This document shows, in pieces, positions 1 to 64,000 of a stretch of DNA of 64,000 nt. Position 1 is the stretch's first letter; every line of letters begins with the position of its first letter. Source of the stretch: Thermoanaerobaculia bacterium (GTDB lineage Bacteria > Acidobacteriota > Thermoanaerobaculia > Multivoradales > UBA5704). Location of the stretch: positions 1-64,000 of the forward strand of contig JBGAGQ010000002.1 in assembly GCA_044226625.1 (NCBI GenBank), given 5' to 3'. The notes beneath the pieces are model-generated. The model had not been told where the DNA came from, did not search any database, and saw only the letters and a list, made by a program, of their open reading frames with translations. Both the position numbers and the translations under genes were made by a program.

Positions 1-771
1 GATTTCGCCTGGAGCGACGACGCCTCGACCCCCCGGGTCGCGATCCTGAGCGAGACCGCGGCGCGGCGCTTCTTCCCGAACGGCCCGGCGCTCGGACGTC
101 GGCTCCGGGTGCTGGAAGGCGACAGCCCGTGGATCACCGTCGTGGGCGTCGTGGGCGACGTGCGGTACCGGGAGCGCGAAGCGGTGCGGCCGGACGTCTA
201 CATGCCGTTCCTCCAGGAGCCCTTCTGGGCGATGGACCTGATTCTGCGCACGAGCGGCGAGCCGCGCGACCTCGTCCCCGCCGTGCGGCGGGCGATCTTC
301 GAGCTCGATCGAGGACTGCCGATCTTCCGCGTCCAGACGATGACCGACGCCGTCGCCGAATCGGTCGCCCGGCCGCGGCTCCGCACGCTCCTGCTCACAC
401 TGTTTGCCAGCCTGGCCCTCACTCTCTCCGGGCTCGGCCTCGCCTCGCTTCTCTTCTACCTGGTAGCGGAGCGGCGGCGCGAGCTCGCGGTCCGCCTCGT
501 CCTCGGCGCGGGGCGCCGCGATCTCCTCTGCTTGATTGTCGGCCGCGGGATGTCGCTTGCTTTGGCCGGAGTGGCGCTCGGCCTGCTCGGCGCGCTGTCG
601 GCCGCGGCTTCCCGCATCTTCGACGGGCTCCTGTTCGGCCTCGAAGCGTTCGACCTTTCGACCTACGCCTCGGTCTCCGGCTTTCTCCTGCTCGTCGCGC
701 TGGCCGCCTCGATCCTGCCGGCCGGCCGCGCGACCGAGGTCGAGCCGAGCGCGACGCTCAAAGAAGGGTAG
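1..771 (+). CDS. ABC transporter permease, MacB/FtsX-type (ADOP-like), 5'-truncated by window edge
   Basis: Frame is open from base 1 (DFAWSDDASTPRVAILSETAARRFFP...). Contains 'ITVVGVVGDVR', 'ERRRELAVRLVLGA' and C-terminal 'ILPAGRATEVEPSATLKE', typical of the MacB_PCD/FtsX C-terminal half. Confidence 0.9.
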   Translation, partial: DFAWSDDASTPRVAILSETAARRFFPNGPALGRRLRVLEGDSPWITVVGVVGDVRYREREAVRPDVYMPFLQEPFWAMDLILRTSGEPRDLVPAVRRAIFELDRGLPIFRVQTMTDAVAESVARPRLRTLLLTLFASLALTLSGLGLASLLFYLVAERRRELAVRLVLGAGRRDLLCLIVGRGMSLALAGVALGLLGALSAAASRIFDGLLFGLEAFDLSTYASVSGFLLLVALAASILPAGRATEVEPSATLKEG

Positions 772-810
772 AGGGAGAGGGTTGGGCGAAGGCGCCGAAA
801 CTGTTCGCGC

Positions 811-816
811 TAATAT
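811..816 (+). promoter_or_regulatory. Putative -10 box (TAATAT) for a probably leaderless TA operon
   Basis: TAATAT lies 9 nt before ATG 826, with no Shine-Dalgarno between them. Confidence 0.4.
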
Positions 817-825
817 CCGACGGTC

Positions 826-1242
826 ATGGACACTTCCGATCTGCTGGCGAAGCTGAGCCGCCAGGCCGAGGACCTCCCGGAGATCGCCCTCGCGGTCGCG
901 TTCGGCTCGACCGTGCGCGGAACCGCGCATCGCGGCAGCGACGTCGACCTCGGTTTGATCCTCGACCCCGACAGCTCAAGAGCGCGTCAGCGCGTCGAGG
1001 TCGATCTCGGCCGCGCCGCCGGTCGGCCGGTCGACCTGATCTTCCTCGGCGAGGCACCGCCGCTCCTGCGTTTCGAGATCGCACGCGACGGCCATGTGCT
1101 CGTCGAGCGGCGCCCGTACCTCTGGTCCGATTTCAAGGCTCGGGCGATGCGCGATTGGTGGGATTGGGCTCCCTACGCCCGACGCATCCAAACCGCCGCG
1201 ATCGCCCGCTTGCGCGCGGAGGCATCGCGTGGTCCGGCCTGA
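826..1242 (+). CDS. Minimal nucleotidyltransferase (MNT) antitoxin, MntA-like
   Basis: 138 aa with GSx10DxD motif 'FGSTVRGTAHRGSDVDLG' and 'VDLIFLGEAPPLLRFEIARDG'. Confidence 0.9.
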   Translation: MDTSDLLAKLSRQAEDLPEIALAVAFGSTVRGTAHRGSDVDLGLILDPDSSRARQRVEVDLGRAAGRPVDLIFLGEAPPLLRFEIARDGHVLVERRPYLWSDFKARAMRDWWDWAPYARRIQTAAIARLRAEASRGPA

Positions 1243-1630
1243 CGTCGCCGCGGTTAAGCTGGCCCGGGCCCGCGGTTGGCTGGCCGAGGCCGAGGAGTTG
1301 ATCGCCCGCGAAGAGCGCCGCGAACGCGACCTCGGCGCCTTCTATCTGTTCCTCTCCATCCAGGAGTGCATCGACCTCGCGACCCACTGGGTCGCCGACG
1401 CAGGTTGGCCGGTCCCGGACGACGCCGGAGCTTCGTTCGACCTGCTCGCGGATCGAGGGGCTCTCGATCGAAACGTCGCCGCCGGGATGCGCTCCGCGGT
1501 CGGCCTGCGCAACCGGATCGGCCACGGCTACGCGGCGATCGATCACGATCGAATCGGACGGGAGCTGGGGGAGGGCGCGTCGACTCTACGAGCCTTTCTC
1601 TCGGCGGTAGCCGCCGAGGCCGGACTTTAG
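1229..1630 (+). CDS. HEPN/DUF86 RNase toxin, HepT-like
   Basis: GTG at 1229 after GGAGG, overlapping the MNT gene. Contains 'IQECIDLATH' and the Rx4HxY motif 'LRNRIGHGY'. Confidence 0.9.
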   Translation: MVRPDVAAVKLARARGWLAEAEELIAREERRERDLGAFYLFLSIQECIDLATHWVADAGWPVPDDAGASFDLLADRGALDRNVAAGMRSAVGLRNRIGHGYAAIDHDRIGRELGEGASTLRAFLSAVAAEAGL

Positions 1631-2153
1631 GAGGTTCGGGGCCGAGCCTTCGAAGAGCACTCCCGAAATCCGGTACGGGTTTCCCGATTTTGCTTAAGTT
1701 CTCGCCGGGTTCCCGGTTCAGATTTCCCGCCCTCTGAAACCTATACTGCGGTCTGCGCGGAGCGTCCGATCCGCTGGGGTGGTTCTTGCCGATCGGGATC
1801 TGGCTTTCGTCCACGCGGAAGCCTCAAGGGATTCTCGGGAGCGCTCTTCCGACGATGTGGGGATCCCTCTCGATTCTTCGTTTGGATACCCGTTTGCGCA
1901 GCTTTCGTCCTGACGAGAGGCGGATGAGAGGCGCTGTTCTCCGCGACTGGCGCCCTAGTTTGCACGTTGAGTGTTACGCTTGCTGATGCTTTCCTGAAGA
2001 GTGTTCGATACCGCCCAACTCTAGATTCGCAGCCCTGAGGAATATCAATGACCCCACCGGAGCGCGTCCTTGTGATGAAGGAGGCAGCGTCCCTTCTTGT
2101 CCTTCAGGTCGGCGCCGCCATTCCCTGCAGCAATTCAAGTCGCGAGCACCACT

Positions 2154-3896
2154 ATGGGTGATCTCCATGAGCTACTTGTTGAAGCAGATCGAACTAATAG
2201 CCTGCTTCAGGCGATCCATCAGGCGATCTCTCTAGATCCGGCCGAGCGGAAGGCGCTTGCCTCTAACCTTGCATCACTTCATAACGAAGGGACTATCAAC
2301 CTAATTGCGACCTTCACCAGGCTGCCGGGGGCAGAGGAGTCTGGTCCTAATTTTTTTGAGCTGCGTCACGTATTCGAGGAAGTTCTGCCGGAGATCGAGG
2401 CACCAGTGGCTCAGGTCGCGCATTGCGTGCAGCGACTCTTTCGTGAAGCGGGCTCTGATTTGGCGGCTGGCACGGTCCTCGACGCTTTCCGCGATTTCTG
2501 CGCCAAACGGCCTGACCGCATACAAGCTGCACTTACGGCGATCGAAGCTGCCCCGGAAGAGCTTTCCAATCTCGTAGTAGCGACACTGGTTGCCGGTTCG
2601 ATTATCGATTCAGCAGTCTATGCTGACGAGGCTATTCGACTCTCTAGGCACACGAACCCTGAGTTGCGCAGCCGAGCCATATTTGCCATCGGCCGTTTGA
2701 ATTTTGGCACGGCTACCGGTAGGCGCGAGCAGGCCATCGCGGCGATCGAGGATGCGGTTGGCTCAGGGGACGATGATCTGATTCTTGCAAGTGCTGTCAA
2801 GTCTGCATTCGCGGTCTCCCGGGCCGAGATGGAATCCGCGGACCGGCTGACAGCCACAATTGCGACAGCACTCTCGCGAGGGGGGGATGTTACGCTGCAT
2901 GCCGCGTCGGAGGTCTTCGCCTTCTACACCAACGGCATCCGAACCGACCTCCTCGAACTACTTTTAGAGAGCTTGGTGCAGGTTAATGTCTCGAACAAAG
3001 GGACGCTCGATAACATTGACTATGGAGTAGCCCATCTCCTCAAAGGCAAAGACATAGCCGGAGGGCTTCGCTTTCTGGAGGCACTCCTTACCACCAGGTC
3101 AGGCGAACTCGATTTCTCGACCTTCGACGACACGGCGCGGACGATTCGCGAGACGCCAGCCCTGCTCAGTAAAGTCGCAACCCGGTGGCTTCTCGGAGGA
3201 AAGTCTGAACTATGCCACAGCGTCACGGCGATTGTAGATTCCCCGGGAGTCGAGCCTCTGGAGATTGAGGCGGACACTGAGATGGAGAGCCCGGACCCGT
3301 TTCGGCTTCTCTTTGGAGCACGGAAGGCGATTGGCAATCTGTTCCACAGGCCGATCTCAGCGACCTCGTTTGTTGTGTCTTTGCTACGGCAGGGTGCTGC
3401 GGATAGTTCGTTGCGGGAAGCGTTTGAGGCGCTGTTGGTGAACCCGCTTCTAGTTAACTACAGTGGAGAGGTGGCCGAATATCTGGGTCGCCGTGCTGAA
3501 ATCGAGGATGAACCCGTCAAGGCGGTTCTCCATAGGTCTTTAGCCGCCCTAGAAGTGTACTTGGCCGGCCTGAGGTCGGTCGGTGAGATCGCGGCCCTTC
3601 ATCCCAGTTTGGAGCAGTGCGACGCCTACTGGCGCCACATCACCGGCGAGATGGCACGATCCCTCAACAACGTGAAGGCCGAGTCCTTACTCATGCAGCT
3701 GGTTCATAAAGACGTCCTGCTCTACGGACGAAAGGCGATCCACCACTTCTTCGGTCCCGAGGGCGAGATCAAACGCATTGAGACCCATCTTCAGTCCCAT
3801 GGAACGCAGATCGAAATGCCGCGCCTGACCATCGTTGATCCTCATGGTCTCGACTACATGCTCCGGGTTTTTCGGAGCGAGAGACTCAAATCGTGA
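2154..3896 (+). CDS. Hypothetical alpha-helical (HEAT/ARM-like) protein, ~580 aa, in lower-GC island
   Basis: Long ORF with atypical codon usage and HEAT-like 'PELRSRAIFAIGRL'. The stop overlaps the next gene's start (GTGA). Start could be 2097 or 2154. Confidence 0.75.
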   Translation: MGDLHELLVEADRTNSLLQAIHQAISLDPAERKALASNLASLHNEGTINLIATFTRLPGAEESGPNFFELRHVFEEVLPEIEAPVAQVAHCVQRLFREAGSDLAAGTVLDAFRDFCAKRPDRIQAALTAIEAAPEELSNLVVATLVAGSIIDSAVYADEAIRLSRHTNPELRSRAIFAIGRLNFGTATGRREQAIAAIEDAVGSGDDDLILASAVKSAFAVSRAEMESADRLTATIATALSRGGDVTLHAASEVFAFYTNGIRTDLLELLLESLVQVNVSNKGTLDNIDYGVAHLLKGKDIAGGLRFLEALLTTRSGELDFSTFDDTARTIRETPALLSKVATRWLLGGKSELCHSVTAIVDSPGVEPLEIEADTEMESPDPFRLLFGARKAIGNLFHRPISATSFVVSLLRQGAADSSLREAFEALLVNPLLVNYSGEVAEYLGRRAEIEDEPVKAVLHRSLAALEVYLAGLRSVGEIAALHPSLEQCDAYWRHITGEMARSLNNVKAESLLMQLVHKDVLLYGRKAIHHFFGPEGEIKRIETHLQSHGTQIEMPRLTIVDPHGLDYMLRVFRSERLKS

Positions 3897-5617
3897 ATCT
3901 GGTGATTCGCCAGTACTTGGCTTCGCTCCGCGAACGAGAGGAGTTGGATGCCGTTCTGCCGGACCTACTGAGTCAGATGGGGCTGACGGTCTTCTCTCGG
4001 CCACGCCGAGGTCCTCGCGAGGATGGCGTCGACGTTGGGGCTGTGGGAAGCATCGACGGGGGGGAAGAGTCCGTCTATCTTTTCACGATCAAAGCTGGTG
4101 ATCTGACAAGAAGTGACTGGGATGGCAATGCCCAGGCGCTTCGCTCCTCCCTGAATCAGATCGTCGGCCCCTACATCCGGAATCGATTGCCGGTTGAGCA
4201 TCGGGGCAAACGAGTCGTTGTGTGTGTTTGCCTCGGCGGGGATGTGCGAGTGGAGGTTCGGCCGGACTTGGTTGCCTACTTCGAGAGCCAAAAGGAGGTC
4301 GTATCCTTCGAGGAGTGGAATGGCGACCGGCTCTCGAAAGAAATCCAGAAACACCTCCTTCGCGAGGAACTCCTAACTAAAGATGCGAGGTCCGGCCTGC
4401 GAAAGGCACTAGCGCTACTCGATCAGCCGAACAGTTCCTTCGGCCATTTCAAAGGGCTCGTAAAGGCGCTGGACCCAGGTCCGGACGCTACAGAGGCTGC
4501 AAAGGTGACGGCGATCCGGCAACTGGGGATTTGTCTAAGGATTCTCTTCGTGTGGTGCCGCGATGCGGGTAACATCGAGGCTGCTTACCTTGCAGGCGAG
4601 GTAGCACTCCTTCACGGCTGGACTAGCTTCAAGGATTTTGCGGACAAGGAGTCAAAGGCGGCGTCGGCAGCCTGCGACGCCTTTCTGTCCATCTTTGAAG
4701 CTTATCAGGAGATCTGTGGACACTTCCTCCAAAATGCGGTTCTGCCTCACGCGAATACGCTTCATGGCCTCTCAACCGGAGTAAGAAGTTCCTGCAGCCT
4801 GGACGTGAACCTAAAGCTATTTGACTTGATTGGTCGAGTTGGTGTGACTGGCCTTTGGACGTACTGGACTGCCACCAGAGCGCGTGAAGATCAGGCGCAG
4901 ATTGTCGAGGAGGCGCGGAAACTTCGTCAGGCTATGAAGGCGATGATTATCAACAACCCGACATTGTTCTTACCGGCGTCCGAGGATCAATCCATTGACC
5001 TGGCGCTCGCACTTTTCTTTCTGGCGACGGACGGGGCGGAACTGGACGAGATCCGAAGCTGGCTGCGGGAGCTGTTCAAACGCTCCGCGTTTGCTCTTCG
5101 CAGTCACGGTAAATACCCCTGTAGTCCGCGCGATTACAGTGCGCTCCTTGAACACCCTCGACGGAGGGATGACGAGTACCGGCGCGAGGCGACGGCTGGA
5201 AGCGTGCTCTTCCCGCTGCTCGCCGCCTGGGCCGCGCTCTTGGGGGATGGTGAGCTGTATAGGAACATCGCGCTTCTCAAGGAACAGGTGCTCAGCCACT
5301 GCACCTTTCAGTACTGGTTTCCCGACGAAGCGACAGAGGAATACTTCTTTACGGGCAGAGGCCCTCATGGCGCGACACTGACCGATGTCTGCGTTGACAG
5401 ACCAGAGTCCGACCTCCTGAATCAGCTCTTCTCGGAGTGCGACGCTACACCGCACTTCAATGAGCTTTCTGCCGTCAGGTTTGGCTGGTGGCCTCTGGTT
5501 GCCGTCGCATGTCGTCGTCATCGCCTACCGCTCCCGCTTCACTTCCTGAAGGAGCTGCGACAGTCGCTGGCCCCTGCCCTTGACCAAGGCAACGGGGCGT
5601 CGGCATCTGAGCGATGA
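3893..5617 (+). CDS. Hypothetical protein with N-terminal PD-(D/E)xK/Mrr-like endonuclease motif
   Basis: 574 aa; 'EELDAVLPDLLSQMG...EDGVDVGAVG...YLFTIKAG' resembles the restriction-endonuclease core. Translationally coupled to the upstream gene. Confidence 0.65.
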   Translation: MNLVIRQYLASLREREELDAVLPDLLSQMGLTVFSRPRRGPREDGVDVGAVGSIDGGEESVYLFTIKAGDLTRSDWDGNAQALRSSLNQIVGPYIRNRLPVEHRGKRVVVCVCLGGDVRVEVRPDLVAYFESQKEVVSFEEWNGDRLSKEIQKHLLREELLTKDARSGLRKALALLDQPNSSFGHFKGLVKALDPGPDATEAAKVTAIRQLGICLRILFVWCRDAGNIEAAYLAGEVALLHGWTSFKDFADKESKAASAACDAFLSIFEAYQEICGHFLQNAVLPHANTLHGLSTGVRSSCSLDVNLKLFDLIGRVGVTGLWTYWTATRAREDQAQIVEEARKLRQAMKAMIINNPTLFLPASEDQSIDLALALFFLATDGAELDEIRSWLRELFKRSAFALRSHGKYPCSPRDYSALLEHPRRRDDEYRREATAGSVLFPLLAAWAALLGDGELYRNIALLKEQVLSHCTFQYWFPDEATEEYFFTGRGPHGATLTDVCVDRPESDLLNQLFSECDATPHFNELSAVRFGWWPLVAVACRRHRLPLPLHFLKELRQSLAPALDQGNGASASER

Positions 5618-5914
5618 AGCTGTGGGGCGCCAACGTGCCTGCACAAGGCGCTCCAAACCTGCTGAATTCTCGAGTTGCACGGTTCGCACTGTTGCCGATA
5701 AAACCGTAACTCAGCCGAGGCGAGCCATCGGCTGGTGAACCGATGACACCGCACCAAACCGTCTGCCACCTCCCGGTCTACCCGCCCTCCCAGTGGCCTC
5801 CTGCCCGCCTTCACGCTCGCTTACGATGCGCGTCGGTTGATCGAGAGGCATGGCTCGGGCGGCCGTGGAGGCTTCTTGATCGGCAGAACCTCTACCCCGG
5901 AGCCATTCCACTGC

Positions 5915-7972
5915 TCACCAGATCCGGCAGATCTCCTCGGGCTTCTTGACCATCGGCTGGCCGGCCTTGCACGAGAACGCCTGGGCGAACTCGGGCATGT
6001 TCACGACCACGCCGTTGATCCGATAGCGGCCAGGGGAGTGCGGATCGGTCTTCGCCCGGAGGCGGAGGTTCTCGGGCCGATCGTTGTTGCAGACCCATTG
6101 GGCGAAGCCGACGAAAAAGCGCTGGTCGGGCGTTAGGCCCTCGATCGGCTGAAGCTTCTTGTCCTTCGTCGCGTCCTTCCAGGCGGCGTAGGCGAGGATC
6201 TCGCCCCCCAGGTCGGCCACGTCCTCGCCGAGTGTCAACCGGCTGTTGATTTTGATGTCGTCGACGATCGTGTACTTGGCGTACTGGTCGGCGACGCAGC
6301 TCGCGCGCTTCTCGAACTCCTTGGCATCGGCGGCGGTCCACCAATCGCGCAGGTTGCCGTTGGCGTCGAACTGCCGCCCCTCGTCGTCAAAGCCGTGGGT
6401 GAGCTCATGGCCGATCGTGCCACCGGTATTGCCGTAGTTCGGTGCGTCGTCCGACTTCAGATCGAACAGGGGAGGGAGCAGGACCCCTGCCGGGAAGTTC
6501 ATGTCGTTGAGCTGCGGATCGTAATAGGCGTTGACCGTCGGCGCGGACATGCTCCATTCGCCGCGATCGACCGGCTTGCCGATCTTCGCCAGATCCCGCC
6601 GCGTCTCGAAGGCATAGGAGCGGGCGACGTTGCCGAGATATGCGCCGCGCTCGACCGTGAGGCCGGAATAGTCGCGCCAGGCATCCGGGTAGCCGATCTT
6701 GTTGCGCATGCCGTGGAGCTTCGCAAGCGCCTGCTTCTTGGTCTCCTCGCCCATCCACGGGAGCGCCACGATCCGATCGGCCATCGCCTTCTCGATCCGC
6801 AGCGTCATGTCGAGCGTGCTCGCCTTGATCTCGGGCGAGAACGCCTTGGCGACGAAGACCTGGCCGAGCGCCTGGTCGAGATCGCGATCGACGCCGTTGA
6901 CGCACGTCTTCCAGCGAGGCGGAATCGTCTCGACTCCGCGGAGCGTCTTGCTGTAGAAGTCGAACGAGGCGTTGCGGAACGCTTCGGCCAGATACGGGGC
7001 GCGCGCGTTCAGGACCTGCCAGGAGAGGTAGGTCCGCCAGTCGGCGAGGCTCGTCGTGCCGAGCAGCTGCTCGACCCTTTCGAAGAACTTCGGCTCGGTG
7101 ACGTTCAGATCGGCGACCTTCGGCGCGCCGACGGCGGCGAGATAAGCCGACCAATCGAACGAGGGCGTAATCTTCTCTAGGTCGGCGAGCTGAGTCCGGT
7201 GCCAGGTCTTGTACGGGTCGCGACGTTCGACGCGCGAAAGCGAGGCGTCCGCGAGCGCGTTCTCGAGCTTGAGCACGCTTTGCGCCTTGGCCGTGGCGAC
7301 CTCTTGCGAGTCGCCCGTGAGAGCGAAGACGCGGGCCACGTAGGCGACGTAGGCGTCGCGGATCGAACGGGTCTTTTCGTCGTTCTCGAGGTAGTAGGAA
7401 CGGTCGGGTAGGGACAAGCCGCCGGCCGTGATGCCCGGCATGACCCGGTTCGCGTCTTCGGCGTCCTGGGTCGAGCCGAAGGCGAACAGCAGACGGCGAT
7501 TGAGTCCGGTCGGATGAAGCTTGCCCAGCAGAGGGGCGATCTGCCGGGTGGACTCGAGTCCGGCGACGGCCTCGAGGTCCGCCGCAACCGGCGCGAGGCC
7601 GCGCGCTTCGATGCCGGGAAGGTCCATGCAGGCCGCGAAGTAGTCGCCGATCCGCTGCTCGTTCGCCGAACGCCCTGGAGTCTCCTTGGCCAGAGATTCG
7701 AGGAGGCCCCAGAGGAACCGCTGGTTGTCCTGCCCGACCTTTGCGTAGACGCTCCAGTTCCCCTGGTCGGGCGGGATCGGGTTGCTCTTCTCCCAGCCGC
7801 CGCACGAGTAGGCGTAGAAATCGACGCAAGGATCGACCGACTTGTCCATCGACGCGACGGAAAGCGAGGGCGAGTAGGGTAGCGCCGGCAGCGGCATTTC
7901 GCCGCCGCGCACCGGGGCGGACGCGCTCGAGAGGGCGAGGGCTGCGAGCAGGAAGGCGGAAGCTGGTTTCAT
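5915..7972 (-). CDS. Secreted M13 family metallopeptidase (neprilysin/ECE/PepO-like)
   Basis: Signal peptide MKPASAFLLAALALSSASA; 'DPCVDFYAYSCGGW', 'VNAYY', 'GHELTHGFD', 'GEDVADLGG', 'DPHSP'. True start is 7972, not the ORF-track 9265. Confidence 0.95.
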   Translation of the reverse strand: MKPASAFLLAALALSSASAPVRGGEMPLPALPYSPSLSVASMDKSVDPCVDFYAYSCGGWEKSNPIPPDQGNWSVYAKVGQDNQRFLWGLLESLAKETPGRSANEQRIGDYFAACMDLPGIEARGLAPVAADLEAVAGLESTRQIAPLLGKLHPTGLNRRLLFAFGSTQDAEDANRVMPGITAGGLSLPDRSYYLENDEKTRSIRDAYVAYVARVFALTGDSQEVATAKAQSVLKLENALADASLSRVERRDPYKTWHRTQLADLEKITPSFDWSAYLAAVGAPKVADLNVTEPKFFERVEQLLGTTSLADWRTYLSWQVLNARAPYLAEAFRNASFDFYSKTLRGVETIPPRWKTCVNGVDRDLDQALGQVFVAKAFSPEIKASTLDMTLRIEKAMADRIVALPWMGEETKKQALAKLHGMRNKIGYPDAWRDYSGLTVERGAYLGNVARSYAFETRRDLAKIGKPVDRGEWSMSAPTVNAYYDPQLNDMNFPAGVLLPPLFDLKSDDAPNYGNTGGTIGHELTHGFDDEGRQFDANGNLRDWWTAADAKEFEKRASCVADQYAKYTIVDDIKINSRLTLGEDVADLGGEILAYAAWKDATKDKKLQPIEGLTPDQRFFVGFAQWVCNNDRPENLRLRAKTDPHSPGRYRINGVVVNMPEFAQAFSCKAGQPMVKKPEEICRIW

Positions 7973-8154
7973 CGAGAGGCTCCGAAGTGGCGGTGGATGG
8001 GGTCCACGGAAGGGCAACCCATAGATACGAATGGGGCGACGAAAAGTTCTGCCCCCGAGCTCGAGCCTCGCGCCGAGCGGCTCTCGAAGCAGGAGACGTG
8101 CTCCCGTAAACCTAGGTCTCGAGCGTTCCGCCAGGGTCGTGAAAAGCCGGTGCT

Positions 8155-9021
8155 TTACAGGGCCTGGGTGAGCGGGATCCCCACGAGCAGGAGCGCGACG
8201 CCCGCCCACTGCCAGGGGGCGACCTTTTCGCGCAGGAAGATCCCGGCGAGCACCACCGTGACGGCGGAGAACATCGAGGTCAGGATCGTGGTGACCGTCA
8301 CGTCGCCCCGCGCGAGGCCCCAGGTCGAGGCGAGGAAGGCGCCGGTATCGAACACGCCGACGATGGCGAGCAGCCCCCAGAGCTTCGTCGGGGGGAGATC
8401 GAGCTTGTGGCGCAACGGTACGGCGAGCAGCGCGAGGACGAACGGCGTCACCAGGCGGAACATCCAGACCGGCAGGATCGGACCGAACTCCGGGGTGATG
8501 CGGAAGCCGAGGAGCCAGAATAGGACGCCGAACGTAGCCGAGCCGGCGAGCGCCCAGGCGACCCCGGGGGGGAGGCGGCGCCAGGGATGGGCTGCCCCCT
8601 CCTCCGTCGGGCCGATCGAGGCGAGGACGACGCCGGCGAGCACGACCGCGACCGCGACGGTCTTGCCACCCCCCAGACGCTCGCCCGAAAGGAAGGCGAG
8701 CGCTCCGGTGAGTGCTCCATAGGAGGCGGCGATCGGCGAGACCAAAGTGAGCAGGCCGATCTCGAACGACCGGAACAACGCGAACGAAGCAAAGATGTTG
8801 AGGGCGCACCCGAGCGCCATCCATCCCCAGGCGGCCGGGCCGGCCGCGGCGAGCCCGGCGATCTCGCCGGTCCAGAACAGATAGACCGAGATGGCGCCGA
8901 GCCCCAAGAACTGGAAGTAGAACAGGCTCCGGAACGCGCCGATCTCCCGTGTAACGAAGCGGGAAAGAAAATCGCCCACACCCCAACCGAAGGCGGCGGT
9001 AAGCCCCGGGAGCGCGGTCAA
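8155..9021 (-). CDS. DMT/EamA family transporter
   Basis: About 10 hydrophobic helices; 'AAFGWGVGDFLSR', 'LVSPIAASY', 'AGIFLREK'. Start (TTG 9021) is approximate. Confidence 0.85.
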   Translation of the reverse strand: MTALPGLTAAFGWGVGDFLSRFVTREIGAFRSLFYFQFLGLGAISVYLFWTGEIAGLAAAGPAAWGWMALGCALNIFASFALFRSFEIGLLTLVSPIAASYGALTGALAFLSGERLGGGKTVAVAVVLAGVVLASIGPTEEGAAHPWRRLPPGVAWALAGSATFGVLFWLLGFRITPEFGPILPVWMFRLVTPFVLALLAVPLRHKLDLPPTKLWGLLAIVGVFDTGAFLASTWGLARGDVTVTTILTSMFSAVTVVLAGIFLREKVAPWQWAGVALLLVGIPLTQAL

Positions 9022-9069
9022 GAGAAGGCTCTCGAACGACGTGGAGTAGGGAGAGACCGGAGCGAGACC

Positions 9070-11112
9070 ATGGGCGGCAGATCCTATCTCGATGCGGAGA
9101 CTTTCCTCGGGCGTACCTCGGGAGGCCCTTCCGGACCCCTTCGTCGCGCGGCGACCGGTCTGGTCGCCTTGGCCATAGTCGGCGCCCTCTATGGCGTCGC
9201 GCGGCCGGCCGAGCTGTCCCAGGCCGATCGAAACGCTCTCGCCCGTAGGTTCTCCTTCGTCGCAACGGAGCTCGCCTTGCCGCCCGGAGCCGGGCCGTTG
9301 CGCAACGTCCGGTCGGTACAGGCGAGCCTTCGGGGCCCCGTGTCCTGGGCGTCGGCGGTCGGTGCGGCGGTGGCGCTCGCCGACCTGGACGCCGACGGCT
9401 TGCCGAACGACCTGTGCACCGTCGATCCGCGCGTCGACCGGGTGATCGTCGAGCCGGTCCCCGGAACGGGCGCGCGCTATGCGCCGTTCTTCCTCGATCC
9501 CCTTACCCTGCCGTACGACGCGGCGACGATGGCGCCGATGGGTTGCCTCCCGGGCGATTTCAACGAGGACGGGCGCCGCGATCTGCTGGTCTATTACTGG
9601 AGCCGCCCGCCGATCGCTTTCCTGCGCCGGCCCGGTACCGTGGGCACGAGCGCGCTCGATCGCGAGCGCTTCGTGGCGGTCGAGGTGGCGCCCCCGGCGC
9701 AGCGAAGCGAGCGCTGGTACACGAACGCGCTCACCAGCGCGGATGTCGACGGCGACGGACACCTCGACTTGATCGTGGGGAACTATTTCGAGGACGGCAG
9801 CCGTCTTCTCGATCCGCGTGCCCCCGGAATGCAGCACCTGCACCAGTCGATGTCGCGCGCCGAAAACGGCGGCCGCGACCGCCTCCTCCTGTTCGCCGCG
9901 GGCGCCAGCGGCGACGTTCCGAGCATCGCCTACCGGGATGCGTCCGAGGCGATCCCCGAGAACGTGGCCAGGGGCTGGACGCTCGCCTTGGGCGCGGCGG
10001 ACATGGACGGCGACCTCCTGCCGGAAATCTACTTCGCGAACGACTTCGGCCCCGACCGGCTGCTGCGGAACCTCTCGACCCCCGGGCGGCCGCGCTTCGC
10101 GCTGCTCGAAGGGCGGAAGCACCTCACCACACCCAGCTCCAAAGTGCTCGGGCGCGATTCGTTCAAAGGGATGGGGCTGGATTTCGCCGACCTGAACGGC
10201 GACGGCCGGCCCGATTTTTTCGTCTCGAACATCGCCGCCGAGTTCGCTCTGCTCGAGAGTCATTTCGTTTGGATCTCTCGAGGCGACCTTTCCGCCGCGC
10301 GGGCGGAGATGGCGCGCGGGATCGCCCCCTACGAGGACGAGAGCGAGCCGCTCGGCCTGTCGCGAAGCGGTTGGGGATGGGACGCGCGATTCGCCGACTT
10401 CGACGACGACGGCGTTCCCGAGGCCGTCCAAGCGACCGGGTTTCTGGCCGGAGGGACCAACCGCTGGCCGGAGATGCACGAGACCGCGATGGCGAACGAC
10501 GAGCTGCTCGCGAACCCCCTCAATTGGCTCAACCTCCGTCCAGGGGACGACTTGTCGGGGCGTCTTCCGACGCCGTTCTTCGTCCGCGCGAAGTCCGGCC
10601 GTCACGCCGGCCGCTACTTCGACCTCTCGCGTGAGGTCGGCAACGGTGACATCCAGGTTTCGCGCGGCATCGCGATCGCCGACGTCGACGGCGACGGTCG
10701 CCTCGATTACGCGGTCGCGAACCAGTGGCAGCCGTCGCGGTTCTACCGCAACCAAGCGCCCGCGCCGGGCCGCTTCCTAGAGCTCGACCTCCTGCTGCCT
10801 CCAGCGGGCAAGAAGGGCCCGTCGACGGACGCGGTCGGTTCTCCCGCGATCGGCGCGCGCGTCACCGTCGAGCTGCCGGACGACCGAAGGTTGGTGTCCC
10901 AGGTCGACGGCGGCACCGGTCACTCGGGCAAGCGCGATCCGGAGGTCCATTTCGGTCTGGGCCGGATCCCGGCCGGCGTTTCTCTGCCGGTCGAGATCGT
11001 CTGGCGCGATCGGATGGGGAAGATCGCGAGCCGCCGGTTCGATCTGGCGCCGGGCCGGCACCGAATCGTCCTCGATCGGCGGGTCACGGCGGACGAGGAG
11101 GTCCTTCGATGA
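9070..11112 (+). CDS. CRTAC1/ASPIC-UnbV family FG-GAP repeat protein (enediyne-cluster UnbV-like)
   Basis: Multiple DxD/NxDG FG-GAP repeats, 'YFANDFGPDRL', 'SKVLGRDSFKGMG' and C-terminal ASPIC 'QVDGGTGHSGKRDPEVHFGLG'. Confidence 0.85.
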   Translation: MGGRSYLDAETFLGRTSGGPSGPLRRAATGLVALAIVGALYGVARPAELSQADRNALARRFSFVATELALPPGAGPLRNVRSVQASLRGPVSWASAVGAAVALADLDADGLPNDLCTVDPRVDRVIVEPVPGTGARYAPFFLDPLTLPYDAATMAPMGCLPGDFNEDGRRDLLVYYWSRPPIAFLRRPGTVGTSALDRERFVAVEVAPPAQRSERWYTNALTSADVDGDGHLDLIVGNYFEDGSRLLDPRAPGMQHLHQSMSRAENGGRDRLLLFAAGASGDVPSIAYRDASEAIPENVARGWTLALGAADMDGDLLPEIYFANDFGPDRLLRNLSTPGRPRFALLEGRKHLTTPSSKVLGRDSFKGMGLDFADLNGDGRPDFFVSNIAAEFALLESHFVWISRGDLSAARAEMARGIAPYEDESEPLGLSRSGWGWDARFADFDDDGVPEAVQATGFLAGGTNRWPEMHETAMANDELLANPLNWLNLRPGDDLSGRLPTPFFVRAKSGRHAGRYFDLSREVGNGDIQVSRGIAIADVDGDGRLDYAVANQWQPSRFYRNQAPAPGRFLELDLLLPPAGKKGPSTDAVGSPAIGARVTVELPDDRRLVSQVDGGTGHSGKRDPEVHFGLGRIPAGVSLPVEIVWRDRMGKIASRRFDLAPGRHRIVLDRRVTADEEVLR

Positions 11113-12047
11113 GTGGCCGCGCCCTGGCTCCCTCGGGCGGTTTCGACGCGCGCGACCTGCGCCTTCCCGCGCTGCGGCGCTTCGCTTTCGCGATCACGCT
11201 GCTCAACCTGGTGGGGCACCTCTATCTCGGTTTCGAGCCGTCGTACGCGCAGCCCCTCGTGGCGCTCGGCACCGCCTACTCGCTCGAGCTGCTGCTCGAA
11301 TGGGTCGACTCACGCGCCCGGCATCGCGCGCCGCGCTATGCCGGCGGTCCGGCCGCGCTGGCGAGCTTCCTGCTCCCCGCCCACATCAGCGCGCTCGCGG
11401 TCGCGATGCTCACCTACGCGAACGATCGGCTATGGCCGGTCATGTTCGCGTCGGCTCTCGCGATCGGCAGCAAACACGTTTTCCGTGTCATGACCGCTTC
11501 CGGACGGAGCGTCCACGTCTTCAACCCGTCGAACTTCGGGATCTCCGCGACGCTGCTCGCGATCCCTTCGGTCGGGATCTCTCAGCCCTATATGTTCACC
11601 GAGAACCTCGGGCCAGTGGGCGACGTCGTCCTGCCGATCGTCATGGTGACCGCGGGGAGCTTCCTGAACGTCCGGCTCACGAAGAAGGTGCCGCTGATCC
11701 TCTCCTGGCTCGTCGGCTTCGCCCTTCAGGCGATCGTCCGCACGGCTCTGGTCGGCCATGCGCTGCGCTCGGAGCTGATGCCCTTTACCGGCCTCGCCTT
11801 CCTCCTCTTTACCTTCTACATGATCACCGACCCGGCGACGACGCCGGCCTCGCCGAGCGGGCAGATCGCGTTCGGGCTCGCGGTCGCGGGTACTTACGCC
11901 GTGCTCGTCGTCTGCCACGTCGTGTTCGGGCTTTTCTTCGCCCTGTCGCTGGTCTGCGCCGGCCGGGGAATCCTGCTCTTCGTGCGGGCGCGGCTCGCGG
12001 AGCGGGACCGCGCGCGGGCGATCGAACCGGCGCTCGCGGCGCCTTAG
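11109..12047 (+). CDS. UnbU-like membrane protein (RnfD/NqrB-related fold)
   Basis: ATGA overlap with UnbV; 'LRRFAFAITLLNLVGH', 'HVFNPSNFGI', 'FTFYMITDPATTP'. Confidence 0.8.
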   Translation: MSGRALAPSGGFDARDLRLPALRRFAFAITLLNLVGHLYLGFEPSYAQPLVALGTAYSLELLLEWVDSRARHRAPRYAGGPAALASFLLPAHISALAVAMLTYANDRLWPVMFASALAIGSKHVFRVMTASGRSVHVFNPSNFGISATLLAIPSVGISQPYMFTENLGPVGDVVLPIVMVTAGSFLNVRLTKKVPLILSWLVGFALQAIVRTALVGHALRSELMPFTGLAFLLFTFYMITDPATTPASPSGQIAFGLAVAGTYAVLVVCHVVFGLFFALSLVCAGRGILLFVRARLAERDRARAIEPALAAP

Positions 12048-12445
12048 GATCCGCTTTCGAGGGAGGGTCGATCCGACCCTTGGCCGATCAGAAACGTCTC
12101 GGCCCCTACCACCTCCGGGTCGAGCGCGAACTCCCAGAGATCGAGCCCGCCGAAGAGCGCTTTGACGTTCTCCCATCCGGCCGCCTTCATGTGCCGCGCG
12201 CCGTCGATCGCGATCGAGCCGTCGTCGTCGAACAGGACCACTTCGCGATCGCGCGGCGGCTCCCACGCGGGCCCGGGGTAGGGGATCGCGCCGCGAAGCG
12301 TCCGGGCACTGGGCTCCGGACGGACGTCGATCAGGAGGGGAGCGTTACCGTCGGCGAGCCGGCGGAACACGTGATAGGGGGAGATCTCGAGCGCCGGATC
12401 GAAGTGGATGATCGGGGTCGAGTCGTCGAGGAGTTGCGCGGGCAC
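12044..12445 (-). CDS. Rhodanese-like domain protein (likely non-catalytic)
   Basis: 'LLIDVRP', 'GWENVKALFGGLDLW'. The active-site position reads 'VVLFDDDG', with no Cys. Confidence 0.75.
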   Translation of the reverse strand: MPAQLLDDSTPIIHFDPALEISPYHVFRRLADGNAPLLIDVRPEPSARTLRGAIPYPGPAWEPPRDREVVLFDDDGSIAIDGARHMKAAGWENVKALFGGLDLWEFALDPEVVGAETFLIGQGSDRPSLESGS

Positions 12446-12486
12446 GGGCGGATGCTAGCACCCGCCCGTGCCGCGGCTCGTGGGGC

Positions 12487-13728
12487 TCAGAGCAGCCGCG
12501 AGTCGTGGTCCGCCCAGACGAGACCGGACATCACCTTCGGCAGGAACCGGGTCGACTTGGGCGGCAGCATCTCGCCGTGCTCGATGGCCAACGCGAACGC
12601 GGCGGGTGTCATCGGGGGGAGCCAGATGCCGGTGCCGGCCTCGCCGTTTTCGACCATGCCCCAGAGGACGTCCGGATCGGAGCGATAGGTGGTCGTGCCG
12701 TCGATCGCCGCCGCCGGGGCGAGGCCGAGCGCCGGATAGACGATCTCGTGCAGCAGGACGACGGCGACGTGGCGCGCCCCGGGGGAGAGGCTCGCCGGGG
12801 CGCGCTCGGGGTCGAGGGTCCAGATCTCCGCCGGGCGCCCCTTCACCTTGAGGCCGATCGCCATGTCGCCGGCCGCCGCGACCGCCTGGGCGAACGCCGT
12901 GCCGGAGGAGGATTCAACGGTCTGCCGATTCGCGCCTTCGACGCCCGAGGTCCGGGCGATCGCGTCGAGGTCGATCGCCTGGCCCAACGCGCGGTGGATC
13001 GGGTCGATGGTCAGGGCGGGGGAGGAAAGGCTGGTGACGATCGCGAGCTTCGCGGAAGCCGCAGTTCCCGGCGTCGCCCCGTGCTCCCGGGCGAAATGAC
13101 CGGCGACCTTGTAACGATGGTGGCCGTCGGCGATCGCGGCCGGACCGGCGGTAGCCTCTCGGTAGAGGGCGATCCGCGCCGGGTCGTCCACCTTGAACAG
13201 AAGGTGGCGATGGCCGTCGGGATCGAGGTGGTCCACGAGCGGTGCTTGGCCCGCCACGTCCTCCGCGACCAGGGCGTCGAGGCGGCCGCCGTCCTCGGAA
13301 AGGAACAAGGCCGGCTCGAGGTCGACCCGGGTCGCCGCGAGGAGAGCGGTGCGATCGGCGATCGCCTTTTCGAGCGTCTGCTCGTGCGGGCGAATGGTCG
13401 CCGCGTCGGCGATCTCGACGAGAGCCGCGATGCCGAGCCGCCGGCCGCCCCCCGCGAGGTCGATGACGTAGGGGTAGATGGCCGGCTTCTCGTCGCGGAC
13501 GACGTGACCCTGGGCGATCCACGCGCCATGGAGCGCCGCGGCGTGATCGTACGGATTCTTTCCGTCGGCCTCGATCGGGCAGGTCAAGTGGACGAACTGG
13601 AACGGCGACTCCGCCTGGTAGCGGTCGCGAAGCGCCGGGTTGATCTGGTCGTACGGCAGCGCCGCGAGCGGGCCGGGGTCTCCGGCCGGGGCACCGTAGC
13701 GGAGCCCTGAAAAAGCGAATACGCGCAT
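12487..13728 (-). CDS. DUF1015 family protein
   Basis: 'LPYDQI', 'IRPHEQT', 'IADGHHRY', 'MLPPKSTRFLPKVMSGLV'. Confidence 0.9.
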   Translation of the reverse strand: MRVFAFSGLRYGAPAGDPGPLAALPYDQINPALRDRYQAESPFQFVHLTCPIEADGKNPYDHAAALHGAWIAQGHVVRDEKPAIYPYVIDLAGGGRRLGIAALVEIADAATIRPHEQTLEKAIADRTALLAATRVDLEPALFLSEDGGRLDALVAEDVAGQAPLVDHLDPDGHRHLLFKVDDPARIALYREATAGPAAIADGHHRYKVAGHFAREHGATPGTAASAKLAIVTSLSSPALTIDPIHRALGQAIDLDAIARTSGVEGANRQTVESSSGTAFAQAVAAAGDMAIGLKVKGRPAEIWTLDPERAPASLSPGARHVAVVLLHEIVYPALGLAPAAAIDGTTTYRSDPDVLWGMVENGEAGTGIWLPPMTPAAFALAIEHGEMLPPKSTRFLPKVMSGLVWADHDSRLL

Positions 13729-14046
13729 CTTGCCTCCGGTGGGAATGAATCGCAGAGAACGAAGATTCTAACCCGGGCCGGCGTCCCCCCATCCGTCTTC
13801 CGGCGCGAGGGAACGACCTCGATCCCGGAGCCGTACGAATCGACCGCCTTCGGCTCAGCGCTTGCATGAGCCGAGTCTCAAAAATTGCCGAGCCGGATCC
13901 CAGCGTAGAAGCGAGTCCCAAGAACTAGACGAAGAGCTAGCCCGAGACCAGATCGCGCCAAAAGATAGAATCATGGCGATAGTCAAAAAACGACAACTGC
14001 GCGGACAACTTTTGTCCACTGGCTGCCGATTCGCCCGGAGGTTTTG

Positions 14047-16062
14047 ATGCGGAATAGCCCGAACGCCCCCCTCCTCGCCCTTCTTGCCCTCGTCGTCGGA
14101 AGCGGCCTGCCGCTGCGCGCCGCCACCCCGATCTCCGTCGACCTCGCGGCGCCTACGCTCGGCGAGCGGATCGCGGCGGACAACGGAGCCGTGGCCGAGC
14201 TGTTCGCCTTCGAACGGTCCTTCGTCGAGCGGCTGGCGTCGGCCCCGGTCGAGCGCGAGCTCGCGGTCGCGGCGTTTCCGGTCGCCCCGGGGCTCCGCGC
14301 CGACGCGATCCTCACCCGGCACGAGGTCTACGCGCCGGACGCGAGGATTCTGCGCGTCGACGAGAACGGCACGAGCGAGGTACCGCGCTCGCGGTGGATC
14401 TTCTATTGGGGGAGCGTCGCGGCGGACGCCTCGACCCGCCTCTTCCTGTCCCTCGATCCCGACCGCGGCGAGGTGCGTGGATTCGCCACCGGGCCGAAGG
14501 GAACGTGGGATTTCGAGCCCTATACCAAGGCCGGCGCGGGACGGAGCCTGCTCGCGCCCCCGGAGTTCTTCCAGCCCGGGAAAGACGCGAGCGAACCGTC
14601 GTGGGCTTGCGGGGAAGAGGAAGGTCCGGGATTCCTTGCCTTCCCGCCGACGCCCTCGAAGACGGCGGGCTCGGCGGCCTCGATGGACGTCGAACCGGAC
14701 GCGATCACGACCCTTCACTCGATGACGTTGGCGGTCGATACCGACAACGAGTTCATGCTCAACAAGGCGAGCAACAACGCGACCACCGCGAACAACTACC
14801 TCGCGAGCCTGATCGGCGCGATGAGCGCGATCTACGAGCGCGACCTGCTCGTTCGGCTCCTCCAGGGGACGACGATCCTCCGCTTCTCGTCGACCGCCGA
14901 TCCCTACGCCCAGAACTCGAACGGCAACGCCTCGTCGGCCGAGCTCAACGAGTTCTCGAACTACTGGAGCGCGAACCAAGCCGGCGTCACGCGCGGCCTC
15001 GCGATGTTGATCTCGGGCAAGCAGCCGCAGAGCAACTCCGCCTCCGGGATCGCCTGGCTGAACGGACTGTGCAGCACGAGCATCGGCTATAGCTTCAGCA
15101 AGGTCTTCGGACCGGCGTTCGCGGTCTCGAACGACGCCAAGCTGGTGGGGCACGAGCTCGGACACAACTTCGGCTCGCCCCATACTCACTGCTACTCACC
15201 GCCGATCGACAACTGTTTCAACGGTGAGGGCGGCTGCTACGCCGGAGGCACCAGCTGCCCCGCAGCGACGACGATCAACGGCGTCACCAACGTCCGCGGC
15301 ACCATCATGAGCTACTGCCACCTGCTCGGCGGCTGCTCGTCGTCCTCGGTGTTCCATCCGACCTCGGTGGCGCTCATCGCGCCGCTGATCCAGAACCGGG
15401 TGAACGTCTGCATCTTCCCCGGCACGGGAGGGAGCGGTGGCACGGTGAGTGGGGTCTCGCCCCGCTCCGGCTCGGTGGTGGGAGGCACGCCCGTGACGAT
15501 CACCGGCTCGGGATTCCTCGCCGGGGCGACCGTGACCTTCGGCGGTACCGCGGCGACCGCCGTGGTCGTCGTCAATTCCTCGACCATCACGGCGGTCACG
15601 CCCGCGAAACCGACCGGCAAGGTGAGCGTCGCGGTGACGAATCCGGGAGGATCGCCGCTCACCCTGAACGACGCGTTCTTCTACATGCCGGTCGACGCGG
15701 CGCGGAGCTTCTTCACGGTGTCCCCCTGCCGGGTGCTCGACACGCGCACGACCGGCGGTGCGCTCGCCGGGACCTCGACGCGGTCGGTGCAGGTAACGGG
15801 GGCCTGCGGTATCCCCAGCACGGCCAAGGCGATTTCGGCGAACGTCTCGGTCGTGACCGCCGGCGGATCCGGGTTCTTCGGCGCGTTCCCGGGCAACGGC
15901 TTTCCGACCGGGACGACGATCATGAGCTTCGGGGCGGGGCAGACGCGGACCAACAACGCCGTGATCCTGCTTTCCACGGACGGCGCGGGGACGGCGCTGT
16001 TCCAGAACGGCGCTACTCAACCCGCGCATCTGGTGCTCGACGTGAACGGGTACTTCCAGTAG
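14047..16062 (+). CDS. Secreted M12/reprolysin-like zinc metalloprotease with IPT/TIG and C-terminal beta-rich domain
   Basis: Signal peptide; 'HELGHNFGSPH' (HExxHxxGxxH) and Met-turn 'GTIMSY'; IPT 'VSPRSGSVVGGTPVTITGSGF'; C-terminal 'VSPCRVLDTR...HLVLDVNGYFQ'. Confidence 0.9.
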   Translation: MRNSPNAPLLALLALVVGSGLPLRAATPISVDLAAPTLGERIAADNGAVAELFAFERSFVERLASAPVERELAVAAFPVAPGLRADAILTRHEVYAPDARILRVDENGTSEVPRSRWIFYWGSVAADASTRLFLSLDPDRGEVRGFATGPKGTWDFEPYTKAGAGRSLLAPPEFFQPGKDASEPSWACGEEEGPGFLAFPPTPSKTAGSAASMDVEPDAITTLHSMTLAVDTDNEFMLNKASNNATTANNYLASLIGAMSAIYERDLLVRLLQGTTILRFSSTADPYAQNSNGNASSAELNEFSNYWSANQAGVTRGLAMLISGKQPQSNSASGIAWLNGLCSTSIGYSFSKVFGPAFAVSNDAKLVGHELGHNFGSPHTHCYSPPIDNCFNGEGGCYAGGTSCPAATTINGVTNVRGTIMSYCHLLGGCSSSSVFHPTSVALIAPLIQNRVNVCIFPGTGGSGGTVSGVSPRSGSVVGGTPVTITGSGFLAGATVTFGGTAATAVVVVNSSTITAVTPAKPTGKVSVAVTNPGGSPLTLNDAFFYMPVDAARSFFTVSPCRVLDTRTTGGALAGTSTRSVQVTGACGIPSTAKAISANVSVVTAGGSGFFGAFPGNGFPTGTTIMSFGAGQTRTNNAVILLSTDGAGTALFQNGATQPAHLVLDVNGYFQ

Positions 16063-16134
16063 AGGGGGATCCCGCGGCTTGAATTCACTCGAGGGCGGTC
16101 CCATGGGCCGCCCTCGATCTGGTTCAAGGGGAGC

Positions 16135-17832
16135 TCAGCGATCGGTGACGGCGGCAATCGCCTGCTTGCGCGCCGCCTCGAACTCGTCGCCCGGGGTCCA
16201 GGTGGGCATCGCCTCTTGGTTGGCGATCGAGAGCGCCGACCAGAAACCGATCCGGGCGTCCTCGATCATGCCGTCGTAGTTCCAGTCGGCGGCGATCTCG
16301 TCGCTCGGCTGGTGGTAGGTGGTCTCCTCCCATTTCTCCTGAACTTCTTTGCCCCATCCTTCGGGCTTGCCGCGGAAGTTCCGTCCGGCATCCAGGTAGA
16401 TCGCGGGCACGCCGATCTTCGCGAAGCTGAACTGGTCGGAACGGTAGAAGAAACCGCGGTCCGGCGCCTGGTCGGGGAGGACCTCGCGTCCCTGCTCGGC
16501 GGCGAGCTGTTTGACCAGATCGTCGAGCGAGCTCTTACCGAGGCCGATATAGGTGATGTCCGTGGTGCGGCCCCAGATGTTGCCGCCGTCGAAGTTCACG
16601 TTCGCCGCGATCCGTCCGGGCGCGAAGGTCGGATGCTCGGCGTAATACTTCGAGCCGAGCAACCCCTGCTCCTCGGCCGCGACGAACGCGAACAGGATCG
16701 ACCGGCGCGGGCGCTCGGGAAGGCGCGCGAAGGCCTTGGCGATCGCCAGGATCTGGGCGCAGCCGGCGGCGTTGTCGACCGCGCCGTTGTAGATCGTGTC
16801 CCCCTCCTTGTCGGGCTCGCCGACGCCCAGATGGTCGTGATGGGCGGACAGAACCACGACCTCGCGGGCGAGCTTCGGATCACGGCCCGGGAGCAACCCG
16901 AGGACGTTGCCGGTCGAGGTCTTCTCCAGCTTGTTCTGGAGCACGAGAGAGGTGCGGCTCTTCAACGAGATCGGCCGAAAGTCGCGCCGCTGCGCATCCG
17001 CGATCATCTGGTCGAAATTGAGCCCGGCCGCGGAGACCAGCCGGCGCGTCGCCTCCTCGGTCGCCCAGGCCGCCACTTGGAGCCGTGGCTCGGCGCCCGC
17101 GGGGAGCTCGAACTGTTCGCCGGTCCAGGAGGTCTGGACGACCTGCCAGGGATAGCCGGCCGACGGGGTGGTGTGGACGATGATCGCCCCCGCCGCCCCC
17201 TGGCGGGCGGCGCTCTCGTATTTATAGTCCCAACGACCGTAGTAGAGGCGGCGTTTGCCGGCGAACAGGTCGTCGGAGTCCTGCGGATCGTTGTTGAGCA
17301 TCAGCAGGACCTTGCCCTTCAGGCTCATCCCCTTGAAGTCGTCCCAGCGATACTCCGGGGCCTGGATGCCGTAGCCCACGAAGACGATCTCGGCGTCCTT
17401 GAGCTCCGCCCGCTCCGCCTGGACGCCGGAGGTCGCGATGTAGTCGTCGCTGCGTTTCCACTCGACGTCGCGACTCCCCGTCGCGCTGCTGACCGAGAGG
17501 CGCCAGGTCGGGGGCATCTCGGCGGTATTGCCGACGATCTCGAAGGTCTGCTGCCATCCGCCGTCGGGACCTCCGGGTTTGAGGCCCAGGGCTTCGAGCT
17601 CGCTCGCCAGGTAGAGCCGCGCGAGCTGGTCGCCGCGGCTCGACGGTCCGCGGCCTTCGAGCGCGTCGGAGGCGAGGAAACGGATCGGCGCGGCGAGGCT
17701 CGCGGCGTCGATGGTCAAGGCGGCCTGCTCCGCGTTCGAGGGCAGGGCGAGGTCGGCGGAGCTCGCCGCGACGGCTGAAACGAACAAAGCGAGGATGGCA
17801 ATGCCTGGGGTCAGGCGTCGGGATCGCTGCAT
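16135..17832 (-). CDS. Secreted M28 family peptidase with PA domain
   Basis: AAGGAG RBS before ATG 17832; 'LASDALEGRG', 'SAHHDHLG', 'NGAVDNAAG', 'AEEQGLLGS', 'RSDQFSF', 'YHQPSD'. Confidence 0.92.
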   Translation of the reverse strand: MQRSRRLTPGIAILALFVSAVAASSADLALPSNAEQAALTIDAASLAAPIRFLASDALEGRGPSSRGDQLARLYLASELEALGLKPGGPDGGWQQTFEIVGNTAEMPPTWRLSVSSATGSRDVEWKRSDDYIATSGVQAERAELKDAEIVFVGYGIQAPEYRWDDFKGMSLKGKVLLMLNNDPQDSDDLFAGKRRLYYGRWDYKYESAARQGAAGAIIVHTTPSAGYPWQVVQTSWTGEQFELPAGAEPRLQVAAWATEEATRRLVSAAGLNFDQMIADAQRRDFRPISLKSRTSLVLQNKLEKTSTGNVLGLLPGRDPKLAREVVVLSAHHDHLGVGEPDKEGDTIYNGAVDNAAGCAQILAIAKAFARLPERPRRSILFAFVAAEEQGLLGSKYYAEHPTFAPGRIAANVNFDGGNIWGRTTDITYIGLGKSSLDDLVKQLAAEQGREVLPDQAPDRGFFYRSDQFSFAKIGVPAIYLDAGRNFRGKPEGWGKEVQEKWEETTYHQPSDEIAADWNYDGMIEDARIGFWSALSIANQEAMPTWTPGDEFEAARKQAIAAVTDR

Positions 17833-18034
17833 GGTCGACTCCTTTGAGGATGGGGGCGCGGAGGGGGGAACGACCGGGGCCAGGATGAGCATGATGCGGC
17901 CGCGACTGTAACAAATCGCCGGGACCGAGCGTTCGCGGGAGTGTTGCCCGGGAACCCCGCCCCGAGCTAAGTTGTCGCACGCCGTTGCCCTCTCTGAAAG
18001 CGGAGGTCCGACCTCTCTTGCGTGCGCTTCGAGA

Positions 18035-18832
18035 ATGAAGATCGAAACCGAGATCCGCGACGGCCTGGTGCTGAACTGGGCGCTGCCGAGCGAGACCTTG
18101 CCGGATCCGCCTCGGGGGCTCCGGTATCAGATCCAGACCGACGAAGGGCAAAACCGGGTTTTCGTCTCGGCGCTCCTGTTCCATCAGGAGCGGCTGCGCT
18201 GGTCGAGCCTCCCTCGCATGAGCTTCGCGTGGCCGCAGATGAATTTGAGGATCTGCGTGCTCGACGAGGAGGACGTTCCTTCGCTTCTGATGCGGCGGAT
18301 CTTCCTACCGCGCTGGGCCTATCCCGGAGCGCGGCTGTTCGCCGGACCGCCGGTTGCCTCCGCTCGGCTGGCGTTTCCGCGCCCCTCGGCTCGGGCGGAG
18401 ATCGGGGAGTGGACCTGGATCGCGGCGAGCAACCGGCGATTCGAGGTCAAGGCGTGCGTGGCGGCACCGGACGTCGGACCCGGCCCGCGACTCGGATCTT
18501 GGGAGCGGACCGTGCGTTACTTCCACGACCGGCCGCGCGCGTATACCGCCACGCCCGAAGGCCTGCGGCGCATCGCGTTGAAACCGCCAGCGGTCGAGGT
18601 CTGGCCGATGCGGGCCGTGGTCGGAGCGGCCGACCTCCTGGTGTCGAGCCTGGGGCTCGGCGCAACGGGCTTGCCCCCCGTGTACTCTTCCTGGTTGATC
18701 CCTGAGGCGCGCCTCTCGTTCGAGCTGGCTTTCACCCCGCGGCTCGCGGTTCCCGCGGGGGTGCCGCATCCGGCCGCGAGCCGCGCCGCGCTCCGCGAGT
18801 CGGTCCGAGAGGCGGCGCGCGAGCGGACCTGA
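18035..18832 (+). CDS. DUF2071-like hypothetical protein
   Basis: 'LVLNWALPSETLP', 'VFVSALLF', 'WPQMNLRICV' resemble the YqjF/DUF2071 family. Start is approximate. Confidence 0.55.
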   Translation: MKIETEIRDGLVLNWALPSETLPDPPRGLRYQIQTDEGQNRVFVSALLFHQERLRWSSLPRMSFAWPQMNLRICVLDEEDVPSLLMRRIFLPRWAYPGARLFAGPPVASARLAFPRPSARAEIGEWTWIAASNRRFEVKACVAAPDVGPGPRLGSWERTVRYFHDRPRAYTATPEGLRRIALKPPAVEVWPMRAVVGAADLLVSSLGLGATGLPPVYSSWLIPEARLSFELAFTPRLAVPAGVPHPAASRAALRESVREAARERT

Positions 18833-18859
18833 ACCAGGCTCGTTCGAATTGGAGATGCG

Positions 18860-19246
18860 ATGGCGATCGAGCGCGTACGAACCGGAGCGCCCTGGGAGTC
18901 GGTCGTCGGCTATTGCCGGGCGACTAGGGTCGGAAACCAGATTTTCGTCTCGGGGACGGCGCCGGTCGACGAGGACGGCTCGACGTTCGCGCCCGGGGAC
19001 GCCTATGCCCAGGCGAGGAAGTGTCTGGACATCGCCCTCGGCGCGATCGCGCGCCTCGGCGCCGATGCGTCTCACGTCGTGCGGACGCGGATGTTCGTCA
19101 CCGACATTTCGCGCTGGGAGGAGTACGGCCGCGCGCACGGCGAGATCTTCAGGAATCATCCGCCGGCGACCTCGATGGTCGAGGTGCGCCGCCTGATCGA
19201 TTCCGACATGTTGATCGAGATCGAGCTCGACGCGGTCCTGTCTTGA
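18860..19246 (+). CDS. RidA/YjgF family protein
   Basis: 'PWESVVGYCRA', 'VVRTRMFVTD', 'PATSMVEV...LIEIELDA'. Confidence 0.92.
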   Translation: MAIERVRTGAPWESVVGYCRATRVGNQIFVSGTAPVDEDGSTFAPGDAYAQARKCLDIALGAIARLGADASHVVRTRMFVTDISRWEEYGRAHGEIFRNHPPATSMVEVRRLIDSDMLIEIELDAVLS

Positions 19247-20877
19247 CCGTGGGCGGCCCCCCGGGACGCCGCCGGGCTTCAGATGACCTCGAAGGTTCGG
19301 CGACTGGGGTCCTGCTCGGATCCGGCGTCGCGATCGCCAGCGCGCTCGGCATTCGCGTCGCCATGGCGCGCGGGCTCGGGACGGACGACCTCGGCGCGGT
19401 TCTGCTCGCGATCGCAGTCGCATCGTTCACCGGGATGGTGGCATCCGGCGGCCTCCGGTCCGCCACCGCGCGCCGGGTGGCCGAGCGGCTCGCGCTCGGA
19501 AAGGTGGACCAAAGCGAGTCGACGGCGCGGACGGCGCTCACGGCCGCGTGCCTCTCCGGTCTCGTGTCGGCGGCGCTGATTCCGTTTCTGCCACGCCTCG
19601 GCCTGGGTCGCCTCGCCTTCCTCTCCCCGGTCGTGCTCGCCGCGGTCGCGCCCGCGGCCTTCGGCTTGAGCGTCGGCCTCGCGACGTGGGGAATCTCGCA
19701 GGGGCGCGGGGACACCCGGGGCCGCGCGCTCTTTCGCGACGCGGGGGGAAGCCTGCTCCGCTTGGCCGGGGTCGCGATCGCCGCGACCCTGCAGGTCGGA
19801 GCCGCGGGTTTCGCGCTCGCCTGGGGCACGGGCTCGCTGGTGGGGGAGCTTTCGTTCGTCGGGTACGGGATCCGTCAGGGTTGGCTCCGGCGGTCGGCGC
19901 CCGAATCCTCGGACCTCGATCGGGGCCTGCTTCGCTCGCTGCCGCCGTTTCTCGGGGTTACCTGGATCAATCAGACGGCCACCTGGCTCGACATCGTCTT
20001 GCTGGGGGCGCTCGCGCCGCTGGCGGTGGTGGGGGTTTACGGCGCCGCCCAAGGGCTCGGCCGCGTCCTGGGCCAGGTGAGCGACAGCGCCTCCCATCGA
20101 TTTCTGCCCCTCGCCTCGGCGGCCGTCACGGCGGGGGACCCAGAGAGCCTCGCCCTCGGCTATCGGCGGTCCCGCGAGCTGGCATTTTCGTATCTCTGGC
20201 CCGTGCTCGGACCTTGCCTTCTCTGTCCGACCGCTCTCGCTCGGATCGCGTTCGGTGCACGGTACGAAGCCGCCGCGCCGTCGCTCGCATTTCTCGCCGC
20301 CGGGTGGCTGGTCCGGTCCCTCGCGGGTTATACCGAAGAGTCGCTCATCGCGCGCGGACGTGCCTCCTGGGTGTTCTCGCTCACGCTCGCGAGCACGGTG
20401 GCGACCGCCGCTTCGTTCGTCCTCTTCGTTCCCCGTTTCGGCGCGGTCGGAGCGGCTGCCGCGGTGGCCCTCGGCCAGACGATCCGCGGCGGCGTGGGGG
20501 TCGCTTTGCTCGGCCCGGCGCTCCGCCGCGCGATCCTCTTGCCCGCCGACTTCGCGAAGCTCCTGCGCCTCACCGCTCCGGCCTTTCTTGTCGCTTTGGC
20601 TTTTTCCACGCCCGGGCTCGAGAACGTTCCCTTGGCGTTAGCGCTCGGCGCGGTCGTGGGCGCCGCCAGCCTCCCCGCTCTCGTCCCTGCCCGGGCTGCG
20701 CTCCGCGCCTTGCTCCGGCCACGGCCGAGGGAGGGCCGCGACGAGGAGGCGCGCGAGGGTTCCGACGTTCGGGGGATTCAACATCTGGATGTGATCTCCG
20801 GGCACGTCCGCGATCGTGAGAGGACCCGAGAGCCGGCGACTCCACCCGTTGTCCCGAGCGACCAGCCGATTCCATAG
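19243..20877 (+). CDS. Wzx/MurJ-like (MOP superfamily) oligosaccharide flippase
   Basis: About 12-14 TM segments; 'ARGLGTDDLG', 'WLDIVLLGAL...VGVYGAA', 'FVPRFGAVGAAAA'. The 3' end overlaps the convergent NRPS-like gene. Confidence 0.75.
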   Translation: MTVGGPPGRRRASDDLEGSATGVLLGSGVAIASALGIRVAMARGLGTDDLGAVLLAIAVASFTGMVASGGLRSATARRVAERLALGKVDQSESTARTALTAACLSGLVSAALIPFLPRLGLGRLAFLSPVVLAAVAPAAFGLSVGLATWGISQGRGDTRGRALFRDAGGSLLRLAGVAIAATLQVGAAGFALAWGTGSLVGELSFVGYGIRQGWLRRSAPESSDLDRGLLRSLPPFLGVTWINQTATWLDIVLLGALAPLAVVGVYGAAQGLGRVLGQVSDSASHRFLPLASAAVTAGDPESLALGYRRSRELAFSYLWPVLGPCLLCPTALARIAFGARYEAAAPSLAFLAAGWLVRSLAGYTEESLIARGRASWVFSLTLASTVATAASFVLFVPRFGAVGAAAAVALGQTIRGGVGVALLGPALRRAILLPADFAKLLRLTAPAFLVALAFSTPGLENVPLALALGAVVGAASLPALVPARAALRALLRPRPREGRDEEAREGSDVRGIQHLDVISGHVRDRERTREPATPPVVPSDQPIP

Positions 20878-23376
20878 GCGGGCGCTTCCGGCTCCCGGAT
20901 TGGCCCGCAGCAGCCAAACGGAAGTGCCGCCCCCTTCGATCGGCGGGCCGAACTGGAACCTGCGCCGGGCCGCGGTCGAGACCCGACGAACCCGATGGAT
21001 CTCGTGCTCGACGAGAGATTTTCCTCCTCGCCGCTTGAAGGCGCGGCGCGCCATGTGGACGATGGCCCTCAGGGCGGCGATCGGCCGGCCGCCGCTCGAG
21101 CGCCAGATCCGCCGCGCCGCGAGCGCCAGCGACTCGACGGCGCGCACGCCGCGCGCGGCGAACGGCACCGCGTCGGGCGTGTGGGAATCGCACATGACCA
21201 AGAGGGGAACCTTTTCGCCCGCGGCGATCAGCCTTCGGGTCATCTCGTAAGCGACGAGGCCGCCGTAGGAGTGGCCGAGCAGAAGGTAGGGTCCCCTCGG
21301 CTGCGCCCCTCGTAGCCGACCGATGAGCGCATCGGCGAGGGCCTCGACCGTCGGCAAGGGATCGCCGTCACCATCGAGACCTGGAAACTGGAGCACGGTG
21401 AGCGAGATCGAGCCCGCGAGCTCGGCAGCGAGCGGCCGATAGACGAACGCGTAGCCATCGACCGCGGGGATACAGAAGAGCCGAGGCCTCCCTTCCGATC
21501 GCCGGACGTCGAGCGACAGGAACGGGCTGGCGGCGTCCCGCCGCACGCCCTCGCGCAGATGCTCCGCCTGAGCCCGCACCGTCTGGGCGGAGAACACTCG
21601 CGAGAGAGGCAGCGCGGTTCCGAAACGCTTCTCGATCTCGGAGAACAGCGCGACAGCCGCGCGCGAGTCGCCCCCGAGGTCGAAGAAGCTCTCGTCGATC
21701 CCCACCAGATCGAGGCCGAGCACCTCGCACCAGAGCGCCGAGAGACGGGTCTCGATGGGATCGCGCGGGTACGTGAGCAACCGTTCGGCGGGAAGCTCGC
21801 GGGAGACGAGAGCCGGCAGCGCGCGCCGGTCGAGCTTGCCGTTGGCGGTCATCGGTAGTCGCTCGACGACACGGAACCTCGCCGGGACCATCGGCTGGGG
21901 AAGGACTTCCGCGAGCTCCCGCCGCAGACCGGCGTGGGTGAGGGAAGCGCCGTTCGCCGCCACCAGATAGGCCGTTAGGATCGGGTCGTCGGTCTCTGAA
22001 GCGTCCGAGCCTCCGCGAGGAACCGCATCCACGACGGAGACCGCGGCCTCGGCCACTCCCGGAACCTCGCCGAGCGCCCGTTCGACCTCCGCGAAGTCGA
22101 TGCGAAGACCGCGAATCTTGACCTGGGAATCGGCCCGCCCCAGGTATTCGAGCCCCTCCGCTCCGTGCCGCGCAAGATCGCCGGTTCGATAGACGGCGGG
22201 CCGATGCGCAATCTCCGATTCCCGGCCTTGGGTACCGTCCCAATACGCGCTGATCACGTCGGTTCCGGAGACCGCGATCTCCCCCACGGTGCCGGGGGGG
22301 ACGGGTGCGCCGGCCGCGTCCAGGAGCTCGATCTTCACCCCTTCGGCCGGGCGGCCGAGGACGACGGCGCGAGGCAGAGGCTCGTCGTAGCCATAAGCGC
22401 AGGTGGTCACGGTGCCCGTCTCGGTCGTACCGAGACCGAAGACGAGGCGCGCGGGAGGGGCGAACAGGCGACGGAAGGTCTCGATCTCCCGCCTTCCGAT
22501 GGGCTCCCCGCCAAGGCGGACGCCGCGCACCTCGGGAAATCTCGTCTCCGTCGAAAGGGACGCGGCGAGCTGGCGGAAGAGGGTCACCCCAGAGCTGTAG
22601 ATCGTCAGCCCCTCCCGGGCTATCCAAGCGCCGAGCGCCTCCACCCCTTCCCGGGTCACGAGGTGGGGAAGGACTTCGGCGCCCGAGAGGAGAGCGGTGC
22701 CCAGGTCCCGAAGCGCCGGGTTGACGCTCGGCGGATAGAGCAAGGTGCATCGGTCGGTCGGTCCGACGCGCAACGCCGTGCGGTTGATCGCGACGTTGCG
22801 CAGCACGGCCCCGTGGGTCTGCACGACTCCCTTGGGTAGACCCGTCGATCCCGAGGTGAAAGTCAGCGCCGCGATCGACGTACGTTCCGTCCGCGTTGGC
22901 GCGGGGAGGGAGGCCTCTCGTCCTCCCACCGCGGCGAGCCATTCGCCAGGCTCGAGCGGGATGTGGACACGGATCGCCTTCCCGCGCGCGCCGCCGGACT
23001 CCAGCTCCCGGAGGAGCGGTGCGGTTTCGATCCCCGTGCCGGCGATCATTACCTCGGCGGCCGCGTCGTCCGCGATGCGCGCGTTGCGGCCGACGGGAGC
23101 CACCGGATCGAGCGCGACGAAAAAACGCCCGGCCCGCCAGACGCCGAGCATCGCCGCCGTGAGGCGCAATCCCGGCTCGGCGACCAGGAGCACCGGCCGG
23201 TCGAAAGGCGCTTCGGCGGCGGCCAGGTGGGCAGCGACCCCGGCGGCCAGCCGGTCGAGATCGCCGTAGCTCGCGCTGCCGTCGGCGGCCCGCACGGCGG
23301 GGCGTTCCGGCTGCCGCGCCGCGACCGCGGAAAACGCCGCGGCGACGTTCCGGTCTTCTTCGAGAGCCGTCGGCAT
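20638..23376 (-). CDS. Stand-alone NRPS-like protein (adenylation - carrier - thioesterase)
   Basis: 'FTSGSTGLPKG', 'YRTGDLAR', 'GRADSQVKIRG', 'LPMTANGKLDR'; carrier 'FFDLGGDS'; TE 'GHSYGG' and 'VPGDH'. No condensation domain. Confidence 0.9.
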   Translation of the reverse strand: MPTALEEDRNVAAAFSAVAARQPERPAVRAADGSASYGDLDRLAAGVAAHLAAAEAPFDRPVLLVAEPGLRLTAAMLGVWRAGRFFVALDPVAPVGRNARIADDAAAEVMIAGTGIETAPLLRELESGGARGKAIRVHIPLEPGEWLAAVGGREASLPAPTRTERTSIAALTFTSGSTGLPKGVVQTHGAVLRNVAINRTALRVGPTDRCTLLYPPSVNPALRDLGTALLSGAEVLPHLVTREGVEALGAWIAREGLTIYSSGVTLFRQLAASLSTETRFPEVRGVRLGGEPIGRREIETFRRLFAPPARLVFGLGTTETGTVTTCAYGYDEPLPRAVVLGRPAEGVKIELLDAAGAPVPPGTVGEIAVSGTDVISAYWDGTQGRESEIAHRPAVYRTGDLARHGAEGLEYLGRADSQVKIRGLRIDFAEVERALGEVPGVAEAAVSVVDAVPRGGSDASETDDPILTAYLVAANGASLTHAGLRRELAEVLPQPMVPARFRVVERLPMTANGKLDRRALPALVSRELPAERLLTYPRDPIETRLSALWCEVLGLDLVGIDESFFDLGGDSRAAVALFSEIEKRFGTALPLSRVFSAQTVRAQAEHLREGVRRDAASPFLSLDVRRSEGRPRLFCIPAVDGYAFVYRPLAAELAGSISLTVLQFPGLDGDGDPLPTVEALADALIGRLRGAQPRGPYLLLGHSYGGLVAYEMTRRLIAAGEKVPLLVMCDSHTPDAVPFAARGVRAVESLALAARRIWRSSGGRPIAALRAIVHMARRAFKRRGGKSLVEHEIHRVRRVSTAARRRFQFGPPIEGGGTSVWLLRANPGAGSARLWNRLVARDNGWSRRLSGPLTIADVPGDHIQMLNPPNVGTLARLLVAALPRPWPEQGAERSPGRDESGEAGGAHDRAER

Positions 23377-23397
23377 GTCTCGTTCCCGTTCGGAAGC

Positions 23398-24372
23398 TCA
23401 GGAACGCCCGCGAGCCGGGCGGCGGATCATCCGTAGCGCCTCTAGGACCGGCAACCGGATCGCGGCGGCGAGGATGCTCTTGATGCCGAACCTCGGAACG
23501 GCGCTGGCTACCGAGAAGCGCGGGTCGTCTTCCAGATGAAGGGCACGGAGGGCGTTCTTCCACAAGATCCGATCGAGAACCGCGGGGCGCCACCCTTGGA
23601 GCAGGAACCGGTCGACCGTGCGGCGGAGCCCGCCGCAGAGCGGGAAGGCGCTGCCGAACAGGAACTGGTCCGCGATCTGCCCCCGGTTCACGGCGTAGAC
23701 CCACTCTCCACCGCTGGGGGTAAAGAGATAAAGATCCGGAGAGGGGAAGACGTTCGGCCGACGGACGGCGACCGCGATCATCTCCCTGACGTAAGGATAG
23801 GCGCCGTGGCCGCAGATCAGATGGAGGTCAGGGAAATCGTGCGCCACCCGGTCGATCCAGCGCGGATGGGCGTGATCGAGGTTCTCGCCGCCCCAGATCC
23901 CGGAGGTCTGGAGAAAGAGCGCGACCCTTAGCTCCTGCGCCCTCTCGTACAACGGATAGAGACGGCGGTCGGCAACGGTCTCGGCGGAGAACGGCGCGCG
24001 ACCCGGCTCGATCGCGATCCGTTGGAGGCCGAGGCGGGTCGACACCCGCTCGAGCTCTTCGAGGGGATCGTGGCGCGTCCCCGAAACGTCGATTCCCGCG
24101 GCCCCGAGAAATCGGCCGGGGAAGCGAGCTTCCAACGCCGCGAGGTCGTCGTTGTTCGTCCGCCGCGGCGGCAGCTCGCGCCGGCCGAGCTTCAGTCCGT
24201 CGTTGTTTCCCGACACCGAAACCGCAGTCCGGACCCCCGCCCGATCCAGCTCGGCGAGGAAGCCCTCCGGATCCAGGCCGATCCACGGGGCGAAGCGCGC
24301 ACCGTCCGGCCGGCGGGAAAGGTAGGCCCCGTCCGAGGCGGACGGCAGGCGGCAGCGGACGTCGAGAATCAC
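23398..24372 (-). CDS. Amidohydrolase_2 family protein
   Basis: 'FPGRFLGAAGID', 'DRRLYPLYE', 'FPDLHLICGHG', 'FLFGSAFP', 'NALRAL'. Confidence 0.85.
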   Translation of the reverse strand: MILDVRCRLPSASDGAYLSRRPDGARFAPWIGLDPEGFLAELDRAGVRTAVSVSGNNDGLKLGRRELPPRRTNNDDLAALEARFPGRFLGAAGIDVSGTRHDPLEELERVSTRLGLQRIAIEPGRAPFSAETVADRRLYPLYERAQELRVALFLQTSGIWGGENLDHAHPRWIDRVAHDFPDLHLICGHGAYPYVREMIAVAVRRPNVFPSPDLYLFTPSGGEWVYAVNRGQIADQFLFGSAFPLCGGLRRTVDRFLLQGWRPAVLDRILWKNALRALHLEDDPRFSVASAVPRFGIKSILAAAIRLPVLEALRMIRRPARGRS

Positions 24373-24617
24373 CCCTGGTAAACCCCCATCGTCCTCGGTC
24401 TGGTTCGCGGGAAGAACTCAGATTCTACTCGACGGAACGGGGGCGCGGCTCCCGGCTTGGGGCTCGCTCGGGAGACGGGATTCAGGGTCGTGGGCCTCCC
24501 TTTCCGACCGGGGGGCCGGCCGAACCCCATGTGCTACCATCCGCCCGCCGCGTTCGTCACAGTTCCGTAAAACTCCTGAAACAACTGCCTTTGCGGTTCG
24601 AAAGGCGGAGGAAGCCT

Positions 24618-25268
24618 ATGAAGGCCGACGCGATCATCAAGTGGTTCATGCCCAAGGAGGAGCGCTTCCACGAGTTGCTCGGGCGGGGAGCGGTCAACCT
24701 GGGGGAAGCCGCCAAAGTGTTCGCTTCGATCGCCCACTCCGAGGATTTCACCGCTCGGAAGGCGCATACGCAGCGTCTCCGCGAGATCGAAAAGGTGGGC
24801 GACGGCATCACCCGCGAGATCTTCGACGCGCTCAACTCGACGTTCATCACGCCGTTCGATCGCGAGGACATCCGCTCGATCGCGGTCGACATGGACGACA
24901 TCCTCGACTACCTCGAGGCGGCGGCGAACGCGCTGATCCTCTTCGAGCTCGCCGAGGCGCCGGAGCCGCTCCGGCAATTCGCCGACATCCTGGCCGACAT
25001 GGTGACCGAGGTGATCCGCATCACCGACTTGGTGTGGGACGCCAAGAACCAGGCGCGCATCCATGAGGCCATCGTCCGCGTGTCCGATCTCGAAAACCGC
25101 GCCGACGACCTGTTCAATCGGGTGATCGCGGAGCTGTTCCGGGCCGACAGCTCGCGGGCGATCGAGATCCTCAAGTGGAAAGAGGTCTACCAGGTGCTCG
25201 AGGACGGTTGCGACGCCTGCAAGGACTACACGCACATCATCGGCAACGTCCTGGTCAAGAACGCCTGA
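24618..25268 (+). CDS. DUF47 / PhoU-like phosphate transport regulator
   Basis: GGAGG RBS; 'TFITPFDREDI', 'MDDILD', 'ENRAD', 'KWKEVY...LEDGCDAC'; directly upstream of Pit. Confidence 0.92.
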   Translation: MKADAIIKWFMPKEERFHELLGRGAVNLGEAAKVFASIAHSEDFTARKAHTQRLREIEKVGDGITREIFDALNSTFITPFDREDIRSIAVDMDDILDYLEAAANALILFELAEAPEPLRQFADILADMVTEVIRITDLVWDAKNQARIHEAIVRVSDLENRADDLFNRVIAELFRADSSRAIEILKWKEVYQVLEDGCDACKDYTHIIGNVLVKNA

Positions 25269-25280
25269 GGCCGCCGAACC

Positions 25281-26279
<999 letters not shown>

Positions 26280-26505
26280 GTCAAGGAACGTCGTTAGACC
26301 AGGATTTGAAGTCTGCGCATGCCCAATGCAGGATGGGGCTGGTGCCGCAATCCATCGGTCGCCGTCGTGTGCTGAAATCGCGATTCGCGGCTGGACGACG
26401 CCTTGTAGCTTGTACGTCAACTACGGAAAGACAGGCGGGCCTGCCGCAAGAGCGAGTCCTAGCGCCCTCCCCAAAATCTTGGGGATCGAGCCTAGCAAGG
26501 ATTCC

Positions 26506-26721
26506 TTAAACGCAGCCGCAGGTTTGCCCGCTGCAGATGGTTCCAGCGCAGCTAGGGCAATTTGTGAGCACCGTAAGACATGTTGCATCGGAAGTGCAGA
26601 AGTCCCAGCACGAATACACATCCGACGGAGTACAGAAGCGAGACAAACCGCCACCAACACGAGAGGGACGATCCAAGTGGCTCAAAGTTTCGACTTTCAA
26701 GGTTAGCTTCTTTTTTCGCAC
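26506..26721 (-). CDS. Cys/Ser/Thr-rich small peptide; putative RiPP (lanthipeptide-like) precursor
   Basis: GAGG 8 nt before GTG; leader MRKKKLTLKVETLSHL...VGGG followed by a core with 9 Cys and many Ser/Thr. Confidence 0.7.
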   Translation of the reverse strand: MRKKKLTLKVETLSHLDRPSRVGGGLSRFCTPSDVYSCWDFCTSDATCLTVLTNCPSCAGTICSGQTCGCV

Positions 26722-26915
26722 GGCATAGACCTCGCCTTGGGTCGAAGGTAATACGACTCTTATATTATCACTGCGCAGCTCAAGACTGCAAGATGCTTTT
26801 GACTTATGCGAAGGCGTTCCAGGGCGAGTGATCTGCAGACTTAGTGTCCGTTCCCCGCAAAACTCGGCTAGCTTGACATGGGAGCATTGAGCTCCGATTG
26901 GCCAAGAAACTGGGG

Positions 26916-27785
26916 CTAGCGCTGGGCTGTCTGAGGGGCGGACTTGGGAGATCCTTTTCGGTTGCGATCAGCTTTCTCAAGCTGGGCAGCCGGGGCTTCC
27001 CCAGAAAGGACGATCACTCTCGTCGTTCGTAGGTCAACGGCGCACTCTCTCATGAGTTGATTCCAGCGAGACTCCGGCTGGATACGAGAAGTCTCGTAAA
27101 TCACATAGATAAAGTGTGCCCATTCTCTGGAATGGTAACCCCTCGTATCGGCCAAGATCTCCTCGGAAATTGCCGCAAGTTGATCCTGTGACGACAAGAA
27201 CTTGTATTCGATCAGAGTTTGAATTGAAGGAATTCCTGTGTCGGGTTCGAATTGTTTGATCGGTTTTGTGATTCGAGGCTTATGTTGGAGGTCTGGAAAA
27301 AAGCACCTAAGGATTCCCTCCATCCGTAGATGAAGAGTGGCCTCATTACATGGAGGCGCATCAAAAATTTTCTTGTCACAGAGTGAGTAGGTTGCTGCGC
27401 GTAAGATCGAGTCGAGATCCTTGGTTACCGTTCGCGACGGTTCGACACCAAATGTGGTTTGTAGTCCTTTCAAGTATCGGCGGACGGGGACTGCCCACTT
27501 CAAATGGGCGCTAAAGGAGCGCTCATCGGAAACGTCGGAGAGAAAGCCTTCCGTTCTTGCCATCGAGAGGTCACTGCGAACTTCCCGTCTAAGATGTGGG
27601 AGATTTTGGGCCTCGACGAGAATTAGGAGTTGGGTGTAGGCATTCTGTAAGTGATATTCTGCATCGTCGCCGCAGTATTGATCTCCTTCTTGGAAGTCAC
27701 TAAAGGCTGATTCCGCCAACGAAGTACTTTCAGCGATAGCATCTAACGCAGCTGCAATCTGATAGGTCCGTAGTCTCGGTTCCAT
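26916..27785 (-). CDS. PD-(D/E)xK nuclease-domain protein (DpnII/MboI-like C-terminus), low GC
   Basis: 'NEATLH...FPDL...KQFEPDTGIPSIQTLIEYKF...EILADTRGY' gives PD..ExK. ATG is 8 nt after the TPR gene stop. Confidence 0.7.
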   Translation of the reverse strand: MEPRLRTYQIAAALDAIAESTSLAESAFSDFQEGDQYCGDDAEYHLQNAYTQLLILVEAQNLPHLRREVRSDLSMARTEGFLSDVSDERSFSAHLKWAVPVRRYLKGLQTTFGVEPSRTVTKDLDSILRAATYSLCDKKIFDAPPCNEATLHLRMEGILRCFFPDLQHKPRITKPIKQFEPDTGIPSIQTLIEYKFLSSQDQLAAISEEILADTRGYHSREWAHFIYVIYETSRIQPESRWNQLMRECAVDLRTTRVIVLSGEAPAAQLEKADRNRKGSPKSAPQTAQR

Positions 27786-27793
27786 AAACAATC

Positions 27794-29170
27794 TCAACGC
27801 CGGGCCTTCTCCAGCTGCTCAGCTTCTCGCAACGCACGATTCAGCAGATCGACCGTCGCGCGGTCCAGCTGCGCCGCCTGATCGAGGAGAATGACGGAGG
27901 CTAGCGCCTCGCGCTCGATGCCGAGAGCGAGAAAGGCCGAAAGCGCTTCGGAGACAGCAGCGCGAAGCTCCTCGGTCTGTCGCGCGTGGAGCCAGATGGC
28001 GCAGAGTTCAAGATTCACGAGGGCGACGTAATAGGGCATTCTCTCGTCGGCGAACGCGCGTCGTATTTCGCGGAGGGACCGCTCAGCTTGGTGATGGCGG
28101 CCAGCGGCGCGGGCGATTTTCGCTTCGACCCACCGAACCTTGAGCTGGTCGACGACGCCGCCGATTTCATCAAGCAGCGGCCGCGAGCTGGCGAGTAGCA
28201 CTTCGGCCCGGTCTAGCTCGTTCAGGTCGATGAGCGCGCCAACAGTGTTGAGGATTGCGGTGCGGAAGAGTTGCGGTTCCTGCTCGCGGTCGATTCGGCA
28301 GAGAGCGAGGCCGAAGAAGGATGCGGCGGCTTCGAACTTCTGTGAGTATGCTGCGACGAGGCCACGTTGAATGAGCGCCTTTGCCACTCTGGCCTCGTGC
28401 CCGGCCTTCTCGTAGAGAATGCAAGCTAGAGTTAGGGATTCGTCGGCGCGGCAGAAGTTGCGTTCTGCAATCGAAAGAGAGGCGACGAGGTCCAAGAGTA
28501 CGGCGTGAAGTCCAGCATCACCGGTGCCCCGACTGGCGTACCTCATCGCCTCGCGGAACGCCTGTTCGGCGAGGAGAAATCTCCCGAGGCGGCGCCGAGC
28601 ATTACCAACCTCTCCCCAAGCGGCAGCAACGAGATCGGCGTCCTCCCGCTCCTGGCGGTTTCGATGCCTCTCCCCATTCTTCCAGGGAGGTTCTGGAGAC
28701 TCGAAGCCAAGTAGCGCCTCGGCCAGGGTGACAGCATAGAGCGCACCCTGTTCGTAGCGTTCCGGGTCTCTGCTCCGAAGCGCGCGGGTGGCATCGAGCC
28801 AGGCTGCGGCGTGGCTTCGCCGTACGGTGGGTTCCGGGAGACTAGTCGGGAGGCGTGCGCTTTCGAGGAGGGTCGCCGCCTCCGCGGCAGCTCGTCCTCG
28901 TGCCTTCACGTGATGGCGGGCGATCTTGAATGCGCGATTGAGCGGCTGATCGTACTCCGCGGCCGGACCGCGGCTCCGCGGAAGCGATTCGAAGTCCTTA
29001 GCGAAGGCGGCGCCAATCCACGGGGCCATCCGCTCGCGGCAGCGCTCGCAATTGGTAATGAGGTGCCGCACCACGCAGACGCGCTCAGCGGGTGCGAGCG
29101 TTCCGTGGACGAACGCGACAAGTGACGCGAGCTTCGGATGCTGCAAATGGCGCGAGCGTTTCGCCGGCAT
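27794..29170 (-). CDS. TPR-repeat protein with N-terminal zf-HC2 (anti-sigma-like) Zn motif
   Basis: GGAGGG RBS before ATG 29170; 'HPKLASLVAF...VVRHLITNCERC'; TPR-like helices 'AWGEVGNARRRLGRFLLAEQAFREA' and 'ALIQRGLVAAYSQKFEAA'. Confidence 0.75.
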   Translation of the reverse strand: MPAKRSRHLQHPKLASLVAFVHGTLAPAERVCVVRHLITNCERCRERMAPWIGAAFAKDFESLPRSRGPAAEYDQPLNRAFKIARHHVKARGRAAAEAATLLESARLPTSLPEPTVRRSHAAAWLDATRALRSRDPERYEQGALYAVTLAEALLGFESPEPPWKNGERHRNRQEREDADLVAAAWGEVGNARRRLGRFLLAEQAFREAMRYASRGTGDAGLHAVLLDLVASLSIAERNFCRADESLTLACILYEKAGHEARVAKALIQRGLVAAYSQKFEAAASFFGLALCRIDREQEPQLFRTAILNTVGALIDLNELDRAEVLLASSRPLLDEIGGVVDQLKVRWVEAKIARAAGRHHQAERSLREIRRAFADERMPYYVALVNLELCAIWLHARQTEELRAAVSEALSAFLALGIEREALASVILLDQAAQLDRATVDLLNRALREAEQLEKARR

Positions 29171-29414
29171 GAAGCCCTCCCCGCGAGATGCTGCAGATGT
29201 CACAACTTCAGGGCATATTCTCGCACGAGCGCGGCGCTGGAAATACTGGAGTTGCGTCGAATGCCCTGTGCTCGAGACGTCGAGGTGCGCCAACGGGTCG
29301 CCGCCGTTCCCAGCGTTGACGACGCGTCGGCGCTATCCGAACGCAGGTGGCTGTCTCCGAAGCCGAGAAGTAGAAGGCGGCGAGACGGCGCTCGCGCACT
29401 CCAGAACGATCCTT

Positions 29415-29765
29415 CTACAGGTCGTGACCTTCCCTGGCGACAGGCACCGAAGGTGTAGGGGCCTTGCCGTTTGGGTCGATATAAGAGCCTTCCTGGCTGA
29501 ATAGACCCCTAGTCCGGGGCGTCAGCGGCTGAGTCTGGGCAGGCCTTCCATTGGGGTCAATGTACGCCCCTTCAAAGCCAAACAGCCCCGCAATCCTCGC
29601 GATCGGTCCGCTCAACCAGCGGCCCCAACCGACTTCACCCGGCATGGCGTGGGCGGGGGAGGCGGCGAGGGTACAGACCGCTGCGAAGGCGAAAGCGGCC
29701 GCGAATCGAAGAGGTTTGCGGTAGCTCGGACGGTTCCTGCGATCGCTTCTGGATGAATGGGGCAC
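29415..29765 (-). CDS. Small secreted precursor (116 aa) with two GLFxxEGxYIDPNG repeats
   Basis: Strong RBS GAGGAGG, then GTG 29765. Basic n-region plus hydrophobic h-region ending SPAHA. Repeats at 29547-29588 and 29466-29507. Confidence 0.75.
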   Translation of the reverse strand: MPHSSRSDRRNRPSYRKPLRFAAAFAFAAVCTLAASPAHAMPGEVGWGRWLSGPIARIAGLFGFEGAYIDPNGRPAQTQPLTPRTRGLFSQEGSYIDPNGKAPTPSVPVAREGHDL

Positions 29766-30000
29766 GGGGCTCCTCCTCGGGTCCCGCGGGGCTGCGCGGC
29801 GCCGGTATGGCCCCCGCGCCCGCGGGGGCAACGCACGGGGGCGTTGCGTGCTCTGCCTAGCATGCGCGAAATGCCAAAGATCTTTCACTTTTTCCGCCGG
29901 GGCTCCTGACGGCGGGTGAGATCGGTGTAACCGAGAACGAGAACTTTAGACCATCAAGAGAAAAAGTTTTCAGGATCGGTGTGGTCGTTCATGGCGATTC

Positions 30001-30058
30001 TTGATTGCCGCGCAGTCAATACGCTCTTCCCGCGGGTCGGCTTGAAGTGAAAATCAAG
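30001..30058. promoter_or_regulatory. Palindromic operator-like boxes in divergent AT-rich intergenic region
   Basis: TTGATTGC-CGC-GCAGTCAA (30001-30019) and CTTGA-N8-TCAAG (30041-30058). Confidence 0.45.
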
Positions 30059-30096
30059 GTCATGCCGATAAAGATCAAAATGAGAAAGAAATTCCG

Positions 30097-30125
30097 TTGA
30101 CTTGCGCGAATTCAGGGCCTACGAT
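30097..30125 (+). promoter_or_regulatory. sigma70-type promoter for XRE gene (likely leaderless)
   Basis: TTGACT-N17-TACGAT; ATG 30134 is 8 nt downstream, with no RBS. Confidence 0.65.
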
Positions 30126-30133
30126 CCCGGCCC

Positions 30134-30496
30134 ATGAATCGGTTTAAAAACGATAGCGGACAAGTTAGCGGCGATGCGGTCAAAGCCGACGCGATCCTCG
30201 CGAGACGGCTTGGAACGCGGATTCGCCTGCTTCGAATTGAGGCGGGGTGGTCGCAGGTCGAGCTGGCCGAGCGGCTGGGTGTTTGCCGTGAAATGGCGGC
30301 CCGCTACGAAAAGGGACTGAACTGCCCGCGCATCGATACCCTTCTGCGGCTCTGCTCCCTCTTTGGCGTCCTCCCCGAACGCCTCTTCGTCGGTCTCGTT
30401 CCCGACGTCGTGTCACCCCTCCCCTCGGTCGGGCTCCCTTCCTCTCGACGTGAAACGGCGACCGCCCGGCTCGTGCGCGAAGGGGTGCGCGGATGA
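30134..30496 (+). CDS. XRE/Cro-CI family HTH transcriptional regulator
   Basis: 'LGTRIRLLRIEAGWSQVELAERLGVCREMAARYEKGLNCPRIDTLLRLCSLFGV'. Confidence 0.9.
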   Translation: MNRFKNDSGQVSGDAVKADAILARRLGTRIRLLRIEAGWSQVELAERLGVCREMAARYEKGLNCPRIDTLLRLCSLFGVLPERLFVGLVPDVVSPLPSVGLPSSRRETATARLVREGVRG

Positions 30497-30643
30497 GCGC
30501 CTCGGTCTGGAGGCGAACGTTCGCCTGCCCCTCTTCCAGCCCGAGATCGGGAGCACGGCGCGAAACCCTGACTGTCCTTGAGCTTCACTCGGCCGGTGCC
30601 ACCTTCGGCGCCCGGACCGTTCGCAGTACGAAAGGAGTTCGTC

Positions 30644-31024
30644 ATGACCGAAACGCAGAACCGAAACCCGGGAAGCGCACCCGCCGGCTCGTCGGCGAAA
30701 CCAGCCTTGGCTTCGGCCAGCGCCGGATGGCCGTCGCTCAAGTCCGAGAGGATTCAGCTCGCCCTGCTCGGCCTGCCCGGCTGGCAGCTCGCGGCCGACG
30801 AGCGGTCGATCCGCTTCGCGGTGCGCTACGCCGAGCCGGCGATGGCTCTCGCGTACGCGCAGTTCGCCTTCACCGTCGGGCGCCGGATGGCGCATTTCCC
30901 CGAGCTGCGGTTGGTCGGCGGCTCGCTCGAAATCGTCGCCTGGACGGCGGAGTCGGACGGCGTGACCGAGCAGGACTTGGAGCTCGCCCGGATGCTCTCG
31001 CCGGGAGCCGAGAAACCTTCTTAG
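30644..31024 (+). CDS. Pterin-4a-carbinolamine dehydratase (PCD/DCoH)-fold protein, degenerate
   Basis: AAGGAG RBS; 'LKSERIQLALLGLPGWQL', 'AHFPEL', 'GVTEQDLELARML'. Lacks the canonical HHP histidines. Confidence 0.65.
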   Translation: MTETQNRNPGSAPAGSSAKPALASASAGWPSLKSERIQLALLGLPGWQLAADERSIRFAVRYAEPAMALAYAQFAFTVGRRMAHFPELRLVGGSLEIVAWTAESDGVTEQDLELARMLSPGAEKPS

Positions 31025-31095
31025 CCTCGCCAAATGTTGAGCGGGAAAGGATTTGCGACCGAATGGCCGGGCTCGTCGGGCCGGCGTGGGCCACC

Positions 31096-31368
31096 GATTC
31101 TCCGCCGCCGGTCGGCGATTCTCTCGAGCCCGCCTTCGATTCTTCCGAACCCGACGAGGATTCTCGGGAGGTAGCCGCCGGTTCTCCCGAGAGATTCGTC
31201 GGTTCTCTCGAGCCCGGCGGCGATTCTTGTGGAGCCGACGAGAGTTCTTGTGGAGCCGACGAAGATTCTCTCCCGCCCGGCGTCGTTTCTCCCGCACCCG
31301 ACGCGGTTTCTTCTCTGCCCGACGCGGATTCTTCCGTTTCCGGCGGGGATTCCTTCGAACCCACCGAC
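31096..31368. repeat. Degenerate tandem array, 13 x 21 nt
   Basis: Units begin GATTCT/GGTTCT/GTTTCT/AGTTCT exactly every 21 nt from 31096 to 31348. Confidence 0.85.
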
Positions 31369-31413
31369 GGCGGCGAGCCGCCGTCTCGCGAAAACCTTCA
31401 ACCCGGAGGCATC

Positions 31414-31830
31414 ATGCCGACCTTTACCTTGGCGCAACGCGCCCGCATGTGGGAACAGCTCACCAGCCGGCTGAATCCCGACACGCCCGATCTCGGGCAC
31501 ACCAAGAAGGACCATGCCCTGTTGACCGCCAAGCTGGCGGAAATCAAGGCGATGGACGACGAGCAGGAGGCGCTCCGCGGTCAGCGGGCCTCGACCGTCG
31601 ACCGGCGCCAGATCCTGGAGCTGGAAGCCGGACAGGTCTACAGCCGGCTCGCCTCCGCGCTCAAAGCGCATTTCGGCCCGACCAACGAGCTGCTGCGGGA
31701 ATTCGGTCTCACCCCCCGGCAGAAGGGCCGTAAAGCGATCGCCGCGGAAGCGGCGGCGGAAGTCCCCTCCAACTCGGTCGCCGCGGCGCTCCAAGCGGAG
31801 GCGGCGGCCAAGAGCGCGGCCAAGTCCTGA
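31414..31830 (+). CDS. Hypothetical coiled-coil protein
   Basis: GGAGG RBS; helical 138 aa with 'LKAHFGPTNELLREFGLTP' and a basic/Ala-rich tail; host-like codon usage. Confidence 0.7.
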   Translation: MPTFTLAQRARMWEQLTSRLNPDTPDLGHTKKDHALLTAKLAEIKAMDDEQEALRGQRASTVDRRQILELEAGQVYSRLASALKAHFGPTNELLREFGLTPRQKGRKAIAAEAAAEVPSNSVAAALQAEAAAKSAAKS

Positions 31831-31967
31831 AGTCCTAACCGGGGTCCGCGGCGCGTCGCGGGCTCCGGCGTTGTGGGCTGTTTCCAAGCGCGGAGAGGCA
31901 GGGGAAGCGGAAAAAGGGGAAGCGGGATAAACTTGCCCCTCATCAACCTTGCGCTGAGAACCTGGCC

Positions 31968-32465
31968 ATGAAAGATCTGGAACGACGCTGTCTAGACCTC
32001 CTGAATCTGGTTCTCGATCAGTCGCGTCATCGGCGCAAGGAAGTAGACGACCACGGCGGTTATTGCCGCGGCACGACGAGCCAGATCTTGATGGGAAAGA
32101 TCGAGCTCAAGCTGCGCCACATTCTGGATATCTTGGAGGTCTGCGAAGTCGAGCCCCGCGTCTTCTTTCGCGCGGTGACGGCCGACTTCGATCATTCGGT
32201 GGCGGGGCTTCCCCCGCTGGAGGAGCAGATCCGAGAGGCCGCGCGAAGCTACGGCCTCGATCCGAAAACGGCGATCGCTGAGGCGGATCGCCGCTTAGGG
32301 ACAGGGACGGGTACGGAAATTCCGATCGAGGATCTGGTCGCCATGGTGAGCCGCCACGTCGCTCTCGCGCTCGAAGACAAGCGGGTCGAAGAGGAGAAAG
32401 GGCGCAAGGCATCGAAACGCTCCGCCACGAAACGTGCGCCGATGGCCCGCAAAGCGGGGAAGTAG
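31968..32465 (+). CDS. Putative HTH DNA-binding protein (XRE-like)
   Basis: 'RRKEVDDHGGYCRGTTSQILMGKIELKLRHILDILEVCEVEPRVFF' matches the HTH_3-like pattern. Confidence 0.65.
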   Translation: MKDLERRCLDLLNLVLDQSRHRRKEVDDHGGYCRGTTSQILMGKIELKLRHILDILEVCEVEPRVFFRAVTADFDHSVAGLPPLEEQIREAARSYGLDPKTAIAEADRRLGTGTGTEIPIEDLVAMVSRHVALALEDKRVEEEKGRKASKRSATKRAPMARKAGK

Positions 32466-32474
32466 GATCACGCG

Positions 32475-32951
32475 ATGTCTACGGCACCTCCGGCATTCGA
32501 AAAGCGGCGCGTCGACGGCTTCATCGTGACGACCGATCCCGGGCGCTTCGACCTCGACGCAATCCACGGTTTTCTCTCCGGCTCCTATTGGGCGGAAGGG
32601 ATTCCGCGCGAAACGGTCGCGGCTTCGATCCGTGGCTCGCTCGGCTTTGGGCTGTTCGATCCGGAGGGGCGGCAGGTGGGCTTCGCCCGGGCGATCACGG
32701 ACGGGGCGACGTTCGCCTATCTGGCCGACGTCTACGTTCTCGAAGAGCTGCGCGGGCGTGGGCTCGGGACCTTTCTCATGGAGTGCGTGATGGAGCATCC
32801 GTCGCTTCAAGGGCTCCGCCGATGGGCGCTCGTCACCCGGGACGCTCATGCGCTGTACCGGCGATTTGGCTTCTCGGACCTGGCGCGCCCCGAGGGGTGG
32901 ATGGAGATCGCGCGGCCGGGCATTTACCGGCGCGAGGGGGGCGAGCGATGA
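32475..32951 (+). CDS. GNAT family N-acetyltransferase
   Basis: 'QVGFARAITD', 'YLADVYVLEELRGRGLG', 'DAHALYRRFGF'. Confidence 0.92.
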   Translation: MSTAPPAFEKRRVDGFIVTTDPGRFDLDAIHGFLSGSYWAEGIPRETVAASIRGSLGFGLFDPEGRQVGFARAITDGATFAYLADVYVLEELRGRGLGTFLMECVMEHPSLQGLRRWALVTRDAHALYRRFGFSDLARPEGWMEIARPGIYRREGGER

Positions 32952-33556
32952 GGGTCCTCGAACCGGTCGTCCTGCGCGGCCGCTCGATTCGCCTCGAGCC
33001 GCTGACTCTCGACCACGCCCCGGCACTCTTCCGGCATGCGAGCGCGGAGATCTTCGAGTGGATGATCGATTGGCCGCTCGACGAGAGCTACGAGGCGTAC
33101 CTCGAATGGGAGCGCCGGGGGCTCGAGATCCCGAGCTCGCTGCTGTTCGCGATGGTGCTCGAAGCGACCGGCGAGCCGATCGGCTCGACCGCCTTCCTGG
33201 ACGCGCGCCCGTCGAACCGGGCGATCGAGATCGGCCGCACGTGGATCGGCAAGGACCGCCAGGGCGCGAGCGCGAACCCGGAGAGCAAGCTCCTCCTGCT
33301 CACTCACGCTTTCGAGACGTACGGCGCGCTCCGGGTCCAGATGAAGACGGATTCCCGCAATCTCCATAGCCAGCGCGCGATCGCCAAGCTGGGCGCGGTC
33401 CGGGAAGGGACTCTCCGGAACTACCAGATCCGTGCCGACGACACGCCGCGCGACACGGTGATGTACTCGGTCACCGCGGCGGAATGGCCCGCGGTGAAGG
33501 CCGGGCTCGAACGGCGCGTTTCGACCCTCGCGAGAGCCGGTTCGGCCGCGGAGTAG
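32948..33556 (+). CDS. GNAT N-acetyltransferase, RimJ/RimL-like
   Basis: ATGA overlap; 'IEIGRTW', 'ESKLLLLTHAFE', 'TDSRNLHSQRAIAKLGAVREG'. Confidence 0.9.
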   Translation: MRVLEPVVLRGRSIRLEPLTLDHAPALFRHASAEIFEWMIDWPLDESYEAYLEWERRGLEIPSSLLFAMVLEATGEPIGSTAFLDARPSNRAIEIGRTWIGKDRQGASANPESKLLLLTHAFETYGALRVQMKTDSRNLHSQRAIAKLGAVREGTLRNYQIRADDTPRDTVMYSVTAAEWPAVKAGLERRVSTLARAGSAAE

Positions 33557-33612
33557 TACCGCTCGAATCTCCCTCCGCCTACCGTCGTGCACCCCGGCTA
33601 GAATAGGCGCCC

Positions 33613-35303
<1,691 letters not shown>

Positions 35304-35307
<4 letters not shown>

Positions 35308-38300
35308 GGCGGTCGCCCGCGAGCGCGGTCCGTTTCGTCCTTCTCTTCGTGGGCCTCGCCGCCCCGCTCCTTCCTCCTTTCGTCGCGGCGTTGGTGCTCG
35401 GCGTTCTCGCCGCGGGGGGCCTCCTCGCTCTCCGGCCGCCGGCCCGGGAGCGGTGGATCAGTCTCGCCGCCTCCGCGCTCGCGGTCTCCGCTCTGGTCTG
35501 GCAAGGATGGATCGACCGTGGCGCCGACCTGCCGGACGAGGCGGTGCGCGCCCGGGCGTCGCGGGCGTTCGCGCGGCTGTTCGAGGACCTAGACCGGGAA
35601 GCGACGGAGGCGGTCGGATCGCTCGTGGGGGCGGACACCGACGCCCGGCGCTTCGCCGCCCTCGCCGCCCTGGCGCGTCGCGAGGCGGGGTGGCGCGGCG
35701 AGCTCGAGCGCGCCCTGGGGGGCTGGGACAAGGGGCGCCGATCGATTCTACTGCTCGATCCCGACGGACAGGCGGTCGCCTGGGCGGGGGACGGGCTGCT
35801 GCACGAGCTCGCGCCGGAGGCCTATCCGAGACGCGGACGCCGCGCGGCGGCGAGCTTCGGCTCGGCCACTCTCTTCTCGATCCTGCCGCTCGACGGCGCG
35901 TCGCGGCCTTGGCGCGTGGTGGTCGGCGCGAGCTTCCCGACAGACGAGCTGCCGTTCCACCGCTCCTGGCGAGAGCGGCGGTGGGCAGTGATCGGCGCGG
36001 ACACGTCCGTTTCGAGAGAGCGCGCCACGCCGCTCGAATTGCCGACCGGATCGCCTCACCTCGCGATGGAGCTCGCGGGCTCGAGCCACGTGCCCTCGCC
36101 GCGTCACGGGCTCTCGCCCGGCGCGCGGATCGCCTGGGGGGCGATCGGCCTTTCGATCCTGGCGCTCGCCGTGCTGCGCAGTTCGGGTCGGGCGCTGCCG
36201 AGCGCGACCGCGGCGATCGAGATCTCGCGCCGTCCGGTGGTTCCGCTCGCGCTCGGCGGCGCGCTCGCCCTGGCGGCGGCGGCGGGCGCCGACCGCACGG
36301 CGATCGCGCTCCTGGCCGTGGGACTGCTGGCGGCGACGCTCGGCTTGGCGCTCGGTGCGAGACGAAGTCCGCCGTCCCCGCTCGTCCTCGAGTGGAACCG
36401 TCAAGTACCCGGTCTGCCTCGATTCGTCGGGGCTCTCGCCGGAGCGGCGAGCGTCTTTCTACTCATCGTCGCGGCGCTCCTCGCGCAACGCTACGCCGGG
36501 CCGATGGAGCTCGGGACGAGCCTGCTCGGAGGCGCGAGCTCCACCTCCTGGCGCGTCGCCCTGGCGCTCGCCACGCTCGGCCTCCTCTTCGCCGCGGGTC
36601 GGCTCGCGGCGGGCGGGCCGGAGCGCCAGCGCTGGGGGTGGATCGCCTTCGCTCTCGCGCTCGCGAGCGGCGCGGCGGCGGATTCCGCGGGACTCGCCGT
36701 TCCCGGCCTCGCCGCGGCGGGGGCCGCCGCCGCGCTGTGGGCGGGACCGCGGGGCGGCGCCCGCGGCGACTCGAGAGGGGATGACGGACGGCCGCGATGG
36801 GGAGCGCTCGCGGGGCTCGTCGCCCTGTCCGCCTTGATCGCGGGCGGCGTCGGGGAGGTCGCCCATCGCGCGCGCCAGCGCGCCCAGCTCGGCGACGAGC
36901 TGCCGGCCCGCCTCGCACCGCCACGTCCCGCGGAGATCTCGGCGCTCCGGCGCCGGATCGAGGAAGAATTGCGCTCGGCCGACCTCGATCGTCTCGCCCT
37001 CTCCGGCCCCTCGCGTCTCGAACGGGAAGATCTCGCCTTCGCGCTCTGGCGCAGTTCGCCGCTCGCGCGGCGCGGCGCTCTTTCAGCCCTCTCGATCGAG
37101 CCGCTCGACCGCTCGCCCAGGTCGGTCTTCGCGTTCGGTCTGCCCCTCGACGGGGATCAGCGCCTCGATCGGTCGAGCGAACGGTGGCGCTCGCTCGATC
37201 TTCCACCCTGGCGAGAGAGCCTGATCGAAGGAGAGGTGAAACTCTCCTGGGGGGGGACGCGCTGGGCCCGGGCGCGCTATACGTTCCTGCCGCGCCCCGG
37301 CTTCGAGCGAGCCGACGAACGGCCGCTCGGAGAGATCGACGCCGGCTTGCTGCGCGGCGGCCCCGCCGCGGCGACGGTCGCCCACCTTCCCGCGCCGGTC
37401 GAGTTCGCTCTCTACGACGCGAGCGGCAAGGCGCTGGTTTCTCCCTGGGATTCCTCGCCTCCTCTGCCCGTTCCGTTGCGCGCCGCCCACGAGACGCTCG
37501 CGCCGCGCGTCGCGACGCCCCGCGGCCCCGCGCTCGGTTTGGTCCGACCGGCGGACGGCCGGGCCGGCGGTTGGTCGGTCCTCTATCTTCCCCGGCTCGG
37601 CCCGGCGGCGGCGCTCGAACGGGTGGGCAACGCCGCAGTCGGCGTGCTGCTCCTTTTCGCGGGCGCGGGGTTGATCGCCCTCGTCGTAGTCCTGCCGCGT
37701 GCCGCGGTGCGGGAGCTCCTGGCGCGCACGGTGCGGTCGTATTCGCGCCGGCTGCTTCTGGTTTACGGCGTCCTCCTGCTCCTGCCCCTCGTTCTGTTGA
37801 ACGCCGTGCTCGTGCAGGGGGTCGAGCGGCGCCTCGCCGAGCAGCAACGGGCGGCAGGAGAAGCCGCGCTAGCGTCGGCCCAAAGCCTCCTCGCCGAGGT
37901 GCTCGCCTCGCTCGCGACCGGCTTTTCGGTCGAGACGACGCTCGACGACCGCCAGCTCGGCCGCATCGCGGGCCTGGTCCATCACGAGGTGAACCTCTAT
38001 TGGGTGGCCAAGGTTTACGCCTCGAGCAAGCATGAGCTGTTCACGGCCGGCCTCTTGCCGGAGCGCATCCCGGGCGACATCTACGCCGCGCTCGCGCTCG
38101 GCGGGGACGGGGTTTCGTCGCGCGTCAACCGAGCGTCGGGCAGCGCCCAATACCTGGAGATCTACGCCCCGGTCCGGCCGCCCGGCGGCACGGCGGCGGC
38201 TGCGCCGCGTCTCTTCCTCTCCGCGCCGCTGCTGGCCCAGCAGGAAGAGGCCGCGGCAGAGGTCGAACGGCTGCGGCGACGCGCGCTGCTGGTCACCGCG

Positions 38301-39626
38301 GCGCTGATCGGCCTGATGATCGCCGTCGGCTCCCGCCTAGCTCAAAGTTTCACCCACCCGATTCGCGAGCTGGTAGCCGGCACCGCGCGCATCGCGGCCG
38401 GGGCGCCCACGCTCGGTTACGCCCCGGCGGAGCTTGAGCTCGCGGCGCTCGCTCGGGCGATCGACGAGATGGCGCGCCGGATCGCCGAAGCGCGCGAAGG
38501 CCTCGTGCGGGAAAAACAGGTGGTCGAGCGGATGATCGAAAACATCACCTCGGGCGTGGTGTCCCTCGACTCGGCGGGACGGGTCTTGCTGCACAACCGG
38601 GTGGCGGCGGACCTTCTGGGCGTCGCCGTGGGGGAGCGGCTCGAGCGCTCGCTCCGCGCCGAACGGCTGGCGCCGGTGCGCGCGTTCCTACGCGAGACCC
38701 GGGTGGGCGAGGCGGCGCGGCGGACGATCCGGTTGGCGCCTCCGCCGGCCGCGCCTTCGCCCGTTGGGGCCGACGAGCGGACGCCGCGCGATCCGTCGTC
38801 CGCCGGCACCGCCGACGCGACAGGCGAGCGCGAATGGACGATCCTTCGCGTTCCGGTGCCCGGCCTCGGCGAGCCGACCGAGCTGCTCGTCGTGGAGGAC
38901 GCGACCGAGGAGCTGCGTGCCCAGCGACTGCTCGCCTGGGCCGAGATGGCCCGAATCATCGCCCACGAGATCAAGAACCCGCTGACGCCGATCCGCCTTT
39001 CGACCGAGCACCTGCGCGAGGTCTGGCGCCGCGATCCCGACCATTTCGAGCCGGTGTTCGAGCGCTGCACCACGAACATCCTCGCCCAGGTGGACGAGCT
39101 GCGGCAGATCGCCCTGGAGTTTTCGACCTACAGCTCGATCCCGCGCATCGATCCGTCGCCGGCCGACCTCGTCGCCGCGATGGGGGAGCTGATCGAGGGG
39201 TACCGAGCGGCGCCGCCGCCAGGGGTCGAGGTGGTGTTCGATCCGCGCGTTCCGAGCCTACCTGCGCGCGTCGACTCGCGGCTGCTCGGTCGGGCGGTGC
39301 GCAACCTGATCGAGAACGCGATCCGCGCCTCGGCGGGAGGGGGGAAGGTGACGCTGCGGCTCGAGGCCGAGAGCTCGCGGACGGGGCCGCAAGCGAAGAT
39401 CGCCGTGCTGGACGAAGGGTCGGGGGTGGAACCGGATCTTCTGCCGCGGATCTTCGATCCGTATTTCTCCACCCACGACACCGGCACCGGGCTCGGTTTG
39501 CCGATCGCCCGCCGGATCGCCGAGGAGCACGGCGGCGAGATCGCGGCGCGGAACCGCCACGATCCTTCCGGCAATCGGTGTGGCCTCGAGGTCGTGATCA
39601 CCCTTCCCGCGTCGACTGCGGACTGA
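35304..39626 (+). CDS. Very large multi-membrane-spanning sensor histidine kinase (NtrY-like HAMP-PAS-HisKA-HATPase)
   Basis: H-box '[12 protein letters not shown]', N-box 'NLIENA', 'DEGSGV', 'IFDPYFST...GTGLGL'. GTG start overlaps the hutU stop. Confidence 0.88.
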
Positions 39627-41567
39627 TCAGGGGAGCAGATAACCCCAGGGCCCGCGCCAGAACCGCCGGATCGAGAACGGTCGGCGGTCGCGCCGGACCT
39701 CGATGCGGTGAGCGCCCGCCGGCACCTCGAGGCCGAGGAACAGCACGTCGGCGCGGAACGAGCGGGCGGGCCGCCCGTCGACGAGCACGCGCCAGCGCGA
39801 GGTGTAGAGGTCGGTGAGCACCAGCCAGCCGCCGCCCGGGCTGGTGACGTCGGCCACCAACGCGTTGGGAGCGACCTGGCGGAGGACGACGGCTCCCCCT
39901 TCCGGCCGGCGCTCTTCGCCCTTCTCCTTCGCCGTTCCGATCCGCAGCAGCGTCGACCTCGGGTCGAAGCCGGGGGCGACGAGCGCCGCCGTCTCCTCGT
40001 GGAGCGAGCCCAGCGAGATCCTTCGGCTCACCAGCACTGCGGCCGGCAGCGGTTGGGGAAGGGAGGGGGCGGCCGGGGCCGCGCGGAGTTGGAACAGCCC
40101 CGGTCCGAACGCGGGCTCGGTGAGGAGGCCCTGGCGCGCGAGCGCCGCCCGAGTCTCCTCCTTCGGGCAGTAGCAGACGAGCGGCGTGCCCCGGGCGACC
40201 AGCTCGTCGCGGGCTCCGAGGCGGAACGGCTCCCCTCCCGAGAGATGACGGCGGAGCCGATCGGTGAGGAGCGGCACCGCGAGCCCCGCCTGGGGGACCG
40301 CCGCGAGCCGCAGGGCGCCGTCTTTCCTTCGCCAGATTTGGTACTGCAACGCCATGCTGCGCGGATAGTCGAACGAGACGAGGACGGCGTTCGACGGCAC
40401 CGCGTCGACGACCGCGGCGGTCTCGCGCTCGATCGCCGGGCTCTCGCGGGGAGGAATCGCCGCGCCGAACAGAACCGGAGAGATTGCCACGGCCGCCGCC
40501 GCCAGCGGGGAGAAAGCGCGCGAGGGGATGCGCTCGAGGCTTCGGTGCAGGCCGAGCGCGAGGGTCAGCCCGATCCCGAGGTGCACCGGCAGCAGAAACA
40601 CGTCGAGGTCGGGCACGGTGTAGAACCAGGTGAACCCGAGGTTTCCCGCGAGCAGGACCGCGATCGCCAACCGGTTCCGCCGATTCCCCCGGGCGGCGAA
40701 CCCGAGCAGTGCGAGCGCCAGCAGCCAGCCCTCGTTGTGCCAGAGATTCCGGGCGGTCCACGGGAGCCTCTCGCGGACGATCGTCTCGAGCTTGGGGAGC
40801 CCGACGTTCGCGCGATGTTGCGCGCCGGAGAGTCCGTCCCAGAGCTGCGCCGCGGAGCTCGCTTGCATCTCGATCGCCGAGGTGGCGGGGGCGTAGGTGC
40901 GCCAGACGACATAAGCGAACGGGGCGAGCGCGAGGACGGCGAACAGAGGAAGCCAGACGAGGAGACGGCGCCACGGGAGTGTTCGGAAGCCCGCGAGGAG
41001 GAGCAGGGCGGGAAAGCTGCAGACGATCGTCGGATGATGCGACAGGCCGAGCGACCCGAACGCACAAGCAGCCACCAACCAGGCCACCTTTCGATCGGCG
41101 CGAAACCGCAACAGGCAGAACAGGGCGCCCGCGATCCATTGCAGATGCAGCGGGTAGACCTCCGCCTCGGAGGCCGCGTTGCGGATCGCCGGCAGCATGC
41201 CGAACGCGGTGGCCGCCGCGAAGGTGGGGAGGCGGGCGGCGCCCATCGCCTCGGCCGAGCGGGCGAGAAGCGCAACCGTCGCCGCGATCGCGAGGGCGGA
41301 GACCAGGTTCGCCGATGCCGCCCAGGAAAGGAAGGGAAGGAGGCGGGACGCGAGGTGGAGCAGCAGGACGTAGACGGGGTAGCCGGGCGCATGCGCCGTT
41401 CCGAGCGTGGCCCCGATCAGCTGGAATTTCGCGGTGTCGGCGAGCCCCACGCCCGATTCGAGGCTCGCCCCGTAGACCCCGAAGCACAGGACGCCCGCGG
41501 CGAGAGGCGCGAGCCATGGGCCGCGCGAAAAGGGCTCGCCTGGAGTCGTGGGGGAGGGGTCGGACAT
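39627..41567 (-). CDS. DUF2723/TMEM260-like membrane glycosyltransferase with YfhO-like C-terminus
   Basis: 'DTAKFQ...GTAHAPGYPVY', 'AEVYPLH', 'GLSHHPT'; C-terminal 'WLVLTDLYTSRWRVLVDG...VPAGAHRIE'. Confidence 0.8.
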   Translation of the reverse strand: MSDPSPTTPGEPFSRGPWLAPLAAGVLCFGVYGASLESGVGLADTAKFQLIGATLGTAHAPGYPVYVLLLHLASRLLPFLSWAASANLVSALAIAATVALLARSAEAMGAARLPTFAAATAFGMLPAIRNAASEAEVYPLHLQWIAGALFCLLRFRADRKVAWLVAACAFGSLGLSHHPTIVCSFPALLLLAGFRTLPWRRLLVWLPLFAVLALAPFAYVVWRTYAPATSAIEMQASSAAQLWDGLSGAQHRANVGLPKLETIVRERLPWTARNLWHNEGWLLALALLGFAARGNRRNRLAIAVLLAGNLGFTWFYTVPDLDVFLLPVHLGIGLTLALGLHRSLERIPSRAFSPLAAAAVAISPVLFGAAIPPRESPAIERETAAVVDAVPSNAVLVSFDYPRSMALQYQIWRRKDGALRLAAVPQAGLAVPLLTDRLRRHLSGGEPFRLGARDELVARGTPLVCYCPKEETRAALARQGLLTEPAFGPGLFQLRAAPAAPSLPQPLPAAVLVSRRISLGSLHEETAALVAPGFDPRSTLLRIGTAKEKGEERRPEGGAVVLRQVAPNALVADVTSPGGGWLVLTDLYTSRWRVLVDGRPARSFRADVLFLGLEVPAGAHRIEVRRDRRPFSIRRFWRGPWGYLLP

Positions 41568-41655
41568 GGGGCGGGAGTGTACAGCGCCCCTGTGCTGCGA
41601 ACCGAGTCCGATGGTTCGTGGTTCGATCAGGCGATTCACGCCCTTCTGGTAAAGA

Positions 41656-42993
41656 ATGCGGGCCATGCTCTCTCGAACCCTGTCGGTCCTCTTCCCGTGG
41701 CTCCTCGTCGGCGCGATCGGCCTGCAGGCCGACGAGCCGCGGAGTCCTCGCCTCCAAGATCTTCAGAAAGCGATCGCCGCGGGTGATCCCTCGGCGCTCG
41801 CCCGGTTCTGGGCCCAAGTCGGCAAAGAGGGAACGCCTCTCGTGGAGCCCGCCGAAAGGGTTACCGGCGCAAGCTGGGAAGAGGAGCTGCTCGTCACCTA
41901 TCTCTATCGCGGTGGTGACGAGACGAGGAACGTCGTGCTCGTCGCCTCCGCCGCGGACCTCGCCACGGCCGAGGGGATCGACGCCGCCCGGCTCGAGCGG
42001 ATGGCCTTGACCGATCTCTGGTTCCTTTCGCGAAGGATGGGAAGCGATGCGCGCTTCGATTACTCCTTCTCGGTGAACGACAGCCTCGAGCCCTTGAGCC
42101 GCGCGACCCCGGAACAGGAGGAAGCGCGATTCGCCACGCTGATCCCCGATCCGTTGAACCCTCGACGGTCGGTCGATCCGCAGTCTTCCCTGGTCGAGCT
42201 GCCGAAGGCGCCGCCGCAGCCCTGGACCGAAGTCCGACCGGGAACGCCCAGGGGTGGCCTGGAGGAACGGACCCTCCGAAGCACCTGGCTCGACAACGAG
42301 CGGATCGTGCGGGTCTACACTCCTCCCGGCTACGACCCGAAGGGAGCCCCTTACCCGCTCGTGGTGTTCTTCGACGGCCGCACCTATACCGACGCGATCC
42401 CTACGCCGACGATTCTCGACAATCTCTTGGCCGCGCGGCGAATCGAGCCGCTCGTCGCGGTCTTCGTCGGAAATCCGAGCGCCGAGGCCCGTACCAACGA
42501 GCTATCCTGCAACCCTTGGTTCACGATGTTCTTACTCGACGATCTGGAACCTTTGATCCGGCAGGGCTGGAACGTCCAGATCGACCCCGCGCGCAGGGCG
42601 GTCGTCGGATCGAGTCTCGGAGGTCTGGCGGCCGCCTGCATGGCCTTCTTCTCTCCGGGCGACTTCGGGAACGTGCTCACGATGTCGGGCTCGTTTTATT
42701 GGCAGTTTCTCGGCGAAGCCGAGCCCGAAAGTCTTGTCCGCAGGGTCGCGCAAGCGGGGAAAGAGAGAGTCCGCTTCTACATCGAAGCGGGGAAGATGGA
42801 AGACCGCCCGCGGCCGAACAGCCCGAGCCTTCTCACCTCGAACCGTCATCTGCGCGACGTCCTGATCGCGAAGGGATACTCGGTCGAGTATCACGAGTTC
42901 AACGGCGGCCATTCGATCCTCAATTGGCGGGGGTCGGTCGCGAATGGGCTCGAAGCGCTGTTTCCCGCGCGCGACCGGCCGGTCACCCCCTAG
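41656..42993 (+). CDS. Fes-like (enterochelin esterase family) alpha/beta hydrolase, exported
   Basis: Signal peptide; N-terminal Fes domain 'VTYLYRG...IPDPLNP'; 'VYTPPGY', 'GSSLGG', 'EFNGGH'. Confidence 0.88.
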   Translation: MRAMLSRTLSVLFPWLLVGAIGLQADEPRSPRLQDLQKAIAAGDPSALARFWAQVGKEGTPLVEPAERVTGASWEEELLVTYLYRGGDETRNVVLVASAADLATAEGIDAARLERMALTDLWFLSRRMGSDARFDYSFSVNDSLEPLSRATPEQEEARFATLIPDPLNPRRSVDPQSSLVELPKAPPQPWTEVRPGTPRGGLEERTLRSTWLDNERIVRVYTPPGYDPKGAPYPLVVFFDGRTYTDAIPTPTILDNLLAARRIEPLVAVFVGNPSAEARTNELSCNPWFTMFLLDDLEPLIRQGWNVQIDPARRAVVGSSLGGLAAACMAFFSPGDFGNVLTMSGSFYWQFLGEAEPESLVRRVAQAGKERVRFYIEAGKMEDRPRPNSPSLLTSNRHLRDVLIAKGYSVEYHEFNGGHSILNWRGSVANGLEALFPARDRPVTP

Positions 42994-43140
42994 CTCCACC
43001 CCCAGCTTTCGGGGCGCACGGAAAGAAGAAGTTTCATGCGCTCCCAATCGTGCAGGCTTTGTGATCCATTTTCCCGCCGCTTCTCGCCTTGGGACTCAAT
43101 GGGGTTTCACATCGAGACCGTCTCTCGAGGGAAGGATCCA

Positions 43141-46100
43141 ATGCGTTCGATGGGATCGGCTGGGGTTCGATCGTTTTTGACGTTGTGCTGTCTCTTCGTG
43201 GCGACGGCCCTTTCGGGCCAGTCGGTCGCTTTCCTCGACGCACAGGGACTGCCGTTCACGGCGCCCTATCTCGAAGGGTCGCGCGCCTATCTTCGGGTGG
43301 TCGATCCGGGTGCTTCCGGCACGGTGGCGCTCTCGGTTTCGGCGGTCCGCTCCGGTGACTTCGAGCCCGTGCTGCTCGGCGAGACCGGCCTCGGCACGGG
43401 GGTGTTCGAAGGCTGGATCTCCCTCTCGATCGGCGCGCCGGCCGCGGACGGACTGCTCCAAACCTCGCGCGACGCGAGCCAGTATCCATGGACCTTCGAC
43501 GACCTCGTCGCCACCTACGGCGGATCGAGCGCGGGCGCGGCGACGGTCGGCTCGACCGTGGTGACGCTCGATGGGGGCGGGGCGACGGTCGCGAGCTTCC
43601 GGGTCGGCGAGCTGATCTACGTGCGGGTCGCCGACGCTTTGCGCGACTCGACCCCCGGAAACGACACCGCCGTCGTGACGCTCTCGACCACCGTCGGCTC
43701 GTGGAGCGAGTACGAGGATCTCGTCCTCACCGAGAGCGGCGGCGACACCGGGATCTTCGTCGGGGCGATCCAGACCGCCCCTGGCGATCAGCCGGTACAG
43801 AACGACGGCACCTTGGTGGTCCGTCCGGGCGCCGCAGTTTGGGTTCAGCACGACGACGCGAACGGCGAGACCTACTCCGCGCTCCAGCTTTCGATTCTGC
43901 CGAATGAACCGCTCACTCTCTCGTTCGTCGACGCCCCGGGCCAGCCGGCCGGGACGTTTCAGGAGTTCGGCCCGGTCGAGCTCCGGGCGACCGACAGCGA
44001 TCTGGCGGGGCAGTGGTGGGGAGTCACGGTACGGACCTCTTCCGACCTGCGCGGCGACGAGGAGTTCGTGGAGCTCCACGAAGAACCCTTCTTCTCCGGG
44101 ATCTTTCGCGGCGTGGTGACGCTCGGAGGGCGCCTCGCCGGAGCGCCGACGGCGAACGACGGCTTGCTCGAAGTGACGGAGATCGCCGGCACTTCCGTTC
44201 AGCGCGACACGATTCGCGCCGAGCTGCTCGATTGCTCGGCGCCTCCTTGCCCGACCGCGACCGCATCGATGACCGGAAGCTCGCTGCGGATCTCCGACGC
44301 CCTGGGCGCCGACCTCGATTCGATCGTCCCGCCGCGCTCGATCACGTTCGAAGCGCGCGACCGTTCGGTGCCGTTCGACGCGCCGGTCACGGCGACGATT
44401 TCAAGCCAGGGCGATTCCGAGACGTTGAACCTGGTGCCCGCCTGGCAAGATCCCGTGGCACCGCAACTAGGCCGGTTTCGCGGCAGCTTGCAGGTCGAGA
44501 TCGGGAGCGCCGTGCCGGGCGACGGCCGCCTTCAAGTCTTGGCCGAAGACGTCGTCCTCGCGAGTCGGCCCGACCCGCTCGGTCTGACCGTGGCGACCGA
44601 CCAAGCGGTCGTGGCCGCGGGCGGCGAGAATCAGCCTCCCGTTGCGACGGGCGACTTCGCGATCACCGACGAGGACACGGTGCTCACGATCTCTCTGCTC
44701 GGCAACGACCTCGACCCCGAAGGGCAGCCGATCACGCTCGACGCGCTGTTCCCGCCGAGCCGCGGTACCGCGACGATCGTCGACCCCGCGGCGGGGACCG
44801 TGCTCTACACACCGGACCCGAACGCCAACGGACTCGATTCTTTCGTCTATCGGATCCGGGATTCCGAAGGAGCGACCGGCCTCGGCTACGTCGACGTCAC
44901 GATCCGGTCGGTGAACGATCCGCCGGTCGCGTCGAACGACGCGGTCACGACGGCCGAGGACACGCTGGTGTCGGTCTACCCGCTCGCAAACGACGCCGAC
45001 CCGGAAGGAGACACGCTCTGGATCTCCTCGGTCCAGCAGGGCGCCCACGGCCAAGTCGGCGCGACGGCGACGATGTTCAACTACCTGCCCGCCGCCAACT
45101 ACAACGGCACCGAAACCTTGACGTACACCATGAACGACGGTAACGGCGGAACCTCCTCGGCGACAGTGACGATCACGATCACGCCGGTGCCCGATCCTCC
45201 GGTCGCGGTCGTCGACAACGTAACGTTTGCCGAGGATACGGTCGCGACGATCAGTCCGTTGCTGAACGACCTCGATCCGGACGGCGACTCGATCGTCCTC
45301 CTTTCGGTGACGACCGCGTTCCATGGCACGCTCGCGCTTACCGGCATTGGGACGGTGACCTACACGCCGGTCGCGAACTACAGCGGCACCGATCGTTTCG
45401 ATTACACGATCCAGGATTCGACCGGTCGAACCGCGACCGCTCGGGTGAACCTCACCCTCACGCCGGTGAACGATCCGCCCGACGCGGTGAACGACAGCGT
45501 GAGCGTGAACGAGGACGGCTCGACGACGGTGTTCGTGAAGAGCAACGACACGGATCCGGACGGCGATCTCACGTTCATCCAGAGCGTCACCCAGGGAGCC
45601 CACGGCGCGGTCGTGCTTTCGGGCGGCCTGCCGGTCTATACCCCGACGCCAAACTATTTCGGGCCGGATGCCTTCACCTACACCTTGAGCGACGGCAAGG
45701 GAGGGACCGACGCCGCGACGGTCTCGGTCACGGTAAATCCCGTTCCCGACGGGCCGATCGGCGTGGCCGACGCGGCCTCGACTCCGGAAGACACGTCCGT
45801 GGTGGTGAACGTGCTCGCGAACGACAGCGACGCGGACGGCAACACCCTCACGGTATTTGGCGTCACGCAGCCCGCCCACGGTTCGGCGAACTTCACATCG
45901 AGCAGCGTCCGCTACGTCCCGAGCGCCAACTACAGCGGACCGGACACGTTCACCTATTCGATCAACGACGGGACCGGACGCTCGTACCTCGGCATTACCG
46001 TGTCGATCACCGTGACGCCGGTGAACGACCCGCCGATCGCGGGGAACGATGCCGCGTCGGTGGCCGAGGATGGTTCCGTGGGCGTACCGGTGCTAGCAAA

Positions 46101-48201
46101 CGATAGCGATCTCGACGGCGACACGCTCGTCGTGACCGCCGTGACGCAGGGCGCGCACGGTACGGTGAGCTTTGCGGGCGGCTCGGTGACGTATGTCCCT
46201 TCGGCGAACTACAGCGGTGGGGATTCGTTCGCCTACACGATCGGCGACGGCAACGGTGGGAGCGGGACGGCGACGGTTTCGGTGACGGTGACCGCGGTGA
46301 ACGACTCACCGAATGGAGGGGACGATTTCGCATCGGTCGCCGAGGATGGCTCCACGAGCGTCTCCGTGCTCGCGAACGATTCGGACGCTGACGGCGACAC
46401 GCTCGTGGTGACCGCCGTGACGCAGGGCGTGCACGGTACGGTGAGCTTTACGGGCGCCTCGGTGACTTATATCCCTTCGGCGAATTACAACGGTGGGGAT
46501 ACGTTCACCTACACGATCGTCGACGGGAACGGTGGGAGCGCGACGGCGACGGTCTCGGTGACAGTGACCGCCGTGAACGACTCACCGAATGGAGGGGACG
46601 ATTTCGTGTCGGTGGCCGAGGATGGTTCCGCCAGCGTTTCGGTGCTCGGGAACGATTCGGACCCCGACGGCGACACGCTGGTGGTGACCGCTGTGACGCA
46701 GAGCGCGCACGGTACGGTGAGCTTTGCGGGCGGCTTGGTCACCTATATCCCTTCGGCGAACTACAACGGCTCGGATTCGTTCACCTACACGATAAGCGAC
46801 GGCAATGGTGGTGCTTCGACGGCGACGGTGTCGATCATGGTGACCGCGGCAAACGACGCACCGCTTGCAGGGAATGACGTGGCCTCAGTGGTAGAAGACG
46901 GCTCGGTCAACGTCGCCGTTCTTGCGAACGACTCGGATTTAGAGGGCGATTCGCTCACGATGACCGCGGTCTCGCAGCCCGCGCACGGCACGGTGAGCTT
47001 TGCGGGCGGCTCGGTGACCTACGTCCCGTCGGCGAACTACAACGGCTCGGATTCGTTTACCTACACGATTTCCGATGGCCAGGGCGGAGCGGCGAACGGC
47101 ACGGTTTCGGTGACGGTCAGCTCCGTGAACGACCCGCCGGATGCGGTGAACGATTCGGCGACGCTCAACGAGGCGAGCGGGGGTATTGCGCTGGCGGTGC
47201 TCGCGAACGATTCCGATCTCGACGGGGCTTTGACGGTGGTGAGCGTTTCGACCCCCGCCCATGGAACCGCGACGCGCAACGCGGACAACACGATCACCTA
47301 CGTGCCGGTCGCGAGCTACAGCGGCCCGGACGTCTTCACCTACACGGTCAGCGATAGATTCGTGACGGACACGGCGACGGTGGCGATCCAGGTCAAGGAC
47401 GTGATCGGTCGAGTCGCGCTGCTCGCGACCCACAGCGTGTGGATGCAGATCGGTTCGGATTTGCTGTCCGGGGACATCGTCGCCAACGAGGTCGGGGCCG
47501 CGCCGTTCTTGAACGTTACGGAGGTGAGCATCGCCGGGAGCGCGACGACCGCGGCCGGCTGGGACGTGATCGGCAACCGGGTAACGATCGCGGCTGGAGC
47601 CACGGTGGCGAGCGACGTCTACTCGAACCAGCTGTTCAATACCGGGACGGTGAACGGCTCGCTCTACTCGCCGCCGGCGCTGCCGGTTTTCGTTCCGCTT
47701 CCGTCTTTCCAAGCCTCGAGCCCTGGCACGACCGACGTGAGCGTCGCAACGAACGGCACGCGCACGCTCGCGCCGGGGAGCTACCGCGATTTGATCGTGG
47801 GCAAGCGCGGGACCGTCACGTTCACCGGCGGTATCTACCACTTCAGGAACATCACCCTGTCGGGAAGTGAGGCGAAGCTCTACTTCTCCGCTGCGAGCGA
47901 GGTACGGGTCCAGAACAAGATCAGCACGAACAGCCTAGCGGTCATCAAGCCGGCGACCGGGGCCCCGATCACCGCCTCCTCGATCGTCTTTTACGTCGGG
48001 GGTATCAACGGGACCGCAGGCGGTCTCACCGAGGCCCCGAAAGCGGTGGAGATCGGGATCGACAGCCTCTTCTCGGCCAACCTCTATGTACCGAACGGCT
48101 CGATCTGGCTCAAGGACCGGACGCTCGCGACCGGCGCCTTCGTTGGCAAGGACGTTCGAGTGGGGCCGGATGTCCAGGTGACGTTGAACAGCGCCTGGTA
48201 G
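43141..48201 (+). CDS. Large secreted adhesin/surface protein with 10 cadherin-like (tandem-95/Big_9) repeats
   Basis: Signal peptide; 10 repeats of 'NDPPxAxxD...EDxxxxxxVLxNDxDxDGD...YxPxxNYxGxDxFxYTxxDG'; beta-rich C-terminal head. Confidence 0.88.
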   Translation: MRSMGSAGVRSFLTLCCLFVATALSGQSVAFLDAQGLPFTAPYLEGSRAYLRVVDPGASGTVALSVSAVRSGDFEPVLLGETGLGTGVFEGWISLSIGAPAADGLLQTSRDASQYPWTFDDLVATYGGSSAGAATVGSTVVTLDGGGATVASFRVGELIYVRVADALRDSTPGNDTAVVTLSTTVGSWSEYEDLVLTESGGDTGIFVGAIQTAPGDQPVQNDGTLVVRPGAAVWVQHDDANGETYSALQLSILPNEPLTLSFVDAPGQPAGTFQEFGPVELRATDSDLAGQWWGVTVRTSSDLRGDEEFVELHEEPFFSGIFRGVVTLGGRLAGAPTANDGLLEVTEIAGTSVQRDTIRAELLDCSAPPCPTATASMTGSSLRISDALGADLDSIVPPRSITFEARDRSVPFDAPVTATISSQGDSETLNLVPAWQDPVAPQLGRFRGSLQVEIGSAVPGDGRLQVLAEDVVLASRPDPLGLTVATDQAVVAAGGENQPPVATGDFAITDEDTVLTISLLGNDLDPEGQPITLDALFPPSRGTATIVDPAAGTVLYTPDPNANGLDSFVYRIRDSEGATGLGYVDVTIRSVNDPPVASNDAVTTAEDTLVSVYPLANDADPEGDTLWISSVQQGAHGQVGATATMFNYLPAANYNGTETLTYTMNDGNGGTSSATVTITITPVPDPPVAVVDNVTFAEDTVATISPLLNDLDPDGDSIVLLSVTTAFHGTLALTGIGTVTYTPVANYSGTDRFDYTIQDSTGRTATARVNLTLTPVNDPPDAVNDSVSVNEDGSTTVFVKSNDTDPDGDLTFIQSVTQGAHGAVVLSGGLPVYTPTPNYFGPDAFTYTLSDGKGGTDAATVSVTVNPVPDGPIGVADAASTPEDTSVVVNVLANDSDADGNTLTVFGVTQPAHGSANFTSSSVRYVPSANYSGPDTFTYSINDGTGRSYLGITVSITVTPVNDPPIAGNDAASVAEDGSVGVPVLANDSDLDGDTLVVTAVTQGAHGTVSFAGGSVTYVPSANYSGGDSFAYTIGDGNGGSGTATVSVTVTAVNDSPNGGDDFASVAEDGSTSVSVLANDSDADGDTLVVTAVTQGVHGTVSFTGASVTYIPSANYNGGDTFTYTIVDGNGGSATATVSVTVTAVNDSPNGGDDFVSVAEDGSASVSVLGNDSDPDGDTLVVTAVTQSAHGTVSFAGGLVTYIPSANYNGSDSFTYTISDGNGGASTATVSIMVTAANDAPLAGNDVASVVEDGSVNVAVLANDSDLEGDSLTMTAVSQPAHGTVSFAGGSVTYVPSANYNGSDSFTYTISDGQGGAANGTVSVTVSSVNDPPDAVNDSATLNEASGGIALAVLANDSDLDGALTVVSVSTPAHGTATRNADNTITYVPVASYSGPDVFTYTVSDRFVTDTATVAIQVKDVIGRVALLATHSVWMQIGSDLLSGDIVANEVGAAPFLNVTEVSIAGSATTAAGWDVIGNRVTIAAGATVASDVYSNQLFNTGTVNGSLYSPPALPVFVPLPSFQASSPGTTDVSVATNGTRTLAPGSYRDLIVGKRGTVTFTGGIYHFRNITLSGSEAKLYFSAASEVRVQNKISTNSLAVIKPATGAPITASSIVFYVGGINGTAGGLTEAPKAVEIGIDSLFSANLYVPNGSIWLKDRTLATGAFVGKDVRVGPDVQVTLNSAW
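46021..47124 (+). repeat. Four highly similar 276-nt intragenic tandem repeats
   Basis: Units start at 46021, 46297, 46573 and 46849 and share long identical stretches (e.g. GACTCACCGAATGGAGGGGACGATTTCG in two units). Confidence 0.85.
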
Positions 48202-48485
48202 CGGCCTTCGGGGGTGCGGGCCGTCGAAGAGCCCGGACCGCCATCCTGGGCAGATTTGAGGGTCCGACGTCGGGCCACCTCTTCCTCGGAGGTGGCCCGG
48301 TGGGGCGAATCTCACACCCCTCCTCGCGTTCGGTGTCCCATCCATCAAGGCGAACCTCCTCGCACCGTCTGGGTTGAATCTCGGCGCATGCGAAGGTGGC
48401 ACGAATTGGGCAAGAATTCGATAGCAATCGAATTCCTCGTCGAGGTACCGTCGGGTCTTCTTTGTCGTATTGGAGGGTGTCTTAG

Positions 48486-51400
48486 ATGCCGGGGAGTGGG
48501 GCGTGGTCATTCGCGGGCCGTCACTTCGGGAGGACGGCGCTGTTCATTCTCGGTTCGGCAAGGATCTTTATGGGAGTCGGTGCGTCAGCCCAGACGGTCT
48601 CACTCCCCGCGACGGCCGACACCTATCTGCGCCAGAGCGCGGCGAACCAGAACCAGGGCCAGGACGTCCTGCTGCACATCCAGCAGAGCGGACACAACCG
48701 GACGCTCGTGGCGATGGACCCCGCTGCGATCGCGGCGGCGGTGGGTACGGGCCATTTGGCCTCGGCGACGCTCGAGCTCTACGTCACCGACAGTACGGCC
48801 TGGGGGACGGCGGGCCGCACGGTCGAGCTCCATCGGATGACGGCGTCTTGGACCGAGAACGGCGCGACCTGGAACTGCGCGGTCGACACGAATCCCGCCA
48901 ACGGCGCGCCGAACTGCTCGACGCAGTGGGATGGCGGGACGTTCGACGACGAGCCGACCGATTCGGTCCTCCACGTCAATACGACGAGCGGCTACGTCGC
49001 CTGGAACGTGACGGAGGACGTTCGGTCGTTCCTCGCCGGGACGCCGAACTACGGCTGGCTCGCCAAGCTCTCGGACGAAACGCTCGGTGGCAACGTGGAT
49101 TACGCGTCGCGGCAGGGGAGCGTGGCCGTCCAGCGTCCGCGGTTGGTGCTGGTGGTCGAAAGCCCTGCTTTCGATCAGGTGCCGCCCACGATCGCGATCG
49201 AGAGCCCTGTCCATCCCTTCGTGATCAACGACACGACGCCCGCGATCTCGATCGCCTACGCCGATTTCGGCAGCGGACTCGCGCTCACGACTCTCGACGT
49301 GAAGGTGGACGGCGTGGCGGCGGTTTGCACGGCGGGCGCTTCGTCGGCGAGCTGCGAGCCGGCGACGCTCGGCGAGGGAGCGCACACGATCGTCGCCACG
49401 GTGCGCGACGTGGCGGGGAACGAAGCGACCGCGACGCGCGGCTTCACCCTGCTGATCGGTCCCGGTCTGCGGACGGCGACGTTTGTCGCGACGGCCGACA
49501 CGACGCTCAAGAAGAGCTCGGCGAACCAGAACTACGGAGATGAGCCGACGCTGCGGCTGCGGCAGAGCGGCAAGAACCGTTCGATCGTGCGATTCGGGAC
49601 GGCCGAGGTGTTGCAGCTGGTGAACCAGGGGACGCTTCGCTCGGCGAGCCTCGAGCTTTTTCTCGGCGTAAGCAGCGGCTGGGGCAAGAGCGGCCGAAAC
49701 GTCGATGCCCACCGGCTGACCGCGGATTGGAGCGAGGGGGGAGCGACCTGGAACTGCGCGATCGATTCGATCCCGAGCAACGGCGCGCCGAACTGCGCGA
49801 CGCAATGGGTCGGTGGCACGTTCGCCGCGGCGCCGACGGCGACGGTACTGCACACCAACGGCCAGTCCGGAACCGTCTCTTTCGACGTCACCGCGGATCT
49901 CGCGGCGGTCGTGGCGGGAGGAACCGACTTCGGCTGGTTGGTGAAGAAGACCGACGAGACGAAGAGCGGCAAGGCGGATTACGCGTCGCGGGAAGCGGGA
50001 GCCGCGACCGCGCCCCGGCTGGTGGTGCTGTTCGAGGTGCCGTCCGGGGGCGACGCCACGCCGCCCGACATCGCGATCGTGCGCCCGGCCGGTACGGTTT
50101 ACAACCAGCATCCGGTGGTCGTCGGCCTGCGCCTCGCCGACGCGGGGTCGGGGATCGACTTCGAAAGTCTCACGGTATCCGTGGGTGGAGTCGACGTCTC
50201 GTCGTACTGCGGTGGCACGGCAGAGGGCTCGGAGTGTCGGTTCTCCGCTCCGGCGCCGGGTCCTCTCGAAATCGCGGCGAGCGTTCGCGATCGAGCCGGC
50301 AACTCGGCTTCGGCTTCGGCCACGTTCGATCTGGTCGACGACCCGAGCCCTCCGGCGATAGACGTCGTCTCGCCGCTTTCGACTTCCCTCACCGAGGGGG
50401 AGATTCCCGCGACGTTCGAGGTGAGCCTCGACGACGCCGGTTCGGGGATCGCACCGGGAAGTTTCGTGGTCACGCTCGATGGCTCCGACCTCTCGGGGTG
50501 CACCCTCGAAACCGCCGGTGCCTCCTGCGCTTTGCCGTCGAATCTCGGCTTGGGAGGGCATCCGCTCGAAGCTTTCGTCCGCGACCGCGCCGACAACCAA
50601 TCCTCCGTCTTCCTGGAGCTCAACGTCGGACCCGAGCCCCACGCGCCAGAGATCGCGGTGACCGGTCCCACCGGGGATCTGATCCACGGACGGACGTTGC
50701 CGGAGCTGGTCATCGAGTACGCAGACGCGCAGAGCGGCATCGACCCCACCTCGTTCCGCCTCGAAGTGGACGGCGTCGAGGCGACCGCCGGATGCGCGGC
50801 CGGTCCGACGTCGGCGACCTGCCCGTCGCGACCGCTCGATCCAGGTCGCCATTCGATCGTCGCCGCGATCTCCGATCACCGCGGCAACGTGGGCTCCGCG
50901 AATCGACAGCTGGAGCTCTCGATCGAGCTTGCGGTTTCGATCACCGAACCGTCGGAAGCGATGTTGGTCCGCAGCGAGACCGTTCGCTTGGCGGGAACCG
51001 TCTCGCCGCTCGCCACGTCGGTGACGGTCGGCTCGATCCCGGCGAGCCTGTCCGGCGGTACCTGGGTGGTCGAGAACCTGCCGTTGCGGGAAGGGGGCAA
51101 CACTCTCACGGTCGTCGCCCGCTCTCCCGCGGGCGGGATCGGATCGGCGACGGCGACGGTGGTCCGAGATACCGAGGCGCCGCGGGTGGTCATCCAGTCG
51201 CCTGCGGACGGCTCGATCTCGTCGGCAGCCGAGGTCTTCGTGAGTGGCGAGGTCATCGATCCCGCTTCGAGCAACGTCGAGCATCCGCCGCTCACCGTGA
51301 CGGTCAACGGCGAGCCCGCGACGGTCGACCTGCGAAGCTTCGTCCTGCCCGAGGAGCTGCTTCATCCGGGCGAGAATCGGATCGAGGTCGAGGCGACGGA

Positions 51401-54400
51401 CACGGCGGGAAACGTCGGCCGGGCTTCCGTCACGGTCTCTTATCTGGCGGACGCTCCTGCGCACGTCGAGCCGATCTCGGGAAATTTTCAGGACGCGGAG
51501 ATCCGACAGGCCGTTCCCGAGCCTCTGGTGGTTCGGGTCGCGGACGCCTTCGGTCGCTCGTTGCCCGGCCGCTCGGTCGAGTTTCGGGTGTCGCGCGGGG
51601 ACGGTTCGGTCGTTTCGTACCCCGACCGAGGCCGGAAGCTGTCGGTGCTCACCGACGAAAACGGTCTGGCCGAGGTGCGCTTCGAGCTCGGCTCCCGTGC
51701 GGGCGCCGGAAACCACGAGGTCACGGTGACCCTGCCCGGAATCCCGGGGGCGGCGGTCTTCTGCGCTTCGGCGCGGGCCGCGAAGGCGAAATGGATCCAG
51801 CCGATCGTCGGCAACGACTTCTCTGGAGAGCGGACCGGCACCGCCGGACGGCCGCTTCCGAAGCCCTTGCTGGTTCAGGTTTTCGACGAGCGTGGCAATC
51901 CGGTCTCGGGAGTCGAGGCCACGTTCGACGCGATCGCCGGTGGGGGGAGCTTCGACGGTCTGCCGCAGGTGCGCCGGGTCACCGATCGCGAAGGGAAGGC
52001 GAGCGCGGTCTATATCCTCGGCCCAGGCGAAGGGACGAACAACAACGTGGTCTCGGCGACGTTTGCGACGAACGAGGCGGCGCCCGCGGTCTTCAGGATC
52101 AGCGGCCGCGTGCCGGGACCTGCCGAGCAGACCTCCGTCTCGGGCATCCTGCTCGATCCGGAGGACGGCCCGATCCCGGGCGCGCGAATTCACGTCGGGA
52201 CTCTCGAAACCCGGACCGACGCCGAAGGGCGTTTTCACCTGACGGGGGTGCCGGTGGGCACCATCCATCTGGAGATCGACGGCTCGACGGTCACCCGGCC
52301 GGGCACTTGGCCGCCGCTCGGCTACGAGCTGGTCACGGTCGCGGGGCGGGACAACGGGGTCGGCAAGCCGCTTCGCTTGCCGCAGATCGACAGCGCGGGC
52401 AAGATGCGGGTCGGCGGCGACCATGACGTGACGATCCCGATCCGCGGGGTGGCGGGAGCGACACTCACGGTCTTCGCCCATTCGGTGACGTTTCCGGATG
52501 GCAGCCACGAGGGCGACGTGGCGTTCACGCAGGTGCCGGCGCAGAAGGTGCCGATGATCGCGCCGATGAACGCCGGATTCATGTTGGCCTGGACGATCCA
52601 GCCGGCGGGCGTCCGCTTCGAACCTCCCGCCCAGGTCTCGATCCCGAATTTCGGTCTCCCCGGAGGAGGCGCCAACGTGCCCGGGATGACCGGCGAGATC
52701 TTCTCTTTCGACCACGATCTCGGAGAGTTCGTGAGCGCGGGCACCGCGTCGATCACCGAGGATGGCCGGATGATGCGCTCGAATCCTGGCATGGGGATCA
52801 CTAAGACCGGCTGGGGTGGCTGCCCGCATCCTCCGGCACCGCCCGCGAGCGCCTGCGGCGAGGGTACCTGCAACGACTGTCTCGGAAACCAGCCGATCGC
52901 GAAGGCAAAGCTCGGACCCGTCGTGGCCAGGGCCAACGGGCGGGACATGCCGAGGTTGGTCCGGAAAGGTGAGCCGGTCAGCTTCACCCTCGACGTCACG
53001 AACCCGCCGTCCTGCGCGCTCGACGTGACGTGGACCTTCGGCGAAGGCTCGCCCGTGAAAGGGGATCCCGGGAGCCCTTACTCCGCGAGCCACACCTTCG
53101 CGAAGGAAGGCGCTTTCACCGTCCAGGTGGAAGCGAAGTGTCCGGAATGCGACGACGGGCCGCAGATCGACACGATCGATCTGGGAGTAATCGACCCGGC
53201 GCCGAGCGAGCTCACGTTCAAAGGAGCCGGTTTCCACGAAGTCCTCCAAGACACCGGGGCCGGAGCCTATAAAGCGCCTCACTGGAAGGACATGAGCAGC
53301 CCGCCGAACGGCACCGCCGAGGACATGGGAGATCACCGCTTTCCGGTCATCTATAAGCGGGGCAGCATGCCGATCGTGGACTTGAAGGTGGACGCCAAAG
53401 CGGCGGGACTGACCGCGACTCTGGTCGCGGACGTGCGGATCCGCGGCGGCGTGACGAGCCCCGCGCTCCATTTCCCCGCGAAGAAGGTCTCTCTCGAAGG
53501 CCGGCTGCTCACGTTGAAAGACCTGGCCTCGGATGCCGCGCTTCCCAACGCGATCGACCGGCTGGATCCGTTCGAGATCTCCTGGGAGATCTCGTTCGAT
53601 GCCGGAAACAGCTGGGAAGATCTGGGCAAGACTTCGAATCGAATCTACGTCACCCTCGACGACCCCCTCCCAGCCGCGGCGGCTTCGCTGTACGAGACGG
53701 TGGTCGACATCGGCAGCCGTAATGCGGCCCACCAGAGCTCGCCCGGTTCGGCGGTCACTGCGATTTTCGAAGATTTCATGGACCGCGTCGTGACTCGAAA
53801 GGAACGCGACGGCTTCAACAGGCCCGACGGCAAGACGATGCAATATTGGTCGACCGACCGCGACCTCAATGAAGTGATTCGGACCGGGGGTTGCCAGCTG
53901 CTCTCGAGGATGATCAATCCCAAGAGCGGCGCCGCCGCGAATCTCAACGGAATCGGAACCTGCCAGGCCTGGGCGGCGCTGCTGCACAGGTCGATCCAAG
54001 CGATGGGCATCGAAGGCTCCCAAGTCTTCGAGGTCAAGCCCGACGTGACCAAGGTACCGAAAGCGTCGTCGATGCTCATCAGCAAGTGGCTGTTCGCGCC
54101 GTTGGTTCGGCCGGGAGCGAACAGGACGCTCGATTCGGAGCCCGACGTATCCCGGGACGAGGTCGATTGCAGCCATGGTCAAACCGGAATCAACCCCGAC
54201 AAGGTCTGTATCTATCCCGGAGAGGATCGCGCCATCGACTCGAACGTCCTGCCGGACGACGTCGTCTCGGACCTTGGGGCGCATCCCGGCGAGCCCTATC
54301 CGTACCGGCTCTTCGATCGAGTCATCTATCGAAAGGGCGATGTGTTCGATCTCGGGAACCATGCGGCGCAAGGAACCGCGGACTCTCCGAGCATCTTCGA

Positions 54401-54599
54401 CAATCACTTCATCATGACGTTCCAGACCCAGGGCGTTTACGACCCGTCGTACGGCCGATGGTTCGCCGATCCGGTGGAGTTCGGCAACCAGTCCGTCGAC
54501 GGTTTCATCATGGAACAGAAAACCCCGGGGCTGCCCACGAGCGCGCGGAAGAAGAGCCAAACCGACAACGAGCTTCTCTTCGTTCCACAGGGCTTCTGA
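48486..54599 (+). CDS. Giant secreted protein A: 2x DNRLRE(CBM96-like) + Ig repeats + carboxypeptidase-regulatory-like + PKD + C-terminal transglutaminase-like domain
   Basis: GGAGG RBS, signal peptide ending ASA-Q; 'ADTYLRQSAANQNQG...GATWNC' occurs twice; C-terminal 'GTCQAWAALL', 'FDNHFI', 'VYDPSYG'. Confidence 0.8.
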   Translation: MPGSGAWSFAGRHFGRTALFILGSARIFMGVGASAQTVSLPATADTYLRQSAANQNQGQDVLLHIQQSGHNRTLVAMDPAAIAAAVGTGHLASATLELYVTDSTAWGTAGRTVELHRMTASWTENGATWNCAVDTNPANGAPNCSTQWDGGTFDDEPTDSVLHVNTTSGYVAWNVTEDVRSFLAGTPNYGWLAKLSDETLGGNVDYASRQGSVAVQRPRLVLVVESPAFDQVPPTIAIESPVHPFVINDTTPAISIAYADFGSGLALTTLDVKVDGVAAVCTAGASSASCEPATLGEGAHTIVATVRDVAGNEATATRGFTLLIGPGLRTATFVATADTTLKKSSANQNYGDEPTLRLRQSGKNRSIVRFGTAEVLQLVNQGTLRSASLELFLGVSSGWGKSGRNVDAHRLTADWSEGGATWNCAIDSIPSNGAPNCATQWVGGTFAAAPTATVLHTNGQSGTVSFDVTADLAAVVAGGTDFGWLVKKTDETKSGKADYASREAGAATAPRLVVLFEVPSGGDATPPDIAIVRPAGTVYNQHPVVVGLRLADAGSGIDFESLTVSVGGVDVSSYCGGTAEGSECRFSAPAPGPLEIAASVRDRAGNSASASATFDLVDDPSPPAIDVVSPLSTSLTEGEIPATFEVSLDDAGSGIAPGSFVVTLDGSDLSGCTLETAGASCALPSNLGLGGHPLEAFVRDRADNQSSVFLELNVGPEPHAPEIAVTGPTGDLIHGRTLPELVIEYADAQSGIDPTSFRLEVDGVEATAGCAAGPTSATCPSRPLDPGRHSIVAAISDHRGNVGSANRQLELSIELAVSITEPSEAMLVRSETVRLAGTVSPLATSVTVGSIPASLSGGTWVVENLPLREGGNTLTVVARSPAGGIGSATATVVRDTEAPRVVIQSPADGSISSAAEVFVSGEVIDPASSNVEHPPLTVTVNGEPATVDLRSFVLPEELLHPGENRIEVEATDTAGNVGRASVTVSYLADAPAHVEPISGNFQDAEIRQAVPEPLVVRVADAFGRSLPGRSVEFRVSRGDGSVVSYPDRGRKLSVLTDENGLAEVRFELGSRAGAGNHEVTVTLPGIPGAAVFCASARAAKAKWIQPIVGNDFSGERTGTAGRPLPKPLLVQVFDERGNPVSGVEATFDAIAGGGSFDGLPQVRRVTDREGKASAVYILGPGEGTNNNVVSATFATNEAAPAVFRISGRVPGPAEQTSVSGILLDPEDGPIPGARIHVGTLETRTDAEGRFHLTGVPVGTIHLEIDGSTVTRPGTWPPLGYELVTVAGRDNGVGKPLRLPQIDSAGKMRVGGDHDVTIPIRGVAGATLTVFAHSVTFPDGSHEGDVAFTQVPAQKVPMIAPMNAGFMLAWTIQPAGVRFEPPAQVSIPNFGLPGGGANVPGMTGEIFSFDHDLGEFVSAGTASITEDGRMMRSNPGMGITKTGWGGCPHPPAPPASACGEGTCNDCLGNQPIAKAKLGPVVARANGRDMPRLVRKGEPVSFTLDVTNPPSCALDVTWTFGEGSPVKGDPGSPYSASHTFAKEGAFTVQVEAKCPECDDGPQIDTIDLGVIDPAPSELTFKGAGFHEVLQDTGAGAYKAPHWKDMSSPPNGTAEDMGDHRFPVIYKRGSMPIVDLKVDAKAAGLTATLVADVRIRGGVTSPALHFPAKKVSLEGRLLTLKDLASDAALPNAIDRLDPFEISWEISFDAGNSWEDLGKTSNRIYVTLDDPLPAAAASLYETVVDIGSRNAAHQSSPGSAVTAIFEDFMDRVVTRKERDGFNRPDGKTMQYWSTDRDLNEVIRTGGCQLLSRMINPKSGAAANLNGIGTCQAWAALLHRSIQAMGIEGSQVFEVKPDVTKVPKASSMLISKWLFAPLVRPGANRTLDSEPDVSRDEVDCSHGQTGINPDKVCIYPGEDRAIDSNVLPDDVVSDLGAHPGEPYPYRLFDRVIYRKGDVFDLGNHAAQGTADSPSIFDNHFIMTFQTQGVYDPSYGRWFADPVEFGNQSVDGFIMEQKTPGLPTSARKKSQTDNELLFVPQGF

Positions 54600-54603
54600 C
54601 GCG

Positions 54604-55587
54604 ATGGGTCCCTCCATGATCGCCTGTTATTTCGCGGCCCTGCTGATCCTCGCGCCTCCGGCTCCGGCCGGGGCCACGAGAGAGCCGGAGATTCTCTCCA
54701 GCCAAAGCGCAGGCGCCGAGGGGAAGGTTTGGGTGCTGGAGCTTCGCGAAAGCCGGGAATCGGGCTCCCGATTCGAGCTTTTCCAGCGTTTCCGGAACGG
54801 CAAGAAATCGCCGACGTTGTGGTCGAAAGAGGTCTCCGTCATGACCCGGCCGTACGTCGAATATTGGCGTGCGACCTTTGCCGTAAACCCGGACGGCGGG
54901 TCGGCTTGGGTCGCCTCCCTCCGCTCGACGAGCGGGACGTTGGCGATCGATCTGGATCTCCTCGTCTCGGGCGGTTCTCCGACGGCAACTCGCCGCATCG
55001 ACATCCGTCGTGCGAGCTCCGGCGTTTGTCGTCCCGAGCTCTTTTCGATCGTCGCGACCGGTGAGGAGGCGCTGATCGGGCTTCGCTGCGGTGGACCGAC
55101 GCGATGGATCGGATATTCGGAGCGAGAGCACGACTGGTTCCAGCTGGGTCCGGAGCGACGAAAGGTTGCGGGCCGTTCCGGCAGCGGCAAACTGGTCGAC
55201 GGTTGGCCGAAGGATGACGGCGTGCCCATCGATCCCAACGCCGACTGGCCGCCGCCGAAGATCGCCATCGTCGAGCCGTCGCGGGAAGTCGTTTCCGATC
55301 CGAATTTCTCGAGCGTCGTCCTGTCTTATGAGGATCCCGACGATCCGATCGATCCTTCGTCGCTCAAGGTCGGAATCGACGGCGTTCCTCTGTCCTGCAC
55401 CTTCGGCTTCGCCAAGATCACCTGCGCCGTCGAGAACCTCGAAGAGGGCTTTCACACCCTCTCGGCGGAGATCCGTAGCCGATCCGATTATTGGGCCACT
55501 ACGGCGTTCAACTTCATCTATCGACCGGACGCGGGGTCTCCGCCGTCGGCGGTCGGTGGCGGACCGCCGGTTGGAACGGTTCCTTGA
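54604..55587 (+). CDS. Exported protein, candidate immunity/partner of protein A; C-terminal Ig module
   Basis: Starts 4 nt after A's stop; signal peptide; C-terminal Cys-pair Ig module like those in the trunk of A/B. Confidence 0.65.
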   Translation: MGPSMIACYFAALLILAPPAPAGATREPEILSSQSAGAEGKVWVLELRESRESGSRFELFQRFRNGKKSPTLWSKEVSVMTRPYVEYWRATFAVNPDGGSAWVASLRSTSGTLAIDLDLLVSGGSPTATRRIDIRRASSGVCRPELFSIVATGEEALIGLRCGGPTRWIGYSEREHDWFQLGPERRKVAGRSGSGKLVDGWPKDDGVPIDPNADWPPPKIAIVEPSREVVSDPNFSSVVLSYEDPDDPIDPSSLKVGIDGVPLSCTFGFAKITCAVENLEEGFHTLSAEIRSRSDYWATTAFNFIYRPDAGSPPSAVGGGPPVGTVP

Positions 55588-55726
55588 CCCCTCGCTCGCT
55601 GCCGCCGTGGTCGTCCTCGACCGTACCGATCGGCGCCGTATGACACCGATCAAGATTTCGATAGCCCCGTGGCGAGGTGTAGGGCTACCTTCCATGCTCG
55701 GTCTGTCGGTCTTGGGAGGGCGTCCT

Positions 55727-58700
55727 ATGGCGGGTTCCGGATTGCGAAGGGCGGTGGGTCTTCTTGCGGCCGCGGTGGCCCTCCTCGCGGGCGGGAGGGC
55801 GTCGGCTCAAACGGTCTCGATCCCCGCGACGGCTGATACCTACCTGCGCCAAAGCTCGGCGAATCAAAACCAAGGCCAAGACGTCCTGCTGCACATCCAG
55901 CAGAGCGGCCACAACCGGACGCTCGTGGCGATGGACCCCGCGGCGATCGCTTCCGCCGTGGGGACCGGGCACCTGGCCTCGGCGACGCTCGAGCTCTACG
56001 TCACCGACAGCACGGCGTGGGGGACGGCGGGCCGCACGGTCGACCTCCACCGGATGACGGCGCCTTGGACCGAGAACGGCGCGACCTGGAACTGCGCGGT
56101 CGACACGAATCCCGCCAACGGCTCTCCGAATTGCGCGACGCAGTGGGACGGCGGAACGTTCGACGACGAGCCGAGCGACTCGGTCCTCCACCTGAATACG
56201 ACGAGCGGCTACGTCGCCTGGAACGTGACGGAGGACGTTCGGTCGTTCCTCGCCGGGACGCCGAACTACGGCTGGCTCGCGAAGCTCTCGGACGAGACGC
56301 TCGGTGGCAATGTGGATTACGCGTCGCGGCAGGGGAGCGTGGCCGTCCAGCGTCCGCGGTTGGTGCTGGTGGTCGAAAGCCCTACTTTCGATCAGGTGCC
56401 GCCCACGATCGCGATCGAGAGCCCCGACCATCCGTTCGTGATCAACGATGCGACGCCCGCGATCTCGATCGCCTACGCCGATTTCGGCAGCGGACTCGCG
56501 CTTACGACGCTCGACGTGAAGGTGGACGGCATGGCGGCGGTTTGCACGGCGGGCGCTTCGTCGGCGACGTGTGAGCCGGCGGCGCTCGGCGAAGGCACGC
56601 ATACGATCGTCGCCAAGGTGCGCGACGCAGCGGGGAACGAAGCGACCGCGACGCGCGGCTTCACCCTTCTGATCGGTCCGGGTCTGCGGACGGCGACGTT
56701 CGTCGCGACGGCCGACACGACCCTCAAGAAGAGCTCGGCGAACCAGAACTACGGCGGCGAGGCGACGTTGCGGCTGCGGCAGAGCGGCAAGAACCGTTCG
56801 CTCGTGCGTTTCAATACGACCGAGGTCTTACAGCTGGTTAGCCAGGGCACGCTCCGCTCTGCGTTTTTGGAGCTGACGCTCCAGGTGAGCAGCGGATGGG
56901 GGACGGCGGGGCGGCCGATCGACGTGCACCGGCTGACCGGGGACTGGAATGAGGCGGGCGCGACCTGGAACTGCGGGATCGACTCGATCCCGACCAACGG
57001 CGCGCCGAACTGCGCAACCCAGTGGGCGGGCGGTACGTTCGCCACACCGACGGCGACGGTGGTGCACAGGAACGGGCAGCTGGGGACCGTATCGTTCGAC
57101 GTGACCTCGGACCTCGCGGCCATCGTGGCGGGGGGGAGCGACTACGGCTGGTTGGTGAAAAAGACGGACGAGACGAAGAGCGGGCGGGCGGACTACGCAT
57201 CGCGCGAGACTGGAGCGGCGAACGCGCCGCGCCTGGTCGTGGTGGTCGACGTGCCGGACGGCGGGGGCGATACGACGCCGCCGACGATCGCGATTACGGC
57301 GCCAACGTCGGCGCTGATCTTCAACGTTTCGACCCCGGAGATTCGAGTGGAGTACTCCGATGTGGGTTCGGGGCTCGCCCTGGCGAGCCTGCGCGTCTCG
57401 ATCGACGGCTCGGTCCTCACGGGCTGCTCGGTCGGTGCCGCGGCCGCGACCTGCGCGCCGAGCTCCTTGGCGGACGGTAGCCACCTCGTCGAGGCCGAGA
57501 TCGCCGACGCGGCCGGAAACCGTGGCTCGGCTGGTGCGAGCTTCACGATCACGCGGGACGACGATCCGCCGACGATCGACATCGTGGCGCCGGAAGGAAC
57601 GCTTTTCAACCCCTCCGCGACCGAGATCAGCGTCGAATTCACCGACGAGCTATCGGGGATCGACGTTGGCGGTCTCGCCGTCTCGATCGACGGCGCGACG
57701 CTCGGGGGGTGCGCCGTCACCGAGTCGACCGCGACTTGCGCCGCGGGATCGCTCGCCGCGGGTACCCACGTGATCCGCGCCGAAGTTCACGATGGCGCCG
57801 GTAACCTCGCGAGCGCGGTCGAGAACGTGGAGATCGTGCGCGATACGGAGGCTCCAATCCTTGCGATCACGTCGCCGCCTGTGGCTGGGAGCACCGCCGG
57901 TGCCGTGAGCGACCTCGAGGTCACGTTCGCCGACGCGGGCTCTGGGGTGGCGATCGAGACGTTCCGCGCGACCGTGGACGGCGTCGTGCTGTCGAGCTGC
58001 GCCACGTCGCTCAGCGGTGCGGCCTGTACGCTTTCGAGCCTCGGACCGGGCAGCCATTCGATCGCGGTCGAGATCGCAGACCAGGCGGGCAATCATGGAA
58101 CCGCCAGTCGTGACCTCTCGGTGGCGCCGGAGCGGGTCGCGCCGTTCCTGCGGATTCTCGCGCCGACGGGAGCTCCCATCGACGGTGGACAGATCCCCGC
58201 CATCGAGCTCGCCTACGGCGATGCGCAAAGCGGTATCGATTCCGCCTCGCTCCGCGTCACGCTCGACGAGCGGGACGTCACCTCGTCTTGCCAGGCGGGG
58301 TTGACCTCGGCCCACTGTGGCCCGCAATTCGTTGGTTCCGGCGCGCATACGATCGTCGCCGAAATCTCCGACACGTTGGGAAATCCGGCGCGGGCGCTGC
58401 TCGACGTGACCACTTCCTTGGCGCTTTCGCTCGCGATCACCGCGCCGGAAAGCGGTGCGATCGTTCGAGAACCGACAGTTCGTCTGGCAGGGACCGTTTC
58501 GCCGCAGGCGACATCCGTGTCAGTGGGCGACGTACCGGCGCAGGTGAGCGGAGGCCTTTGGGTCCTACCGGCGATGCCGATCCGCGAGGGGGGCAATACC
58601 CTCACCGTCGTCGCTCGGTCGCCACAGGGAGGCGTCGGAACCGCGACCGTCGCGATCATCCGCGACTCCGAAGCACCTCGGGTAGCGATCCTCACTCCAC

Positions 58701-61700
58701 GCGACGGTTTCGTCACCAGCGCCTCGCAGATCGTCGTCTCGGGCGATCTGGTCGACGCGGTCTCGACTTCGTCGAAACAGCGCGCGCTCAAGGTTCTGGT
58801 CAACGAGCGCGAGGCGACGGTCGAGCGGAAGAGCTTCGTGCTCACCGACCACTTGCTGCTGCCGGGTGAGAATCGGATCGAGGTGACGGCGGAAGACGAG
58901 GCGGGCAACGTCGGCCGCTCGGCGGTCACGGTGCGCTACGTGCCCGATGCGCTGGCGCGGATCGAGGAGATCTCCGGCAATTTCCAGGAGGCCGAGAGCC
59001 GCGACACGCTCGACCAACCGCTGGTGGTGCGGGTGGTCGACTTCCTCGGGCGTCCGCTCGCGGGGCGGACGGTCGATTTCGCGGTCACGCGAGGCGACGG
59101 CGCGGTGCTGTCGTTCCCGGACGCCGCGCGCCGGCTCTCGGCGGTGACCGACGAAGAAGGGCTCGCGGCGATGCGCTTCGCGCTCGGCACGCGGGCCGGC
59201 GCGGGCAACCACGAGGTGACGGTGAGCTCGGTGGGGATTCCGGGCTCGGTGCTGTTTTGCGCCTCGGCGCGGCCGAAAGCGGCCAAGGACATCCACCCGA
59301 TCGTTGCGACCGACTTCCAGGGGGCAAAGACGGGCCCGGCGGGGCAGGCTCTGCCGAAGCCGCTGTTCGTCCAAGTGTTTGACGGCTTCGGCAATCCGGT
59401 GGCGGGGCAGGCGGTGGTGTTCCGTTCGGTCGAAGGGGGCGGCACGTTCGCCGGCGCCTCCGAGCTGCGGGCGACGACCGATGACGAAGGCAAGGCCGGA
59501 GCGGTGCTCACGCTCGGTCCCGACGAGGGGATCAACAACAACCGGGTGGAAGCGAGCCTGGAGGGCTCGACGGTGCTGCCGGCGGCGTTCGTGATCAGCG
59601 GCATGATTCCAGGGCCGGCGGAGCTGACCGCGCTTTCCGGGATCGTTCTCGATCCGAGCGACGCGCCGGTGCCCGGAGCGCGGATCCACATCGGCTCGAA
59701 CGTGACGCTCACGGACGCCGAAGGGCGGTTTCGCTTGAACGGCGTGCCGGTGGGCACGGTGCACGTCGAGATCGACGGCTCGACGGTGACGCGTCCGGGG
59801 ACCTGGCCGCCGCTCGGCTACGAGCTGGTGATGATCTCCGGGCGGGTGAACGACCTGGGCAAGCCGATGCGTCTGCCGCAGATCGACGACGCGGGAAAGA
59901 AACGTGTCGGCGGCGACCAGGACGTGACGATTCCTATCCAAGGCGTGGCGGGCGCGACGCTCACGGTTTACGCCCACTCGGTTACGTTCCCGGACGGGAG
60001 CCACGAAGGGGACGTGGCGTTCACCCAGGTGCCTGCGCAAAAGGTGCCGATGGTGGCGCCGCAGGACGCGGGATTCATGTTGGCTTGGACGATTCAACCG
60101 GCGGGGGTTCGTTTCGATCCGCCGGCGCGGGTGTCGATCCCGAACTTCGGGGCTCCGGGAGGCGGCGGCAATCCGCCGGGATTGACCGGAGAGATCTTCT
60201 CGTTCGATCACGATCTCGGGGAGTTCATCAGCGCGGGGACGGCTTCGATCACGGAAGACGGCCGGATGATGATGTCGAACCCGGGAATGGGGATCTCGAA
60301 GACGGGCTGGGGGGGCTGTCCGCATCCGCCGGCGCCGCCGGCGCAGGCCTGCGGCTCGGGAACCTGCACGATCTGCCCCGCGGATGGCGGTCCGCCGGTA
60401 TCGAACTGCGGGGCCTGTCAGGTATGCACGGATCAAGGCTGTCGAGATCGCAAGATCGACAGCGTCACCGCCGAAGGTGAACCGATCGATCCGGACGCGC
60501 CGGCCGGTGCCTCTTTACTTCAGCCGAACGACGGTGGCGGAGACGGCCAGGCGCAGGAGCCGGTCTATGTCGGGGAAGGGGAGCCTCTGCGTCTGCTGTC
60601 GGACCGGCTCCGAGGCGATTGCCCTTCCGGGCAGATCAACGCGACTTGGTCGTTCGGCGACGGTTCCGAACCCAAGGATGGGCGAACGGTCGAGCACACC
60701 TATGACGAAGAGGGCGAACACATGGCCGAAGTGCGCCTGGAGTGCGTCTGCCCCACGACGCTCAAGGCGGCTGGGCCTCCGGTGACCGACTCGATCGGCA
60801 TTCAGGTCGTCAAAGCGATGGATGGCTTCTACAAAATGATCGAGAAGGAAGAGAAGCTCACCATCGTCGACAAGGACGAGGACGGAGACGGCAAGAAGGA
60901 CAACTTCTTCCGGGTCCTGGGGGGCGCGCGGTTGCGTCTCGAGCTCAATCCGCCGGCCGTACTTCAGGCGCAGGTTACGGAGTACCGGTGGCAGGTCGAC
61001 GAAGAAGACGGTCACGGCGGCTTCTACGACGGCTACAGCCCTAATGCCAACGGGCTGCATGACGAGCAGCTCAAGGGACCGGACTTGCGCCAAATCTACT
61101 GGCAATCGCCGGATGGCGTGAACAAAGACTTTTTCATCGACGTGTACCTCAAGCTGCGCGATGTCGAGGCTCCTCTGCACCTTCGCCGCCGGGTCAAGAC
61201 GCGCGTTCTAGCGGCCGGCGTCGAAGATGGCGACGATGTGAAGATGCTTCAATCGCAACTGCGTCTCTTCGGCTTCACCGGCGGCACGACGCCCGGCTAT
61301 GCGGGAACGCCGATCAACCCGGACGGCAACTTCGGCGGAAAGACGACGCGCGGCGTGATGCGCTTTCAAGACGTCGATGATCTCGCGACTTCCGGCGTGG
61401 TGATGGATGACACGTTGATCCAGCTCGCTCGGCACTGGCGGGATTTCTACTATGCCTATGAAGCGTTTCCCAACGATCCGAGGATCGACAAGTTCCATTC
61501 GGACTTCGAAACTTGGGTGACCGCCGCCGCGGACGATCTCGCCATGACCTACACCGACGCCGTGGTCCAGATTCTGCGTCCTGGAACGGCGGGGGACGAC
61601 GGGCGCAAGGACTTGATCCGGGCGTGGGCAAGGCAGGAGTCCGACCAGGGTCAGTGGGGCTACGGCGGTCACAACTTCCGTATCACCATGGGGGCCGCGG

Positions 61701-62458
61701 ACGAGGAAGGAAGTATCGGGTTCGATCAGATCGTCAACACCCACAAGTACGGAACGCTTAACATTGCCTCGATCGAGGATCTGAACCTCTACCACCCGAA
61801 GGACAACGTTCGGGGGTTCGCCGTCTTCTCTGCCGACCACGATGCCGAGGCCAAGAGCGGCGGGGGATTCCACAAAGGTTTCGGCGACGGCAGCTACACG
61901 ACCAGCGGCCATCCGACGGACTATCCCCGGCTTGCGAACTACACCGACGATACCAGGGCGATCCTGTTGAAATCGGTGATGGCGTACAACCGCGGGTCGG
62001 GGGACAGCGCCGCACTGCGTGAACCGTGGGCGGACATGTTGAGGAACTACGACGCCTTGCCGGCGAACACGAAGATGCACGGCCGGCGGTCGGCGATGCG
62101 TTACGCGCTGGACGTGACCGCGAGAGGCGGCGTGGGCCACGGTTGTTTCAACTGGATCGAGAAGGTGATCACCACCGGCCCCGACGACAAGTGCGACTCG
62201 ACCCGAGCCGGCTCGGACGTCAGCGTGGCGACCCTGCAACCTGGAGTGAAAAATCAGGTCTGCATCTATCCGGGAGTTCAAACTCTCAACCTTGGCAACC
62301 GCCAGCACGACGTCCGGCGCATCGCCAACCTCCATTCTGCGGCCGACGCCAACGACCACATGACGACATGGACCTACTCCTATTGCGAATCGGAATGGCT
62401 CGCGCTGACGACCTGGGAAGTCCGTCGCTTGCAACAACTTCCCGCCATCTTGCCGTGA
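55727..62458 (+). CDS. Giant secreted protein B: same trunk as A + PKD + peptidoglycan-binding + lytic transglycosylase/lysozyme-like C-terminus
   Basis: GGGAGGG RBS before ATG 55727; trunk paralogous to A; PG_binding_1 'GDDVKMLQSQL...DGNFGGKTTRGVMRFQ...GVV'; SLT-like 'LIRAWARQES', 'GSIGFDQI', 'MAYNRG'. Confidence 0.8.
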   Translation: MAGSGLRRAVGLLAAAVALLAGGRASAQTVSIPATADTYLRQSSANQNQGQDVLLHIQQSGHNRTLVAMDPAAIASAVGTGHLASATLELYVTDSTAWGTAGRTVDLHRMTAPWTENGATWNCAVDTNPANGSPNCATQWDGGTFDDEPSDSVLHLNTTSGYVAWNVTEDVRSFLAGTPNYGWLAKLSDETLGGNVDYASRQGSVAVQRPRLVLVVESPTFDQVPPTIAIESPDHPFVINDATPAISIAYADFGSGLALTTLDVKVDGMAAVCTAGASSATCEPAALGEGTHTIVAKVRDAAGNEATATRGFTLLIGPGLRTATFVATADTTLKKSSANQNYGGEATLRLRQSGKNRSLVRFNTTEVLQLVSQGTLRSAFLELTLQVSSGWGTAGRPIDVHRLTGDWNEAGATWNCGIDSIPTNGAPNCATQWAGGTFATPTATVVHRNGQLGTVSFDVTSDLAAIVAGGSDYGWLVKKTDETKSGRADYASRETGAANAPRLVVVVDVPDGGGDTTPPTIAITAPTSALIFNVSTPEIRVEYSDVGSGLALASLRVSIDGSVLTGCSVGAAAATCAPSSLADGSHLVEAEIADAAGNRGSAGASFTITRDDDPPTIDIVAPEGTLFNPSATEISVEFTDELSGIDVGGLAVSIDGATLGGCAVTESTATCAAGSLAAGTHVIRAEVHDGAGNLASAVENVEIVRDTEAPILAITSPPVAGSTAGAVSDLEVTFADAGSGVAIETFRATVDGVVLSSCATSLSGAACTLSSLGPGSHSIAVEIADQAGNHGTASRDLSVAPERVAPFLRILAPTGAPIDGGQIPAIELAYGDAQSGIDSASLRVTLDERDVTSSCQAGLTSAHCGPQFVGSGAHTIVAEISDTLGNPARALLDVTTSLALSLAITAPESGAIVREPTVRLAGTVSPQATSVSVGDVPAQVSGGLWVLPAMPIREGGNTLTVVARSPQGGVGTATVAIIRDSEAPRVAILTPRDGFVTSASQIVVSGDLVDAVSTSSKQRALKVLVNEREATVERKSFVLTDHLLLPGENRIEVTAEDEAGNVGRSAVTVRYVPDALARIEEISGNFQEAESRDTLDQPLVVRVVDFLGRPLAGRTVDFAVTRGDGAVLSFPDAARRLSAVTDEEGLAAMRFALGTRAGAGNHEVTVSSVGIPGSVLFCASARPKAAKDIHPIVATDFQGAKTGPAGQALPKPLFVQVFDGFGNPVAGQAVVFRSVEGGGTFAGASELRATTDDEGKAGAVLTLGPDEGINNNRVEASLEGSTVLPAAFVISGMIPGPAELTALSGIVLDPSDAPVPGARIHIGSNVTLTDAEGRFRLNGVPVGTVHVEIDGSTVTRPGTWPPLGYELVMISGRVNDLGKPMRLPQIDDAGKKRVGGDQDVTIPIQGVAGATLTVYAHSVTFPDGSHEGDVAFTQVPAQKVPMVAPQDAGFMLAWTIQPAGVRFDPPARVSIPNFGAPGGGGNPPGLTGEIFSFDHDLGEFISAGTASITEDGRMMMSNPGMGISKTGWGGCPHPPAPPAQACGSGTCTICPADGGPPVSNCGACQVCTDQGCRDRKIDSVTAEGEPIDPDAPAGASLLQPNDGGGDGQAQEPVYVGEGEPLRLLSDRLRGDCPSGQINATWSFGDGSEPKDGRTVEHTYDEEGEHMAEVRLECVCPTTLKAAGPPVTDSIGIQVVKAMDGFYKMIEKEEKLTIVDKDEDGDGKKDNFFRVLGGARLRLELNPPAVLQAQVTEYRWQVDEEDGHGGFYDGYSPNANGLHDEQLKGPDLRQIYWQSPDGVNKDFFIDVYLKLRDVEAPLHLRRRVKTRVLAAGVEDGDDVKMLQSQLRLFGFTGGTTPGYAGTPINPDGNFGGKTTRGVMRFQDVDDLATSGVVMDDTLIQLARHWRDFYYAYEAFPNDPRIDKFHSDFETWVTAAADDLAMTYTDAVVQILRPGTAGDDGRKDLIRAWARQESDQGQWGYGGHNFRITMGAADEEGSIGFDQIVNTHKYGTLNIASIEDLNLYHPKDNVRGFAVFSADHDAEAKSGGGFHKGFGDGSYTTSGHPTDYPRLANYTDDTRAILLKSVMAYNRGSGDSAALREPWADMLRNYDALPANTKMHGRRSAMRYALDVTARGGVGHGCFNWIEKVITTGPDDKCDSTRAGSDVSVATLQPGVKNQVCIYPGVQTLNLGNRQHDVRRIANLHSAADANDHMTTWTYSYCESEWLALTTWEVRRLQQLPAILP
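55808..56810 (+). repeat. Near-identical DNA duplication of ~48591-49590 (5' trunk of proteins A and B)
   Basis: Long identical runs, e.g. 'gacgtcctgctgcacatccagcagagcgg' and 'ctggaacgtgacggaggacgttcggtcgttcctcgccgggacgccgaactacggctggctcgc'. Confidence 0.9.
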
Positions 62459-62465
62459 GGAAACG

Positions 62466-63341
62466 ATGATGATCCCCGGTCTCCGAATGCTCGCTTCCGG
62501 GCTCGTGCTGGCGGTCGCGCCGGCTGTCGTGGCTCCGGCGCCTCAAAGCGATAGTGGTTACTCCTTGCCGCGGGTCGCAGAGACCTCTGCGTCACGCGGC
62601 AACGCGAGCCCCCCTTCCGTCGCGGCGATCCACCCCGCTACCGATTCGGTCGCATCGATCGAGATTCTCAATCCCGCCGCCGGACGGTGGCGGCTGGTCC
62701 TTCGATCAGGCCAGACCGAGAGCGTTCTGAGCGAGGTTCCAAAGGACGAGGCGGAATACGTGGTGTCGGGGCCTTTTCTCGCCAGCTTTCCGGTCGGTCC
62801 CTCGTCCGGCCTGGAGGCCTTCGTCTGGCAGTACGTGGTCGGATCGGGATTGCGTTACGAGGATTACCGCACGACCTACCTCGTGCTGTGCTTGCTGGAT
62901 CGCGGCCACCCGATCGGTTCGTGCCAGACGCAGAAAGTGGCCGAAACATCGATCCATAAGGAAGTCCACTCTCAGCCGGAGGACGTCTGGCTGTATTGGT
63001 CGGCGGATGCGGATCGGCCCACGCGGGCGACCGAAAGTGACGTCCGGCTTCTCGTGCGCGACGGCGACGGCGACGGATTCGACGACCTCGTGATCTGGCG
63101 GCGAACGTGCGGCGCGCTCGCGATCGCCGACTCGGCCGCGCGCGAGCGCGACCCCAAGACGTTCGAGGGCAAAGTCGAGTGCAACCTCGATTTCGTCCTC
63201 GAACGCGACGAACGACTTTGGATGCGTTTCGATCCGACCCACCGGACGTTCGAGGCGCCGACTTTGAACGACAAGCTGCCGGTTCCGAACCGCGATCTCT
63301 GGAATCGGCTGCCGAACGTCGGACACCTTTCGGTGCGGTGA
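62466..63341 (+). CDS. Exported protein, candidate immunity/partner of protein B
   Basis: 7 nt after B's stop with GAGG RBS; signal peptide; one 'DGDGDGFDDL' Ca-binding-type loop; unrelated to 54604-55587. Confidence 0.65.
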   Translation: MMIPGLRMLASGLVLAVAPAVVAPAPQSDSGYSLPRVAETSASRGNASPPSVAAIHPATDSVASIEILNPAAGRWRLVLRSGQTESVLSEVPKDEAEYVVSGPFLASFPVGPSSGLEAFVWQYVVGSGLRYEDYRTTYLVLCLLDRGHPIGSCQTQKVAETSIHKEVHSQPEDVWLYWSADADRPTRATESDVRLLVRDGDGDGFDDLVIWRRTCGALAIADSAARERDPKTFEGKVECNLDFVLERDERLWMRFDPTHRTFEAPTLNDKLPVPNRDLWNRLPNVGHLSVR

Positions 63342-63517
63342 TGACCTGCTTGGGGTCTGTCGGTCGGAGGCGAACACGCCTACGCCTACGTTCGATCTCA
63401 ACGCCGGGTCCCTGGTGAGGGTCGAATGGGAACGTGCTGGCGGTGGCGAGCCGTAGTTGGGCGGGAGCGTTCTCGCAGTCGAAATTCTTTGGCGTGTTGC
63501 GTGATGGAGGATTGATC

Positions 63518-64000
63518 GTGGACAAGTCGACGACGAGAGTGGATGCGATCGCGAGAGCTGGGGCCCGGTGGGCGACGAGCCTGCTGGTCCTATTCGGCCT
63601 TTCTTTCCCCGCCGCCGCCCAGCTCGGCACCGCCTGCACCGCCGAGGTGCTGAGCCGCACCGTTCGCGTCAACGCCGACGGCTCGTTCTTCTTCTCGAAC
63701 CTGCCCACGGAGGACGGCAACTTCCGCGTCCGCCTCACCTGCACGCCCGACGGATCGCCGGTGGTCCACGGCGCCACGCCATTCTTCCAACTGGTCGCGA
63801 ACCAGACCGTTGCGGTCGGCCCGGTCGCCTTCGGCGCGGTGCCGCCGATCCCGGCGGTGCTCGAGCTGAACCTGGAGAAGACGAAACTCACCGAAAAGGG
63901 GGAGCGCCTTTTCCTCGGCACGACGGGGATCCTGGGCGACGGCACGGAGCTCGACTTCTCGCCGGTCGAGATGGGAACCGAGTTTTGGTCGAGCGATCCG
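63518..64000 (+). CDS. N-terminus of another secreted beta-rich protein (3'-truncated, absent from ORF track)
   Basis: GGAGG at 63506, GTG 63518, open to window end: MDKSTTRV...LLVLFGLSFPAAA-QLGTACTAEVLSRTVRVNADGSFFFSNLPTEDGNFRVRLTC...FWSSDP. Confidence 0.8.
   Translation, partial: MDKSTTRVDAIARAGARWATSLLVLFGLSFPAAAQLGTACTAEVLSRTVRVNADGSFFFSNLPTEDGNFRVRLTCTPDGSPVVHGATPFFQLVANQTVAVGPVAFGAVPPIPAVLELNLEKTKLTEKGERLFLGTTGILGDGTELDFSPVEMGTEFWSSDP

Follow-up and report, generated by a model that had tools for sequence, protein, structure and literature searches.

A predicted ZU5/GAIN-like domain borders a family-wide junction with variable C-terminal tips in giant acidobacterial proteins

The tandem genes A and B, which lie in a 64,000-nucleotide stretch of DNA from a Thermoanaerobaculia bacterium (hereafter the window), encode giant proteins that have the motif NPGMGI[TS]KTGWGGCPHPPAPPA.ACG.GTC in common. 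What does this motif mark? In CdiA and Rhs proteins a demarcating sequence (VENN and DPxG(L), respectively) separates a conserved scaffold from variable tips, the downstream gene co-varies with the tip, and 5′-truncated orphan modules retain the junction. The original prediction gave the motif of A and B an equivalent role, and proposed that the domain in front of it could be an autoproteolytic release module as well as the recombination point for tip exchange.

The features of the two genes are collected in Table 1. The motif is present in both, although the interval first assigned to it starts 6 nt late and overshoots the end of the 30-aa motif by 9 nt in A and by 3 nt in B. The source genome holds three copies of the domain that ends at the motif, all inside frames of 1660–2460 aa. 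No anchor family was detected in A or B (Pfam/NCBIfam, E ≤ 0.01), the sole wall-binding module being the PG_binding_1 domain of B. The neighbours of A and B in the window include a urocanase, a histidine kinase, a TMEM260-like glycosyltransferase, an esterase and a cadherin-like repeat protein; no dedicated secretion system was seen among them.

Table 1. Coordinates of genes A and B, their modules and the genes downstream of them, in positions of the window.
Feature	Position	Strand	Remarks
Gene A	48486..54599	+	2037 aa
Gene A, module order			signal peptide, 2x CBM96/DNRLRE, Big_13, Glucodextran_B, Big_1, CarboxypepD_reg, ZU5-like domain, linker, PKD, C-terminal tip
A, predicted ZU5/GAIN_B-like beta-sandwich	52353..52826	+	aa 1290-1447; without Pfam model
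A, motif	52782..52871	+	aa 1433-1462
A, invariant G1442-W1443	52809-52814	+	turn preceding last strand
A, poly-Pro linker and short Cys-rich element	52824..52880	+	aa 1447-1465; 4 Cys counting C1446
A, PKD	52953..53138	+	aa 1490-1551; Pfam E 2.7e-8
A, variable tip	53160..54596	+	aa 1559-2037
Adn	54604..55587	+	327 aa; signal-peptide-like N-terminus; starts 4 nt past A
Gene B	55727..62458	+	2243 aa; start taken from database protein P0005; open frame from 55091
B, predicted ZU5/GAIN_B-like domain	59849..60322	+	ORF aa 1587-1744
B, motif	60278..60367	+	ORF aa 1730-1759
B, poly-Pro linker and Cys-rich element	60317..60442	+	8 Cys; ORF aa 1743-1784
B, PKD	60563..60736	+	ORF aa 1825-1882; Pfam E 1.2e-6
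B, PG_binding_1 domain	61229..61417	+	ORF aa 2047-2109; Pfam
B, C-terminal catalytic-looking tip	61424..62455	+	SLT-like lytic transglycosylase reading tentative
Bdn	62466..63341	+	291 aa; signal-peptide-like N-terminus; starts 7 nt past B

Pairwise comparison of A with B shows that protein identity in successive windows of 50 codons over A 1254–1453 is 0.80, 0.92, 0.82, and 0.94, that it drops to 0.38 from A 1454, and that it then stays at 0.20–0.44 to the end. The predicted collapse of similarity behind the motif is thus borne out, while calling the preceding ~200 aa almost identical was slightly generous: the 154-aa ZU5-like domain described below is 87% identical. Upstream of the block (A 502–1253) identity is only 0.36–0.66, and the block is therefore an island of conservation. 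This resemblance is homology between paralogues and not chance. As anticipated, a Cys-rich spacer follows the Gly-Trp pair (GW) of the motif, with 4 Cys in 22 aa in A and 8 in 44 aa in B, and leads in both proteins to a PKD domain recognized by Pfam.

The conserved block is a β-sandwich of ~155 aa in the AF2 model (pLDDT 84.4), for which the Pfam search of A and B returned no model of its own. When a profile of 31 family members was compared with the PDB, it matched ankyrin ZU5 chains over the central strands only; the list at E ≤ 10 has 7 sequences, 5 of them ankyrins, and ankyrin-3 is the sole significant match (E = 8.7e-4). VIA comparison of the AF2 model likewise places ankyrin ZU5 domains in the first three positions (Z = 10.4, 10.3, and 9.9; for the best, 3f59_A, rmsd 2.9 over 124 aligned residues), with further matches to the GAIN domain of BAI3 (Z = 8.0), UNC5b (6.5), the ZU5 domain of ZO-1 (6.1), the FIIND of CARD8 (5.9), and NLRP1 (5.4). 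Sequence identity to the ankyrin, UNC5b, and ZO-1 matches is only 11–14%. The top Foldseek matches belong to the same families, at E = 3.9e-3 or weaker, and the Pfam ZU5 model matches 4 of the 31 members, at best with E = 0.027, which is under the curated cut-off, and does not match protein A. The structural comparisons agree with the original suggestion of a ZU5- or GAIN-like domain ahead of the motif. Judging from the model, this ZU5/GAIN_B-like domain has the motif as its C-terminal edge, made up of the invariant Gly-Trp β-turn and the last strand.

The ZU5-like family is large, comprising 3088 clusters at 50% identity (E ≤ 1e-3), and the nearest named relatives of the A and B proteins are labelled Acidobacteriota. 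The G and W of the motif are invariant in all 31 aligned sequences, and GW lies within 20 residues of its expected position in 220 of 222 proteins; a D-H-D triplet further upstream (A 1409–1411) is invariant as well. The junction has the consensus S[DN]PGxG[IV]x[KR][AS]GW[GH]G.xPPPPP; Pro occupies positions +6 to +10 in 114–183 of 218 proteins, and the first 80 residues of the tail contain 8.2 Cys on average vs. 0.6 in the domain. The ZU5-like domain is followed by a poly-proline linker and a Cys-rich knot, in most cases by a PKD domain, and last by an enzyme-like tip that varies among copies. The conserved edge past GW recurs in hundreds of unrelated family members.

How the tails behave behind this edge was analyzed in 67 pairs (not independent of one another) with at least 85% identity in the domain and tails of at least 200 aa. 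The tips are unrelated, i.e., devoid of BLAST similarity beyond tail residue 150, in 38 of these pairs, homologous in 26, and partly homologous in 3. A and its counterpart A′ in a same-genus genome share 84% identity in the domain and have unrelated tips. Identity first falls below 50% no more than 60 aa past GW in 50 of the 67 pairs. A family-wide junction zone past the ZU5-like domain is therefore real. However, the breakpoints are scattered over the linker, the Cys knot, and the PKD domain (~60 aa past GW) and do not fall at one fixed motif. The VENN/DPxG-like role would thus belong to a zone behind which tips differ, not to a single breakpoint sequence. The tips of relatives include, besides LamG, the Pfam families Peptidase_M15_3 (in protein P0006), PG_binding_1, Polysacc_deac_1, PLA2G12, LVIVD, DUF6973, and DUF6531+RHS; in the latter case, protein P0039, the ZU5-like domain is followed by DUF6531 and RHS repeats.

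The tips of A and B themselves look like enzymes. Tip A has invariant Cys, His, and Asp residues at tip positions 268, 416, and 428, and may tentatively be read as transglutaminase/papain-like; Pfam gives a weak Transglut_core match in 2 of 5 sequences (E = 0.077), and the profile of tip A found no match in the PDB. Invariant residues of tip B are E72, S97, G99, F100, Q102, Y188, and N189. This tip may tentatively be read as an SLT-like lytic transglycosylase, with a weak SLT match in 1 of 8 sequences (Pfam, E = 0.085) and a single, chance-level match of its profile in the PDB (E = 2.2). A language model (Atlas) offered DUF4280 (0.81), Transglut_core (0.75–0.76), and PG_binding_1/SLT clusters (0.86–0.91), which we take as leads only. 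The model of tip A predicted with a 5-row alignment was unusable (pLDDT 37.1).

In two related genomes, the downstream gene varied together with the tip in every one of four comparisons. The tip of B is 68% identical to that of its same-genus orthologue B′, and Bdn is 49% identical to the gene behind the latter; between C95a and C95b the tips are 50% and the downstream HEAT-repeat genes 35% identical; in A vs. A′ and in C47 vs. C95 neither tips nor downstream genes are related. Among 301 genomes, tip B is found in 2, which are also the 2 that have Bdn. Adn carries a C-terminal Ig-like module resembling the Big_13 modules of A and B; apart from this resemblance, Adn and Bdn matched no family. 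In addition, a same-genus genome contains an orphan module (G266:C95) of 593 aa that starts at CarboxypepD_reg, lacks both the stalk and a signal-peptide-like N-terminus, and has its own downstream gene encoding a HEAT-repeat protein; it is 82.4% identical to the full gene upstream of it over 1091 nt. No such 5′-truncated module occurs in the window or the source genome. A short ZU5-like frame in the complete genome G190 was also considered as an orphan and rejected, since it ends ~37 aa past the domain match and another frame follows, as in a fragment.

The explanation that we favour, with somewhat better than even confidence, is that the motif is the edge of a ZU5-like domain closing a conserved stalk, and that the variable tip and its downstream gene are exchanged as a cassette. 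The stalk of these giant proteins with signal-peptide-like N-termini would run from Glucodextran_B through Big_1 and CarboxypepD_reg to the ZU5-like domain that ends it. The tip and the gene for a secreted protein downstream would be swapped together, presumably by homologous recombination through the conserved DNA of CarboxypepD_reg and the ZU5-like domain. If so, the domain plus linker would be a functional analogue of the VENN and DPxG junctions. With less confidence, we regard the ZU5-like domain as a non-catalytic structural or docking module that does not cleave itself. The family resembles CdiA and Rhs proteins in its conserved scaffold, demarcating sequence, and variable tips; the downstream gene that co-varied with the tip in four comparisons and the one 5′-truncated orphan of a same-genus genome may be further points in common. 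Unlike those systems, A and B come with no T5SS, T6SS, or Rhs shell, a complete folded domain together with its linker forms the junction, and neither VENN nor DPxGL was seen at the A or B junction. By analogy, the A/B junction would work like VENN/DPxG and yet belong to neither family.

The strongest rival, which we consider possible but clearly less probable, is that A and B are ordinary modular exoproteins that degrade polymers or remodel the wall, whose catalytic domains have been shuffled over the long term; the ZU5-like domain would then be a conserved spacer and the downstream genes unrelated accessories. The N-terminal CBM96/DNRLRE and Ig-like modules suit carbohydrate binding, polysaccharide deacetylase and LamG occur among the tips of relatives, and Zhang et al. 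(2012; PMC3482391) noted ZU5 domains in surface proteins that also carry glycohydrolases, lipases, or phosphodiesterases. This reading is also consistent with the lack of any toxin or immunity family in A, B, Adn, or Bdn (Pfam/NCBIfam and further family searches of the tips and downstream genes). Moreover, searches of 1955 (tip A) and 7279 (tip B) word-sharing candidates turned up no shorter protein that carries either tip on another scaffold (E ≤ 1e-3). On the other hand, the unrelated tips in more than half of the close-domain pairs, the co-variation of tip and downstream gene, and an orphan module with a downstream gene of its own speak against it. The run of P0039 into DUF6531 and RHS repeats and the peptidoglycan-related modules in the tips (PG_binding_1 in B, Peptidase_M15_3 in P0006) also weigh against it.

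Does the domain cleave itself? According to this second rival, the ZU5/GAIN-like domain would cut at or beside the GW turn, as GAIN, FIIND, and MAIN domains do, and either free the tip or hold it non-covalently via the last strand. The fold class is indeed one that hosts autoproteolytic chemistry: bacterial ZU5 autopeptidases have been predicted in toxins and surface proteins (Zhang et al., 2012; PMC3482391), and MAIN domains are proven to cut between F and S of H-F-S (Brogan and Rudner, bioRxiv 10.64898/2026.05.12.724683). In our alignments to the model, the NLRP1 ZU5 fragment (ending at 1212) covers 7–149, the CARD8 chain (through 320) 7–165, and Nup98 719–870 covers 13–159. These ranges suggest that G-W lies between the penultimate (model 149–151) and the last strand (154–158). 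The invariant pair thus appears, in the model, to sit where autoproteolytic relatives have their scissile bond, given the positions that we take to be the cleavage sites of NLRP1, CARD8, and Nup98.

The residues at the turn, however, argue otherwise. It reads I-T-K-T-G-W-G-G-C-P-H in A and I-S-K-T-G-W-G-G-C-P-H in B, and H-x-S/T/C is absent from both between −25 and +8 around GW. The same motif is missing near the turn in 169 of 219 relatives; only 4 of the 219 have H-x-S at the canonical position (−3 to −1), and 124 have Ala at the would-be nucleophile site. Since H-x-S/T is absent in A, B, and most of the family, self-cleavage is unsupported and the proposal of an autoproteolytic release module is not upheld. 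A thiol might be invoked instead, in view of the GW-G-G-C-P-H sequence of A and B (GW-xxCxH in 7/219) and of a GW-H-x-C subset (34/219; H-x-C at +2 to +4 in 36/219). Nevertheless, a Cys within 3 residues past GW occurs in only 107 of 219 relatives. Furthermore, of the 106 proteins that have such an early Cys, 71 contain an even number of Cys, whereas 79 of the 105 lacking it contain an odd number; this parity suggests that the early Cys is a disulfide partner in the Cys knot. Finally, structural similarity is greatest to ankyrin ZU5 domains, which do not cleave (Z ~10), and not to FIIND (Z 5.4–5.9). Overall, we judge self-cleavage unlikely.

Two described groups of bacterial domains are close to this family. 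Like the ZU5 domains of Zhang et al. (2012; PMC3482391), it is a ZU5-class β-sandwich in large Sec-exported proteins with adhesion and enzymatic or toxin domains, and P0039 reproduces an architecture described there, with the domain N-terminal to DUF6531 and RHS repeats. In contrast, that paper treats its domains as autopeptidases with a conserved C-terminal active-site motif, placed at the base of the RHS filament, whereas the family analyzed here has no conserved nucleophile and its domain stands directly before the variable tip. MAIN domains (Brogan and Rudner, bioRxiv 10.64898/2026.05.12.724683), a set of 15,000 proteins, some fused to toxins or RHS, are alike in their GAIN_B-like fold and in large signal-peptide proteins with N-terminal adhesion or enzymatic modules. 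They differ in having a conserved H-X-S, proven cleavage, and then a surface anchor (sortase signal, SLH, or wall-binding), while the ZU5-like family has no H-X-S and continues into a linker, Cys knot, PKD domain, and an enzyme-like tip of 480–560 aa, with no anchor seen. The preprint mentions neither Acidobacteria nor ZU5 in its main text, and our literature search on the ZU5-like family found nothing beyond these two sources. The eukaryotic ZU5 domains of ankyrin, UNC5b, and ZO-1, which are its best structural matches (Z 10.4 to 6.1), are likewise without an autoproteolytic motif, but they are cytoplasmic protein-binding modules of animals, unlike the exported family considered here.

Unrecognised processing chemistry would be compatible with so extreme a conservation and with a GW pair that is invariant at the position of the scissile turn. 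More speculatively, and we think this improbable, the family could be an unmodelled ZU5/GAIN branch in which the H-x-S/T turn is replaced by K-x-G-W, a poly-Pro rod, and a disulfide knot, together forming a non-canonical latch from which diderm Acidobacteriota release swappable C-terminal effectors. Such a latch could depend on a thiol (in the GW-H-x-C and GW-G-G-C-x-H subsets), on force, or on a partner. It would correspond, in Gram-negative cells, to MAIN release with opposite polarity, the C-terminal piece being freed. Should the domain cleave without H-x-S/T, its autoproteolytic chemistry would be new to the ZU5/GAIN fold.

Returning to the favoured explanation of a stalk-closing domain with exchangeable cassettes, if it is true, the ZU5/GAIN class of animal death-domain and adhesion-GPCR proteins would also mark the exchange point of polymorphic surface effectors, in a widespread set without a Pfam model that sits in a poorly studied soil phylum. 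The pattern S-[DN]-P-G-x-G-[IV]-x-K-x-G-W with its poly-Pro run would serve as a handle to find new enzyme or toxin domains at C-termini, along with the genes that partner them, and the family would provide natural 'catalytic-dead' relatives against which the self-cleaving MAIN and GAIN domains could be compared.

The sharp edge between A and B has its own explanation. Synonymous divergence in the ZU5-like block (dS = 0.91, third-position identity 0.56–0.66) approaches that of the divergent middle of the genes (1.19), and dN/dS is 0.094; in five comparisons, which gave 0.094, 0.035, 0.115, 0.047, and 0.073, the ZU5-like domain is the lowest block every time. Therefore, the edge results from purifying selection and not from recent exchange: it is sharp because the domain is the most constrained part and the tail behind it is replaced or fast-evolving. 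As for the predicted recombination point, the junction exists family-wide, but the A/B block is not a recent recombination tract. That the block is a recent gene-conversion tract with the motif as its chance end is very improbable: conversion does occur between these genes, as seen in their N-terminal 300 codons (dS = 0.20, 93–95% nucleotide identity), but the dS of the block compared with that tract contradicts recent recombination as its source, and the recurrence of the same edge in unrelated family members is equally at odds with it. The tandem pair of a same-genus genome, which could be cited in favour of conversion, has a longer common block of ~560 aa with dS = 0.41–0.42, ending within ~40 aa past GW.

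The two tandem giant genes A and B are listed in the table with their motif, modules and neighbours. The motif coordinates obtained here lie 3–9 nt from those of the original prediction at each position. Its description of two proteins nearly identical up to the motif, with similarity collapsing after it, was borne out by pairwise alignment in windows of 50 codons: the identity of the two proteins is 0.80–0.94 over A 1254–1453, falls to 0.38 from A 1454 and then remains at 0.20–0.44 as far as the end. Upstream of this block, A 502–1253 shows an identity of 0.36–0.66, and the first ~300 codons one of 0.92–0.96. The expected Cys-rich spacer was also found, with 4 Cys in A and 8 in B, and is followed by a PKD domain (Pfam). 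Ten Big_9/cadherin-like repeats (Pfam E 2.5e-220) mark another giant surface protein, encoded directly upstream of A in the same orientation. We do not consider as a gene the antisense frame that spans almost the whole of gene A, such long frames being frequent where GC content is high (63–69% in this region).

Coordinates of the features (nucleotides of the window unless marked otherwise)
Feature	Position	Strand	Length	Source or remark
Giant surface protein upstream of A	43036-48201	+	1721 aa	Pfam
Gene A	48486-54599	+	2037 aa	
Antisense open frame	48600-54617	-	2005 aa	
N-terminal DNRLRE/CBM96 + Big_13 region, A	48636-49535 (A aa 51-350)			
The same region, B	about 55853-56752			
Two CBM96/DNRLRE, Big_13, Glucodextran_B, Big_1				Pfam + NCBIfam
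CarboxypepD_reg	A aa 1217-1265			Pfam/NCBIfam
Motif NPGMGI[TS]KTGWGGCPHPPAPPA.ACG.GTC, A	52782-52871	+		
The same motif, B	60278-60367	+		
PKD	A aa 1490-1551			Pfam/NCBIfam
Tip A	A aa 1559-2037			
Adn, small gene downstream of A	54604-55587			
Gene B	open frame from 55091; database protein P0005 starts at 55727	+	2243 aa	
C-terminus of tip B	62425-62455			
Gene after Bdn	63434-64000			3' end open
Possibly disrupted ZU5-like gene, genome G190	L037:10159-13217			
LVIVD/TSP3/Big_7 protein, other contig of the window's genome	L004:10213-13425		1070 aa	

The origin of the sharp edge was addressed with Nei-Gojobori estimates for A versus B by block. A recent recombination tract is ruled out for the block before the motif, where dS in the ZU5-like domain (the ~155 aa just before the variable tail) is 0.91, against 0.20 in the N-terminal 300 codons; the corresponding dN/dS values are 0.094 and 0.13. 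The Ig-rich middle has a dS of 1.19, and the linker with PKD a dS of 1.54 and a dN/dS of 0.40. In each of the five comparisons, dN/dS is lowest in the ZU5-like domain (0.094, 0.035, 0.115, 0.047 and 0.073). These rates point to an old block kept by purifying selection, and so not to recent exchange. On the other hand, the N-terminal DNRLRE/CBM96 + Big_13 region, with 93–95% DNA identity and dS 0.20 as against 0.7–1.5 in the rest of the two genes, has the appearance of a tract of recent gene conversion between A and B.

Neither Pfam nor NCBIfam has a match in A 1290–1470. The GAIN/ZU5-like fold originally guessed for this domain proved right. When 31 diverse members (alignment A1) were combined in a profile, it matched ankyrin ZU5 chains of the PDB (best E 8.7e-4); Pfam ZU5 weakly matches 4 of the 31 (best E 0.027). 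The AlphaFold2 model is all-beta and confident (pLDDT 84.4, pTM 0.79). Its top Foldseek rows, none at E≤1e-3, are ankyrin ZU5, UNC5b, NLRP1 FIIND and GAIN domains, and an exhaustive structure aligner places three ankyrin ZU5 entries at the top (Z 10.4, 10.3 and 9.9), with BAI3 GAIN (8.0), other GAIN domains (5.5–7.2), UNC5b (6.5), ZO-1 ZU5 (6.1), CARD8 FIIND (5.9), NLRP1 (5.4) and Nup98 (4.1) below them. The family is large: a search of 1.84 billion cluster representatives gave 3088 matches with E≤1e-3, and at E≤1e-10 there are still 1704. A second search gave 90 proteins of similar length; in the few cases where a source is named, it reads Acidobacteriota, Thermoanaerobaculia, Granulicella or Candidatus Angelobacter, and Cyanothece for the weakest match. 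Within the phylum, 18 of 301 sampled genomes contain the domain (E≤1e-10), sometimes in as many as 7 copies, and the genome studied here has three.

Across 219 relatives the motif reads [ILVM]-x-S-[DN]-P-G-x-G-[IV]-x-[KR]-[AS]-G-W-[GH]-G-x-x-P-P-P-P-P-x-x-C. Its G-W is invariant (31/31, independent MAFFT alignment), and in 220 of 222 proteins GW lies no more than 20 residues from where it was projected; D-H-D at A 1409–1411 is likewise invariant. The tail opens with a proline run (Pro at +6 to +10 from GW in 114–183 of 218 proteins), followed by a Cys-rich stretch, the Cys knot, with a mean of 8.2 Cys per 80 residues versus 0.6 in the whole domain. Since the last three model strands comprise residues 140–143, 149–151 (I-T-K) and 154–158 (W-G-G-C-P), the motif is predicted to form the closing hairpin and the last strand of the folded domain, with the linker after it.

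Is this domain an autoproteolytic release module, as had been proposed? The NLRP1 ZU5 fragment (chain end 1212) aligns to model residues 7–149, CARD8 through its residue 320 to model residue 165, and Nup98 719–870 to 13–159. With the cleavage positions that we assume for these three proteins, such ranges suggest for the G-W turn a place equivalent to the scissile turn of the cleaving relatives, a mapping that is approximate because only the first and last aligned residues are given. H-x-S/T is used by GAIN, FIIND, Nup98 and the recently described microbial GAIN-like (MAIN) domains (10.64898/2026.05.12.724683). No H-x-S/T/C occurs in A or B from -25 to +8 of GW. Among the 219 relatives, H-x-S stands at the canonical place in only 4, the nucleophile position is Ala in 124, H-x-C just after GW is present in 36 (34 in a separate motif tally), and 169 are devoid of any H-x-S/T/C near the turn. 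Self-cleavage by the known mechanism is unsupported, because its chemistry is absent; another mechanism, independent of H-x-S/T, may still operate. A Cys within 3 residues after GW occurs in 107 of 219 relatives. Of 106 proteins that have an early Cys (within 4 residues), 71 contain an even number of Cys in the knot; of 105 that lack it, 79 contain an odd number. This parity suggests that a disulfide bridges the poly-Pro linker like a staple, and hints that the early Cys (A aa 1446, B ORF aa 1743) is a disulfide partner.

ZU5 autopeptidases were predicted by Zhang et al. 2012 (PMC3482391) for bacterial toxins and surface proteins. As shown by Brogan and Rudner 2026 (10.64898/2026.05.12.724683), MAIN domains cleave at H-F|S and are placed between adhesion or enzymatic ectodomains and a surface anchor. 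Compared with these, the present family has the same fold and the same kind of protein, but lacks the catalytic motif, possesses an invariant K-x-G-W turn, a poly-Pro rod and a Cys knot, and its domain precedes a variable enzyme-like tip instead of a surface anchor.

The proposed recombination point for tip exchange holds for the family as a zone, though the A/B block itself (dS 0.91) is no recent tract. We compared 67 pairs, not independent of each other, with domain identity of at least 85% and tails of at least 200 aa: the tips are unrelated in 38, homologous in 26 and partly related in 3. The breakpoint, taken as the start of the first 20-aa window with identity below 50%, falls at +1 to +15 in 26 pairs, +16 to +60 in 24, +61 to +160 in 6, beyond +160 in 4 and inside the domain in 3, with none within 300 aa in 4. 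Overall, the end of the ZU5-like domain appears to be a family-wide junction zone. In function, domain and linker would correspond to VENN in CdiA or DPxG in Rhs, the role originally proposed, but they lie outside those families.

The tandem pair recurs in the same-genus genome G266 (as A' and B'). B and B' are 94% identical in the domain, 68% in the tips and 49% in the downstream genes; A and A' share 84% in the domain, and their tips and downstream genes are unrelated. In DNA alignment, A departs from the B/A'/B' type ~25 aa after GW, and A' and B' split later. The G266 paralogues share a ~560-aa block (dS 0.41–0.42) that stops no more than about 40 aa past GW. On a different contig of G266, a full-length gene is followed by a HEAT-repeat gene and then by a 593-aa copy, which starts exactly at CarboxypepD_reg, has neither stalk nor signal-peptide-like N-terminus, is 82.4% identical to the full gene over 1091 nt and divergent beyond, and is itself accompanied by a HEAT-repeat gene that shares 35% identity with the other one. 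This is how orphan CT/immunity modules are laid out at CDI and Rhs loci; the window and its genome contain none. The evidence for a cassette of tip and downstream gene comes from these two related genomes. In G190, a complete genome of the phylum, the domain lies in a 482-aa frame ending ~37 aa after the domain match, directly followed by a 537-aa frame; this is possibly a disrupted gene.

Tip A has no match in Pfam or PDB. Its homologues share invariant Cys, His and Asp, a pattern which we take to be transglutaminase/papain-like, and 2 of 5 weakly match Transglut_core (E 0.077). Tip B contains PG_binding_1 (Pfam), and its C-terminal region has invariant E72, S97, G99, F100, Q102, Y188 and N189, which resemble the ES / GLMQ / AYNxG motifs of lytic transglycosylases. 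Among 8 homologues, one matches SLT (E 0.085), and the language-model neighbours are clusters of PG_binding_1 with SLT or muramidase. Among 1955 (tip A) and 7279 (tip B) word-sharing candidates, no shorter protein carried the tip at E≤1e-3. Behind the same Big_1-CarboxypepD_reg-ZU5-like core, relatives carry Peptidase_M15_3, Polysacc_deac_1, PLA2G12, DUF6531+RHS, LVIVD, DUF6973 or LamG. The C-termini of B-type tips (alignment A3) are alike: the last residue is Pro in 8/8 and L-P-x-x-I/L-P ends 6/8, P0029 ending in R-P-M-T-I-P and P0007 and P0010 in C-P.

The small downstream genes Adn and Bdn start 4 nt after A and 7 nt after B, respectively; both have a signal-peptide-like N-terminus and no family match. 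Of the 301 genomes, two contain tip B, and the same two contain Bdn. At its C-terminus Adn has an Ig-like module of ~100 aa, with 30–35% identity to several Big_13-type modules in A, B and their relatives; a building block is therefore common to this small gene and the giant ones. Over 131 aa, the gene after Bdn shares 35% identity with the LVIVD/TSP3/Big_7 protein encoded downstream of the third ZU5-like paralogue, and it may be a conserved neighbour.
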